This document shows, piece by piece, positions 1 to 64,000 of a stretch of 64,000 nt of DNA. Origin of the DNA: Vicugna vicugna. Its lineage: Eukaryota. The notes under the pieces are model-generated. The model was not told the DNA's origin. It did no database searches and saw only the letters and a program-made list of their open reading frames with translations. Both the position numbers and the translations under genes were made by a program. Every line of letters starts with the position of its first letter. Position 1 is the first letter of the stretch. The stretch is taken from positions 93,655 through 157,654 of the forward strand of contig MU057552.1 of the NCBI GenBank assembly GCA_013265495.1, written 5' to 3'.

Positions 1-1186
1 CTGCCCCCACCCCTGGGGCCACCCCTAGGTGGACTGGGAGGTGTTTGTAAATGAGTCTCACACGAGGACATGACTGAACAAAGCTGGGCCCCACCTCCAG
101 AAAGCACACCTGCTCCCTTCTCTGAAGAGGACCCCACAGCCCCACACTGCCTCCCAGGGGTCTACTCAGGACACAGTCCCCCAGTTCTGGGCAAGGCATC
201 TCCCTGGAATCCTTGCTTCCAGAAGGGTCTTTGTGTCCTTCTTCAGAGTTTAGAGTTGTTCCCATGTCCCTGACCATGAGGGTGCCCAGCATGGACACTT
301 CAGTGACCTGGAGAGACAAGGAAGATATGTGGCCACAGGTCTCACAGGACACACCTGCTGGGACCCCAGGCCAAAGGGCCGTCCTCCTCCCTTCTCAGGG
401 GTGGATCCCATGGTAACTTTTTGCAGGGGGCCCGAACGGGGAGTGGGGCCCAAAGCAGATCATGGGGCTCTCTGGGCAGGGAAGACTTGGGTCAGGTGGC
501 CTTGCCTGGTTTCCGTGCTGGGCCGCTCTAAAAACCCCCATTCCTCTGGCTGTGGCTGGAGGCCCCCCAAACCTCAGGGCGGGGCCCTTTCTCTCGGCCT
601 CCCCGCCTCCAAAGTCACGCTGGCGCTGGCGTGGGGAAAGAGCTTTCTTGCCCTCTCGTGGCTAAATTGCCACAGGTGGATGCTGTGGAGAGCTGGAGAG
701 AGAGGTAGCCCTTGCTTAGATGTGAGTGGTTAGGCAATGTGACACCTTGTTAACTAGCCTTAAACATTGGAAAAATGACTTTCCCGGGAAAGCTGGAAGT
801 TACTTTCAGTAATTTGTCTAAAGATTTCTTTTTTTTTTCCCTTAAAGACTCATAAAACTTCTCCCAGGTCAGTCCTGGTAAGGACCATTATCCAGGGATC
901 AATCAGGAAATGCAGGAGGAGAGGGGTGGGGGTGGGGGAGAGGGGAGGGGACATCAGAGCCCAAGGAGAGGAGATACCCCTACCAGGGGCCACACGCTGG
1001 GCAGTCGCTGTTGGCATCCCGCTCTCCTGTTCTCAGGCCCATTTCATCTGTGGGGTGTTTCCAAACGAAACAATGGTGGAAGGGCCATGGAGGACACCTA
1101 GACCTCCCAGAATGGACAGAGGGAGCAGAGTCACCATGCTGGCCCTGGGCTTGGAGCCAGACCTGCAGTGGAGACCACAGGTCTTC

Positions 1187-1720
1187 TGAGAAGCCAGTTT
1201 CGAAATAAAGGCAGTATGTGCTGGAATACCCAGTTCGAGCGAGTGCTTCATCATAGACATGTAATTTACATAGTTCTTCTCACCACGAAACTCTGTGTTC
1301 CCAACACGCTACATGAATGACGGCTTCAACACACATTCATTTCTGAGATGTGAACAAGTGTAGAGCCGCTCTTTCATCCAGCATAATGGGCATGGTTACA
1401 CCTAGGAACACTTTCCAAGATTTCTCAGCAAGAGCCAATTTTGAAATAAAGGCAGTTTGCACAGGAAAAGCCTGTTGGAGTGAGGGCTTCCCCATACACA
1501 TGTAAGTTATATAGTTCCCCTCACCATGAAACGCTGTTCCCAACACGCTACATGCATGAAGGCTTCGACAGTTCTAAGATGTTAGCATGTGGAGAGCCGC
1601 TCTTTCATTTAGCATAAAAGGCAAGGTTACACCCAGGAAGACTTACCCAGATTTCTCAGCTGGTTCCTTCACCCAGATTCAAAAGAAAGGCAGTTTGTAT
1701 AGGAAAAGCCTGTTGGAGCG
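1187..1720. repeat. Satellite-type tandem repeat, ~240-bp monomer, about 2.2 copies
   Basis: Anchor AAAGGCAG recurs at 1207, 1448 and 1686 (spacing 241 and 238). Monomers share GTTCCCAACACGCTACATG, GAGCCGCTCTTTCAT, GGTTACACC and GATTTCTCAGC. Abrupt boundaries with unrelated sequence on both sides. Confidence 0.85.
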
Positions 1721-2599
1721 TGTTCAGAGCTGTTTTGGGCTCTGTCCCAGCTGAAGAGTGCAAACCCCAACCTCCAGAAAGAGGGGCCAGGTCCCCCACC
1801 CGCCAAGTGGTTTTGCCTTTGTTGGGGAACAGTGATCTTTGGTTGTGAGATGTTTTGTGGCTCTCTCTAAAAACTGCTTTGACTTTAAGTTTGCATCCTA
1901 GTCACCAGTTCCAGGGCAACAGAAAAAGCATACCCTACATCCCTTTGCACTCAAATCTTCCCAAAAGAGCAAATATTTGCCCATGAAAATACCACCTGCT
2001 CTTCTAAGACCCCCTAAATACCCAGCAGTGTGGGCGGTGCACTCTTGATCAGGGACAGGAGGAGAGGGACCAGCGGTCCTCCGGCAGGCTTGGTCTGGTG
2101 TGGCAGCTGCACTGTGGGTGCGTGGTGGGGAGGGCCATGCAGGGAATCCTGTTTGAGGGGCCTCTGTGCACGCCTGCATTATGGTCTGAGGTTTCATACA
2201 AAGGCTTCAGGTGTCCTAACTGATCAGATACAGCCCCCACCCTCGGGCTGGAGCCACCAGGAGCTCAGTACCTGTAACAGGGACAGTACCTGGTGTGGAC
2301 AGAGGTCATGGGACTCCGGGTGCAGGGGCGGTGGTGCTGGGGTAGGCAGGGGATGCAGTGAAAGGTGGAGGGAGCAGGGTCCCTTGCTCGGGGGTGAGAG
2401 TTCTTGGGGAAACCACAGAGCATGGCACACACCATCCCCAACCCATACCCCAAATTCCTAGCCCCGCCAACACAGGGGCCGCTCTGCGCCCTCTCACCGT
2501 GGCTCTCCTGTGAGACCGCACCCAACCCGGCATCTGGCACCCCTGACCTACCTCCCCTCTTGGGACAGACCTTGTCTTCTTGGAAACTGCCCAGCAGCG

Positions 2600-3250
2600 C
2601 GAATTCAAGGCCGGCAGCGGGCCTGGCGGATCTGCACTTCATGTGCCCTACCTGGACAGCCGTGCGTGCCTGGGCTCAGTCCTCTATCTTGTCCACCGGC
2701 AGCCTGGGTCCACGTCCGGTGCAAGCGAAGGCCGCAGAGCCCAGGCTGAGCCCCGCACACGGACAGGTGGGGGTGCCGCTGCCCCGCTGCCCCGCTGCCC
2801 CGCCCACTGGTGGCAGGACCGCCCCAGCCTCCGGCCGGCGCCACCTGCAGCTGACATCCGCGCGGCCCGCCAGCCCCGGCCCCGCCCAGCTGCCCCATAA
2901 GCCTGCCCCCACCCCCGTCCTGGCCGCGCCCTGGCTCCCATTGGCTCCGCAAGTTCTGCCCTCGCACGTCTAGCCTCGGGAGGACGCAAGACGCAAGCGC
3001 TAGGGGAGGGTACGCCGCGCTCCGCGCGGGCCGGCGTGCGCTTCTGGGGCGGGCAGCGGGCTCCGGAAGTGTGCAGCTGCCCGGGACCGTGGCAGTGCTT
3101 GCTGCTGGGGATGGCGGCTTGCTCGGCCCAGCGACTAGTTCTGGCCTGGTCAGTCGGCGGCCGACATCCTGTCTGGGGCTGAGTCCCACAGACGGTAAAC
3201 GTACGTCCGCGCCATTGGCGGGGCCTGTGGACATGAACCGGGGTGGGATC
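2600..3250 (+). promoter_or_regulatory. CpG-island promoter of the POFUT2 duplicate
   Basis: High GC and CpG density. ATTGG (reverse CCAAT) at 2940, GC box GGGGCGGG near 3046, ETS motif CCGGAAGT at 3063-3070, CTCF-like CGCCCACTGGTGG at 2801-2813. All lie just 5' of POFUT2-like exon 1. Confidence 0.75.
3089..3194 (+). pseudogene. POFUT2: POFUT2 pseudogene, exon 1 coding part
   Basis: Translates ...[19 protein letters not shown], matching recalled POFUT2 ...[20 protein letters not shown]. Start appears as GTG (3089), TAG at 3136-3138 in place of Glu, indels in the signal-peptide region, GT donor at 3195. Confidence 0.9.
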
Positions 3251-4588
3251 AGGGTTGGGGTGGTGGCTGGGGAGGGGCTGTGGTGCCAGGGAGCGGGTTG
3301 GGTTGGGGGTGATAGAGCTGGGGCACAGCCTCAGGCTTTCCTCCCCCTCAGGCCCTAGGGCTGGGGCCACGAGTCTGTGTCGCCCTGGATGGCTGCAGCT
3401 CCCAGAACCCCCCGGGAAGGGCAGGCGGAGGACCCCTCTTAGATGAAGCAGGGCCTTACCCAGGTTTTGAAGAGCCCCAGAATCAGATGTTGGAATGGGG
3501 TGGTTTATCAGCCTTGTTTATCTGCAGGTAAATTTCAGTTCCATTCACATGTTGGTTCCTTCAGTCAACCTCAGGGATAAGACACAAGGGTCAGTGCCGA
3601 TTAGCAGTTATCTAGGGCTTGACTCAAAATCCAAAATCGACTGTGCGGGGTGTAGGGATGGTAGATGGGACCCTCCCTCTCGAAGTTAGCAGTCTTCTGG
3701 GATTAGAGGCCCCAGCTGAGGATTACATCCTCATCTGCAGTAATGGATGTTATGAGGAAACACACAGAGAACGGAGGGGTGTGGCGGCGGTAACTCATTA
3801 CAGAGTCCAGGACGCTTGCCTGGCTCTTGTGTAGAAGAGTCTCGCCTAGGATAGGGCAGCAGTTATCAAAGTGTATCCAAGGCCCCTGAAGTGCAAGACC
3901 ATTTTCATAGAAACGGCAGGGTGTCACCTGCCTTTTGCACACTCTTGTTCTCCCGAGTTCCTGTGGGGTTTTCCAGGGAAAACCTGGCCTATGATATCAC
4001 AAAACAGGGAATGCAGAGGCAGATAGGAGAATTCAGCTCTCACCAGTCCAAAAGAGATTTGCAGAAATTAAAATCACTGCTATTCTTCTAATGATTTTTG
4101 TTTTGAAAAATAGAATTATTTTTTGTTTAAGAGTATTAATGGTAATATATAGTAGATTGTTAATATTTTTAAGTGAATTCATACGCTTTTTCTAAGTTCT
4201 TATTCAACTTCTAACACAGGACCTATTGATAGATTTAACTCACATAAATAGCAGCCTTTTGGAGTTCTCAGTAATTGTTAAGAGTGTATAGGGTTCTGTA
4301 GACCAAGAAGTTTGAGAGTCCCTGGAGAACGGGTGCTCAGGTGCTAGTCAGGTGCTTAGCGGTGTTAGACGGATGCCAAGATGTCTTCCGCAACTTCTCC
4401 CGGACTCGAAGTAATTGGCCACATGGAGATGGGTGGGCAGTGCCTCCACTTTACAAACCAGAAGCTGCTGAATGTGTCTGGAGTCTAGGCCATGGGCTGT
4501 GCAGGGATTCCTGTTCAATCTGTTCTAAGCCGGGATTCCTGTGCAGAGGCCTGGCCCTGAAGACCCGCTCTCCTTTGCTTCCTGCCAG

Positions 4589-4839
4589 GTACCTTCTGTG
4601 TGACATCAACCCTCCAGAGGGCTTCAGGCTCCGTAGGAACATCTGCATCCAGGTTGCTTTCCTCTTGAAGACCCTGCTGAAGATGGAGGAGTCAGTACTG
4701 GTGCTACCCTCTTAGGGCCACCTCTACCGCTGGCAGAGCCCTGACATCAACCAGGTCCAAATTCTCTGGTCCGACTTCTTTGATCGCCCAAGTCTCAACA
4801 GAAACATCCCTGACATTGTATACGAACAGTTCATTGCAG
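4589..4839 (+). pseudogene. POFUT2: POFUT2 pseudogene, exon 2 (251 bp)
   Basis: AG/GT-bounded. [82 protein letters not shown] versus POFUT2 [83 protein letters not shown]. Trp to TAG at 4713-4715. No exon 3 found downstream. Confidence 0.95.
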
Positions 4840-5304
4840 GTGAGTTGGTGGACATTTAACTGGGGCCAGGTGGTCGTTGTTCTGGTTCCGATGTGAACAT
4901 CGGGCCATCTTACTTTGGGCTTGTCGGTCTGCTTAGGGGCCCTGCTCATGTTTCCTGCACTGCAGGTGAATTTGGTCTTTCCATAGTTTTTCTCAGGAAA
5001 TTGATTTGAAGTGTATGAGCTCTATGTCCCCTCACCTCTGAAAACTCTGGCCTCCTGGTGAGATGGAGTGCTGACAAGGAGGCCACTGCTACAGAGGCCT
5101 TGTCCCAGCAGGACTCGCTCCCTGTTCAGACAGGGCCGTTCTTACCTGTAGGAAAACACGATGTGTGTGTAGCATGGGCCATGTGCTGGAGAAGATATGT
5201 AACTGCCCATCCAGTATAATTTGATCCTGCTCAAGCTTCCCATTTTAAGTTTTGTAAGAGGGAAGAGTTGAAGGTTTTCTTTGAATAAACATATTTAGAG
5301 CTTA

Positions 5305-6905
5305 TCATTTTTTTAATTGAAATGTGGTTAATTTACAATGTTTTGTTAGTTTCAGATATACAGCTGTTTTGTTAGTTTCAGGTATACAGCATAGTGATTC
5401 AGTTGTACATATACATAGTCTATTCTTTTTCAGGTTCTTTTCCATTATAGGTTGCAACATACTGAATATTGTTCCATGTGTTTTACAGTGAATCCTTGTT
5501 GTTTGTCTGTTTAACATACAGTAATTTGTATCTGTTAATCCCAAATTCCTAAGTTTGTTTTCTAATTATGTGAGTCTGTTTTTGTTTTATAAATAAGTTC
5601 ATTTGTATCATTTTTTAAAATTCCACATATAAATGATATCATATGATACTTGTCTTTGTCTGACTTATTTCACTTAGTGTGATAATCTCCAGGTCCATCC
5701 ATGTTGCTGTAAATGTCATTATTTCCTTCTTTGTTATGACTGAGTAATATTCTGTTATATCTAAATACCACNNNNNNNNNNNNNNNNNNNNNNNNNNNNN
5801 TCTTGGCCATACAGTGCTGCTGTGAACATTGGGGTGCAGGTATCTTTTGGAATTAAGGTTCCCTCTGGATATATGCCCAGGAGTGGGATTGCTGGATCAA
5901 GTGATAAGTCTGTTTTTTTGTTTGTTTGTTTGTTTTTTGGCTTTTGAGGTATTTCCATACTGTTTCCACAGTGGCTGCACCAAACTACATTCCCACCAAC
6001 AATGTAGGAGGGTTTCCTTTTCTCCACAGCCTCTCCGGCATTTATGGTTCGTGGACTTTTGAATGATGGCCATTCTGACTGGTGTGAGATCATAACTTAT
6101 TGTAGTTTTGAGCTGCATTTCTCTGATAATTGAGCGATACTGAGCATTTTTTTATGTGCCTATTTGCCATTTGTGTGTCTTCATTGGAAAATTGCTTGTT
6201 TAGTTGTTCTGCCCATTTTTGGATTTGGTTGTTAATTTTTTCTTATTAAGTTGTATGAACTATTTATATAGTCTAGAAATTAAGCCATGGTCAGTCTCAT
6301 CTTTTGCAAATATTTTCTCCCATTCCATAGGTTGTCTTTTTGTTTTGCTTATGGTTTCTAATGCTGTGCAAAAGTTTATAGTTTAATTAGGTCTCATTTG
6401 TTTATTTTGGCTTTTATTCCTGTTGCTTGGGTTGCTTAGATTGCCCTAGGAAAACACTGCTGAGATGTATGTCAAATAATGTTTTGCCTATGTTTTCTTG
6501 TGAGAAGTTTACAGTGTCTTGTCTAATGTTTAAGTCTTTAAGCCATTTTGAGTTTGTTTCTTTTTGGATTTTTTGTGACTCTATTGTATGCTTTTGATTT
6601 GTGGTTACCTTATTTTTCAACTATATCAACCCATTACTATATCTATTTCCTTTAGACTGATAATCACGTAGGCTCCAACACATCCTAAGCATAATGAAGA
6701 AAAAAAAGAAAGAAAAAAATCTGTATTTTCTTGCTCCCCCCTCCCATTCCCACCTTTTTTTATTTTGATGTCCTTTTTCTTTTTTACATCTTCATGTTTA
6801 TATCTCTTGTAGCTCGTTATTGCATTTCCAACTATGGTTTTCCTGTTTCTATAGCATCCTGCTTCCTTTCTGTTTAGAGTAGAACCTTTTAATGTCTCTG
6901 TTAGG
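5305..6905 (-). mobile_element. LINE-1 fragment: 3' UTR and ORF2 end joined to inter-ORF/ORF1 end
   Basis: Minus-strand ORFs give L1 ORF2 C-terminal motifs ([31 protein letters not shown]). From ~6555 the sequence jumps to a region resembling 36140-36480 of the full-length L1. Confidence 0.9.
5772..5800. other. Assembly gap (29 N)
   Basis: Run of N. Confidence 1.
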
Positions 6906-8019
6906 TTCAATATTGCTGAGTTATCTCCCCTCCCCCTCCCCCCACACGCCTCTGAATCCTCAGTCCAGGAAAGCCAAACCATTCTAGCCTTCATCGGTTC
7001 TGTGAAAGCAATCTTCAGAGTGGGAAAAAAATTGCAAAATCATATTCTGTGTGTTGCTTTCTACCCTTGCCCAGAGATGAGAAACCTCTGAAGATGGAGG
7101 AAAAAAGTTGGAGTTGGGGAACACAAAGTCTTTTCTCCTTTTGCTGCTGAAGAAATGATTGCTTTTGTAATTAATGATGATGCCCTTTAAATTGGTGTGG
7201 TCGAGATTCCACAGCTTCAGCGCCTGTGAATAACCAGCCGGGAGAAAGCTCTCCAGGGCCCCTGCAGTGGGAAAGGCAGCCCCTCTGAGCCCCTGTTGTT
7301 CGGTATTCTTCCTTTCTCCACACGGGTTCACTAGGCACCGTGCAGGACGTTGCAGGTACCCGAGGTGGAGGACAGGGAGACCCCTTCTGGGTGTCAAGCC
7401 ACAGGAGCCCACACTTGAAGGACAAAGTGAAGAGTAGTGGGACAGGTGTAGGAACAGAGGATGGTTGAGACCCAGGATGGTGTTTTGGAGTCCAGCAGGC
7501 GAGGCTGGCAGGGCAGACGGGGCCCTGTGGCATGGGCAGTCCTTGAGGGATCTGAAGCAAAGATAGGAACCAAAAGACTGGATTCGTGTGGGGGTACGGC
7601 GCCCCCTGGAGCCCGCGGGGCAGCGCAGCGAGCCCAGGGGGAGCGGGCACTTCCCTACAGCTGGGTTGACAGATCACAACCACCTCACTGGGGGCCGAGA
7701 GTCACTGAGTTATTTTTAACTTTATGTCCCTCTTCCTGGAAAAGAAACTGCTGCCTGTTGAATAGCCTGTGTCGCTAGTGAGAAAGACATGAAGCAAGAT
7801 TGCCTCAAAGGTCATCCATTGTGTAGTTGTTAATAGGGTCAAATGCAAACTTGAATAGATGAAATGAAACATTCATCATAGGATTTTAAAAAATCCTTTA
7901 AAATAAAAATTCTTGCTGCCTTTGTTCTTCATTTCAGGGTTCACTTGGTGATAATAATAGCAACCAAAGCAACAGCAAACCCTCACAGAACTCTGTCCTG
8001 CTGTTCCGGGAACGCTGTG

Positions 8020-8300
8020 TTCACGACAACCCAATGAGGTGGCACCACTATGAATTCCACTTAACAGGCAAGAACATTGACTAATCACACAGCTAGTAAA
8101 TGGCAGAGCTGGGACTTGAACCCAAGCTGTCTGGCCCCAGAGCCCCCTTTGAGCCCCTTCACTGCAGCTCATCACTTGGCATGCCTGACACAGGCCAGCA
8201 TTTATGAGCAGAGTGACCTTGGCAAAGGCTGCTTCACCACTTGGTCTCTGTTTCCACATCTGTAGAATGGGGGTGTGGGCAGTGAACTCTGTGAGCTCAG
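8020..8300. mobile_element. Two MIR fragments in opposite orientation
   Basis: CACAGCTAGTAAATGGCAGAGCTGGGACTTGAACCCAAG (minus) and GTGACCTTGGCAAAG...CTGTTTCCACATCTGTAGAATGGGG (plus) resemble the MIR core. Confidence 0.75.
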
Positions 8301-8689
8301 TGGTCACTTCCTCCAGCTCTGCTATTCTACGGCTTTGAGTTAGTTTAGTAAGTATCCGAGCCTCTGCCTGGCCCACCCATAAGCTGGCGCTTTGCTAGGC
8401 CCTGGGTTACAGAGAAAAGTAAGATCAGCCTGCTTCTCTGAGGAGCCTGTGTCACTCCACGGGAAGCAGGTGTGAGGCACAGGCTCCCTCGCTGGCAGTA
8501 AGAGTCTGGGCAGGAAAGTCTGATAGAAGATGGAGGCAGAGCCCCTCCGGGATCAGTGGTGGGCCACACAGCTCACAGGACCGAGAGCCTCTGTCCAGGC
8601 TGCTGAGAAGGGAGCCCTTAGCTCGCCCCAACCTAAGCCCTCAGGACAAAGATCCAGCCATCCCTGAAATGTCACCATAGAGCCAGTCC

Positions 8690-9920
8690 ATCCTCATCAC
8701 TGTGCCTCTGTGCTCCTTTGTCCTGGGGCCTCTCTTCCCCCTACACCCAGAAGACGTTTCTCCCTCTCTTCTCTGAGTGTCCCCTCACTTCACCCGTGGT
8801 CCCTGCTTCCTGGGCAACCATCTCTGGAGCTGAAACTTTGCCCCCTCACACCCCCCGTTTGATCAGGAGCCTGGTTTGGCCTCCTTGTGCTCACTTTCCA
8901 CCTTCAGATCATTGCTCCTCCTCTCTTGGGAGCATCTGCAAAACCCAGATCCTTTCCTACCAGTGCCTGCCACCCTGGCCTCCCTGCTCATCTGCCCCAG
9001 TCAGGAGCACCTGGGCCCCCAGCTCTCTATTGCCTCACCTCCTAATCTCACTTTCCACCTTCATATCATTGCTCCTCCCCTCTTGGGAGCACCTGGAAAA
9101 ACCCAGATCCTTTCCTTGCAGTGCCTGCCACCCTGGCCTCCCTGCTCATCTGCCTCAGTCAGGAGCACCTGGACCACCAGCTCTGTATTGCCTCACCTCC
9201 TACCATCAAGACGTCAAATTTGATTCTCCCTCCACCACCCAGTATGGTCATTGTAGGGTCTTCTTCTCTGTCAGCCTGAGCCAGCCACCCCCCATTCACC
9301 CTATCCCCAGGCTCATACCCGGGCGTGTCTCCTTCCCAGGTCAAGCCTCTCTCCTTTATGTGCCCAACTCTATCCATCCAGCTGCTTCTCCAACAGCCTC
9401 CCTGGCCCTCCTTCACCCTCACTAGGGAATCAAGCACTGACTCCTCTGCTTTCCTGCCTGTCCACGTTCCTCTTACTTCCACTTCCCCACCTTCCAGCTC
9501 TGCATCCACAGTCAGCACTCTCTTTATGACAAACAAAACCCCCTGGACCCTTGATCTTTTCAGTTCCTCACCAGGACGACTTCCATCTCGGTTCACCCAG
9601 CTCTATTTCTTCTGAGCCTGCAGGCAGCAGGCTCCCCCAGCACAGATTTCTAAGACTACAAATCAATGCCCAGCATGTTGCCACTGCCAGGCAATCCTCC
9701 AGGATTTCTCTAGTGAGCACATTTCCCCGCTTATCACTCAGTCGTGTCAACATTCTCTGCTCTCTGTACAACTCTAAGCTTCCCTCTGTCTCTTCCCTAA
9801 CTCCCAGCAGATGGCCTTGCCTCCTGCTTCAGAGAGAATGACGTGTTACTGGAAAGGAACTCGCTCACCTGCAGCAAATCTGCTCACCTCACCTTTCATC
9901 TGTCCCTCTCCCACCTGGAC
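8690..9920 (+). mobile_element. Degenerate LINE-2-like pyrimidine-rich region
   Basis: C/T-rich strand with L2-like phrases (CCTTGCCTCCTGCTTCAGAGAGAA). The 235-aa ORF here is a by-product. Confidence 0.45.
8890..9202. repeat. Tandem duplication, 157-bp unit x2
   Basis: CTCACTTTCCACCTTCA starts at 8890 and 9047. Both copies contain AAAACCCAGATCCTTTCC and CAGTGCCTGCCACCCTGGCCTCCCTGCTCATCTGCC. Confidence 0.9.
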
Positions 9921-10329
9921 TCTAGTTGTAGTTCTTAATTTAGTGAGTTTAGTTTACATATACACACAGTTAAAAGAATAGCATACTATAGGCTGCCTTC
10001 TAGGGCTTTCTTTTTCAATTTAACAGAGAGTGTATGATTCATCCATTTCATTGCATGTACCTGCAGTTCATTTGTTTTAACTGATCTTAAATCAGTTTGT
10101 GAAAATAACACAAGAGAAGGGTAAGCCACGATTCAGGATGCTGGTTACTTCCTGTGAGAAGAGGCCATGAGCAGGATAGGGAAAGAGGACACAGTATGTC
10201 ACTGTCAATAGTCCTGTTCTGATGCTGGGTGATACGTTCACAACTGTTTCTTATAATATTAATTTTAATACACAAATGCCTCTGACAGGCACTTAAGATG
10301 AGAATGTGTCATGAACCAAGACATACAAA

Positions 10330-10625
10330 GGGTAATATTACATCATTATTGTTATGTAATCTTGTTATAAAATATATTAATCATAATCTTACATTATGTG
10401 TTATATATTATATAGATGCATGAATTATATATTATGTATATAAACACCTACATATATATTATATACTATCTGCTAATAAACAGAACATAATATGCTAGTA
10501 TATCTATTATATATTATTTAATAAATAATAACATACTATATCTTGTTATATGACATGGCACATAATCTTTAATAAAATAGGAAATCTGTCACTATATATA
10601 ATGGTAATTAGTAAAATTAAATAAA
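10330..10625. repeat. AT-rich low-complexity tract
   Basis: Degenerate TA/TAT repeats. Confidence 0.8.
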
Positions 10626-12979
10626 AACGCCCGCAGCTTTTAACGCCGACTACGCTCCAGCTGTCACTGTCTTTTCTCTTCCCTTTCATGGCCGAGGTCC
10701 TCACAGTGCTATCCGTTCCCCCTTTCATCTCCTTATCCTGAACCTTCCTCCTCCTCCCATCCCATGCTGGCTTCTGCCTCATGGTCCCTCTACTCTAAAC
10801 TGATCTGCGGGCACGGTCTCAGGCCCCAGCTCACCTGCCTGTCCGCCGCCTCTGCCACGGCTGGTGGGGGCGGGGCTGGGGGCAGAGTGCACCTCTTGTC
10901 CTGGAAGCGAACACAGCACAGACTCAGGGACAAGCAGCAGGTGTGGCCGGGACCTGCAGGACTGAGGGGAGAGCCAGGCTGTATGCATCCAGACCTGGGG
11001 CACTTGGGGTGTCAAGAAGCCCAGTCCTCACTGCCCCTGAAATGAGGAAAACACCCTCAGGTGAGTTAAAGTGTTTATGACCCAGGTCTGTTGGCTGGAA
11101 AGGACAAATGGGCCCCTAAGGGGAGGGTAGTTGATGTTCCAGGCCCCACCAAGGCCCTAAGGGCTGGCGGGGAACCAGGCTGGACGCTCCACTGGACCCA
11201 GTGCCCCCTCGGGGGTGGGGCCTTCGGGAACAAGCAGAAATCCCGCGGTCTCTGGGGGGAACGGGGCAGTGTGGGAGCATCCCTGCAGCGAGTCAAGTGA
11301 CGTCAGGGCCTGTGGGATCCGTTTGTATGGCCACATCGGGCCTCAGGAGAAGCCACAGCAGGAGTGGATTCGTGTCTCTCCAGCTGTCATCCTCGTGTCT
11401 GTGTGCCAGGCTTCAGACCCGATCCCCTGGGGCGCTAGGACAGTTATAGACAGAGGCGGCTTGGGGAGGCCTCAAGAGGGCGGTACTGGCCTTCCTGTCA
11501 ACACGATTACACGAAGATCAAACAATCCATCGATGGGAAGAAAATAAGAACCATAGTCACATCTGGACCCCAAGCTTAGACGTGGTGCATGGGTGACATT
11601 TATCAACAATCCAGTGAGGTTCTGGCCAGAGCTAGAGGCCAGGGCAGCAAGACGGGAGTGGCACTGAGGAGCATCGTGGTGCAGAGGCTGTACTGGGGAC
11701 CTGCAGGCTCCTCTCAGGAGGAGCCTCAGTGTTTGGGAGGTGGCTAACATGCCTCCTTCGTGTCACCAGCAAGTGATGCCACCTGCGGAAAATCAGCTGT
11801 AATCCTGAGTCGGGTCAGCCCTGGGTGATGTGATAAAGGCTCCTACAAGAGGGGGCACCAGATGGACAGTGAACCATCCAACAGGCTGATGAGTTTCCCG
11901 CCTGTGTTTATCGTGCTTTCATAGCCAAGAATGAGGAGAGAGTTGAATGGCTCGCCATGAAGATTTTAACAACTTCAGAGGGTGCCACGTCTCACTGCAT
12001 TTCAGTGTCACCTGGAGTTCAGGCGGTGTTTAGACCCAGGGGAGGCTAACGGCCTCTCGGTTCCTCATCAACCTGGCAAGCCCACCAGCCCTCTATGGCC
12101 AGAGCTTGGCAAGTGCCTTCCCTTGTTATAACAGAACACTTCCCACTCACGCCTGTGGTGAGCTTTTGTTTTTTTAATTAATGGGAATGAAGATACCTTA
12201 CGGCCTCCTCAGATCTTTCCTTAGTGCTTCTGCCCTTAGACCCCAGCAAGGGGGCCCGCTGCCCTGGACCCACTACAGAGGGTCCCCCTGGCCCTGACAC
12301 TTCCTCTGGCCATGCCCTCCATGGGGTGGGGTCAGCAGGGCCAAGGGCACATGGTCATTGGCTCCATCCCATGCTCTGGAAACACAGAACCCCGAATGCC
12401 CTGCCCCAGTAGCCCCTGACCCATTTCTAGTGCCTGCACCGGCTCTCCCCGGAGTTCAGATTCCCAGGACTCACAGAGAGGCCAAAGGGCAGCTGTTTGC
12501 ACGGAGGGTACAGGCAGAGCCCAGATATGAAGTCTGAGGGTCCCCTGTGCACATCCAAGGCCACTTGTGGCAAGGATGGACCCAGCATTGGGAAGAAAAG
12601 GGTCAGGCTAGTGATCAGAGACTGGGAATCAGCTCTCCCCACACGCTCACTTTCTTTCAGGACTCCCCTGTGTCTGGGAATTCTAAATTTGAACCTGGCC
12701 TTCCCCCTTATAATGAATGTATATTTGTAAAGGCAGGACTTTAGAACCTACTGCACTTAACATGTTTAAATATATAGGATGTGAGCTCCCAGGTATGCTC
12801 TGGCCCTGCACTTCCAAAGGTCCAGAGCAGTTATGTTGGCTCTACTGAGACTGTAAGTGGCAAAGACCGTCTCCAGAGAGGAGGGGCTCCTGCTTCACGT
12901 TCCGAAGTCAGGATCTTCTGAGCGTATAAAACAATGGACACTGAGACCCTCAATTGTAAATTGATTTAGAATAACGCCA

Positions 12980-13232
12980 AAGGTGTGTATGACTGTGTGC
13001 GCACACGAGCACCTGGGGACGTGTGTGGTACATGACTGTGTGTGTGTGTGTGCACTCGCACCTGTGGATGGATGTTGTGTGTGTTATGTGAGTGTGTGCG
13101 CCTGAGGACGTGTGTGGTTGTGTGTATGGTATGTGTGTGTGTGGTACATGAGTCCATGTGTGTGTGCGTGTGGGGATGTATGTGGAGCAGAGCCAGTGTG
13201 TCTGCACCTGTGTTTGTGTGTACGTGCATGCA
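12980..13232. repeat. Compound degenerate (TG)n tract
   Basis: Interrupted TG repeats over ~250 bp. Confidence 0.9.
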
Positions 13233-13826
13233 TTAGTTTTAACAGTAGAAGCTGTCCTTTAGAATTCTGAAGTAGTAAAAATTGTGTGATGTCCTTTGCT
13301 GTATAACTCAAAATTAAAATAATCTTCAATCACCAGGAACTTATTCCCCCCCAGATTCTGATTTTTTTTTTCCATATTGATTATGTCTTCATTTTACTGA
13401 TGAGGAAACTGTAGCTTAGAGATGTCAACTGACTCAACCAAGGGCATGGAGCTCGGGCGCCAAGGTCCAGGACGCAGTCCAAGCTGCGCTGCTCCAGAGG
13501 CCTGGAGCCCTGCTCATGATCACGTTTGGCCTCTTGGAGGGGAGCAGATTCTGATGGGCCGGGGCCAGTGTGCAGGCTGCCGAACCCGGGGACTCGGGAA
13601 GCCAGGCGGAGAGTACCAGACAGCAGACAAGAGTGAAAGGTTGCTCAGAAATCAGATAGGTTCCTAGGTCTTGGATGAGTAAGGAGGCTTACTGCTCACC
13701 CTTGATCCCTTTGCTGGTGGCTAAAAGGGACCAAGGCCCATGAGAGCACTTCTGGAAGCTGCCTGCCAAAACCTGGAAAAGGACTGCTCAGAACTGGCTC
13801 TGCAGTAGGAGCAGAGGAAGGAAATG

Positions 13827-13840
13827 TCGCCTCCTGGTGG
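13827..13840 (-). promoter_or_regulatory. Candidate CTCF site
   Basis: Reverse complement CCACCAGGAGGCGA closely matches the CTCF core. Motif only, no binding data. Confidence 0.5.
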
Positions 13841-14237
13841 ACATCCTTGATGATGGCAGTAGGAGGCCTAGCAGCCTTATTATGGAGGTGACAGGACAGG
13901 GTCCTAGTGGAGGATCTTTTTCACGTGGTTTAAAAATCATTGCTTCATATATTGTATCCAATTTGTGGTTTATTTTAGGATGGTAAATATTGTCTCTGTT
14001 ACTCCATATTAGCTGGATTGATTACTTTTTTATTGTTAATTTTCTCTTAAATGATTTGGAAGCTATATTGCCTTTTAATGAAAATTCTCTCTAAATTTTT
14101 ATGAATCATCTCTAAGTTCATAACTTTATATGTAATTGGACCAGTATTTCTATAACAGTCTCAAAAATGAAATAATCTATTAGATCCCGTTCCTCAATAA
14201 TGATAAATTTAGCATATTTTACCTCTCTGCTGTTCCA

Positions 14238-14240
<3 letters not shown>

Positions 14241-14286
<46 letters not shown>
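14241..14286. repeat. (TG)23 microsatellite
   Basis: Perfect TG run. Confidence 0.98.
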
Positions 14287-14290
<4 letters not shown>

Positions 14291-15443
14291 TCCTCCAGTT
14301 ACTACTTAGACAGTTGCTTTCAGTTTATTATATTAACAATGAAAATATAGGTATAAACTTCTTGGATTTCATTGCTCACTACCACTATTTAATCCCATGT
14401 CTTTCCCACTTTTGAGTTATTTACTTATAGGGATTTTCAAATCAACTGGACACAAGATTGGCTAAGTTTTTTTGAGCAGTGGACTTGGAACGCTTACATG
14501 TCTATATGCAGCTTTATGTTCTCCTCCTCAACAACTCTCAGCGTGTTGTTGATGGCCCAAGCCTTGTTTTAAAATATGGCATTGTTTTTCATCACCAAAA
14601 AAACAAAAAAGTTTTCTTGATTTAAAGTCCTGTCTTTTCATGACTGGCTAGTCTTGTCTGGTGGATAGAGATTTCCTTAACCTTTCCCCTTCTTTTCGCC
14701 ATATCTCGGATTCATTGAGATGCATGTTTTTACCATTTCTCAGATGGGCTTCCGCTTTGACTTCCGCTTTAAACCATCACCCCACTCGTTTTCTCCATGC
14801 TTATTCCTGAATAAGTGAGCTGTCTATCGGATTAAAGATGGTTCCCGTCAGAGATTTGTGGCTCCCTGTCCAAAGGTCCAAAGGAAGAGAAAAGGAAAGA
14901 TTCCTGTTTCTGGTGGTTACATTTTGTCAGCTTAGAGATCTAGTTATCCGTGTGGCTGCGGTGGAATATGCAATATCTTGGCTCAGAGTTTCCTTTTTCT
15001 GGCTTACTAGGGGAGCCGCATTAGCTGGGGTCACGGCGCTGTGGCCGTTGTCAGGATCCCGGGACTGAGGCAGCCCCTCTCCCCCCTTGTTATTTTGATC
15101 TTGCAAACTGGGTCCCAGCTATGTGAACCCTGCACCTGGTGGCCAGGATCACCCCCCACGTGACGTGTCCCCAGTTCCTCGGCGTCCCTCACTGCTTTCA
15201 GCTAGCTCCACTCAGGGTACGAGATGGCTTCCACTGCGGTCCTTCCTTCTTCCCTTCCAAGCAGGCCCTCCTTTCCCACTAGTTGGCCCTAAACCTTCTC
15301 TCCTGCTCTACATACGCTGACGGAATTCCTCAGGGTTTCCAGCAGGTAGATGGGTCTCTTCTATGTTTGGACCCCTTCAGTGCTTGCAGTGAAAATATAG
15401 ATTTGGAGGTGGAAAGGAAGAGCTTGGGGGTTCTCCGTGTCTA

Positions 15444-15891
15444 GGGGCTCCCTATCCAGCAGATTCAACTAACTGTGTATTGAAAATATTCGGGAAAAAT
15501 CAGAAAGTTTCAAAAAGCAACACTTGAATTTGCCATACACTGGCAACTACTTACATAGCATTCATGTTGTATTAGATACCATGAATAATCTAGAGATGAT
15601 TTAAAGTACACAGGAGGACACAGCGAAGGAGAATGTGACAATGAATGTACGTGTATATTCATGTATAACTGAAAATTGTGCTCTATGCTGGAATTTGATG
15701 CAACAATGTAAAATGACTATAACTCCATAAAAAAAAGTTTGTGTATATTTATAGAAAATGTACATGGGAGGGTGCACATAAGTTCCATGCAAATCCTATG
15801 CCATTTTATACAAGAGGCATCAGCATCCATGGATGTTGACGTCTGGGGGGAGTCCTGGAACCAGTGCCCCATGGTTACCAAGGGATGACTG
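15444..15891 (-). mobile_element. Tigger/MER2-group DNA transposon remnant with nested L1 3' fragment (15620-15760, +)
   Basis: End GGGGAGTCCTGGAACCAGTGCCCCATGGTTACCAAGGGATGACTG resembles a MER2/Tigger3 terminus. The inserted L1 tail is flanked by an imperfect TSD, TACACAGGAGG (15608) / TACATGGGAGG (15761). Confidence 0.75.
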
Positions 15892-16099
15892 GAAGTCCAG
15901 GCTCCTTATCCCAGCCTGTCAGGTCCCCACGTGGTCTGAATGCTGCCTGTACCACACTCTTGCTGTCACTCTCCTCCAGCCCTGCCAGACTGCTCTCTGA
16001 TTCTTCAACAGGCCACACTCACTGCACTTCATGTCTGGCCCCTGGAAATACCCTTTACTTTCTGAGCATGGCTCTGCTTTAATAAAACGGGCTGCATTG

Positions 16100-16755
16100 T
16101 CACTAGAGAAGACAGTGTGGAGGTTCCTTTAAAAACTGAAAATGGATTTAACTCATGATCCAGCCTTCCCACTCCCAGGCATATGTCAGGCGAAAACTCT
16201 AATTCAAAAAGTCACATGTACCTCAATGCTCACAGCAACACTATGTATAATAACCAGGACATGGCAACAACCCAAATGTCCATTGACAGGTTACTGGATA
16301 AAGAAGTAGTAATATATTTATACAAAGGAATACTACTCAGCCATTAAAAAGAACAAATAATGCCATTTGCAGCAACATGGATGGACGTAGAGATAGTCAT
16401 TCTAAGTGAAGTAAGCCAGAAAAAGAGAAAAATGCCATATGATATCACTTATATGTGGAATCTAAAAAAAGACACAAATGAACTTAACTACAAAAGAGAA
16501 ACAGACCCACAGACATAGAGAAACAAACTTACGGTTCACAGGGAGAGAAGGGGATGGGAAGGGATAAATACGGGAATTCGAAAAGTGCCCCTCTTGGGGA
16601 GTGATGGGAATGTTAGCTATCTTGATTTTGGTGATGGTTTTCTGGGTGTAGACATCTATCAAAGTCATCAAATAGTACATGTGAAATATGTGTAGTTTAC
16701 TGTACAGGAATCATACCACAATAAAGGTGCCTGTAAAAAAAAAAAAAGAAAAGAA
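16100..16755 (+). mobile_element. LINE-1 3' fragments
   Basis: GGAATACTACTCAGCCATTAAAAAGAAC, ATGCCATTTGCAGCAACATGGATGGAC, AATAAA and an A-tail. Confidence 0.9.
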
Positions 16756-16869
16756 AAGATTGGCGGCATTGTGTCCTACGTTTTTATGTGTCTTCAGTGA
16801 GTGGGTCTTCAAGTTTCTGGTCTGGCATATTTTCTGAACCAGAAGTGCCCTCCTTCCCTTTTCTTTGAT

Positions 16870-17855
16870 AAACTGTCAGTGGGTTGCATTTATTCCCATG
16901 GCTTCAACTGCTCTCGGTCCTACTGATTAACTGTCAAATCTTTTCCAGCAAGGACATCTAATTTCAGTCCCAGAAATATACTTGTAATTGACAAGTAGAC
17001 ATTCCCACTTGATTAGCCCATAAAAATCTCAAGCTCTGTATGTTTGGATTTACACTCGCTCAGAACTAGGTTTACTTCTTCAAACAATGGCATCACTATC
17101 CCATCTGTTTTCCGTGCCATACATCTGGGAGTTTTCCTTTACTTTTCCACTCCCTCACCCCCATAAGTATTACAATTCTATTCCTTAATGTCCCCCAGCT
17201 AAGTCCCTGCCCCTCGCTCCCCACTGCGTTAACTCACACCCCTTGCTAGTCTCCCCACTGCTGTTCTTTAGAGTGAACAATCCACCTTGCTCACTTTTAA
17301 TGACTAATCTTTGTCACTCTCCTCCTTAAAACCCCAAAGAATTCCCCGCTGCTTATGTGAGGAGGTCCACGCTCCCTGATTGAAAGTTACACCTTCTCAT
17401 CAGCTAGTTGCTGCTTTTTTTCAGCCTCAGCTTCCGTTAGTTCCTCACAGCCTCTAGTCTCACTGACCTTCCTTCCCTAAGTGCAAAGTGCTCTTAGACA
17501 CGACCAGGCCTCTGCACGAGACATGAAAGCTGCCGAGAATCCCGTCCCCACCACGCACTCTCCTGGCCTAGAGATTTGCTGGAATCCTTCAGATGTCAGT
17601 GCAGAAAGCATTTCCTCTCTGATACTTTCCCTACCTTCTAGAACCCTGTGCCAGGCAGTGCAAGAGCCCCTCTGAACATATAGTATACATGATGCCAAGT
17701 GACTCTTACCACACTGTTTTGAAAACCTATTTAATTTTGCCTCTTCCATGACACATTGTGATCTCCTTGAGGGATGGGGGGCTGTGTGGTATTTGTCTAG
17801 ACAGCTAATGTCTGGCACAGACCCCGGGCCATCGGAAACAGTCTGCTGACTCATC
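16870..17855 (+). mobile_element. LINE-2 3' region, degenerate
   Basis: L2-like phrases: GGCATCACTATCCCATCTG, TGTCACTCTCCTCCTTAAAACCC, CTCCTTGAGGGATGGGG, TCTGGCACA. Confidence 0.65.
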
Positions 17856-18873
17856 AAGAAGAATTGTCGTCTTTGCGATGTAAGAAAGACTACGTGATTG
17901 CTGATCTTACACCATTCGGCAAGGGTCAAAATAATTTCACATAGAACTACACAGGCAAAATATGTGTATTCCTTTCCTCTTTGTGAGCCCGAGATCATAG
18001 GCATCCTGGAACGTAGGTGTCACTCTAAGCTGTGTGTCCCCTAGGCTGTCACGTCCAGCTTCAACATATTTTTTAGAAGTTGTATGGATACGTGTATATC
18101 ACCCCATCTTAGAGCAAACGGCACTTCAGCCTGACCCAATTTAATGTTCATATAAATATCATAAATCTTCCAAACTGAAGCCTGAGGAAACATTTCCCTT
18201 CTCTCCTTCCAGTCTGTCTGCCATCCGCATCCCACATCCCCACTGCTCACCTGTGTCAGACCACCTTCCATCTAGAAACATTTTTGGTGGGACACTTGGA
18301 TGAGAAGTAATTACAGCACTCATGAAAATGGTCCCATGAACGTAGGCTCTGCACAACAAGGATGCTTTGACCGGAGGCCTCAGCCGTGGCCTGCAGGGTC
18401 TGTTCACGTGTTCTGCCTGGCTTCAATGCAGACGTTCTGCAGAAAATCAAGCCGCAGTTAAAGTCATAGAAGGCCCAAGAAATCCAGAAAAATAGAGTGA
18501 GATTCATCTCCTTGGGAATATTTTTGAAAACCATCCACTAATAGGAAGAAGAGTTTTAAGATGTTCGTTTCAGAGCAGATAATGTCCAACTGCAGGTGGG
18601 TCAGTTTTGTCATTGTTGCTCGCTAGTTAACTTTCTGCTGCTTCTAACAAGCCTCTGTTTAGAGAAGTGGCTTGAGTCGGCCCTCAGAGCAGAAAGGTGA
18701 GCTGGTCCTGGCGACAGCCTAGCTCCTCTGCTGTGTAGTACCCCGCTGAGAAGGAAGGGATGGCCCAGGGCTTCCTCTGACTCTCTCCCTCAGTTATAAA
18801 CTCTATGAAGGGAAAATGGAACAAAACATCTTAATTCAATATGGTATTGTCAAAGTATAAAAATAATTGTCTT

Positions 18874-19060
18874 TGGAGGGGAGGGTAGAGTTCAAGGGGT
18901 AGAGTACGTGCTGGGTTCAATTCGCAGTACCTCAATGTAAAAAAAAAAAAATTTGAAACCACAAAAAAAAAAAAAAAATATAAGAAAAATTCTAAAAAAA
19001 AAAAAAGAACAAAGAAGAAAAGAGATCTCAAACAACCCAAGTTTAAAAAGGAAAAAAATG
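18874..19060 (+). mobile_element. tRNA-derived SINE (Vic-like), internally deleted, long A-rich tail
   Basis: GGGGAGGGTAGAGTTCAAGGGGTAGAG...CTGGGTTCAATTCGCAGTACCTC followed by A-rich tail. Confidence 0.75.
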
Positions 19061-19289
19061 TCTTTTAATAGTAGTAGTCAGCTCGGTCTTTTGCTAGATT
19101 AGGAGTTTGGGATTAACAGGTGCACACTACTATGTATAAAATAAACAACAAAATCCAAGGTCCTTAATAACCTAGTTCAACCTGAATCCTTTCTCTTTTT
19201 TCCCCTAAGCAACCCGTGGAAGCCTCTGAAATTCTCATTTTATAAGAGAATTCATTTAAAGGCAGTTTGAAAGTTTCTGGTTAAAACAG

Positions 19290-19985
19290 TTATTTGTGCT
19301 TCCATGAATATAAGTCTAGTAAGAAAAATAGACAATAAACCAGTAAGCAAATAAATATATTATGTACTGCCAGTTACTAATATTTGCCACAAAGAAACAT
19401 AAAGCATATTAGGGGAGAAAATGATTGAATAGGAACTATGTGCATGCTATTTTAAATAATGTGGTCAGATAAGTCCTCTCTGAGGGTAAAATAATTTGAA
19501 CAAAGTCCTGAATGAAGCAAAAGAATAAGCCACGTAGGTAACAGACAAGAAAAGCCTCCCAGGCCGGGAGAAGTGTAAGTACGAGACTTGGAGTTACAAA
19601 CACAGCTGTCTGGTGGGGACCGTCTGGGCGGTGAAGATGGGCTGGAGCAGAACGGTGAGAACTGAGGCTGCAGAGACGGGTGAGGGACCAGGTCACACGG
19701 GACCTCAGTAGGGACTCTGGATATCCTTCTGAATACAATGGAAAATCACGAGAGTATTTTGCAAAACGGAACAAATTGATCTGATTCATACTTTAATAAG
19801 ACCGTTGTGGGTAACATATGGGGAATAAACAATGGAAGCAGGGCAAGGTAAGCTGATGGGAAGCCAGTGGGAAGAGTGCTGCTGACCTGGAGAGAGACAC
19901 CGAGGTTGGGCTGGGATGATGGCCGGAGACGGGCTGAAAGGGGGACACGATTTGACAGTAACGGTCACAGGCATTAATGCTCGAG
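19290..19985 (-). mobile_element. LINE-2 fragment
   Basis: GTGGTCAGATAAGTCCTCTCTGAGG and other antisense L2-like phrases. Confidence 0.7.
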
Positions 19986-20942
19986 TTGCACACAGACACA
20001 GAGTGGTTCAGGGTGATGGGTATGTGATATTTGGAGCAGAGTCACAGTTTTTGTGCAGAGACCTGACAGGAGAATAAAGTGGGGACGTTAACGTCGGTAA
20101 GAAGTGTTGGTGGGTGTTTAATTCCCCCTAGAGCCGCGTCTCTGTTTCTCTGTAGATGAAGTCAGCAGAGCAGGGATTGGTGTTCCTACTTCTGCGGAGA
20201 ATTGCGTGTCTTCCTCATCGACAAATTCAAGAGGCCGACCTGCCCATCCAATTGCAACATCTTGAATTTGCTTCTTTCTATCCAGGAGGAGATTTTCAAA
20301 TAAGATGCCAGTCAAAAATTCCCCTGTCGAGAGTTAGAGCTGTGTGCCTTTGGGATGACCTCAGAGATGCCTCCACAGAAGTTCAGTGTGCTCTCTCTCC
20401 CTCAGAGCACACAGTTCCCTTCAGTCCGGTGGGTCTCAGCAGAGAAGATTTCACAAATAGACCCTCTCAGGCCCTGGGGACCAACTTCCCGCTTGGCTGA
20501 ACTCTGAAAATGAGCACGAGTTCCTGGCAAAGGGCCTTCTCCAGGGTACCATCTGGCAGATTACATGAGGAAAGTGTACAAAAGAGTGGGAAGGTTGATG
20601 GTATAAATGTATTTTAGTTTTTGCTCTGAATCTGATTCTGTCCTTCTGTTTTGTTATGGAAGTTTTCTTAGGCCAGACATGATTCTCATTTCTTCTTTCT
20701 ATTTGATCTTCCAAGAGGTTTAGATAGGGTTTTTGTTTTAGGGTAAGAATCTTTAAAAAAAGAACAAAAAACCTTGCAAATAGCGTCTTGTTAGGCATTT
20801 GGGAAAGACAACTAGTAAGTTCTCCCAGCAGTATTGAACCCCCTTGTTCCTCCAGGGGGTCTCCAAAGGTATACATGTTCCAAATCTGCCCCAAAACCAA
20901 TGAGCCTTTTCTTTTTTTAAGCACTTCACCATGGACAAAAGA

Positions 20943-21255
20943 TGTCACTAAAGAAGGTGAGAAAAGAGCAGGTCCCCATCATCTAGAGTCCCTACCAAAG
21001 GGCCCACAGAAGTAAAGAGGAGACAAATGAGAGAAAAGTTTTATTTATACACACACAGGAGCCAACCAGAAAAGTAAATACCATGTTAAATGGTGAAAGT
21101 TAAAGGCTTTTTATCAACCTAACTTAATAGGGCAAAGGGAGAGGAGAGAATTGGCTTTCATGACAGATTTTCTTCTACATCTATTGGATCTCAAGTTTCT
21201 TCAGCTTAAAGTGCTTTTGTATTAACCGTGGGTTCCATCTGACTTTCCATTCCTT
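20943..21255 (-). mobile_element. Possible solo LTR (ERV1-like)
   Basis: Starts TGTCAC, has reverse AATAAA (TTTATT) and TCTTCAGCTTAAA. Weak family-level resemblance only. Confidence 0.4.
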
Positions 21256-22099
21256 GAACTTTGTTCTTCTTTTTCAAGATACACTCATGTATTCTGAGCA
21301 CCAGGGTTTTCCACGTGAATTTTAGATTGATTGTCAGTTCCTTCAGAACAGCACCTGCTATTTGGGTATGCATTCTTTGAATCCTTAGATCTATTCGTGG
21401 ACTATTGTCATCTTAGTAGAATGAAGCCTTCTTCTCCATGAATTTCGGATTATTCTCTGTGAATGTTGGTCTTAATTTCTCTCAACAGTATCTCTATTCT
21501 ACTGTAGTCTTCAGTGCCCAAGTCTGGTACTTATTCCTCACCTCTATTGGATGGTGAAGAAGAGACACGACCTCCTGGAGAACCTCTGCTGCCACTGAGC
21601 TGACATGGAACTGAGTCCTGAGAAGGACTTAAATTCTTTTAAAAATAGGATTAGTGTACAATTACTCCATGGATGAGTAATGAATGGGTTACAATAACAT
21701 AGGACTTTAATCCTTTTAGAATTAGTAGAGTAATACAGACACATTACAAAAAATTGAAATATTGCCTAAAAGAGAAGAGATTTGTAATTCTCACCCACAG
21801 AGGTGACTGTCATGAATGATTTGGTTCTTATGTCTCAGTCTCTGTGTCTCTCAGTATGTCTCTTTCCATGTCTGTGTCTCACACACTGGCAATCAGATCA
21901 ATTTACATCTATGTTGATTTCACACATATGTGGTCTTGCAGATGGGACCCTGGGTGCAGACAGTGGGTCTGCATACTTCCACCCTGAGGCCTCCCTTGAC
22001 ATTGGGTTGAGACCAGGCACCCACTTTTCCAACTGCACAGCATTCATTCATCCACATGAACCAGAACGAATGGATCCCATCCCCTTTCCATCAACATTA

Positions 22100-23160
22100 G
22101 TGTTGCTTTAATTTGGACTGTTTCACCCAGTGCTGTGATGAACACCCTTGAAAAGGCATCTTTGAATAGGTGTGTAAGGATTTTAGAGGGATTAACTGTA
22201 AGGATCAGAACTTCTGGGGAAGAGATGCATCTGTGGCCCTTTGATGCATCCTGCACCCTGTTCTCCTGAAGAGGAGNNNNNNNNNNNNNNNNNNNNNNNN
22301 NNNNNNNNNNNNNNNNNNNNNNNNNNNNNNNNNNNNNNNNNNNNNNNNNNNNNNNNNNNNNNNNNNNNNNNNNNNNNNNNNNNNNNNNNNNNNNNNNNNN
22401 NNNNNNNNNNNNNNNNNNNNNNNNNNNNNNNNNNNNNNNNNNNNNNTAACACACACACCTGCATTGCCTCTCATTGGAACTGCCCATGTCTGTTCTGTTT
22501 CTGTTTAGAACACTGGGTTTTGAAAGGTTTTTGGACTACAGGGATGGGAAACCCTTCGCCAACCTTGAGTTATGAGGAATGCTTTTTCCAGTTTGTCTTT
22601 CAAGCAGTTTTTCTTGGCTTTTGCTAATTTTTTTATTTGTTTGGTTTTGTTTTTGCCACAGAAAGAGCTAAGCATCTCCCTTCTGTCTTCTGGCTGTAGT
22701 GTCACAGGGGGAACAGCAGTGTCTACCCTGAGATTATGCACAGAGTTACTAAAAGGGCTTCATTTTGTACGTCACATCTTTAATCCCCCTGGATATCCCC
22801 TTAAAATAATAAAAACGCTGTTTCAAGTGAAAACAAACAAACAAAAATCACCAGCCCCAGCTTAAAACATGTGGGCAGGGACAAAAAAATAACTTTTTTA
22901 AAGTTTCATTGACAAGGAACACCCAGGAGAGGTAAAGACACGTAGAGAGAAAGAGGACTTGGGGTTGTCAGGGGCTGGGTGAGGAGGGAGGGGAGTGCAC
23001 GCTCTGGATCCATGGTTTCACTTTGAGGAAAGAAATAGTGTGAAACTAGATGGTAGTGATGGTCGCACAACATTGTGAATGCCCCTAATGCTCCTGAATT
23101 GCACAATTTAAAAGGGGAAATGTCTATATTTTATTACATGAAACTCTAAAAAGAAAAATA
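22100..23160. repeat. Diverged direct repeat, copy A (paralog of 25760-26800)
   Basis: Shared blocks such as GAGATTATGCACAGAGTTACTAAAAGGGCTTCATTT (22731 and 26377), AAGAGCTAAGCATCTCCCTTCTG and AGAACACTGGG. Offset about 3.65 kb. Built of old L1 fragments. Confidence 0.9.
22277..22446. other. Assembly gap (170 N)
   Basis: Run of N. Confidence 1.
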
Positions 23161-24662
23161 AAGGACGCCATAAATGATGTGAAACAAAGGAAACTAAAGA
23201 AAACCAAACAACAACATCTCCAGCAGAAGGGACGTCAAGTTTGAGAGGGGGAGGGGGAGGGGACTGATGGTGGGATTTTGGAGAACATTTTGGAGAAGAA
23301 GCTGTGGGTGGGTGCAGAGGGGACTCTGCCCCAGGTGGTGGTGATGCCTGAACTGGTTCTCCGTTGCCCAGCCACCCAGGTGCAGAAGCAGTTTCAGGAG
23401 GAGCTGCAGGAGTGGCAGGAGGGAGCTCGGGGTCTCCTGCTGGATCCAGATAGTCCTTTTTTTGGTCTCTGACATCTTCCCCTGCCCCTGCCTCCTCTGT
23501 AACTATTGGATGTGGAGAGAGTTCTAAGTCTTGTGGATGAGCTCATGCTGTGAGAGAGGAAAAATTTACCCACCTGCCTCCCTTTCCATGTGCCTCTTCA
23601 AGGGCAGAAAACTTCCCTGAGCTTTCCAGACAGCTCCCACCCAGAAAGTGCCCACAGGATATGTTCTGTGACTGAATATTTTCAGACAGGTGATCTGAGG
23701 CCATTCTTTGCTCTGGTCCCAACAGTAGCCTCTGGGGACACCTCCCTGTGTGGCCCAGCCATTGCCCCTCCCTCACCTACACACATGCACAGCCCTGCCT
23801 TTCTGACCTTCGGGCTTTTCTTCGGGGGATCCTGGTCCTCCACCTGACTTGCAGCGAGGTGGGCATGGTGCTCCAGGTCAGAGCCGGGTGTGCTGAGCTA
23901 CCCGTCATCCCCGGGCAGGTCCCTGGGAGAGCCCTGGGTGATGTCTGGGTCAGAGGCCTGCCCCATTCATTTCTCGGCCATGGTGGTGGGGACCCCTCCA
24001 TATCCAGACCCACCTGGAGCCTGCGCTGGCCCTCAGAAGAGTGGCACAACAGCCCTTCACTTGGGGAGGGGTCGTTGGTGTTCTTATTCATCAGCTTCTA
24101 TTCAATATGTGGTATCTGGCTCTGCAATGACAGTGATCATCAGCTGACCTGGCCCGGAAGTCTCAGAGCCCTGCCCGGCTAGGAGCACTCCTGATTCTGT
24201 CCACTCGAACCTCTGCTGCCAGATCAGACTGGGACCTTGTTCAGCTCAGACACCCGGGAAGGAAAAGATTTACCCAGAGAGCATGGGCTCCACCTCGGGC
24301 AGCAGGACCCTGCCCCGGCTCTCCACATCCCAGCCAGCCAGCTTTGACCTGGGCTGTGGATGTGACTGGCCCCCCAGGCCTCTGACCTGCTTTTGCTTGA
24401 GGCAGAAACCCATCCCCAACATGACTGCTCCAATTCCACCAGTCAGGAAGGGGCCGTGGAGCTACCTGGGTGGGATCTGAGTGGTGGCCCGGCCTGGGTG
24501 GGCCTGCCCTGGGCCTCCCTGTGTTACCTTTGGGTTCCTCTGGCCAAAAGGCCAGAGGCGCCTTGAGTGAGACCTGACCCAGCGTCGGCCGCATTGGTAC
24601 AGCCCCTCGCTGCGGGCTTTCCGGAGGCTGCTGCCTCGGGATATTGGGATGCAGCAGATCAT
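23108..24662 (-). pseudogene. Truncated RALGDS-like 5-exon gene with two premature stops
   Basis: Exons 24662-24528 (MICCIPISRGSSLRKARSEGLYQCGRRWVRSHSRRLWPFGQRNPK), 24121-24014 (SQIPHIE*KLMNKNTNDPSPSEGLLCHSSEGQRRLQ; RALGDS exon 2 reads SSTQEIGEELINGVIYSISLRKVQLHHGGNKGQRWLG), 23843-23808 (VEDQDPPKKSPK), 23731-23641 and 23547-23108 (Pro-rich). All introns are GT-AG with compatible phases (0,0,0,1). Exon 1 resembles the MFSCC...RRLWPF leader recalled from amplified RALGDS-like genes. Exons 3-5 are less certain. Confidence 0.65.
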
Positions 24663-24714
24663 GCCTCTGCCTCCAAACCAGTGAGCTGCGTAGGGACTTC
24701 TCTACAGAGTGGGT

Positions 24715-24785
24715 GCCTGGTGACGTCGGTTCCAAGTTCTATTGGGTTCTATTGCCAGGGAAGTGAGATCACTTCCTGGAGTCCA
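24715..24785 (-). promoter_or_regulatory. Candidate proximal promoter of the RALGDS-like gene
   Basis: On the minus strand, 60-120 bp upstream of the ATG: CRE-like CGACGTCA (24721-24728), CCAAT (24741-24745) and ETS-like CAGGAAGTG (~24770-24778). Confidence 0.45.
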
Positions 24786-25759
24786 CTTATCCAAGCTTCC
24801 TCCTGACACAATGCTCCTCAAGGGCCTTTCTGGGCTGCCGATCTCTCATTTCTCACTCCATGCCATATTCACACACAGTGACACCAACTCAGCTGCCCCC
24901 ATAGCCCTGGGGAGGCCTGGATGCAGCCAGTGCTGCAGCTCTGATGACACAGCTGGGTTCAGACGTGGCTCCCCCCACTCAGCAGTGCTATTACCCTGGA
25001 CAAGCCACGTGCCTCTCAGTGTCTCCCCAATCCCTCATCGGCACAGTGGGGATCATTCTGGCTCCTGCTTCCTAGAGAAGCCATCCTGTCCCTACACCTA
25101 GAAACACCTACTGCATCTGTCACCCCCATGGGCTGGCATCACAGGGAGCTCATGCACAGACTCAGCAAAGGAAGGACCCCACAGAGGGCTGGCGGAGCGC
25201 AGAGCACATGCCACACAGGCCGGGGTCTGCCCTGGGGTCTGGATAAAGTCACATTCCTTGCTGCTTGCTTCCAAGCTCCCAGTCGTGAGACTGAAAATAA
25301 ATACAACTCTGACATGGTCCACCCTGGCATACAACCTCCTAGGTCATTCTGTCATGTTGACATACAGGCCCAGTGTCCCATCTCGGCCTCTGTGTTGGGC
25401 TGCCCCACAATGGCTTCCTATTTTTTGCCTTCAGTTCCCACGTCCTTGTGTGACCCCCACACCCTCCCCTGGAGGGTGGATGGACTTTGGGACCAGGCTC
25501 TCACATGTAGACTGACTTGTGAAAGTGTGCATGAGTTCCACTCTTTACCAGCTGCAGTGTTCCTTCTCTCTGTCTCTCAGTGCCTCTCTCTCTGACTTGC
25601 CTCCCTCTCTCTCTGTTTCTCTGTCTCCCCCTGCTTCTCTGTGTTTCAGTCTGTCTGTCTCTTTTCCTGTATGTATGTGTGTATATATTTATGTGTATAT
25701 GTGTGTATTTATGTGTGTGTATTGTTTGGGTCCACGGCAGGTCACTTCTGAAAATCCCT

Positions 25760-26800
25760 TGTTGACATATTGATTATTTTGAATTCATGTTACTGAAGAA
25801 AAATTATCTTTGAAAATTGTGCAAAAACTTTGGTGGGATCTCCTCTAAGGATCAGCACTGCTAGGGAAGGAATGCAACTGTGTCACTTTGATGTGTCCTG
25901 CACCTTGTTCTGCCACAGAGGAGCGTCCATTTGCTCTTCCCTCCAGGGGACATCCTGGGGCCTCTGCCTGCTCACGTTGCCACCAGGGCTAATTGTCACC
26001 GGACTAAAGACCTGCCAGTGTGATGGTGGCCATTGCTGTCTCTGCAGTCTGTCCGTCTGCCTGTGTCCTCACCTGAAAGGTCTAACATCTCTAGCACACA
26101 CTGGCCACCTGCACTGCCTGTCGTTGGAACTGACTGTATGTGTTTTATTTCTTTTCAGAACACTGGGCTTCAAGAGGTTTTTGGACCACAGGGATGTGAA
26201 GCTTTACTCCGACCTTGGGTCATGAGGAACGCTTTTCCTAGGCTGTGATTTGTCTTTCCAGCTGTCTTTCTTGGCCTTTGTTTTCTGTTTTTGTTTGGCT
26301 TTATTTTGCTACAAGAAGAGCTAAGCATCTCCCTTCTGGCTCTGGTTTCACAGTTAGAACAATAGTGCCTACCCCGAGATTATGCACAGAGTTACTAAAA
26401 GGGCTTCATTTGGTACATCTCATCTTTAATCCATCTGGATTTTCCTCTCAAAATACAAAAATGCTAATTCACATGAAAACAAACAAAAAATTCACCCTTC
26501 CCTATTTAAGATATGTGGGCAGACAAAAAAAAAAGCCACCTTTTATATGATTTCTTTGGTAGGGAACCTCCAGGATAGGTAAAGACATAGAGAGAGTAAG
26601 GGGATTAGGGCTCATCACGGGCTGGGGGAGGTAGGATGTGGGGTGTGATTTGGATGCAAGCTTTTACTTTGAGGAAGGAAATAATCTGAAACCAGTGATG
26701 TTGGTCTCACAGCATTGTGAATGCACTAACTGCTCCTTAAAATTGCACAATTTAAAATGGGAAAAGGCTAAACTTTATTCTTATAAACTTAAAACAAAAA
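25760..26800. repeat. Diverged direct repeat, copy B (paralog of 22100-23160)
   Basis: Collinear with copy A along its length, including the L1 3'-end fragment at the right end. Confidence 0.9.
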
Positions 26801-26810
26801 CAGAATATAC

Positions 26811-27519
26811 TATAATAGAAAAGAAAAAAATCTGACTCCATAGAAGATCTGTTCTTTTTGCTTTAACCCTGTGCCCTCTTTTCTAGGCTTAGTCTTACTA
26901 GCTCTGCACCTTTTGTAAAACAATGTTGCCTTTAGCCTGAAATATACAGGAGAGCCAATTTTCAAGGCTCTGATCTTTAAGGATATTAACACTTTTGCAC
27001 TTATATAAAGACAACAAGTTGCAGAATAGGAAAAACTTTTGTTTTGTTAGAGGTTTTACAGAGACATTATGACCTGGTCTACGTAGACAGCTGCAGATCA
27101 AGATAATGGGAGACTAATATCTTGGAGAACCATCTTTTCCATGTCAGACTTCAGGCTCCTTTCTACTAAAAAGGGGAGGGGCTGTAGTTGGTTGTTGCAA
27201 ACTTCTTGGTGTAGAATTTCTTTGTTCTTGGAATCCTTTGCAGCTGTCCACATGGGTCAGATCATGGTGTTCCTGTAAAACCTGCAACAAAACAAATTTT
27301 TTCTCTTCTGCAACTTGTTATCTTTATAGGAGTGTAAAAGTGTTAATATCCTTAAAGGTCAGAGTTTTGAGAATAGGCTCTCCTGTTTATTTCAGGCTAA
27401 AGGCAACATTGTTTTACAAAAGGTGCAGAGCTAGCAAGGCTAAGCCTAGAAAACAGGGCAGAAGGTTAAAGAAAAGGAACAGATCCAATATGGAGTCAGA
27501 CTTGTTCTTCTATATTACA
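26811..27519. mobile_element. Two partial ERV-type LTRs in inverted orientation (fold-back)
   Basis: 26811-27097 is the reverse complement of ~27238-27519 (CTAGCTCTGCACCTTTTGTAAAACAATGTTGCCTTTAGCCTGAAATA / TATTTCAGGCTAAAGGCAACATTGTTTTACAAAAGGTGCAGAGCTAG). The right copy begins TGTAA on the minus strand. LTR identity is by resemblance. Confidence 0.8.
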
Positions 27520-28699
27520 GTGCCTTTTGGTGAGAGCTAAGAGGATGATTCCTGGGAGGGTCCTCCACTGTCCCAGGCTCGAGTTCAGGCAGGATCCCTG
27601 CCAGATTCACCATGACTTTGGACCTGATCTCCCACAGAGAAAGTGACAATTATTGGATTAAAATTATTTGTCAAAATCCTTTCAATTGCCTGTAAACTAT
27701 ACCACAGTAGGGGATGTCTCATTGGCCACTCAACTGCCAGCCTCCCCTGATGCAAGGGGCCAGCGTCGCGGCGGGATGCATGGTGGCCTGGCCAGTGCAC
27801 CTTCCTACTTTGCTCTCCAGCCGTGGCTTCCTAACTTTGACGTTTTAAAACTCCTGTCCCTCTTCCCTCTGGCCTGGTGTGAATGAACAAGGTCCCTGCA
27901 CCCACCTGGGCTGAGCCCAGGCCACGCACACAGCCCCATGCACACAGCCCACCACTGTCTACCCCTGGGCTCAAGTGCACCCTCTGAACTCCCCCACCCC
28001 AAAGGTCCACGTGCCCAGTGCCTCCGTCCTAGGAGTCCGGATCACCATCAAGACCATCAACCACCCAAGGCCCACAGGCCAGTGGCTGGCAGCCTGGGAT
28101 CACCCTGACCCATCAGGTCAGTTGAGGCACAGGGTGCGGGGATCAGGGTGCCAGGGCGGGAATTGGAACCTCATTCAGCCCAGCCTGCCTCGCCCTGTAG
28201 CCTCAGACATTAACTATGAAGGTGCACACTAGGCTGGATCCCCCACTGGTGGCAGTAGTCATCATTACTGGAGCCCGGATTTCCCCACCCCAACCACAGG
28301 GTGAGGGGTAAGGGAGTGAGCTCAGGGTATGGGTGCACTCAGAGTGAAGGGGATCCCATTGTGAGGGGGTACAGGTTGAGGGGTGTGGGGCCCACTCAGA
28401 GTGGAACTGACCTGGCTTAGAGGAAACTGACCTGGAGGTGAGGGGGACAATTTCAGGATGTTGGGGATCCTGTGGTGAGGCATAAGGGGTAAGCTTGTGG
28501 GTGTAGGGGCCATAGGTTAGGAACTAGCAGGATGGAGTGTCAGGGCAGGGACCTCGGTGCGAGGAGAAGGAACCCTGTCTTCAAGGTCTAGTGGGAGACT
28601 GGGCCTGGCCAGGGGTGGGAGCGTAGTAACAGGGAGGGGAAGTTGAGCAGGGGAAGTGGGGTTGGTTCTAGTTCAGTGCCAGGACCCAGTCGGTGGCAG

Positions 28700-29350
28700 G
28701 GTGAGGGCTCTGGGGATGGAGACCCGGCAGGACGAGCAGGAGGGGCCCCACCTGGCTCCTCCCGGCCCCAGTGGCCAGGTCTGGTAAAGCAGGAGACCCA
28801 CGAGAGCAGTTTGCGCTGCAGGCGGGAGGAGGAGGGGCGCGCACGCGCAGACGGACAGAAGCGCGGACCCCGGAACCCTCCCAGAACGCGTGGAAGCTGG
28901 CGGGAGCTGGTTGCTCCTGGACCAGCTCCTGGAAGAGGAACACAGCCTGGGGTCTTGGCCACCGCTTGCCCTCGGCTCGGCTGCCGCTGCCGGGCAGTCA
29001 AGGGGGCGCTGGTGTGGGCGCGCTGCCCGGGGAGCCGGCGGGTGACGCCTGGGCTGTGCAGCTGGGGAGGAGCACAGGGAGGGGTGCAGAGGTGAGGTCT
29101 AGGCTGCGCGTCCCATTACGACACTGAGGCGGGTCCCAGCAGCCGCTGTGGTTCGTGGTAACCCCGCTATTAGTAGTTTCTGAACCCCGCGTTTTTGCCG
29201 CCGCTTATACCCGGGTTTAGGAGAGCAAGTACAGCCCCGGGAGTTGGGAGGGCGCCGCACGGCTCCGGAGCATCTCCGACTGGCCCTCAGACGATGGGCT
29301 GCTCCTGGGAGGCGGGTGCCGTGCGGTCGCGGGGCCTTGGATGGAATGGT
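28700..29350 (+). promoter_or_regulatory. Orphan CpG island with probable non-coding first exon
   Basis: CpG-dense. NRF1-like GCGCGCACGCGCA (~28837-28849), CTCF-like CAAGGGGGCGCTG (~28999-29011), donor-like GAG|GTGAGG at ~29091. Parent gene not recognised. Confidence 0.6.
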
Positions 29351-30110
29351 GGCTGTCCCACGAGAGTCCCTGGGTTTGCTCCCATCTTCCCCGTGGCCTG
29401 ACCTTGGGGGCGGCCTCTAAAGCCCCAGATTCGTGGGACTCAGGTTACAGGTCAGGCTGCTCCTGGGAGGTGGGTGCAGTGCGATCAGTGTGCTGGGATG
29501 GCTGCAGCAACAGCGGGAAATGGTCGCAACCCCCGCGCTCTCACAGGGCAGCCCCAATCCCGCCATCGCAGCTGCCGCCATTCCCTGACAGCACAGCACC
29601 CGCCTTCCAGGAGCAGGCTGACCTGTAACCTGAGTTCCACGAACCTGAGGCAGCAGAGGCCAAGCTCAGGCCATGTGCTGGGGAGTTTGAAGCAAATCCA
29701 TAGGCTCCCATGGGCAGACCCCATAACCCGCCAGTGCCTTTGAGCACACCGCGCCCTCCTCCTGGGAGCAGGCTGACCTGGGGACCATGCCTGGAGCAGC
29801 AGAGGCCGAGCCCAGGACAGGCCTTGGGGGAGATGGGGGCAAAGCGACAAGCTTGCCAGGTCGCTGGCCATCTCCCCGCTGCTACCCCAGGTTCATGGAT
29901 CACTTGTTTTCACGTCAGTGTGTTCCTGAGAGTCAGGCGTGGTGCGGTCTGGAGGCGGGGGCTGTGGGGATGGGTGCTGCCCCAGAGGGAGCAGGTGGAC
30001 TTGCTCCCATCTTCCCCAGGGCCAGATCTGGGGATGGCCTCTGTTACCCCAGGTTTGCAGGACGCATGACATGTCAGCCTGTCCCTGGGAGGAGGGCTCA
30101 GTGTACTCGG
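29290..30110. repeat. GC-rich ~157-bp minisatellite, about 5 degenerate units, central units inverted
   Basis: Plus units carry CTGCTCCTGGGAGG and TTGCTCCCATCTTCCCC (29298-29520, 29860-30110). Minus units at 29558-29850 carry GGAGCAGGCTGACCTG and AGCAGAGGCC. Confidence 0.8.
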
Positions 30111-30189
30111 GTCAGCCTCAGTGGCTGACAAGGTCTTTAGAAGTTGGCTGTAGCCCAGCATAACTAAATCTCCTTTCTTCTCTTGCTTC

Positions 30190-31345
30190 CACAGTTGGTG
30201 GCTGTATTGGTTTTTCCATTATAGATTATTGCTGGATAATGAACATAGGTTTCTCTTCTATATAGAAGAAACTTCATTTAAAATCTATTTTTATATATAG
30301 TGGCTAACATTTGTAAAGCTCAAACTCCCAAATTTATCCCTTCCCACCCCCTTTCACTGGTAACCTTAAGATTGTTTACTAAGTCTGCAAGTCTGTTTCT
30401 GTTTTGTAGATGAGTTCACAGCGTCCTTTTCTCTCTTTTTTTAGATTTTTTTAGACATATGAGTGGTGTCATTTGGTATTTTTCTGTTTCTGGCTGCTTT
30501 CACTTAGAATGACGATCTCTATGTCCATCCATGTTGCTGCAAATATTTTTATTTTGTCCTTTTCATTGTAGAGTAGTTTTCCAGTGTATAAATATACCAC
30601 AACTTCTTTATACAGTCGTATGTTGATATATTTAGCTTGCCTCCATGTCTCGGCTATTGTATACAGTGGTGCTATGAATACTGGGATGCAGGTATCTTTT
30701 CACATTGGAGTTCCTTCCAGTTATATATGAAGAAGTGAGACTGTTGGGTCATAGGGTAAGTTTACTTTTAGTTTTTGGCGGGATTTCCATGCTTTCCATA
30801 ATGACTAAACTAACCTGGATTCCCACCAGCAGTGTAAGATGGTTCCCTTCCCTCTTCAGCCTTTCTAGCATTTATCACTCATGAACTTCTGAGAGATGTC
30901 CATTCTGACTGGTGTGAGCTGATATCTCATTGTAGCTTTGATTTGCATTTCTCTGTTTATTAGTGATACTGAGCATTTTTTCATGTGTCTATTGGCCATT
31001 TGTGTCTTCATTGGAGAAATGCTTGTTTAGGTCTTCTGCCCATTTTTGGATTGAGTTGTTTATTTCTTTGGTATTAAGTTGTATGAGCTGTTTATATATT
31101 CTGAAAATTAAGCCTTTGTTAGTCGTATCATTTGCAAATATTTTCTTCCATTCATAGGTTGTTGTTTTATTTTACTCATGGTTGCCTTTGCTGTGCAGAA
31201 ATTTATGAGTTTAACTACGTCCCATTTGTTTACTTTTGCTCTTATTTCCATTGCCTGGGTAGATTTCCCTAGGAGAGCGTTGATAAGATTTATGCCAGAT
31301 AATGTTTTGCCTATGTTTTCTTTCAGGAGATTTATCATGTCTTGT
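30190..31345 (-). mobile_element. 5'-truncated LINE-1
   Basis: 3' UTR plus ORF2 end (NLLKENIGKTL, INKWD-like, FCTAK). Confidence 0.9.
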
Positions 31346-31729
31346 CTATCTGCATCTGAAGCCTGTACTCTAGATTTGTGCTTCAGTTTTGAATTTTGAG
31401 CTTCTTAGAGAACACCTACTTTTAGCTCATATGTCAGATTCAACATGTCTAAATCTGGTTTCATAATCTTTTTCTTGCAATGTCTCCACATTCAATGGGG
31501 CAATCATTTCTTTGGTCTTGAATACCCAAAGGCTTGGAATGGTCTTTGATTTATCTTTCTGTCACCACCCTCCACATTTTGTCAGCTTCTGGAACTGTAT
31601 GTTTTTGGTTTCAAGTGTCTTTCCTGATTGCCGATACTCTGATGAAGAAGAAGAAAATTGTGACTTGCATTATGTTTCTATTGGACCATGCTGGCTTCTA
31701 ACTTATTGCAAAAAATATGAACTTTATTA

Positions 31730-31890
31730 AAAATTTTGTAATCGAGTAGTTGATTTTTATAATATTAGTTTCAGATGTACAACAAAGAGATTCAACATTT
31801 TTATATATTATATTCCACTTAAAGTCACCATAAATAATGGCTATATTTCCCTGTGCTGTATGATACAGCTCTGTAAACTATCCATTATAT
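31730..31890 (-). mobile_element. Older L1 3' end, left half (continues at 39483-40110)
   Basis: GGCTATATTTCCCTGTGCTGTA ends at TCCATTATAT and resumes as TCCATTTTATATGTAG at 39483. Confidence 0.7.
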
Positions 31891-31983
31891 TTTTTATTAA
31901 TTTTTTCACATTTTTAACATTATTTTTAATGTCATATAATCAGTTTAAAGTTTCTGGTATACAGTATGATGTGATCATTCACT

Positions 31984-34900
31984 CTTTTTTTAAAATTTTT
32001 TATTGATTTATAAACATTGTACAATGTTGTGTCAAATTCCAATGTTCAGCACAGTTTTTCAGTTATACATGAACATATATGTATTCATTGTTACATTTTT
32101 TCTCTGTTAGCTAACATAAGATCTTGTGTATATTTCCCTGTGCTTTACAGAATAATCTTGTTTACCTGATATACAATTATAGAGTCCCGTCTATCCCTTC
32201 CCACCCTCCACCCTCTTGGCAACAACAAGTATGAATTCTATGTCTATGAGTCTATATCTATTTTGTATTTATGCTCTTTTTATTTTTGTGTTTTAGATTC
32301 CACATATGAGCAATCTCATATGGTATTTTTCTTTCTCTTTCTGGCTTACTTCACTTAGAATGACATTCTTCAGGAGCATCCATATTATTGCAAATGGCAT
32401 TATGTTGTCAGTTTTTATGGCAGAATAGTATTCCATTGCATAAATATACCACATCTTCTTTATCCAGTCATCCAACATTTGGGCCCCTGTCTTGGCTATT
32501 GTAAATAGTGCTGCTATGAATATTGGATGCAGGTGTCATCCTGAAGTAGGGTTCCTTCTGGATATAAGACCAGGAGCAGAATTCCTGGGTCATACAGTAT
32601 GTCTACTCCTAGTGTTTTGAAGAATCTCCATACTGTTTTCCACAGTGGCTGCACCAAACTACATTCCCACCTGCAGTGTAAGAGGGTTACCCTTTCTCCA
32701 CAGCCCCTCCAGCATTTGTCATTTGTGGATTTTTCAATGATGGCCAATCTGACTGGTGTGAGGTGATACCTCATTGTAGTTTTGATTTGCATTTCTCTGA
32801 TTATTAGTGATATTGAACATTTTTTATGTGCCTATTGATCATTTCTATGTCTTCCTTGGAGAACTGTTTCTTCAGTTTTTTTGCCCATCTATGTATTCTG
32901 TTGTTTGGTTGTTTCTTATTAAGTTGCATTAGCTGCTTATATATTCTGGAGATCAAGCCTTTGTCGGTATCACTTGCAAAAATTTTCTCCCATTCCGTAG
33001 GTTGTTTTTTTGGTTTTACTTATGGTTTCCTTTGCTGTGCAGAAGCTTATAAGTTTTACTAGGTCTAATTTGTTTATTCTTGCATTTATTTCTTCTAGGA
33101 AAGATTTGAGATATATGTTAGATAATGTTTTGCCTATGTTTTCTCTAGGAGTTTTATTGTATTTTGTTTGATGTTTAGGTCTTTGATCCATTTTGAGTTT
33201 ATTTTTGTGCATGGCATAAGGGAGTGTCCTAGTTTCATTGTTTTACTTGCTCCTGTCTAGTTTTCCCAACACCACTTGCTGAAGAGACTGTCTTTATTCC
33301 ATTGTATATTATTGCCTCCTTTGTTGAAGATGAGTTGACCAAATGTTTGTGAGTTCATTTCTGGGCTCTCTATTCTGCTCCATTGGTCTATATGTCTGTT
33401 TTTGTACCAATACCATGCTGTCTTGATGACTGCAGCTCTGTAGTATTATCTGAGGTCTGGGAGAGTTATTCCTTCAGCCTCTTCCTTTCTCTTCAGTAAT
33501 GCTTTGGCAATTCTAGGTCTTTGATGGTTCCATATAAATTTTATTATGCTTTGTTCTAGTTCTGTGAAATATGTCCTGGGTAATTGGATAGGGATTGCGT
33601 TAAATCTGTAGATTGCCTTGGACAGTGTGACCATTTTCACAATATTGATTCTTCCGATCCAACAGCATGGGATATCTTTCCATTTTTAAGTCTTCTTTAA
33701 TTTCCTTCATCAATGGTTTATAGTTTTCTGTGTGTAATACTTTCACCTCCTTGGTTAGATTTATTCCCAGATATTTTATTACTTTGGGTGCAATAGGGGA
33801 TTGTTTCTTTAGTTTCTTTTTCTGTTGATTCGTCGTTAGTGTAAAGAAATGCAACTGATTTTTGAACGTTAATCTTGCAGCCTGCTACCTTGCTGAATTC
33901 TTCGATCAGCTCTTGTAGCTTTTGTGTGGACCTTTTAGGGTTTTCTATATATAGTAACATGTCATTGGCATAGAGTGACACTTTTACCTCTTGTTTTCCA
34001 ATTTGAATCCCTTTTATTTCTCACTCTTGTCTGATTGTTGTGGCCAGGACTTCCAAGATGATATTGAATATGAGTGGTGATAGTGAGCATTCTTGTCTTG
34101 TCCCAGATTTTAGTTGGAAGCTTTTGTGTTTTTCACCATTGAGTACTATGCTGGCTGTAGGTTTGTCATATATAGCTTTTATTATGTTGACATATGTTCC
34201 CTCTATACCCATTTGGGTGAGAGTTTTTTTTATCATAAATGGGTGTTGAATTTTATCAAAAGCTTTTTCTGCATCTCTTGAGATGATCATGTGGTTTTTG
34301 TCCTTTATTTTGTTGATGTGATGTATTACATTGATGGATTTGCATATGTTGAACCACCCTGTGTCCCTTGGATGAATCCCACTTTGTCATGTTGTATAAT
34401 CTTTTTTATATGTTGTTGGATTCTCTTTGTTAATATTTTGGTGAGGATATTGGCATCTATGTTCATCAGTGATATCAGCCTATAATCCTGTTTTTTTGTA
34501 GTGTCTTTGCCTGGTTTTGGTATCAGGGTGATGGTGGCTTCATAGAATGAGTTTGGGAGTATTCCCTCCTTTTCAATTGTCTGGAAGAGTTTGAGAAGGA
34601 CTGGTATCAGTTCTTCTATGTATGTTTGGTAGAATTCCCTGGTGAAGCCATCCAGTCCTGGACTTTTATTTGTAGGAATGCTTTAATTGCTATTTCTATT
34701 TCATTTCTAGTGATTGGTTTGTGCAAGTGGTCAGTTTCTTCTTGATTCAGTCTTGGTGGACAGTATGTTTCCAGAAACTTGTCCATCTCCTCTAGGTTAT
34801 TCAGTTTGGTTCCATAGAATTTTTCATAATATTCTTGTATGATATTCTGTATTTCTATTGTATTAGTTGTAATTTCTCCATTTTCCTTTCTTATGTTGCC

Positions 34901-37900
34901 AATTTGTCCTCTCTCTTTTTTCTTCTTTGTGAGTTTGGCCAGAGGTTTGTCGATTTTATTTACTTTTTCAAAAAAAAACAGCCTTTGGTTTGATTGATTT
35001 TTCTACAGTCTTGTTAATCTCTATTTTCTTTATTTCCTCCCTAATCTTTATTATTTCCTTCCTTCTGCTGACTTTTGGGGCTTTTTGGTCTTCTTTTTCT
35101 AGTTAATTCAGCTGGTGGGTTAAATTGTTTATTTGAGTTGGTTCTTGTGTTCTGAGGAAGGCCTGTATTGCTATAAACTTCCCTCTTAACACTGCCTTAG
35201 CTGTGTCCCACAGATTTTGAGTGGTTGTGGTTTCATTGTCATTTGTCTCAAGGTATTTTTTAATTTCAGCTTTGATTTCCTCATTGACCCTTTTTTTTAA
35301 TAGCATGTTGTTTAATCTCCATGCTTTTTTTTTCTCCTTTGTTTCTCTGTTGTTGATTTCTAGTTTCATGGCATTGTGGTCAGTAAAGATGCTTGAGATA
35401 ATTTCTATCTTTTTAAAATTGTTGAGGTTTCTTTTGTGCCCAAGTACATGATCAATCCTGGAAAATTTTCCATGTGCACTTGAAAAGAACATAAATCCTA
35501 TTTTCGGGGATATAATGCTCTGAAAATATCCACCAAATCTAATTTTTCTATTGTATTGTTTTATTTCTCTCTTGCCTTCTTTATTTTCTGTCTGAGAGGC
35601 TGGTCTAGTGATGTTAATGCAGTGTTAAAATCTCCAACTATGATTGTATTCCCATCAATATCACCTGTATCTCTGTTAGCAATTGTTCTTTATATTTAGG
35701 TGCTCCTATATAGGGTGCATATATATTAATGAAAGTAATATCCTCATCTTGTATCACTCCTTTAATCATTATAAAATGTCCTTCTTTATCTTTATGGCCT
35801 TTGTTTTAAAGTTTATTTTGTCTGAAATCAGTACTGCAACACCTGCTTTTTTGGCTTATCCATTTGCATGGAATATCCTTTTCCATCCTTTCACTCTCAA
35901 ACTATATGTGTCCTTCTCCCTAAAGTGGGTCTCTTTTATCCAGCATATTGAAGGTTCTTGCTTTATTACCCAGTCTGGCACTCTGTGTCTTTTGACTGGA
36001 TCATTTAGTCCATTAACATTTACAGAAATTAATGATACGTGTGTGCTTATTGCCATTTTGAACTTATCTTTGCAGTTGAATCGGTATTTCCTCTTTGTTC
36101 CTTTTCTTCTTCCTTTTGTGGTTTGGTAACTTTCCTTTGTGTTATCATGGATTTTATTTAATTTTTATGACTCCCTTGTAAGTTTTTGGCTTGTGGTTGC
36201 TCTTTTTCATATTAGCTCCTTACTATAACTGTTTTCTATTAAACTGATAATAACATTATCTCAAACCCATCATACCGAGAACAAAAAATTTAAAAAAAGA
36301 GAAAAAATAATTCTATATTTCCCTGCCTCCCTCTGCCATTCTCAATGATTTGTATGTCTTCTATAATTTTGTGTTTATTTTATTTGTAATTCATGAGTTA
36401 TCACCTTTCCAGTTGTGAGTTTCTCATCTCTGTAGCATCCTGCTGCTTTTCTATTTAGAGTACAATTTTCAATATTTCTTTTAGCATGTGTTTAGTGTTG
36501 CTAAACTCCTGCAGATTTTTCTTATCTGTGGAATTCTTTTGCTCTCCTTCTATCCCAGGAGATAGCCTTGCTGTATAAAGTATCCTATGCTGCATCTTTT
36601 TTTTCATTCAGGAGTTTGAATATATCTTACCACTCCCTTCTGGCTTCTAGTGTTTGTGTAGAGAAATCAGCTGAGAGCCTTATGGGGTTTCCCTTGTAAC
36701 TTACTCTTTGCTTTTCTCTTGCTGCCTTTAGAGTCATTTCCTTATCCTTGTATCCGGCCATCTTGATTATGATATGTCTTAGTGTGGGTGTATTTGTGTT
36801 CTTCCTGTTTGGAACCCTCTGAGCTTCCTGTACTTGGATATCTGATTCCTTCTTTAAGTTTGGGAAGTTTTCAGTCATGATTTCTTCAAAAACCTTTTCA
36901 ATCCCTTTTGATCTTTCTTCCCCTTCTGGGACCTCTATCATGCGAAAACTGGCATGCTTTATATTAACCCATAGGTCTCTTATGCTATTTTTATTTGTTT
37001 ATCTTGTAGCTCTTCTGATTGTGTGTTTTCTGTTGTCCTGTCTTATAGGTCACTAATTCGTTCCTCTGCATTTTCTACTCTGCTTTGCACAGCTTTTAGA
37101 TAATTCCTTATCTCATTCAATGAGTTTACCCATTCTACTTGGCTCTTTATAACTCCAATTTCATTTTTGACGTATTTTATATCTATACACTATCTCTTTT
37201 AGTTCCTTCAGCAATTTGATCACTCCTTTTTTGAAATCTTGATCTATTAGGCTCTCAATGTCTATTTCATTGGTCATTCTTTCAGGGGATTTCTCTTGTT
37301 CTTTTAATTGGGAATGGTTTCTCTGCTTCTTCATCTTGCTCATATATCTCTGGTGCTGTGGCTTATGGAGTATCAGTAATTTATTGTGGCCCTTAAAGGA
37401 GTTTATTTATTTATCTATCTAATGCCTATGTAGGAATAAAACTTAAAAAGTAAAAAAAAAAAGGGGAGAAAGAACTTTAAAAAAAGGGAAAAAAAAAGGT
37501 TTAAAAAATGGACTATGTAGGAATAAAACTTAAAAAGTAAAAAAAAAAAGGAGAGAGAGAACTTTAAAAGAAGGGAGAAAAAAACGTTTGAAAACTGTGT
37601 ATCAATTATAGAAGAGCAATTTGAATTAGAGTAGCATTCGAATTGAGATCTTTTTAAAAACCCTCAAGAAAGCTAAAACGAAAAAAGATCTAAAAATGAC
37701 ACTTAAAATCCATTTACAAACAACAGCAGGAGATCAAACCCAAAAGAAGTGAAAATGCAATCAAGTGGATTCTCTTTAAAAAACAATAATATAACTACTT
37801 TAGGAGAGATACCCAAAAGGAATCAAAACTAGAAGCACACACAATTGTCTAGAAAGAAAAATTCAAAAAGGAACCACAACTAGAAGCATACACAACCTTC

Positions 37901-37941
37901 CAGAATTTAGAAATGAAAAAGGTAATAAAAAATAGAACAGA

Positions 37942-37976
<35 letters not shown>

Positions 37977-39480
37977 AGAGAGAATTCTGAAAAAGAGGAG
38001 GAAAATAAAGGCCTGAAAACAGCATACAGTAAACCACTGAAGAGTAAATTGAAGCAGAACAGCAATCGGGTTGTGACGTCTCCCAAAAACTCCAAAATAG
38101 GATAAAAGAGGACAAAAACATTTGAAACCTGTGTACAATCAACAACAGGTGATCAAAACCAAGAGAGAGAAAAATGACACGACGTGTACCTTTCTAAATA
38201 ACAACCATTCCATTTTAGAAACAAAATTCAAAAGGGACCAAAACTGAGAGGATTCAGCTGTTTAAAAAGCAAAAATCAAAAAGTTAACAGAGAATACAGC
38301 AGGCAAAAAAAGATAAAAAAACTCAAAAGGGGGAGTGGGTGTTCTCCTGGAGAATGTGCGTTCTGAATGAGAAGTCTTTCTGTATTCGCCCTGTTTCGAG
38401 GGCTCAGTTTGTTGTTTCACGAGGACCTCTGTTGGCGCCCTCGTCTATGCTGCTCCCAGTGCCTGTCGGCACGCAGATCGCGCCCCCTCCCAGCACAGAG
38501 ATCCTGCTGGAAAGGCAGGGGCCACCCGCCATCTCCCGGCGCCGGTTGCTCTGCAGCTCCGGCCTGCCGTGCGCTCTGCCCCGGGTCGGCACTCCGCAGG
38601 CGGGCCCCAGGAAGGCTGAGGAACACCTCCGTTCCTGCTCCGTGTCCAAACTCAGCTCCTTGTTTCTTCTGGCAGCGCGAACTTTGCCAGGCACCAGGGC
38701 GGAAGGATCCTATCTGCCTCGGGCTGCAAACAAGTCACTGTCTGGACTCCGAGGCTGCCAAGCCCCCAGGCGCGGACCCAGGTTTCGCCCCCGCCCCCGT
38801 CCCAACCCGGGTGCCAAGCGCCGGAGGATATGGCGTCTGTGCTTCAGCCCCGCCTCTCCCCGCTGAAAACCTTCCCTGGGTTTTCAGAGATGGGGGTGTG
38901 CACCCTACCCCGCAGGGCACATCAGCCATGCTGTTTCATGGAGGCCCAGGTTGTTCTGCCGTGTGCACCCACAGCCACAGCGCGCAGCCCCCTGCAGTCC
39001 CCCAGGGCTGCCTCAGCGCAGCCATCTCCGTCCTCCACCTGGCCCTGGCGGCCTGTCCCAGCCACTAGCTTCTGGCTCGAGTCTCGGCCTGGGTGTCACA
39101 GGGACCCTCTGTGCCCGTTTCACTTAGTTCTGTTGGTCAAGGGCTGCTCCTTACAGACCCGAGCCTCTGAGGCTCCCCCTCCGTCCTGCTGTCCTCTCCA
39201 TTGGAGAGGGGAGACCCAGCGAGCGAGTGCCAGCTGTCCTTTGCCGCTCCCTCCCCGCGGGAACCGTCCCGCTCTGCTTTGCCTTTCCACCTACCTTTTA
39301 TTTTTTTTGCCTTTTTCCTACCAGATTTTTGGTGTCTTTGTCTTTTGAAGAGGACAATGTTCTTTTGGAGTTCCTTAGGTGCTCTGGTTGGCGGAGAGGG
39401 TCCATAGATGTGAGTCTTGGTGCATCTTTGGGAGAGGGTGAGCTACGTGCATCCTACTACTCTGCTGTCTTGACCTCCTT
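31984..39480 (-). mobile_element. Full-length (~7.5 kb) LINE-1, ORF1 and ORF2 disrupted
   Basis: 5' end GGAGGTCAAGAC... at ~39480, CpG-rich 5' UTR 38340-39300. ORF1 starts at 37343 (MSKMKKQRNHSQLKEQEKSPE; IRLSADFS). ORF2 starts at 36056 (VNVNGLN endonuclease motif, [18 protein letters not shown]-like YANDM). Both are split into many short ORFs. Confidence 0.97.
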
Positions 39481-39482
39481 CC

Positions 39483-40110
39483 TCCATTTTATATGTAGTA
39501 CTTTGTACCTCTCAAGCCCCTACCCCCAGCCTGCCTCCCCTCTCCTCCTTCTCCCAGATGGTAACCACCAGTCTGTTCTGTGTTCCTGTGAATCTATTTC
39601 TGTTTTGTTATAGTCTTTAATTTGTTTTATTTTTTAGGTATACATATAAGTTAATACGTAGAATATTTGTTTTTCTTTTTCTGACGTATTTCACTTAGCA
39701 TAATACCCTGTAGGTGCATCTGTGTTGTTGCAAATGGCATTATTTTATTTTTTATGGCTGAGCAGTATTCCATTGTCTGTGTGTGTGTGAGTGTGTATAT
39801 ACGTGTGTGTATGTATATATGTATATATACATATATATATATATAATATACCGCACCTTCTTTACCCAGTCATCTGTCAGTGAATATTTGGGTTGTTTCC
39901 ATGTCTTGGCTATTGTAAATAGTGCTGCTATGAACATCGGGGTGCATGTGTCTTTCTGAATTATATTTTCCTCCAGACATATGGCCATGAATGGGATTGC
40001 TGGATCACATGGAAGTCTATTTTTAGTTTTTTAAGGAACCTCTATATTGTCACCGATAATGGCTGCACCAATTTGCATTCCCACCAACCGTGGAGGAGGG
40101 TTTCTTTTTC
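39483..40110 (-). mobile_element. Older L1 3' region, right half, with (TG/TA)n insert
   Basis: [22 protein letters not shown] motif on the minus strand. Confidence 0.85.
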
Positions 40111-40844
40111 TCTTAAAAGTTCAAAAATTCTCTACCTTCATATACTTCCCTTACAGTTTAGGACACAACTTGGCAAAAGCCAGGTAGAATTTAATAGCAG
40201 TAAATACAGTATTTTTTTTAAATGGCCATGTAATATGGATAGATGTGTTATTGATGAGTTAGTTCCCTATTTTTGTAGATGTAGAAGTTTTTATAGCTTC
40301 ACAGACATTTCAGTCTTGCAGATAGAAAAATTTCTTTGCATTTTGCTGAACTTGTCTGGGTGGTTTTACCGAATTTGGTCTAGGCATGCAGAGGTGAATA
40401 CACATCCAAACCTGAACCATTTGAATGTATGCAAGATTTTAAAAGTCTAGAATGTCAGATCTGGACTATAACTCTGGTAAATGACATCAGTGAGTGGGAC
40501 TCAAAAAAAACTCCATTTGAGTGCAAAACCTTTCATAAGCCATAAAAGGCCTTAGAATGGTGGCAAACCCAGAGACTTCTGTGCACCACAAATGGCCACA
40601 AACCCATGGGGAAAACTATGGGCCTTCTGGAGTGCCAAGGGAATTCCATGTTAGGAGTCCAGCACCCACAGGAATCTAACAAGTTCCTGCTGCCAGAGCA
40701 CCTTCATTGATATTGTGCTGTTTTGAACAAATGTCTTTTCATCAGGTTCAAATTAGTTTTTTTTTTTTTGCATAAAATAATCAAACAACTTCTTGTTCCC
40801 TTGTTGAAGGTAAAAGCCTAACATTTTCTGATTTCTTTTGACAG

Positions 40845-40910
40845 AGAAAAACATAAGCCTATGAATCTAACCACATCTGTGATGGTCTGCAGCTAGAAGC
40901 AACCAGATCA
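40845..40910 (+). pseudogene. ANO6: ANO6 pseudogene, exon 4
   Basis: AG/GT-bounded, 66 bp. RKT*AYESNHICDGLQLEATRS versus ANO6 RKRQAYESNLICHGLQLEATRS. TAA at 40854-40856. Exon numbering is from memory of the human gene. Confidence 0.92.
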
Positions 40911-41800
40911 GTGAGTGTCAGTACCTTTGCAGCCATTGGCCAGGAACCTGCATGTTACTGGAATGCTGGAATGGCATTTGAAACATGTCACCCCAGCTAT
41001 GCCTTCACTGTGGGCTGGGAGGGGAGTCAGGCATAATCTGCATTACAGAATGTATGTTTCAGATCCAAAGCAAGGAGATCTTTTTTAATAACCAAAGGAT
41101 GTAGTCATAAATATATCTATCAATGTATTTATGCAAGAATCTTTTTAACAATTTTTTATTATAAAAATTTACCCCCCAAAATTGAAAATGTAAGAATAGT
41201 GGAATTAAAAATCATCTATACCTTAATTATCCATAAACAATCTTAAAATCCTTCTAAACTTTCTTTGCTCAAATGTAGATATTTTTCCCTTCCAAAAAGG
41301 AAAATTATTATTTCACAATTTTTTGCTTTTTCCTTTTATTTTATATTCCATATCAATAAATACAATTATTTTAAATCCTTTTTAATGGCTGTTTAACACT
41401 ATATTGAACAAATATGTAAATAATTCTCTTCTAGATTTGAGAAATTTTTAAAATTGTCATTACAATACCACTGCAAAGATTATTTTAGTGTTTTTATTTT
41501 TAGTTACTAATTTGGACTAAATATTAACAAGTTTGCTTTTCTTCATCTAAAACATTGGTAATTTTATGAATGAACTGTAAGGATTTTAATTAATTTTTCA
41601 GTAATTTCAATAAAGAAATTATCTTTAAGGCAAAAGTGTATGATGGTTTGCAAATCTATTTTTATTATATCTTTACTTTTACCAGTGTCATATGTGTGTG
41701 TGTTTGCACACATGCTTTAACTACCAACAAGGTAAGAAAAACTGTTTACTAAAAATGTGAAAATAGTTTCCTGGTTTGTGTTTTCATTCTCCAAATATAG

Positions 41801-42089
41801 GTTTTTGGATGACAAGCTTGTATTTGTAAAAGTTCACACCGTGTGGGAAGTGCTGTGTACATACGCTGAGATACTGCACATAAAATTGCCTCTGAAACCC
41901 AATGATCTGAAAACCTGGTCCTCAGACTTTGATAATTTCAGCTGTTTTATGAAAGTCCTCCAAGTGGATGAAAGTATCATCAAGCCAGAGCAAGAGTTTT
42001 TCACCGCCCCATTTGAGAAGAACTGCATGAATGTCTTTTATATTCAGGATAGAGACACATTCTTCATTTCAGCCACCAGAGGCTAGATT
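41801..42089 (+). pseudogene. ANO6: ANO6 pseudogene, exon 5
   Basis: LDDKLVFVKVHTVWEVLCTYAEILHIKLPLKPNDLK...IIKPEQEFFTAPFEKN...ATRG*I. 289 bp (extra T at the start, frameshift). TAG at 42084-42086. Confidence 0.95.
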
Positions 42090-42322
42090 GTAAGTCTAAA
42101 CCAAGTTTTACTGCTGTCTTGGGGGTGATTTAGAACCTTCTGTTGAATTATCAGTGATTCGGTTTGGTTGGTTTGGTTTGGTTTTTAAAAGCTGCCCCCC
42201 CCCAAAAAAAAGGAAAAAAGAGAAAGAAAAGAAGTATACCTACAGATTACTGTTAGGATAGTAAATAGTGGCTGGTTTGTTACCCTGTATAAACCACACA
42301 CTCTCTTATAGAATCCTTTTAG

Positions 42323-42436
42323 GTTTATTTCATCCCTTCTCAGATCAAGTATCAAGTAAGGGTCAATGTTAAAAAATTCAGGATTAACAGGCTTGTGAGC
42401 TCCAGGACCTGCAAGGCAGCTTTCCCTCCCCATGGT
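42323..42436 (+). pseudogene. ANO6: ANO6 pseudogene, exon 6
   Basis: 114 bp, AG/GT. VYFIPSQIKYQVRVNVKKFRINRLVSSRTCKAAFPPHG versus VYFILSRVKYQVINNVSKFGINRLVNSGIYKAAFPLHD. Confidence 0.93.
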
Positions 42437-42715
42437 GTAAGTCAAATGGCAGAAATGAAATAAAGCACCTCATGTCTCCTCCAGGGTTAGCAGAAAAGGG
42501 CTAATCTTCTTGAATTTGTTTCTTTCTGGGTAAAATGAAGATAATATGTCAGAAGTCTACAAGCTCATTTAGAGCAGGAACCAGGTTGTCTTTTTTACTG
42601 CTGAATCCCAGGCACCGGGAAGGCCGAGTTTAAATGAGTGAATGAATGAACTGTAGTTCCCCCAGAGCTACCGTGTGGGGCAGTGAGGATTAGCAGCTAA
42701 GAGCATAGACTCTAG

Positions 42716-42895
42716 AGGGGAGGGTATGGCTCAAGTGATGGAGTGCATGGTTAGCATGCACAAGGTCCTGGGTTCAGCCCCCAGCACCTTCTCTAAAATA
42801 GATAAATTACCCTAATTACCTCCCCACCCCCCACCAGTATTACCTTATTACCTCCCCACCACCCCCCCAAAAAAAAGAAAAGAAAGAGATAAAAG
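42716..42895 (+). mobile_element. Vic-like tRNA SINE next to a MIR (42900-43110)
   Basis: GGGGAGGGTATGGCTCAAGTG...TTAGCATGCACAAGGTCCTGGGTTCAGCCCCCAGCACC, then CCTAATTACCTCCCC and an A-tail. Confidence 0.88.
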
Positions 42896-44672
42896 GGAGC
42901 AGTGGCGAAGAGCGTACACTCAGGCTGGAACACCTGTGCTTGTTTCTCACTGTCGACCTTGCAAAAGTCATTTAGCCTCTCTGTTTATCAAGTTCCTCAT
43001 CAATAAAATGGGGGTAATAATAGTACCCATCTCGTAGAGTTGCTGTGGGAATTAATGAATCCATGTCAATGTTAGGACAGCCCTGGCTTATAGTGAGTAC
43101 TATGTATCTGTCAGCTCTTTTCATAATAACTGACAGATGTTATTATCAACCAAAGAATTATTAGTTCCTTGTAAGAGAAATGCATGTTAGACCATTTCAT
43201 TTATCATTTTCTGTAATTCAGGCTTTATCCCTCTGAAATAACATTTTCTAGCTGTTCACTAGGTAGAATGTCACAGAGCTTTCCAAAATTCATCTGTCTG
43301 AGTTCTTGTCATGATGGCAATACCACAGTGTTGACTATTTTGGGGGACTCTGAGATGACAGCAACTCCTCAAATTCAGAAACACTTCTCTAACTGATAAC
43401 ATCTCTAATGAAATGAAGTTGCTAAAATGTGACTGCTTCAGATGCTTAATGATGCCATAAATGCAAGAACATTATATCTAATCTCTTTAAATAAATTCTG
43501 TCATTGAAATAAAGGAAATACTATATTATAGCACTCTATGGCTTTGTTATCTTAGCTATCCATTTATCTGACTCTCTAAGATCAAAGAAAGCAAAGACTG
43601 AGATTGATCATTAGTACTATGTGGTACACATATTTGTGGATGAAGACAACACTGAAGTGTACTGTATAAGATATCAAAACGAGGACACTAAACAGCTGCT
43701 TGATACACATGCATGAACAGAACAGGGAGCTGGGTGCATGGAGCAGACACTGAGCTTCCTGGCTCAGAGACCCAGCAGAGCAGTCCAGCCCGGCAGTCCA
43801 CATGTTTTATATTTGTGCCCCAGCAAAATTAGCAGTGAGAGCCTGAAATGAACTTTGGGGACACTTGCAAACAGCTGTCATGATTACTAATGTGGGACAC
43901 CAGGATTCTATAGTGTGTAGTCAGCATCTGCACACAACGAGTTCTTTTCCAATAAAGTCTGTTGTAATTGCTGGTCCCACACCCGGGCTGAGGAATAATC
44001 TCATGCAGTGTTTGGGAGGGAGGTAAGTGGAGTAAGGACCCATGTTAAGGCTGGGTGGGTGATAATCTGGTTCTAGTACAGGAGGAAGGAATGTAGGTTA
44101 GGTGGGAAGGAGAATGACTGGATTTAAACTTTGTTTCTTGAGTAAGCTAAATATATAACAGTATGTCAAGTTTCTTTGTTGTTTATATTCCATGTGCTGT
44201 CACAGAATAACTACTGAATTGTGGGGACAAAAAAGCCTGGGTTTTAGAATTGACCCTGCCCCTAGCCAGCCAGAGTCCAGGTTCCTCTGGGTGTCCAAGG
44301 AGGGGGCTGGACCGTCAGGAGTCCCTCCACTGCAGCAGTTTGGGCACTTGGGTGGCCTAGTTTTTTGCTGTGTAAGACTGGCCCACTTTTAGGACATTAA
44401 GCATCTGCAGGGCTCTCCCCAGGTACCCACGGTGCTCCCAGGACTGTAACATCCAAGCGTTCCTTTCCACCCACGTTTGCATATGACCCTCAAGGGGTTA
44501 GTATTAGCCCCGGGTGAGAATTATGAAAAACTATATGGTGCTTCCATCCCTTCTGGCAAGTGAGGGCCCCTTATTTACAAATGACCACGAAGTGTTAGCA
44601 CAACATTTTTACCAACAGAACATGTGAACACGTGGTGATTGTGACACTCACCTGTTTGCTTCTGCTTCCCAT

Positions 44673-44787
44673 TGCAACTTCAGTCTCCGTCAGAGGACCT
44701 CAGCTGCCCCAGCGAACAGGGCCTTCTGTACAGGGAATGGGCTCCTCCTCGAAGCATAGACAAGAAGCAGAACTTGGATCTCATCAG
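44673..44787 (+). pseudogene. ANO6: ANO6 pseudogene, exon 7
   Basis: CNFS..SEDLSCPSEQGLLYREWAPPRSIDKKQNLDLIR versus CKFRRQSEDPSCPNERYLLYREWAHPRSIYKKQPLDLIR. Acceptor reads AT instead of AG. 1-bp deletion. Confidence 0.92.
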
Positions 44788-44874
44788 GTGAGCTGTTGTG
44801 GAGAGCACTCCAGTGGGAAGGGCTCAGGGTTGCCCTCATGGCATCTGAGTGTGACAGTCCTCCAAGAGCGTTAC

Positions 44875-45260
44875 CAACCAGGAAGCTCACAGGAGCTCTG
44901 AGCTTCATTGCCCCAGGATTTTACTGGAGGCTTTATTACAAAGGCATGATTGATTGAGTCACTACTGACATGGCTAACCCAAACCCTAACTAACTCAAAC
45001 CTGTCCTTAGCCCTAACCCTTGAGCCCCTTCCTCTCCTGGTGGTCACTCACCTGTCACACAGCTCATAGCCCCACTCCTCTAATCACATGGTTGGTGTCT
45101 CTGGCTGGCCAGTCCCCATCCTGAGTGATCTCATGAACATAAGCCATCCAAGGGTCTACCATGCATAACAAAGACACTCCTATCTTGGGAAATTTCAAGG
45201 CTTTAGAGGTTGCCATCCAGGAACTGGGACCAAAGACCTACCAAATTCTTCATTAAACAG
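44875..45260 (-). mobile_element. MER21-like LTR fragment
   Basis: GGCATGATTGATT, CTCTAATCACATGGTTGG, ATAACAAAGACACTCCTATC, CCAGGAACTGGGACCAAAGACC. Confidence 0.65.
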
Positions 45261-45469
45261 GAGAAAATCTTAGATTTCACTTAAATTATAAAATAAGAGA
45301 TAGAAATTCTCACTGCTTCACTGTATTTGCCATGTGACACCATCCCACTACACCATGTGACTGTTAACGTCTCACTCAGCGTGGGTCTTCTCAGAGCACC
45401 AGTGCCGGCTGCTCCCCGGCAGCTTATGCTGTTTGGGCAAGGCGGCTGGGGAGAGGGAGGCCAAGAATA

Positions 45470-46050
45470 ACTGAGCAAACAAACATAATTGGACATATAA
45501 GGAAACAAAACGTCTGATTGAAATGAAGGAAATAACACAGTGTTGAGATGGGGAGACGTTGGGGGAAGTGAGTCAAGAAAGCTATCTTTGAGTAGGTGAC
45601 ATGTGAGCTGAGATGTGGATGGTCATAATGAGGCCAGACTTTGAGGATCTGGGAAAAGTCATCCCAGGGATAGAGGCAGCTTGTCCAGTGGCCTCGAGGC
45701 ACAAATGCATTTGGCCGGTTTTAGGAGATACTGGAGCCAGTGCTGATGAGAATAATGAGACGCGAAGTTTAGAAGGGCATCAGGAGCACAGAAAGGAGTG
45801 AAGACTCTAAGTGCCGTGAGAAGCAGTCATGATAGTTTAAGCACTAAAGTAATTTTTTCTCACTCACGTTTTGCAAAGATAATGTGGAGAATGGATTTCA
45901 GGGACCCAGGAAGCAGGGAGATCAGGTAGGAGGCTCTTGGAGATGGTGGGAGCCAGGGTGGAATGCATTTGGGTAGTGGAGCTGCAACGATGCAGTAATG
46001 GGCTGGCTGTGGATGGAGAGGAGAAGAGGAGGGTCAATGTAGCCCCAGGT
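45470..46050 (-). mobile_element. LINE-2 fragment
   Basis: GAGTAGGTGACATGTGAGCTGAGA and related antisense L2 phrases. Confidence 0.6.
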
Positions 46051-46179
46051 CGGCGTGGAGCCAGGTGCCTGTTCTTTCTAATCTCAGTGCCCCATGCAGG
46101 TGCCCACCTACTTGGGCAAACCTTTTAACCTTCAAAGTGAGAGTTTTAAAACACTGTGAAGTGTTTTTGTTTGTTTCAC

Positions 46180-46266
46180 TTTTTTTAAACTTTTTTATTG
46201 ATTTATAATCATTTTGCAATGTTGTGTCAAATTCCAGTGTTCAGCACAATTTTTCAGTCATACATG
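46180..46266 (-). mobile_element. Very short L1 3' tail insertion
   Basis: TTTTATTGATTTATAATCATTTTGCAATGTTGTGTCAAATTCCAGTGTTCAGCAC flanked by TGTTTCAC direct repeats. Confidence 0.85.
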
Positions 46267-47073
46267 TTTCACATTTTATGGAAAGTTTCAAACATGTACA
46301 AAAGTAGAGAGAACAGTACAGCCGGCCTGCTTGTAGCGGTCACCCAGCTCCAGAATTATAAACTCAGAGTCACTGTTGTTCCATATTTTCTCTCCACCTC
46401 CCCCTCCCCCACTATGGGGTCATTTTGAAGAAAATCCTACATAGCTTAACCTCTCATTAGTGAAATGTCAAGATCTCTTTAAACACAATTGAAATAGTCC
46501 TTTCTTTTAGGGTCACAAAATAATTCCCTGATTATCCAAAAATATATTTTTAAGTAATTTTTGGACTGCAATCAGGATATAGACTAGGTTCAGACATTGC
46601 TGCTAGCATATCTCTCAAGTGGGTTCTAATCTATAATTTTCCTGTTTCTCATTTACCTTGAAATTGTAGAGGGGCTTCTGTGTTTTCTGTTTGGCTGAAT
46701 TCATTCTTCCCTGTGGTGTTAGACTTGTTTCTCCATCCTATGTATTTGCTTTAGCTAAGTGATTTGATCCTCCCCTAAAAGCTTGAGATTCAACTTTGTG
46801 CAAGAATACTTGTTACGTGGAGTTTTGTTCTCCTGTCACAAGGTACATAATGTCCAGTTGACTCTTTATTGTGATGGGAGCCAATAATGATTGTCATCTT
46901 GGATCATTATTTCATAAGGGATTTTATTTCATCTGGCCATACTCTAATTTCCTCCTTCATTTGTCAGCAGGATCACAGTCAAGGAAAGGCACTTTCTCAT
47001 TAACCCGGGTTATCCAGTAGAACAGTTTTCAAAGAGGATGTTTGTACATGCGTAAATATTTAAAGTTGATACA

Positions 47074-47186
47074 TTTTTCTTTTCTTTTTAAATATTTATT
47101 TTTTCTAATGGAGGTACTGAAGATTGAATCTAGGACGTTATGCATGCTGAGCACACACTCTGCCACTGAGTGTACCCCACCCCCCT
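47074..47186 (-). mobile_element. Vic-like tRNA SINE
   Basis: GGAGGTACTGAAGATTGAATCTAGGAC...TGCATGCTGAGCAC...CACTGAG. Confidence 0.8.
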
Positions 47187-49625
47187 TGAGATTCATATTT
47201 ATATGATGTTTTCCTTCTGTTATTTTTGTTTTATGCTATACAGTATTTGATGGCAGGGCGATGGGTTCGATGGCTCTTTAATCATTCTTTATGGGCTTTT
47301 AGGGTTTGTGTGTGTGTCTGTGTTTGTAAAAAAACAATTTTCCCATTATTTTAAGTATGTTTTGCTAAGGAAAATACATTGATCTGTTCCCTGCTCCTGG
47401 TCCACTTGTTCCCTTGGTTGTTTCCGACTAGTGACCCCTTGAGATCTGTGACAAGACTAGCATGTCGTTAATCCAGGTCGAAGGAGATCAGAAGAGATTT
47501 ATTCAAGGAGGTGAAATTTGTAGACAATGTATTAGAAAGTAGTGAGAAAGTTATTCATTAGAAGAAGGTCTGGGGTTGAATTGTTAAATTCACAGCAAAC
47601 TAAGCTATGAACCACCAAGCCAATTATTAACTCCAGGATAAATAAAGTAGGGAAGAAAAAAATAAGCCTAGAAGACAACTTGCTACAGCTGTGAACAGTC
47701 TGTACAGAGTCCTAATAATGCAACCCAAGGATATTGAGCTGATCAAAATTATAATGTAATCATGCCCAAAGGTTGGAAGAATGAAGGTTTGGGTGTGTAG
47801 ATGAGATGGGGTTTGAAAGAGAGCTTAATCCTCATCTTCCAAAATAAAAAGTCAAATAAGTGATACATAAAGCTGAAAAAGTCAGTAGGCTGTGCTACAA
47901 GGACATTAGTCAGAGATAGGGGGGTAATTATTCCAAGAGTCAGCAGTAGGAGCTGAACGTGTTTGCTTCTAGCCAGGAAATGGGGGCGGTTGTTGGGGAC
48001 TGCTCCTTTTTACAATAGGTGTTTTAGAACAGTTTGACACTTTAATGAATGTATGGTATAATTTTGATAAAAAGAAATCAAAACTGAATTTTGAAAAAAT
48101 TGATGTTAAGAATTGGGGTGTTTTTGACAGAGAGAGATAACAATCAGACAAAACTACATTTGAAGGGATCCTCATTATTCTTAGCCTTTCAGCAAGGACT
48201 AGGAGGCAGACATCTGTTTAAGGCTCAAAAATTCTTTCTGACCTTCTTGCCGACATGTAACCTTCGGAAGTAATGAACTCCCCGTCACTGTAAATATCCA
48301 GACAGAGGCTGCCTGCCCAGCTCTCTAACTGTAGCAGGGTGTGTTTACCATTGGGTATTTGGAGCAGAAAACTTCTTACATTCTTTCAGCTTTGAATGTG
48401 TCATTTCCAGGGTGGATAGTTGATAAGAATGTATTACAGAAAGCTTAACAAGAAAGAGTCCAAGACATCTGAAACCCATTGCCCGGGTTTTCTCTGCCAG
48501 ACACCATCCTGAGCCTGCCATCCGTGAGCCAGGCCACAAAGCCCAGTCACATGAGAATAAACACACTTTGTCCCTCCTATCTGATTCGGCATCGGGTTCA
48601 GCACTTTTCCCCATGGATTGGTCCACGCCCAGGTCTCTGACGATGGAGCTGGTCTCACAGCTTCTCTGTGAGTGCTGGTCCAGCCCAAGGGGGTTCCTGC
48701 TTGAAGTTTTCCAGGACTCCAGGCTGTTCTTAGAGCTGAGTCCCCCCTAGGCTAAGCCCACGGAACTCATCTCAGCTCCAGACTGAGCCGGAAGCCTTAG
48801 AGAGAACTCAGAGCTGAGGAAATCCACAGGTTTTACCCAGCACTGCCGAGTCAGGAGTGAGCCAGTTGAGGGAAGTATCAGCAACAAGACACACCTGAGC
48901 CGCCGTCTCATTGTTCCCCATCATCCCTAAACCCTCTGTGTTTGCCTGTCTGTGTTTGTCTCCCTTTCAGGACCAGCCTGGCACCGCTTCATGCCCTGCC
49001 CCCTTTCTTCTAATCTTGCCTACCTGGCCTTTTCCATCTACTCCAGATTAACTAAGAAACACTGAAGAGTTTTTAAAACCTAGGAACAACAGACGTGCTA
49101 GATACAAAGGATACAGGGCGGTAACTTCCTCAGTCACATACCTCCTGCTCTCTCCCATTCTCATAATGAGTTTTATAAATATTTTGTCAGAGAGACATTG
49201 CACTCCCAGTTGTTATCATTATCAGCCACTTTCTTATTATCTGTGGTTTACGATGCATTTACTCCTGGGAAGTTCCCGAGATAAGGCAGGAGCAGATGAC
49301 TGAGCAAGTTGTTGACGTACACTCGTGTCACACTTGTTAAGAACGATCTTTAGGGGGATTTGTTGAATGTGCCAGTCTTTCCATTGAGTGGTGATGATCC
49401 CCTGCATCTGCTCCGGAGTTGGCCTTGTCCCCTCCTTTGCCCTGTTCTCATTTATCTTGCTTCAGCAGGTTAACCAGTGATCAGTACTTCTATGATACGG
49501 AAAATACTTCTTATTTCATAGTAGAATTTGGGGTCTGCTATGAAAACGCGTATGTTTTAAGTGTGAATTGAGTCATAGGTTTAAACTTAAAGCCCCCTTG
49601 ATTTAGTGTCGGAAATTAATATGAT

Positions 49626-49760
49626 GGAGGGAGGGTATAGCTCAGTGGCAGAGTGCATGCCTAGCATGTATGAGGTCCTGGGTTCAAACCCTAATGGCTC
49701 CATTTAAAAAACAAATAAGTAACCTTATTGTGCCCCCCCAAAAAAGAAAAATTAAAAAAT
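49626..49760 (+). mobile_element. Vic-like tRNA SINE
   Basis: GGGAGGGTATAGCTCAGTGGCAGAGTGCATGCCTAGCATGTATGAGGTCCTGGGTTCAAACCC with Pol III A and B boxes and an A-tail. Confidence 0.92.
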
Positions 49761-49824
49761 GATATGAGGATGAAGCTACAGAATGATTATGTGTCTTCTG
49801 AAACTACATTTTGTCTTTCTGCAG

Positions 49825-49948
49825 GATAGAGAAGGTCAGAATCTACTTTGCTTGGCTGGGCTATTACACTTAGATGCTCCTCATGGCAGCAGTTGTGGGG
49901 GTGGCTTGCTTTCTGTATGGATATTTTAATCAAAATAACTACCTGGAG
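49825..49948 (+). pseudogene. ANO6: ANO6 pseudogene, exon 8
   Basis: [36 protein letters not shown] versus [37 protein letters not shown]. TAG at 49871-49873, deletions near both ends. Confidence 0.95.
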
Positions 49949-51275
49949 GTAAGTTCTCTTAATTTCTTGTTACCGTGCTGAAAATTTGACTAGACAAAAA
50001 TTGATTTTCAGGGTCTCTGACTGGCTTAGTAAAAGAAGATTCATTGCAGAGCACATCCTGCTTTGGATGATATATCCCTTTTGTCCTGAGGATAATAACT
50101 AAGTGAAATGAAAAAAAAATCTTCGATATTGTAGCCCAGCCTCTGACAGGAATATTACCTTTAGGGAACACTCCAATATCTTAGGACGAGGCTTTGTTTG
50201 AAAAAGAAAGGAGGTCTCGAGGGAAGATCATCCTTGAACTTCTGGCCCGCAGAGGAATGCTTCACTCAGCCCTACAGATGTGGGCCAAGTGCAGCCCTGA
50301 TTTCTTCAGGGTTTCAATGGCAAAATTGGTGATTTTCTGTGTTTAGAAATGATTTCTTAATATATACGGAGAAATACATGTTCAAAAACTGAAATCAGCA
50401 ATATTTTATTATTGTTTTTCTTTTAAAAAAAAAGGCCCTTACAGTGTTAGGAAGGCAAAAAAGTGATAAATAGTTTGGGCTTGATCTCGAAATTAAAGTA
50501 CCAGCTGCACTGTCTGGAGGGAAATACGTGGGTGGCAGAACACTGAATATCACCACCACTGCTCTGAATTGTGTTATTAGTCCTTTGCTTTTGGTGGCCT
50601 CAACCTCCAGAGGGGTGCAACACCGAATCAGGCATTTTCTCTTGTTCATCTGGCCTCTGTCCAGCTGTGATGGCCGGATCCACATTTCTGGGCACCAGCG
50701 ATGAGCTGCTGACCAGATTTCTCTAGCCCTGAGCCTATCGACCTGGCTCCACAGACAGAAGCTTACACGGCAGCTCTGTGTAATATGTAGGCATAATTAT
50801 TCATTCTGTTTAACAGAATTCTGAGAGTGTGTGCCCCCCATGGCTTCTTAGCTAGAAAGCTGCAGATGGTCTTTGAAGTACTCTCCTCTCTTCACCGAAA
50901 AATAGTTTAGGGCCAAAAGCTGAATATTGATGTCTTTTGCCTAAATTGTCTTTGGCTTCTCCATTGTTTTGTATATTGTTCCAACCAGAAAAAGGCATCT
51001 CAGAAATACAGGGACAAAGTGAAAAGGTAGTATTTTTATAAGGCTCTTGCATGGTAGTTGTTCTCATTACAGTTCATTTTAGGAAATGATAGTCACACCA
51101 CAAATTTCCTACTCTTTGACACAGATTAATTTACACAAAATATAAAGGACAGAGGTATGGGGTGTCTTGGGGATAATCTCCCTGTACTCAAAACTATTTG
51201 AGCTCTGTTTATTTAATTTTTAAATAGAATTGTTGTATTTAAAATATATGCATTTTAGATACATTTTAAATCTAT

Positions 51276-51356
51276 CTTTTTGTTCGAGGTACTAGTGATG
51301 GTACCCAGGACCTTGTGCATGCTAAGTGTGCACTCTACTGCTGAGCTCTACCCCCT
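51276..51356 (-). mobile_element. Vic-like tRNA SINE
   Basis: GAGGTACT...ACCCAGGACCTTGTGCATGCTAAGTGTGCACTCTACTGCTGAGCTCTACCCC. Confidence 0.85.
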
Positions 51357-51529
51357 AAATATTTTCAGTTAATTTTATTCCATACTGGGTAGATTCAAAA
51401 GAGTAGAAAATATATTAAAGCTGTCTCCCAGTTTAAGGAAAAGAAAATAACTGTTACCCACAAAGTACTATGTTGAATTTCATCCTCTCACTTTACACTC
51501 TAGAAGTAACAACTACAATAAATACTGAT

Positions 51530-54500
51530 TTTTTAACTTTTTTTATTGAGTTATAGTCATTTTACAATGTTGTGTCAAATTCCAGTGTAAAGAACAATTT
51601 TTCAGTTATAACAGAACATACATATATTCACTGTCATATTATCTTTTGCTGTGAGCACCACAAGATCCTATATATATTTCCCTGTGCTGCACAGCACAAT
51701 ACTATTTATCTATTCTACATTTTGAAATCCCACTTTGTCCCTTCCTACCCCCGTCCCCCTGGCTACCTCAAGTTTGTACTCTATGTCTATGAATATATTT
51801 CTGTTTTGTATTTATGCTTCGTTTTTGTTGTTGTTGTTGTTGTTTTTTAGATTCCACATATAAGTGATTTCATGTGGTATTTTTCTTTCTCTTGCTGGCT
51901 TACTTCACTTAGAATGACATTCTCCAGGTGCAAACACGTTGCTGCAAAAGGCATTACGTTGTCGGTTTTTATGGCTGAGTAGTATCCCATTGTATAAATA
52001 TACTACATCTTCTTTATCCAGTCACCTGTTGATGGATATTTAGGCTGTTTCCATGTCTTCACTATTGTAAATAGTGCTGCTATGAACATTGGGGTTCAGG
52101 TGTCGTTTTGAAGTAGAGTTCTTTCTGGATATATGTCCAGGAGCGGGATTCCTTGGTCATACAGTAAGTCTATTCCTACTCTTTTGAGGAACCTCCATAC
52201 TGTTTTCCACAGTGGCTGCACCAAACTGCATTCCCACCAGCAGTGTAGGAGGGCCCCCCTTTCTCCACAGCCTTTCCATCATTTGCCATTTGTGGATTTT
52301 TGAATGATGGCCATTCTGACTAGCTTGAGGTGATACCTCATTGTAGTTTTGATTTGCATTTCTCTGATAATTAATGATATTGAGTATTTTTTCTTGTTCC
52401 TATTGATCATTTCTATGTCTTCCTGGGACAATTGCTTGTTGAGGTCTTTTGCCCATTTTTGGATTGTGTTGTTTGATTGTTTCTTATTAAGTCATATGAG
52501 CTGCTTATATATTCTGGAGATCAAGCCTTTGTTGGTTTCCTTTGCAAAAATTTTCTCCCATTCTGTAGGTCTTTTTGTTTTACTTATGGTTTCCTTTGCT
52601 GTGCAAAAGCTTGTAAGTTTCATAAGGTCCCATTTGTTTATTCTTGATTTTATTTCTATTGCTTGAGATGACTCTTCTAAGAGAGCATTTTTGATATGCA
52701 TGTCAGATAATGTTTTGCCTATATTTTCTTCTAGGAGGTTTATTTTATCTTGTCTTATGTTTAAGTCTTTGATCCATTTTGGGTTGATTTTTGTGTACAG
52801 TGTAAGGGAGCATTCTAGCTTCATTTCTTCACATGTTGCTGTCCAGTTTTCCCAACACCACTTGCTGAAGAGGCTGTCTTTTTTCCATTGTATATTCTTG
52901 CCTCCTTTGTCCAGGTTGAGTTGACCAACTGTTTCTGAGTTCATTTCTGGGCTCTCTATTCTGTTCCATTGATCTACATGTCTGTTCTTGTACCAATACC
53001 ATGATGTCTTGATGACTGCAGCTCTGTAGTATTGTGTGAAGTCTAGGAGAGTTATTCCTCCAGGCTCTTCCTTTCTCTTCAGTAATGCTTTGGCAATTCT
53101 AGGTCTTTGATGGTTCCATATAAATTTTATTATGCTTTGTTCTAGTTCTGTGAAGTATGTTCTGGGTAATTTGATAGGGATTGCATTAAATCTGTAGATT
53201 GCCTTGGGCAGTGTGACCATTTTCACAATATTGATTCTTCCAATCAAAGAACATGGGATATCTTTCCATTTTTAAGAGTCTTCTTTAATTTCCTTCATCA
53301 ATGGTTTATAGTTTTCTGTGTATAATTCTTTCACCTCCTTGGTTATATTTATTACAGTGTATTTTATTACTTTGGGTGCTATTTTAAAGGGGATTGTTTC
53401 TTTAGTTTCTTTTTCTGTTGATTCATCATTAGTGTAAAGAAATGCAACTGATTTTTGAAAGTTAACCTTGTCACCTGCTACCTTGCTGAATTCTTTAAAC
53501 ACATCTAGTAATTTTTTGTGGACCTTTTAGAGTTTTCTATATATAGTAATGTATCATCGGCATATAATGACACTTTTATGTCTTATTTTCCAATTTGGAT
53601 CCCTTTTACTTCTCTCTCTTTCCTGATTGCTGTGGGCAGGACTTCCAAGACTATATTGAATAAGAATGGTGATATTGGACAACATTGTCTTGTCCCAGAT
53701 TTTAGTGGGAAGCTGTTGTGTTTTTCACCATTGAGTTCTATGCTGGCTGTAGGTTTGTCATATATAGCTTTTATTATGTTGAGATATGTTCCCTCTATAC
53801 CCACCTGGGTGAGAGTTTTTATCATAAATGGGTATTGAATTTTATCATAAGATCTTTCTGCATCTATTGAGATGATCATGTGGTTTTTGTCCTTTGTCTT
53901 GTTGATGTGATGTATTACATTTATTGGTTTGCATATGTTGAAACATCCTTATGTCCCTGGGATGAACCCCACTTGTTCATGATGTATAATCTTTCTTATG
54001 TGCTGTTGGATTCTATTTGCTAGTATTTTGGTAAGGATTTTTGCATCTGTGTTCATTAGTGATACTGGTCTATAATTCTCTTTTTTTGTGGTTTTGATAT
54101 CAGGGTAATGGTGGTTTTGATATCAGGGTAATGGTGGCTTCATAGAATGAGTTTGGGAGTTTTCCCTGTTTTTCAGTCTTCTGGAAGAGTTTGAGAAGGA
54201 CTGGTATGAGTTCTTTGTATGTGTGGGAGAATTCCCTGGTGAAGCCTTCCGGTCCTGGAATTTTATTAGTAGGGAGGTTTTCTATTGCTAATATGATTTC
54301 ATTTCTAGTGATTGCTTTGTTCAAGTGGTCAGTTTCTTCTTGATTGAGTCCTGGTAGACTGTATGTTTCCAGAAACTTGTCCATCTCTTGTATGTTATCC
54401 ATTTTGGTTCCATACATTTTTCATTATATTCTTGTATGATATTCTGTATTTCTATGATATTTTTTGTAATTTCTCCATTTTCCTTTCCTATTTTGCTTAT

Positions 54501-57390
54501 TTGTGCTCTTTATTTTTTCTTTGTGAGTTTGACCAGAGGTTTGTGGATTTTATTTACTCTTTCAAAAAAGCAGCTTTTGGTTTGATTGACATTTTTCTGC
54601 TTTTTTAAAATCTCTATTTTATTTATTTCCTCCCTGATCTTTATTATTTCCTTCCTTCCGCTGACTTTTGGGTGTTTTTGCTCTTCTTTTTCTTGTTCTT
54701 TTAACTGGTGGATTAGACTGTTTTTTCTTCTTTTATGAGGAAGGCCTGCATCACCCTAAACTTCCCTCTTAGCACTGACATTGCTGCATCCCATAAGTTG
54801 TGTGTGGTTGTGTTTTCATTTTCATTTGTCTCAGGGTATTTTTTAATTTCAACTTTGATTTCCTCATTGACCCATTTTTTTTAATAGCATGTTGTTTAAT
54901 CTCCATGCTTTCCTTTTTTTCTTCTTTGTTTCTCTGTAGTTGATTTCTAGTTTCATGGCATCGTGGTCAGTAAAGATGCCTGAGATAATTTCTATCTTAA
55001 AATACTTGAGGCTTCTTTTGTGCCCAAGTACATGATCAATCCTAGAAAATGTTTCATGCACACTTGAAAAGAATTTGTATCCTATTGTTGGGGGGCATAA
55101 TGCTCTGAAAATATCCACTAAATCTAATTTTTCTATTGTACCATTTAGTTTCTCTGTTACCTTATTTATTTTCTGTCTGGAAGATCTGTCTAGTGATGAT
55201 AATGCGGTGTTAAAATTTCTGACAATGATTGTATTCCCATCAATATCCCCCTTATCTCTGTTAGTAGTTCTTTTAAGTACTTAGGTTCTCCTATTTTGGG
55301 TGCATATATATTGATGATTATAATATCCTCATCTTGTATTACTCATTTAATCTTTATAAAATGTCCTTATTTAACTTTATGGCCCTTGTTTTAAAGTGCA
55401 TTTTGTCTGAAATCAGTACTGTTACACCTGCTCTTTTGGCTTTTCCATTTGCATGGAATATCCTGTTCCATCCTTTCACTCTCAATCTATATGTGTCCTT
55501 CTCCCAAAAGTGTGTCTGTTTTATGCAGCATATTGAAAGTTCTTGCTTTATTATCCAGTCTGCCACTCTACATCTTTTGACTGGAGCATTTAGTTCATTA
55601 AAATTTACTGTAATTAATAATAGATCAGTGTTTATTTGTATTTTGAACTTATTTTTGCATTTGATTTGGTATTTCCTCTTTGCTCCATTCTTCTTCCTTT
55701 TGTGGCTTGGCAATTTTCTTTTGTATTATCTTGGATTGTGTTTAGTTTTTGTGAGTCCCTTGTAAGTTTTTGACTTGTGGTTACCCTTTTTTGTAAGTCT
55801 ATTAACTTATTACTGTAACTGTGTGTACTAAATAGATAGTAATATAATCTCAAACCCATCCTACAGAGATTAAAAAAAATTTTACACAAAAGAAAGAAAA
55901 GAAAATACTCAGAGAAATGCAAATCAAAACTACAATGAGGTATCACCTCACACCATCAGAATGGCCTCATTCAGAAATCCATGAATGACAAATGTTGGAG
56001 AAGCTGTGGAGAAAGGGGAACCCTTCAATACTGCTGGTGGGAATGCAGTTTGATGCAGCCACTATGGAAAACTGTGGAGATTCCTCAAAAGACTAGGAAT
56101 AGACTTAACATATGACCAAGGAATCCCACTTCTGGGCTTGTATCCAGAAGGAAATCTACTTCAGGATGACACCTGCACCCCAATGTTCATAGCAGCACTA
56201 TTTACAAAAGCCAAAGCATGGAAACAGTCTAAATGTCCATCAACAGGTGACTGGATAAAGAAGATGTGGTATATTTATACAATGGAATACTACTTATCCA
56301 TAAAAACTGACAACATAATGCCATTTGCAGCAACGTGTTTGCACCTGGAGAATGTCATTCTAAGTGAAGTAAGCCAGAAAGAGAAATGAAAATACCATAT
56401 GAGATCGCTCATTTGTGGAATCTTAAAACAAAAACAAAAACAAACAAACAAACAAAAACAAAGCATAAATACAGGACAGAAATAGACTAACAGACAGAGA
56501 ATACAGACTTGTGGTTACCAGGGGGGTGGAGGGTGGGAAGGGATAGATTGGGATTTCAAAATTGTAGAATAGATAAACAAGATTACACTGTATAGCACAG
56601 AGAAATATACACTCACAGAGAATGTGACAGTGAATGTGTATATGTCCATGAATGAGTGAATAATTGTGCTGAACACTGGAATTTGACGCAACATTGTAAA
56701 ATGATTATAAACCAATAAAAATGTTAAAAGAAAAGAGAAAGAAAATACTTCATATTTTCTTGCTTCCCTTTCCCACTCTTAAAGATTTAGAAGTCCTCTT
56801 TTACAATTTTGTTTTTATTGCATTTGTAAAGCATGGTGGTTATCACCTTTCTGGTTATGAGTTTCTCATTTTTGTAGCATCCTGCTTCTTTTCTATTTAG
56901 AGCAGACTTATCAATTTTTTTTTATCATGGGTTTAATGTTGATAAACTCTTTGAGTTTTTGCTTGTCTGTGAAGATCTTTATCTCTCCTTCTATTCTAAA
57001 TGATTGCTTTGCTGGATATAGTATTCTAGGCTGCATTTTTTTTTCATTCAGGACTTTCAATATATCTTGCCACTCCCTTCTGGCCTGTAGTGTTTGTGTA
57101 GAGAAATCTGCTGAGAGCCTTAAGGGGTTCCATTGTAACTCTCTCTTTGTTTTCCTCTTGCCTGAAGGCATTTAGGATCATTTCTCTATCCTTGACTCTG
57201 GCCAACTTGATTAGGATATGTCTTGGTGTGTGTCTGTTTGTGTTCTCCCTGTTTGGCACCCTCTGATCCTCCTGAACTTGGATATCTGATTCCTTCTTTA
57301 GGTTTGGGAAGGTTTCAGTCATACTTTCTTCAAATACCTTTTCATTCCCCTTTGTTCTTTCTTCCCCTTCTGGAGCCCCTATTATGTATA
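51530..57390 (-). mobile_element. LINE-1, 3' end to mid-ORF1, disrupted; 5' part missing
   Basis: ORF2 fragments (251-aa ORF 52492-53247: [22 protein letters not shown]) and ORF1 fragments (LRLSADFSTQTLQARREW). Confidence 0.96.
55910..56737 (+). mobile_element. 5'-truncated L1 nested antisense in the previous L1
   Basis: ORF2 C-terminus and 3' UTR on the plus strand. TSD AAAGAAAATACT at 55898-55909 and 56738-56749. Confidence 0.92.
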
Positions 57391-57391
57391 G

Positions 57392-57673
57392 ATTTTTTAA
57401 AAATTTTTTATTGATTTATAATCATTTTACAATGTTGTGTCAAATTCCAGTGTTCAGCACAATTTTTCAGTCATTCATGGTCATATACACACTCATTGTC
57501 ACTTTTTTTCTCCGTGAGTTATCATAACATTTTGTGTATATATCCCTGTGCTATACAGTGTAATCTTGTTTATCTATTCTACAATTTTGAAATCCCAGTC
57601 TATCCCTTCCCACCCTCCACCCCCCTGGTAACCACAAGTCTGTATACTCTGTGAGTCTATTTCTGTCCTGTAT
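57392..57673 (-). mobile_element. Short L1 3' fragment with no visible TSD
   Basis: L1 3' UTR directly joins L1 ORF1 sequence (left) to 14 bp of intron before ANO6 exon 12 (right). Confidence 0.9.
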
Positions 57674-57687
57674 CCATTTTTAATTAG

Positions 57688-57763
57688 GAAGAAGAGCATG
57701 TTCCATTTACCACCTGGGGAAAGTGTATACCTATAACACTTTATGCAAGTGCTCTTTTTCTGG
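57688..57763 (+). pseudogene. ANO6: ANO6 pseudogene, exon 12
   Basis: EEEHVPFTTWGKCIPITLYASA..FFW versus EEERIPFTAWGKCIRITLCASAVFFW. 76 bp (2-bp deletion), GTAAG donor. Confidence 0.92.
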
Positions 57764-58169
57764 GTAAGAACCTGCCACAGACTTTTTAAAATCTAATGTG
57801 AAATGCTGAGAAAACTGAAAGTCAAGCTGGGAACTATGTAGTCTCATAGAGGAAGCTGTTTCCGGAGAACATCTGTGCCAACACAGGGAGCCACTCTGGA
57901 AGTTCCACAGTGTCTTCTGCTCACAGTGCTTCCCCCAATTCTTTTCACCTCATTTGTTCAAGTCAGATCAGTGGTTTAGGATTCTTCAGGGTCTGATTAA
58001 GAGAACAGAACGAGGCACTAAGAATTCTAAAATTTTCCAAGAGTAACAACAAAGGTAAAATGTCTAAGAATAGCCTAACCAAAGGATAATAGGAACTATC
58101 AAAATAAATACATACATACATACATACATACATACATACTTGCATACATACTACTGAAAGACATAAAAG

Positions 58170-59330
58170 ATACTATAAACACATGATTCTAGATTAAAAG
58201 ACCATATCTCCAAAATATCAGAACTTATAAAATTGACTTGGGGTTTATTGTGAATAAAATCATATTAGTAATATAATAATAAGATAATGACAGTTTCACT
58301 AGCTCAAGAATAGCCAGATTAGAGAATAGGACAGGAAGTCCAAATATGGGCTCTGATATCAATAATAATTTAATATGCAAGATGGAAGGAATTACAAATC
58401 AGGGAGGTAAATAAAGGTTATTCAATAAATGGAATACTTATTAGCTATTTGGGGGAAAATGTAAATATTGAAATCATACAGTGAATTATATATTGTGACA
58501 AATTCCAGAAACATTTAAAAAAGTAACACAATTAGAAAAATACTAGAAATAAATATGGATGAATATACAACCTCTAGATGTGTAATAAAATTCAGAGGAA
58601 AATATATAAAGATTTCCATGCCTCAGAAGCATCCTAAGTTTAAACAAAACACCAGAGGATGTTATTTGTTAACAAATCTGACAAGGGACTAATTCCTTCA
58701 ATACATAGAGAGTTCAGATCACTTCAAAGATAACACCAAAAAAATCTCAGAAGCGGAGAAGTCAAAGATGAACACACATTCACAAAGGAAATAAGTAGAT
58801 GTCAGGCTCCAATGTAATTCAGTCAGTGCACATCAAAATGAAATAGTTTTCCACCTCTTAAGTGACATAGCTCTGTTTGAGGATGAAGTGCCAGTAATCA
58901 CCAATCCCATGCCTAGGCTGCTGGATATTTTTTGTGAAGTATGGTTGATTTACAGTGCTGTATTAGTTTCCGGTGTACTCCTCCAGCCTTCTTAGAAAGC
59001 AGTCTGGCAGTTCATCTCAAGAGTCAAAAATATTCATATGCTTTAATCCACTAATTCAGCTTTGAAAAACTTTTAATCAGGAAGTATTTCAAAAAGGCAG
59101 GGAAAAGTCAGTATGGATGTAAGTCACAGGCATATTTTTATATGTATATATATAAAATCTTAGCCAAAATATTCTTCCAACCCTTCACATAGTAAAATAT
59201 TATGAAACCATGAAAAAGTGTGTCCATGAAAATATTTTATGACATGTCAAAGTGTTATGCTTATGATAGGCTTGAGAATAAAATTAATATATAAAATGAT
59301 TTTTAATATACAAACAATGAACAGTCCTGA
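58170..59330 (+). mobile_element. Ancient degenerate L1 (ORF2 3' part)
   Basis: A-rich with remnants such as TTATTCAATAAATGG, AAATCTGACAAGGGACTAATTCC and GAAAGCAGTCTGGCAG. Confidence 0.6.
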
Positions 59331-60169
59331 AGGAATTATATCTATATGTAGAAGAATTTTTCTTATTTTATTTTTTATTCATTTTCAGAGTTGGAGTCTT
59401 TTGATTGTATATGACAAAATCAATCTCCAATGTATTTAAACAACAACCAAAAAATGGGGATGGATGGTATTTATTGGTTCCTGTAAATGAAAACCTCAGG
59501 TCTGAGGTCTGGCTTCAGTCAAGGAGAGATACTGTAGCCCATATGATGTCAAGGGCTGGTTTTGTCCTGTCTTCATTCTGTGTCCAAGGGTGTCTCAGCA
59601 TGCTGCTTCTAGGCACACAGCATCCCAGATCACACATCCATCCAAGCCAAGAGAGGTCTCTTTTGGCAGCTTCCTGTCTTGATAGAGGAAGCTCATCATT
59701 CACATGGGCACCAGCACGTATCTCCTGACAACAGTGGCTCTTAATGAGTTATTTGCCAATTCTCAAATCATGTGCGAGGCCAATGAGGGGTATTATTTGT
59801 CTTAAACCAACTAAGATCTACCTCTGGTGCTTCAGAAAGAGTGGGTCAATCAAGCTTAAATCACAGGACTAAATATAGAAGGGAGGTTATTTATCCTAAA
59901 GCAAAATCTGGGTCCTCTTCTAAGACTGGGGACAGATCCAGGACAGCAGTTCTGTCCACTACTGAGTACTTTCAAATTTTCTTTAATGAGCAAATATTAA
60001 AATTATGATCAGAATAGATGATATGTAAGAAGAAACTTGAGGAAGGAGAATGGAAAGCTTTCCTGTTTCTTAAGAAATACTGAACCCATTAAGTGCTTGG
60101 AAGGATAATGGAAATGTGTCCAGTTTGTAAATGTTCTGAAATGAATCAGAATTGATTTCACACACCATG

Positions 60170-60940
60170 TAGGAGGCAGTGCTCTACAGTTAGTGTGTCT
60201 TTGGGCTCTTTGGGTATTTCAGTTCTTTCACTTAATAGTTGCTTCATTTGGGGCAAATTGCATCATCTCCCAGTGGCTCTATTTCCTCATATGTAAAAGA
60301 GATATAACGTTACCTTCCCCACAGGGCGATTGTGAGGATTTAGAAAAATAGATGTGTGCTGAAGCAATAGTAAGCATTTAAAGAATTTTAACTATTATGA
60401 TTATTAATACATAATTAAAAAATTTATTATGCAGACTTTTTAAAAATGCGTAGTATTTAAATGGCCTATATGTGGTGTACAAGAGAGGAAGGCTTAATGT
60501 AAATTCTACAATACATTTTTCTCAGCCTTAACTAATTTTCACATTTAATCACACACACACACCAAAAAGTTATTCCTTTCACAAGGATGAAGTCTTAACT
60601 GTGAAGAAAAGGATAATGAAAGAGAGTAGAGGAGGAAATAAAATGCTTTCTCTACAAACTCATGGCTTAACAACTAAGAAAAACACCTTTTTAAGACTTT
60701 GGTCACCATATTCATAGCTAATACTTAGGCAGAGTTTTTCACATGCCTGTGGTTAATGTTCTAATTGTTTTCACAATTCGTACATCACTGACTCATCACA
60801 ATAATCTTATAAATTGCTATTATTATCCCCCCATTATATGGGTGAGGATATTGAAGCCCCTAGAGGTTAAGAAATTTGCACAAGGCCCCACAGCTAGCAT
60901 TGGAGTTGGGATCCAGATGCAGGAGTGTGGCTCCAGGAGG
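60170..60940. mobile_element. Two MIRs (60170-60405 plus, 60720-60940 minus)
   Basis: TTTCCTCATATGTAAAA...CAGGGCGATTGTGAGGATT; GAGGTTAAGAAATTTGCACAAGGCCCCACAGCTAG. Confidence 0.75.
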
Positions 60941-62009
60941 GGTTGTAAACACTCCCTCTGCTCTCCCCTGCAGGTGCAAGCCAGCCTCCCGCTGTTACTG
61001 TAAATAACATGATGTGGTTCACTGTCTTGAAATTCACATTCTTTGTAGCTTTCTCTCTGGGGAAGCCATCAGAAACAGCCAGGGACACTGAGTACATGCT
61101 TCTGGACTATGACCAAGAAGGTAGATGGAAGGAAAACAGTTTAAAAATGGGATCTTTAATGTGCATTCTTCAGTGGTCAGAAAAATCCTGCCTAGTGAGG
61201 AGCTGAAGCCCTATCAGCCACGTGCAGATTATGCTTCAGACACCCCCGTTGCCCTTGGGTCCACACAGTCAGAACTACAGTGGATCAGGGAAATGAATCT
61301 TGTGCAAATGCAGGGAGTATGAATACCTGCCATTTTAAGATCTCAAGGAGTATGAAAAGCATGTGAAGCTTTCATCAGCAGAGACCTGCTGTCACTTCCA
61401 GTATTTCCCTCATGGCATGTCCGCAGATTCACTGGTCCTTTTCAGAATGAAGACGACAGCTAGCACCTGCTGACCCCTGAATCAGTGATAGCTTCTCCCT
61501 TGAAAGGAAGCATATCCCCTTCATGGGTTACAACTAGTTCATAACGTAAGTAATTCTATAGATGTAGAAGGGATATTTTCATTGGTTCTGCTATCACAGA
61601 ATTGTCTCAAAAAGAACATGCCACCAGTTACTCCATTGTCACCCATTTAAAGATATACTTAACAGGCTTCCTTTTTTAGTGCAGTTTTAGGTTTACAGAA
61701 AAATTCACAGAAAGTGGAGTTCCAATATACACCCTATGCCCTGCACACAGCTGCTCCTGCTGTCAGCATGTTACATTAGTGGATGCACTCATTCTTTTAG
61801 GCATCCTTCATTCCTCCTCCCCTAAAGTTTAACATGCCTGATATTCACATCTCTTGCGGCATTTATGTGCGATTTACATCACTTCTCATGTTTACATGAG
61901 GTTTACAGCACATGCATGTTGTCTGTTCAAGCGTGGGTTGGGGGCAAGTTTTCTGTGTAAAAATACGATCATTAGTGAGTCTCATTCTGCTGGGTTTTTG
62001 GGTTGTCAG

Positions 62010-62234
62010 GTCCAGATGACCATTGCTTCAGTTATTGGGATCATGGTCTACGGACTCTCAGTGTTGATTGTAATTTCTGCAAAACTTCCCAAGCCTGAAT
62101 GGAAGAGACCCAATCCAGTAGTACCTTACTGTGCAGATTGGCCATGCCCATCACTGCTTCCCTCATCAGTTTTATCATCCTCATGACCCTGAAAGCCATA
62201 TATGAGAAAGTGGCAATCACAATGACTGACTCTG
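62010..62234 (+). pseudogene. ANO6: ANO6 pseudogene, exon 13
   Basis: IASVIGIMVYGLSVLIVISAKLPK..NGRDPIQ*YLT..ITASLISFIILMTLKAIYEKVAITMTD versus ANO6 IASVIGIIVYRLSVFIVFSAKLPKNINGTDPIQKYLT...ITASIISFIIIMILNTIYEKVAIMITN. Frameshifts and a stop. Confidence 0.93.
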
Positions 62235-63290
62235 GTAAGCTCCTCCTGCAGCTGAAGTCATTTCTACGCCACTTTTAGAACCAGGTCAAAACAGAGACTG
62301 TATCTTTTAGGCACTTCAATTCCAGTATATTACAGTCTTTAGAAAACTTCAAGTGTATACCTATTTCTCTAGCCTATATGAGAAGTTAACTAGCTCCAGC
62401 TTTGCATTAGTAAAAAGAACAAAGGAAGCATTAGAATGTCCAAGCTGTGTGTAAACAGGTCAGTGTTGAATAATAAATTCAATTACATTACATCACGTTC
62501 CCTATTGTTGAAAATAAATAGTCTCTTTATTGCAAATAAGTGGAAGAGGGTCGTGGTTCCAGTGGCAGATTTGCTTGTGTGTTACGGAGAGGACAAGTAA
62601 TCACAGTGTTATGTGTCTTCCCCCAATGCTGTTCCTGTTAGTGTAGTTCCATTCTCATTATCTATAGCTTCTATAATAAATGTTTCTTCTCTCTGGCTTG
62701 TATCCCAGCCAGCAGCTTAGTGGCCCAAGTGCTTCCCACACGTGGCACGTGGCTGGGTCGTTCTCCCAGTGGTTTGCTCAGTAGTCATCTTCTGAGAACA
62801 CTAAGACCATTTCAAATTCTGAACTAGGAGGATGACCCGTTTTATGTTACCCAATTTCTTCTAGCAAGTTGCCCCGTGTTTTGTTTGTTTTCTTTGATAG
62901 TCCTACTTTCCTGCCCTTCAGGGAGAAAAGAGAATATCATTTAGCAGGATATTCAAACTAGTTTTCTGTCAGCTTACACCTGACAGGGGACATTTCTTGC
63001 CATTGGATACTGTTGTGCTTATAAATTTTAAGGAACTGCTGACTTTTTTTTTTTTTTTGCCTTGTGGGATATTGCATTCACAGTGGGAGAAACTCTTAAA
63101 ACAGAGTGTACACTTGGAATTAACATAGTAACTATGTTAAGGAATTCACAACAGCTTAAATGAAAACAATGTGAACTGTGTATATATATATACATATTTA
63201 CCATGTTAACTCATGTGTCTGTGCCTTTGATTAGGGTCTCAAAGCCGTTCACAGTTTTACAGACTTACCTTTTCTTTATTCTAGCTGCAG

Positions 63291-63459
63291 AGCTCCCAAG
63301 GACCAGACTGACTGTGAGAACAACCCAGCCATGAAGGTGTTCTTGTTCCAGTTTATCAACTACTACTCTTCGTGTTTCTAAATCGCATTCTTTAAGGGCA
63401 GATTTGTGACTTATCCGGGAGATCCGGTGTATTGGCTGTGAAAATACAGAAATGAAGAG
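63291..63459 (+). pseudogene. ANO6: ANO6 pseudogene, exon 14 (copy 1)
   Basis: ELPRT..[41 protein letters not shown]. Stops at 63379 and 63439, 1-bp deletion. Confidence 0.95.
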
Positions 63460-63637
63460 GTGTGAATACAGCTTTGTGTTCTGACAGTCTAACCTGTTTC
63501 ATGTTTTCTCTTAGTTGCCCAATGAAGAGTGTCTTTACTGTCTGTTCCTTAGATTTTATTTAGGCATAAAATAATGACTTTATTTCATGTTAGAGCTATC
63601 TAAAATTTAAATGAGAGTTTTCTTTCTAATATTCCAG

Positions 63638-63710
63638 TCTGACCCAGGTGGCTGTCTCCTTGAACTGATGACACAGCTGACAATAATCATGGGAGGACAG
63701 TCCATCTGAA
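63638..63710 (+). pseudogene. ANO6: ANO6 pseudogene, exon 15 (5' part, cut by the duplication junction)
   Basis: [23 protein letters not shown] versus [24 protein letters not shown]. Confidence 0.93.
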
Positions 63711-63908
63711 CTCTTAAAACAGAGTGTACACTTGGAATTAACATAGTAACTATGTTAAGGAATTCACAACAGCTTAAATGAAAACAATGTGAACTGTGTA
63801 TATATATATACATATTTACCATGTTAACTCATGTGTCTGTGCCTTTGATTAGGGTCTCAAAGCCGTTCACAGTTTTACAGACTTACCTTTTCTTTATTCT
63901 AGCTGCAG

Positions 63909-64000
63909 AGCTCCCAAGGACCAGACTGACTATGAGAACAGCCAAACCATGAAGGTGTTCTTGTTCCAGTTTGTCAATGACTACTCTTCATGTTCCTACA
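63909..64000 (+). pseudogene. ANO6: ANO6 pseudogene, exon 14 (copy 2, partial)
   Basis: ELPRT..[26 protein letters not shown]. Confidence 0.93.

Follow-up and report, generated by a model that had tools for sequence, protein, structure and literature searches.

A probable dead copy of a camelid multicopy gene family descended from a RALGDS-like gene

The minus-strand locus at 23108-24662 of the window (the whole stretch of 64,000 nucleotides of Vicugna vicugna DNA analysed here) is a pseudogene belonging to a family that is already annotated, though uncharacterised. Most likely it is a decayed member of a multicopy family of camelids with a RALGDS-like gene as ancestor. That family has retained the leader exon and exon 2 of such a gene, with a Pro/Ala-rich segment ending in a hydrophobic tail, and lacks the REM, CDC25 and RA parts. 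An earlier note, made from the sequence alone, had put the locus forward as the best candidate for an undescribed system; NCBI and UniRef already carry models of the family. The locus itself would give no functional protein and at most a non-coding or nonsense-bearing RNA.

The earlier note had assembled the locus into a five-exon gene. Rebuilt from its junctions, this minus-strand model is 810 nt long (269 codons and a stop) with phases that agree; four of four introns (406, 170, 76 and 93 nt) run from GT to AG, and the frame holds exactly two internal stops, TAG at 24100-24098 and TGA at 23545-23543. All of these features lie at the positions that had been claimed, and the list of open reading frames does hold mere fragments of the model. 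The model is not chance sequence, since annotated proteins align with exons 1 and 2, with the region of exon 3 and with the greater part of exon 5. As real exons, the five pieces were rejected: the junctions in annotated and intact relatives are 24528/24121 and 23808/23502, exon 4 has no homologue to support it, the relatives translate the proposed intron 2, and the acceptor of exon 5 exposes a codon that is a stop in 37 of 39 copies. Proposed intron 2 excises exactly the stretch that holds a shared TAG and the one-base length loss of the window copy, and proposed introns 2-4 are probably best read as splices drawn around lesions.

Table 1. Features of the locus and of the duplicated segment around it, in positions of the window.
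Feature	Position	Strand	Description
Exon 1, proposed and in intact relatives	24528..24662	-	135 nt; 45-codon Cys/Arg-rich leader; ATG at 24662, donor GT 24527-24526
Proposed exon 2	24014..24121	-	108 nt
Proposed exon 3	23808..23843	-	36 nt
Proposed exon 4	23641..23731	-	91 nt; within intron 2 of the intact gene type; no counterpart in annotated relatives
Proposed exon 5	23108..23547	-	440 nt
Exon 2 of the intact-relative structure	23808..24121	-	proposed exon 2, intron 2 and exon 3 as one
First 45 nt of proposed exon 5	23503..23547	-	intronic in intact relatives; contains stop 23545-23543
Last exon	23108..23502	-	Pro/Ala-rich tail, then hydrophobic C-terminal segment
AATAAA polyadenylation-type hexamer	23130..23135	-	directly 3' of the hydrophobic tail; candidate signal
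Duplicon part with the gene copy	11335..31648	.	duplicon >22 kb; window copy cut off at 31648
Direct repeat	22456..23135	+	76% identity to 26106-26779; brackets the gene copy; ends at the AATAAA hexamer

The intact relatives, five alpaca proteins (267-321 aa) and a 314-codon gene in the same genome, have three exons, in which the proposed intron 2 is coding and proposed exon 4, with the first 45 bases of exon 5, is intronic. The leader starts with M-I-C-C in the window copy versus M-F-C-C in the family majority. Exon 1 of the window copy is 71% identical to residues 1-45 of alpaca protein P0001 and 53% identical to the leaders of rabbit RALGDS isoform X2 (P0019) and horse RALGDS isoform X7 (P0049), and its ATG is retained in 32 of 38 paralogues. 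Exon 2 is read through as a whole by the alpaca proteins, and bat relatives also translate past the proposed donor at 24014. The majority sequence of 39 copies is collinear here with P0001 residues 50-138 in one frame with a single stop (51.5% identity over 99 positions). At proposed exon 4, tblastn with 10 relatives against 22447-26000 gave no match below E 0.5; in the alpaca models the tail follows immediately on the end of exon 2, and the intact locus L060 has the corresponding sequence in an intron, between donor 965 and acceptor 1274. Codon 23545-23543 reads TGA in 25, TAA in 12 and CGA in 2 of the 39 copies. The acceptor AG of the intact relatives, mapped from L060, corresponds to 23504-23503, where 33 of the 39 copies have AG. 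In the last exon, tblastn places P0001 residues 133-307 at 23524-23150 and P0003 residues 190-321 at 23542-23150, and residues 166-297 of the bat protein P0027 match at E 2.3e-5. Family and locus are collinear in the leader, in the long second exon and in the Pro/Ala-rich third exon with its hydrophobic C-terminus (tblastn of P0001, P0003 and P0005 against the window and the majority sequence).

Across these three exons the frame of the window copy is interrupted by a private TAG at 24100-24098, by an exon 2 of 314 nt instead of 315, by a TAG at 23900-23898 and by a misfit exon 2 phase, and the locus is therefore classed as a pseudogene member of the family. Part of this damage belongs to the subfamily, which differs from the intact type by an in-frame TAG in exon 2 and by the length of exon 2, which at 315 nt (3n) no longer suits the phase-1 junction that the intact type has with its 277 nt (3n+1). 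The 314-nt length is found in 15 of the 39 copies, the window copy among them, and the TAG at 23900-23898 in 24; sense codons of six kinds stand at that position in 15 of the 39, which could be chance or selection for an open frame. The repeat block of the last exon is shorter in the window copy than in the alpaca proteins, and among the paralogues the length of this exon ranges over 414-460 nt, with differences not divisible by three (37 of 38; one is incomplete). The AATAAA hexamer is retained in 33 of the 39 copies.

A single-sequence word search with the window's exon 1 gave no protein candidate. A 16-sequence exon-1 alignment gave 586 candidates, five alpaca proteins among them, and a HMMER search of 1.84 billion representatives with an exon-1-anchored alignment retrieved 51 proteins at E<=1e-3. 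Behind the same leader, two of these 51 carry RasGEF and three RasGEF_N, and the source names of such GEF-domain proteins are RALGDS or RALGDS-like. Profile-profile comparison (hhalign) of the family with RALGDS-like proteins gave a probability of 98.7% and E 2.8e-16 over 79 columns. Both results bear out the earlier recognition of exon 1 as a RALGDS-like leader. Exon 2 had likewise been compared to that of RALGDS, and BLASTP of alpaca P0001 against the horse RALGDS-like protein P0041 (40% over 83 residues, E 4e-11) supports this with an alignment that closes on G-Q-x-x-L-R. The earlier note had staked its reading beforehand on an alignment of exons 1-2 to RALGDS-like proteins, and the match found is significant. 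Of the features that mark the RalGEF family (RALGDS, RGL1-4), the locus therefore has descent from a RALGDS-like gene through leader and exon 2. We also considered that the five-exon model does not descend from any gene and is a chance run of open frames and GT/AG pairs in GC-rich sequence. The empty word search and the lack of a Pfam domain in any ORF at the locus would agree with this, but even small searches align exon 1 with annotated proteins at E 1e-16 to 1e-10, the profile of the family aligns with RALGDS-like proteins at the E-value given above, and three separate segments are collinear with alpaca proteins. We give a chance assembly practically no credence.

The locus has none of the domains of the RalGEF family, the CDC25-type RasGEF (PF00617), REM (PF00618) and the C-terminal RA (PF00788). 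Pfam scans found no RasGEF, RasGEF_N or RA match in 249 minus-strand ORFs of >=35 aa at positions 1-30000 (PF00617 none at E<=0.1) or in 139 plus-strand ORFs at about 10300-32000 (PF00617 none at E<=0.01), and stop-to-stop ORFs at the locus gave noise-level matches only. Alpaca proteins P0001-P0005 are without PF00617 at E<=0.01, and REM/RasGEF_N and RA are likewise absent from them. In the genome, 51 exon matches to PF00617 lie on 26 contigs, none of which holds a copy. The earlier claim that GEF, REM and RA domains are missing thus agrees with the flanking ORFs on both strands and with the RasGEF contigs of the genome. A search of the genome with rabbit P0019 for a gene with both leader and GEF domain placed leader and RasGEF exons on separate contigs, which does not prove that such a gene is missing, as introns may be long and contigs short. 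Proposed exon 4 was considered as the first REM exon of RALGDS, and this was dropped when tblastn with three RasGEF_N-bearing relatives gave no support.

Beyond exon 2 the relation to RALGDS-like proteins is fainter. The hhalign alignment is confined to columns 1-79. The alpaca relatives pass from exon 2 to a post-REM segment, with horse P0041 residues 84-202 having no counterpart in P0001, and the collinear matches of the tail to RALGDS-like proteins after the REM domain are short and weak (E 0.004-0.037). From these matches, part of the Pro/Ala-rich segment may be the stretch that lies just after the REM domain in RALGDS-like proteins, and the tail, which the earlier note had called new, is probably not so. 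A transposon source for the hydrophobic tail and stop was rejected: the repeat at 22456-23135 stops at the AATAAA hexamer and stays clear of the coding sequence.

The locus is one of at least 72 leader copies in the genome (72 matches versus 0 for a control pattern). Full-length matches elsewhere number 34, at 85-92% identity with introns included, and the window copy falls in a subfamily of at least 39 copies; the partial copy C512 was left out of the copy alignment. With two loci open elsewhere in the genome (L060 and L062), the earlier note was right to expect a lineage-restricted multicopy family with intact paralogues. The copies lie in a much larger unit. Ten other copies, fetched as 20 kb each, match the window at ~90% from 11.3-14.3 kb to 31648. 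The match ends at 31648 in nine of the ten, the sequence of the tenth having run out earlier, and those nine remain 90-93% alike for at least 2.1 kb past this end in sequence that the window lacks. Copies of the duplicon often lie several per contig and in both orientations, and the direct-repeat pair is ~1 kb long in other copies. The subfamily would have been copied passively, as cargo of the >22 kb duplicon, about 20-25 million years ago, a date calculated from a divergence of ~5% from the majority sequence at a neutral rate of ~2.2e-9 per site per year.

A duplicon kept in such numbers raises the question whether the copies matter as RNA or DNA, either as a non-coding or small-RNA-producing repeat or as a regulatory or structural part of the duplicon, with the decayed reading frame irrelevant. 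The genome keeps at least 40 copies of the >22 kb duplicon at ~90% identity, several per contig and in both orientations, and the hexamer persists in most copies. However, an Rfam scan of 20000-32000 gave no family at or above its gathering score, the segments diverge evenly without a conserved island, and young segmental duplicates can persist without function. We regard such a role as unlikely.

Divergence from the majority sequence is 0.035-0.067 in exons versus 0.045-0.059 in introns, and the lowest value of any segment, 0.0345, belongs to proposed exon 4. The ratio pN/pS is 0.965 in the frame of the model versus 0.70 and 0.92 in the two other frames. Exons 1-4 are intact in two of 38 paralogues (L058 and L059) and the other 36 carry a disabling lesion in these exons or in a splice site; 13 copies have a common stop at codon 9, and all eight splice dinucleotides are retained in 18 of the 38. 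From these comparisons the window copy and its subfamily appear to evolve neutrally. The majority sequence of the 39 copies is open for 124 codons across proposed exons 1-4, and indels per copy per 100 bp number 0.07-0.20 in exons 1-4 versus 0.18-0.35 in introns; together these suggest that there may have been past constraint on the subfamily, or a short product that terminates there, at the shared stop. In L058 that stop is replaced by CGA, and the frame under the five-exon model stays open until a stop at codon 239. Six RNA sequencing runs contain only 0.05-0.11 of the sampled words, shares too small to indicate expression.

The same data bear on whether the window's subfamily is a live gene with five-exon splicing, which would have turned the middle of the ancestral exon 2 into an intron and gained a new exon 4. 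Its product would have ~124 residues ending at the shared stop, or ~238 in rare copies such as L058. The open majority frame that runs up to this stop, the two paralogues with exons 1-4 intact, the low divergence of exon 4, and the retention in most copies of each GT/AG and of exon lengths 135/108/36/91 are what such a gene would leave. Against it, pN/pS is not below that of the wrong frames, exons diverge as much as introns, nearly all paralogues are disabled, and 13 copies share the same early stop. In addition, exon 4 occurs in no annotated relative, and intron 2 of the model removes exactly the shared TAG and the window's one-base loss. A live five-exon gene is therefore very unlikely, and we read the locus as a dead copy of the three-exon family.

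Members of the intact type consist of three exons and code for proteins of about 260-320 residues. The same genome contains L060, with 314 codons, canonical splice sites and identity to alpaca P0006 at 305 of 314 positions, and L062, also of the intact type, with 264 codons. Within the intact subfamily dN/dS is 0.62-1.15 (L063, whose exon 1 could not be aligned, was left out of the pairs), and exon divergence about equals intron divergence. 'Intact' is thus no proof of 'functional', and the contrast between dead and live subfamilies is weaker than the open frames by themselves suggest. The predicted structure has a mean pLDDT of 50.7, with 216 of 313 residues below 50 and a confident helix at 283-312. 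For proteins of the intact type the prediction is thus disorder, apart from a single hydrophobic helix at the C-terminus, in line with the mostly disordered protein that the earlier note had foreseen.

A bolder reading concerns these intact members. L060, L062, the alpaca models and the GEF-less proteins of bats, xenarthrans, horse, rabbit and elephant might form a genuine fast-evolving family, in which truncated RALGDS-like genes were amplified repeatedly in placental mammals. The disordered product would be held to the membrane at both ends, with the hydrophobic helix as a tail anchor and, at the N-terminus, paired cysteines beside basic residues in the leader, which we take to resemble palmitoylation motifs. 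It could interfere with or scaffold Ras/Ral signalling without exchange activity, and dN/dS would then reflect diversifying selection. If so, the near-neutral to raised dN/dS would be that of germline-expressed ampliconic genes and the window's dead subfamily would be the wreckage of an arms race. We consider this reading rather doubtful.

The locus itself is ordinary, one of dozens of decaying copies, and annotation as a pseudogene is fitting. Its value is as a marker of a large duplicon of recent amplification, which will be a source of error in assembly, gene prediction and read mapping for camelid genomes. At the level of the family there is a modest question, in that several placental lineages have kept leader and exon 2 of a RALGDS-like gene as one module and lost the catalytic domains. 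The products go by unrelated names in automated annotation: 'skin secretory protein xP2-like', 'fibrous sheath CABYR-binding protein-like' and 'predicted GPI-anchored protein 58'.

The closest known proteins are Gnomon models of Vicugna pacos, such as XP_072821441.1 (P0006, 314 aa), an 'uncharacterized protein' at NCBI and 'Skin secretory protein xP2-like' in UniRef. Camelus ferus XP_032326716.1 (P0008), which bears the GPI-anchored name, is of the same kind. These models map collinearly onto 24662-23150 and share with the window copy the leader exon (71% identity), the long exon 2, the Pro/Ala-rich tail and the hydrophobic C-terminus. The alpaca models differ in having three exons against the five proposed for the window copy. 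Unlike them, the window copy has the private and the shared TAG, the one-base loss in exon 2, an exon 2 phase that misfits the tail frame and a much shorter tail repeat block. RALGDS-like proteins are homologous to the camelid family in leader and exon 2, with a short collinear match at P-G-S-(D/E)-L-E-H after the REM domain, and one of them, P0051, also ends in a Pro-rich stretch and a hydrophobic tail. They carry RasGEF_N and/or RasGEF, whereas the window locus, its paralogues and the alpaca proteins are without both.

Leader-bearing proteins without a GEF domain also occur in bats (Eptesicus XP_054583337.1, P0027, the CABYR-binding-like protein; Molossus P0012) and in xenarthrans (Tamandua P0011 and P0028; Dasypus P0018). 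Like the camelid family they have the leader, an exon 2 that is read through and an acidic/Pro-rich region, and P0027 and P0028 have the hydrophobic C-terminus. Their identity is only 29-52%, and they belong to separate lineages in which the loss of REM and CDC25 may have been shared or independent. A full-text literature search returned no paper that treats the GEF-less leader proteins as one family; the nearest concerns a single paralogue pair in the elephant (PMC7806701). One of that pair, XP_023398370.1, is by the authors' interpretation a partial duplicate of an RGL-like gene (PMC7806701). It belongs to another lineage, and the account gives one paralogue pair and no amplified family on a large duplicon. 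By that description it is, like members of the camelid family, a Pro-rich, disordered RALGDS-like paralogue without the RasGEF N-terminal domain (PMC7806701).

The five-exon model put forward in the earlier note is reproduced exactly on the minus strand: its segments, its introns (406, 170, 76 and 93 nt, all GT..AG), its frame and its two in-frame stops are all present. The exons sum to 810 nt in a single frame, interrupted only by TAG at 24100-24098 and TGA at 23545-23543. The window resembles mammalian DNA and contains two N gaps. LINE-like ORF fragments are also visible by eye, and minus-strand ORF pieces at 31100-37000 and 52300-57400 resemble LINE-1 ORF1/ORF2 on the same visual criterion.

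As a single query, exon 1 of the window finds no protein. An alignment of 16 exon-1 translations, by comparison, identifies five Vicugna pacos (alpaca) proteins of 267-321 aa, and an exhaustive HMMER search returns 51 proteins at E<=1e-3. Behind the same leader, two of these 51 carry RasGEF (the CDC25-type catalytic domain), three carry RasGEF_N (REM) and one a PACS C2 domain. The relatives include one horse cluster with 63 members and variously named GEF-less proteins from bats, anteater, armadillo and wild camel. The alpaca protein P0001 matches the horse RALGDS-like protein P0041 at 40% over the initial 83 residues (E 4e-11), and a profile-profile comparison of the family with RALGDS-like proteins gives a probability of 98.7% (E 2.8e-16, 79 columns). 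Because of the HMMER, P0001-P0041 and profile-profile matches, the likeness of exons 1-2 to RALGDS-like genes, put forward in the earlier note, stands. The Pro-rich tail had been taken as new sequence. However, a second short match, at 23897-23829, is collinear with the post-REM segment of P0041 (E 0.004), and the corresponding match of P0001 has E 0.037; weak as these matches are, the tail is probably the old post-REM linker. In the bat Molossus molossus (P0036, P0067-P0070), the same leader is fused to the N-terminal C2 domain of phosphofurin acidic cluster sorting protein, which suggests either capture of the leader exon by a different gene or chimaeric models.

The proposed lack of a GEF domain is borne out on both strands. 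RasGEF, RasGEF_N and RA have no match in 249 minus-strand ORFs of at least 35 aa within 1-30000, nor in 139 plus-strand ORFs of at least 45 aa from about 10300 to 32000. The 51 RasGEF exon matches in the genome sit on 26 contigs, none of which carries a copy of the element.

The exon structure differs from the one first proposed. In the five alpaca proteins, a 45-residue leader is followed by a long second part that spans exon 2, intron 2 and exon 3 of the five-exon model uninterrupted, and is joined directly to a Pro/Ala-rich tail with a hydrophobic end. L060, a locus elsewhere in the vicugna genome, has an intact frame of 314 codons, 305 of them identical to the alpaca protein P0006 (XP_072821441.1), so that an intact paralogue does exist as anticipated. 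Its exons are 135, 277 and 533 nt long (stop included), both introns are GT/AG, and the second junction is phase-1. Projected on the window, its junctions fall at 24528|24121 and 23808|23502; its intron 2 contains the counterparts of what the five-exon model treats as exon 4 and as the opening 45 nt of exon 5. None of the ten relatives compared matches that exon 4. Judged from these alignments, the window locus should be modelled with three exons instead of five. The exon-2 frame of L060 (565-1398, plus strand) is open for 278 codons, through intron 2 and the counterpart of the former exon 4; either coincidence in GC-rich sequence or an isoform that retains the intron could account for it.

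Segments of the five-exon model and stretches to which the alpaca proteins map, at the window locus
Model	Coordinates	Strand	Basis
Five-exon model	24662-24528, 24121-24014, 23843-23808, 23731-23641, 23547-23108	minus	model rebuilt from sequence
Vicugna pacos proteins	24662-24528, 24091-23805, 23542-23150	minus	protein-to-DNA mapping

The AlphaFold2 prediction for P0001, made together with its four paralogues, has a mean pLDDT of 50.7, with 216 of 313 residues below 50 and a single confident helix (residues 283-312). The earlier description as mostly disordered is correct for the family.

The locus belongs to a multicopy family, as had been suggested. In the 2.03-Gb assembly (12,405 contigs), at least 34 further sites match the 1,555-bp gene stretch over its full length, introns as well as exons, at 85-92% identity; there are also partial matches (40 of the 134 candidates scored). 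When up to 3 mismatches are allowed, a 24-base stretch of exon 1 is found at 72 places, against 0 for the reversed control pattern. We compared the window with ten copies, taking 20 kb of sequence at each. All ten match at about 90% from 11.3-14.3 kb up to 31648, and the match ends exactly there in nine; the compared sequence of the tenth is shorter. Past this point the nine remain 90-93% identical to one another for at least 2.1 kb, over sequence missing from the window. The copied unit is therefore a duplicon exceeding 22 kb, truncated at 31648 in the window. At least 40 copies of the duplicon (window 11335-31648; L009-L028 elsewhere) exist, about 90% identical, and several contigs have two or three of them, in both orientations. 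The gene copy is flanked on both sides by direct repeats about 0.7-1 kb long (22456-23135 and 26106-26779; 76% identity) with no Pfam or Rfam match, and other copies also have an inverted partial repeat copy matching 26810-27521. The duplicon also contains a region of 64% G+C (28000-30000) that lies, on the gene's strand, 3.5-5.5 kb upstream of the leader exon; no protein domain was detected in it, and it is a possible CpG island or promoter.

We aligned 38 paralogues of the window's subfamily with the window copy. Under the five-exon model, 37 of the 39 copies have a stop at 23545-23543 (TGA 25, TAA 12; CGA in the other 2), and thirteen share a stop at codon 9. TAG 24100-24098 is found in the window only, with CAG in 34 copies. 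Among the 38 paralogues, 32 retain the ATG and 18 all eight splice dinucleotides; exons 1-4 are intact only in L058 and L059, and only in L058 does the frame continue through the tail, until codon 239 ends it with a stop. Read as three exons, the majority sequence is collinear with P0001 through exon 2 and contains a single stop, TAG 23900-23898, carried by 24 of 39 copies. The other 15 have sense codons (CAG 5, TTG 5, AAG 2, GAG 1, TAT 1, CAT 1), five of the six kinds one step from TAG, a count near neutral expectation if some changes were inherited. An exon 2 of 315 nt, a multiple of three, does not fit the phase-1 junction of the intact form (277 nt); spliced at the homologous sites, it cannot enter the Pro-rich frame. 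Exon 2 is 314 nt in 15 of 39 copies, including the window, and open in seven.

Comparisons of divergence, pN/pS and dN/dS give no sign of purifying selection. Exons 1-4 of the five-exon model diverge from the majority sequence by 0.035-0.067, both halves of its exon 5 by 0.046-0.049 and the introns by 0.045-0.059; pN/pS is 0.965 in the frame of that model versus 0.70 and 0.92 in the remaining two. Exons are no better preserved than introns between the majority sequence and L060 (identity 0.76-0.92 and 0.82-0.88), and exon and intron divergence are similar among five intact-type loci. Four of these give dN/dS of 0.62-1.15 (six pairs), with L063 excluded for its unalignable exon 1. Six RNA runs (X15-X20), labelled as reproductive-system, tick and 'organism C' metatranscriptomes, contain 5-11% of sampled words of 22900-24900, shares that are no evidence of expression.

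The window feature is real and gene-derived, and we consider it very likely that the locus is a decayed passenger copy from a family of GEF-less RALGDS derivatives. Full-text literature searches found no description of such a family, and the excerpts from PMC2873428 and PMC3141262 have no bearing on it. It is nevertheless not the undescribed system once supposed: the five alpaca proteins are already annotated, though uncharacterised, as 'uncharacterized protein' in NCBI and 'Skin secretory protein xP2-like' in UniRef. In other mammals, an excerpt from PMC7806701 describes an elephant RGL-like protein paralogue without the RasGEF N-terminal domain, and one from PMC3716681 lists RALGDS among copy-number-variable genes in the pig.
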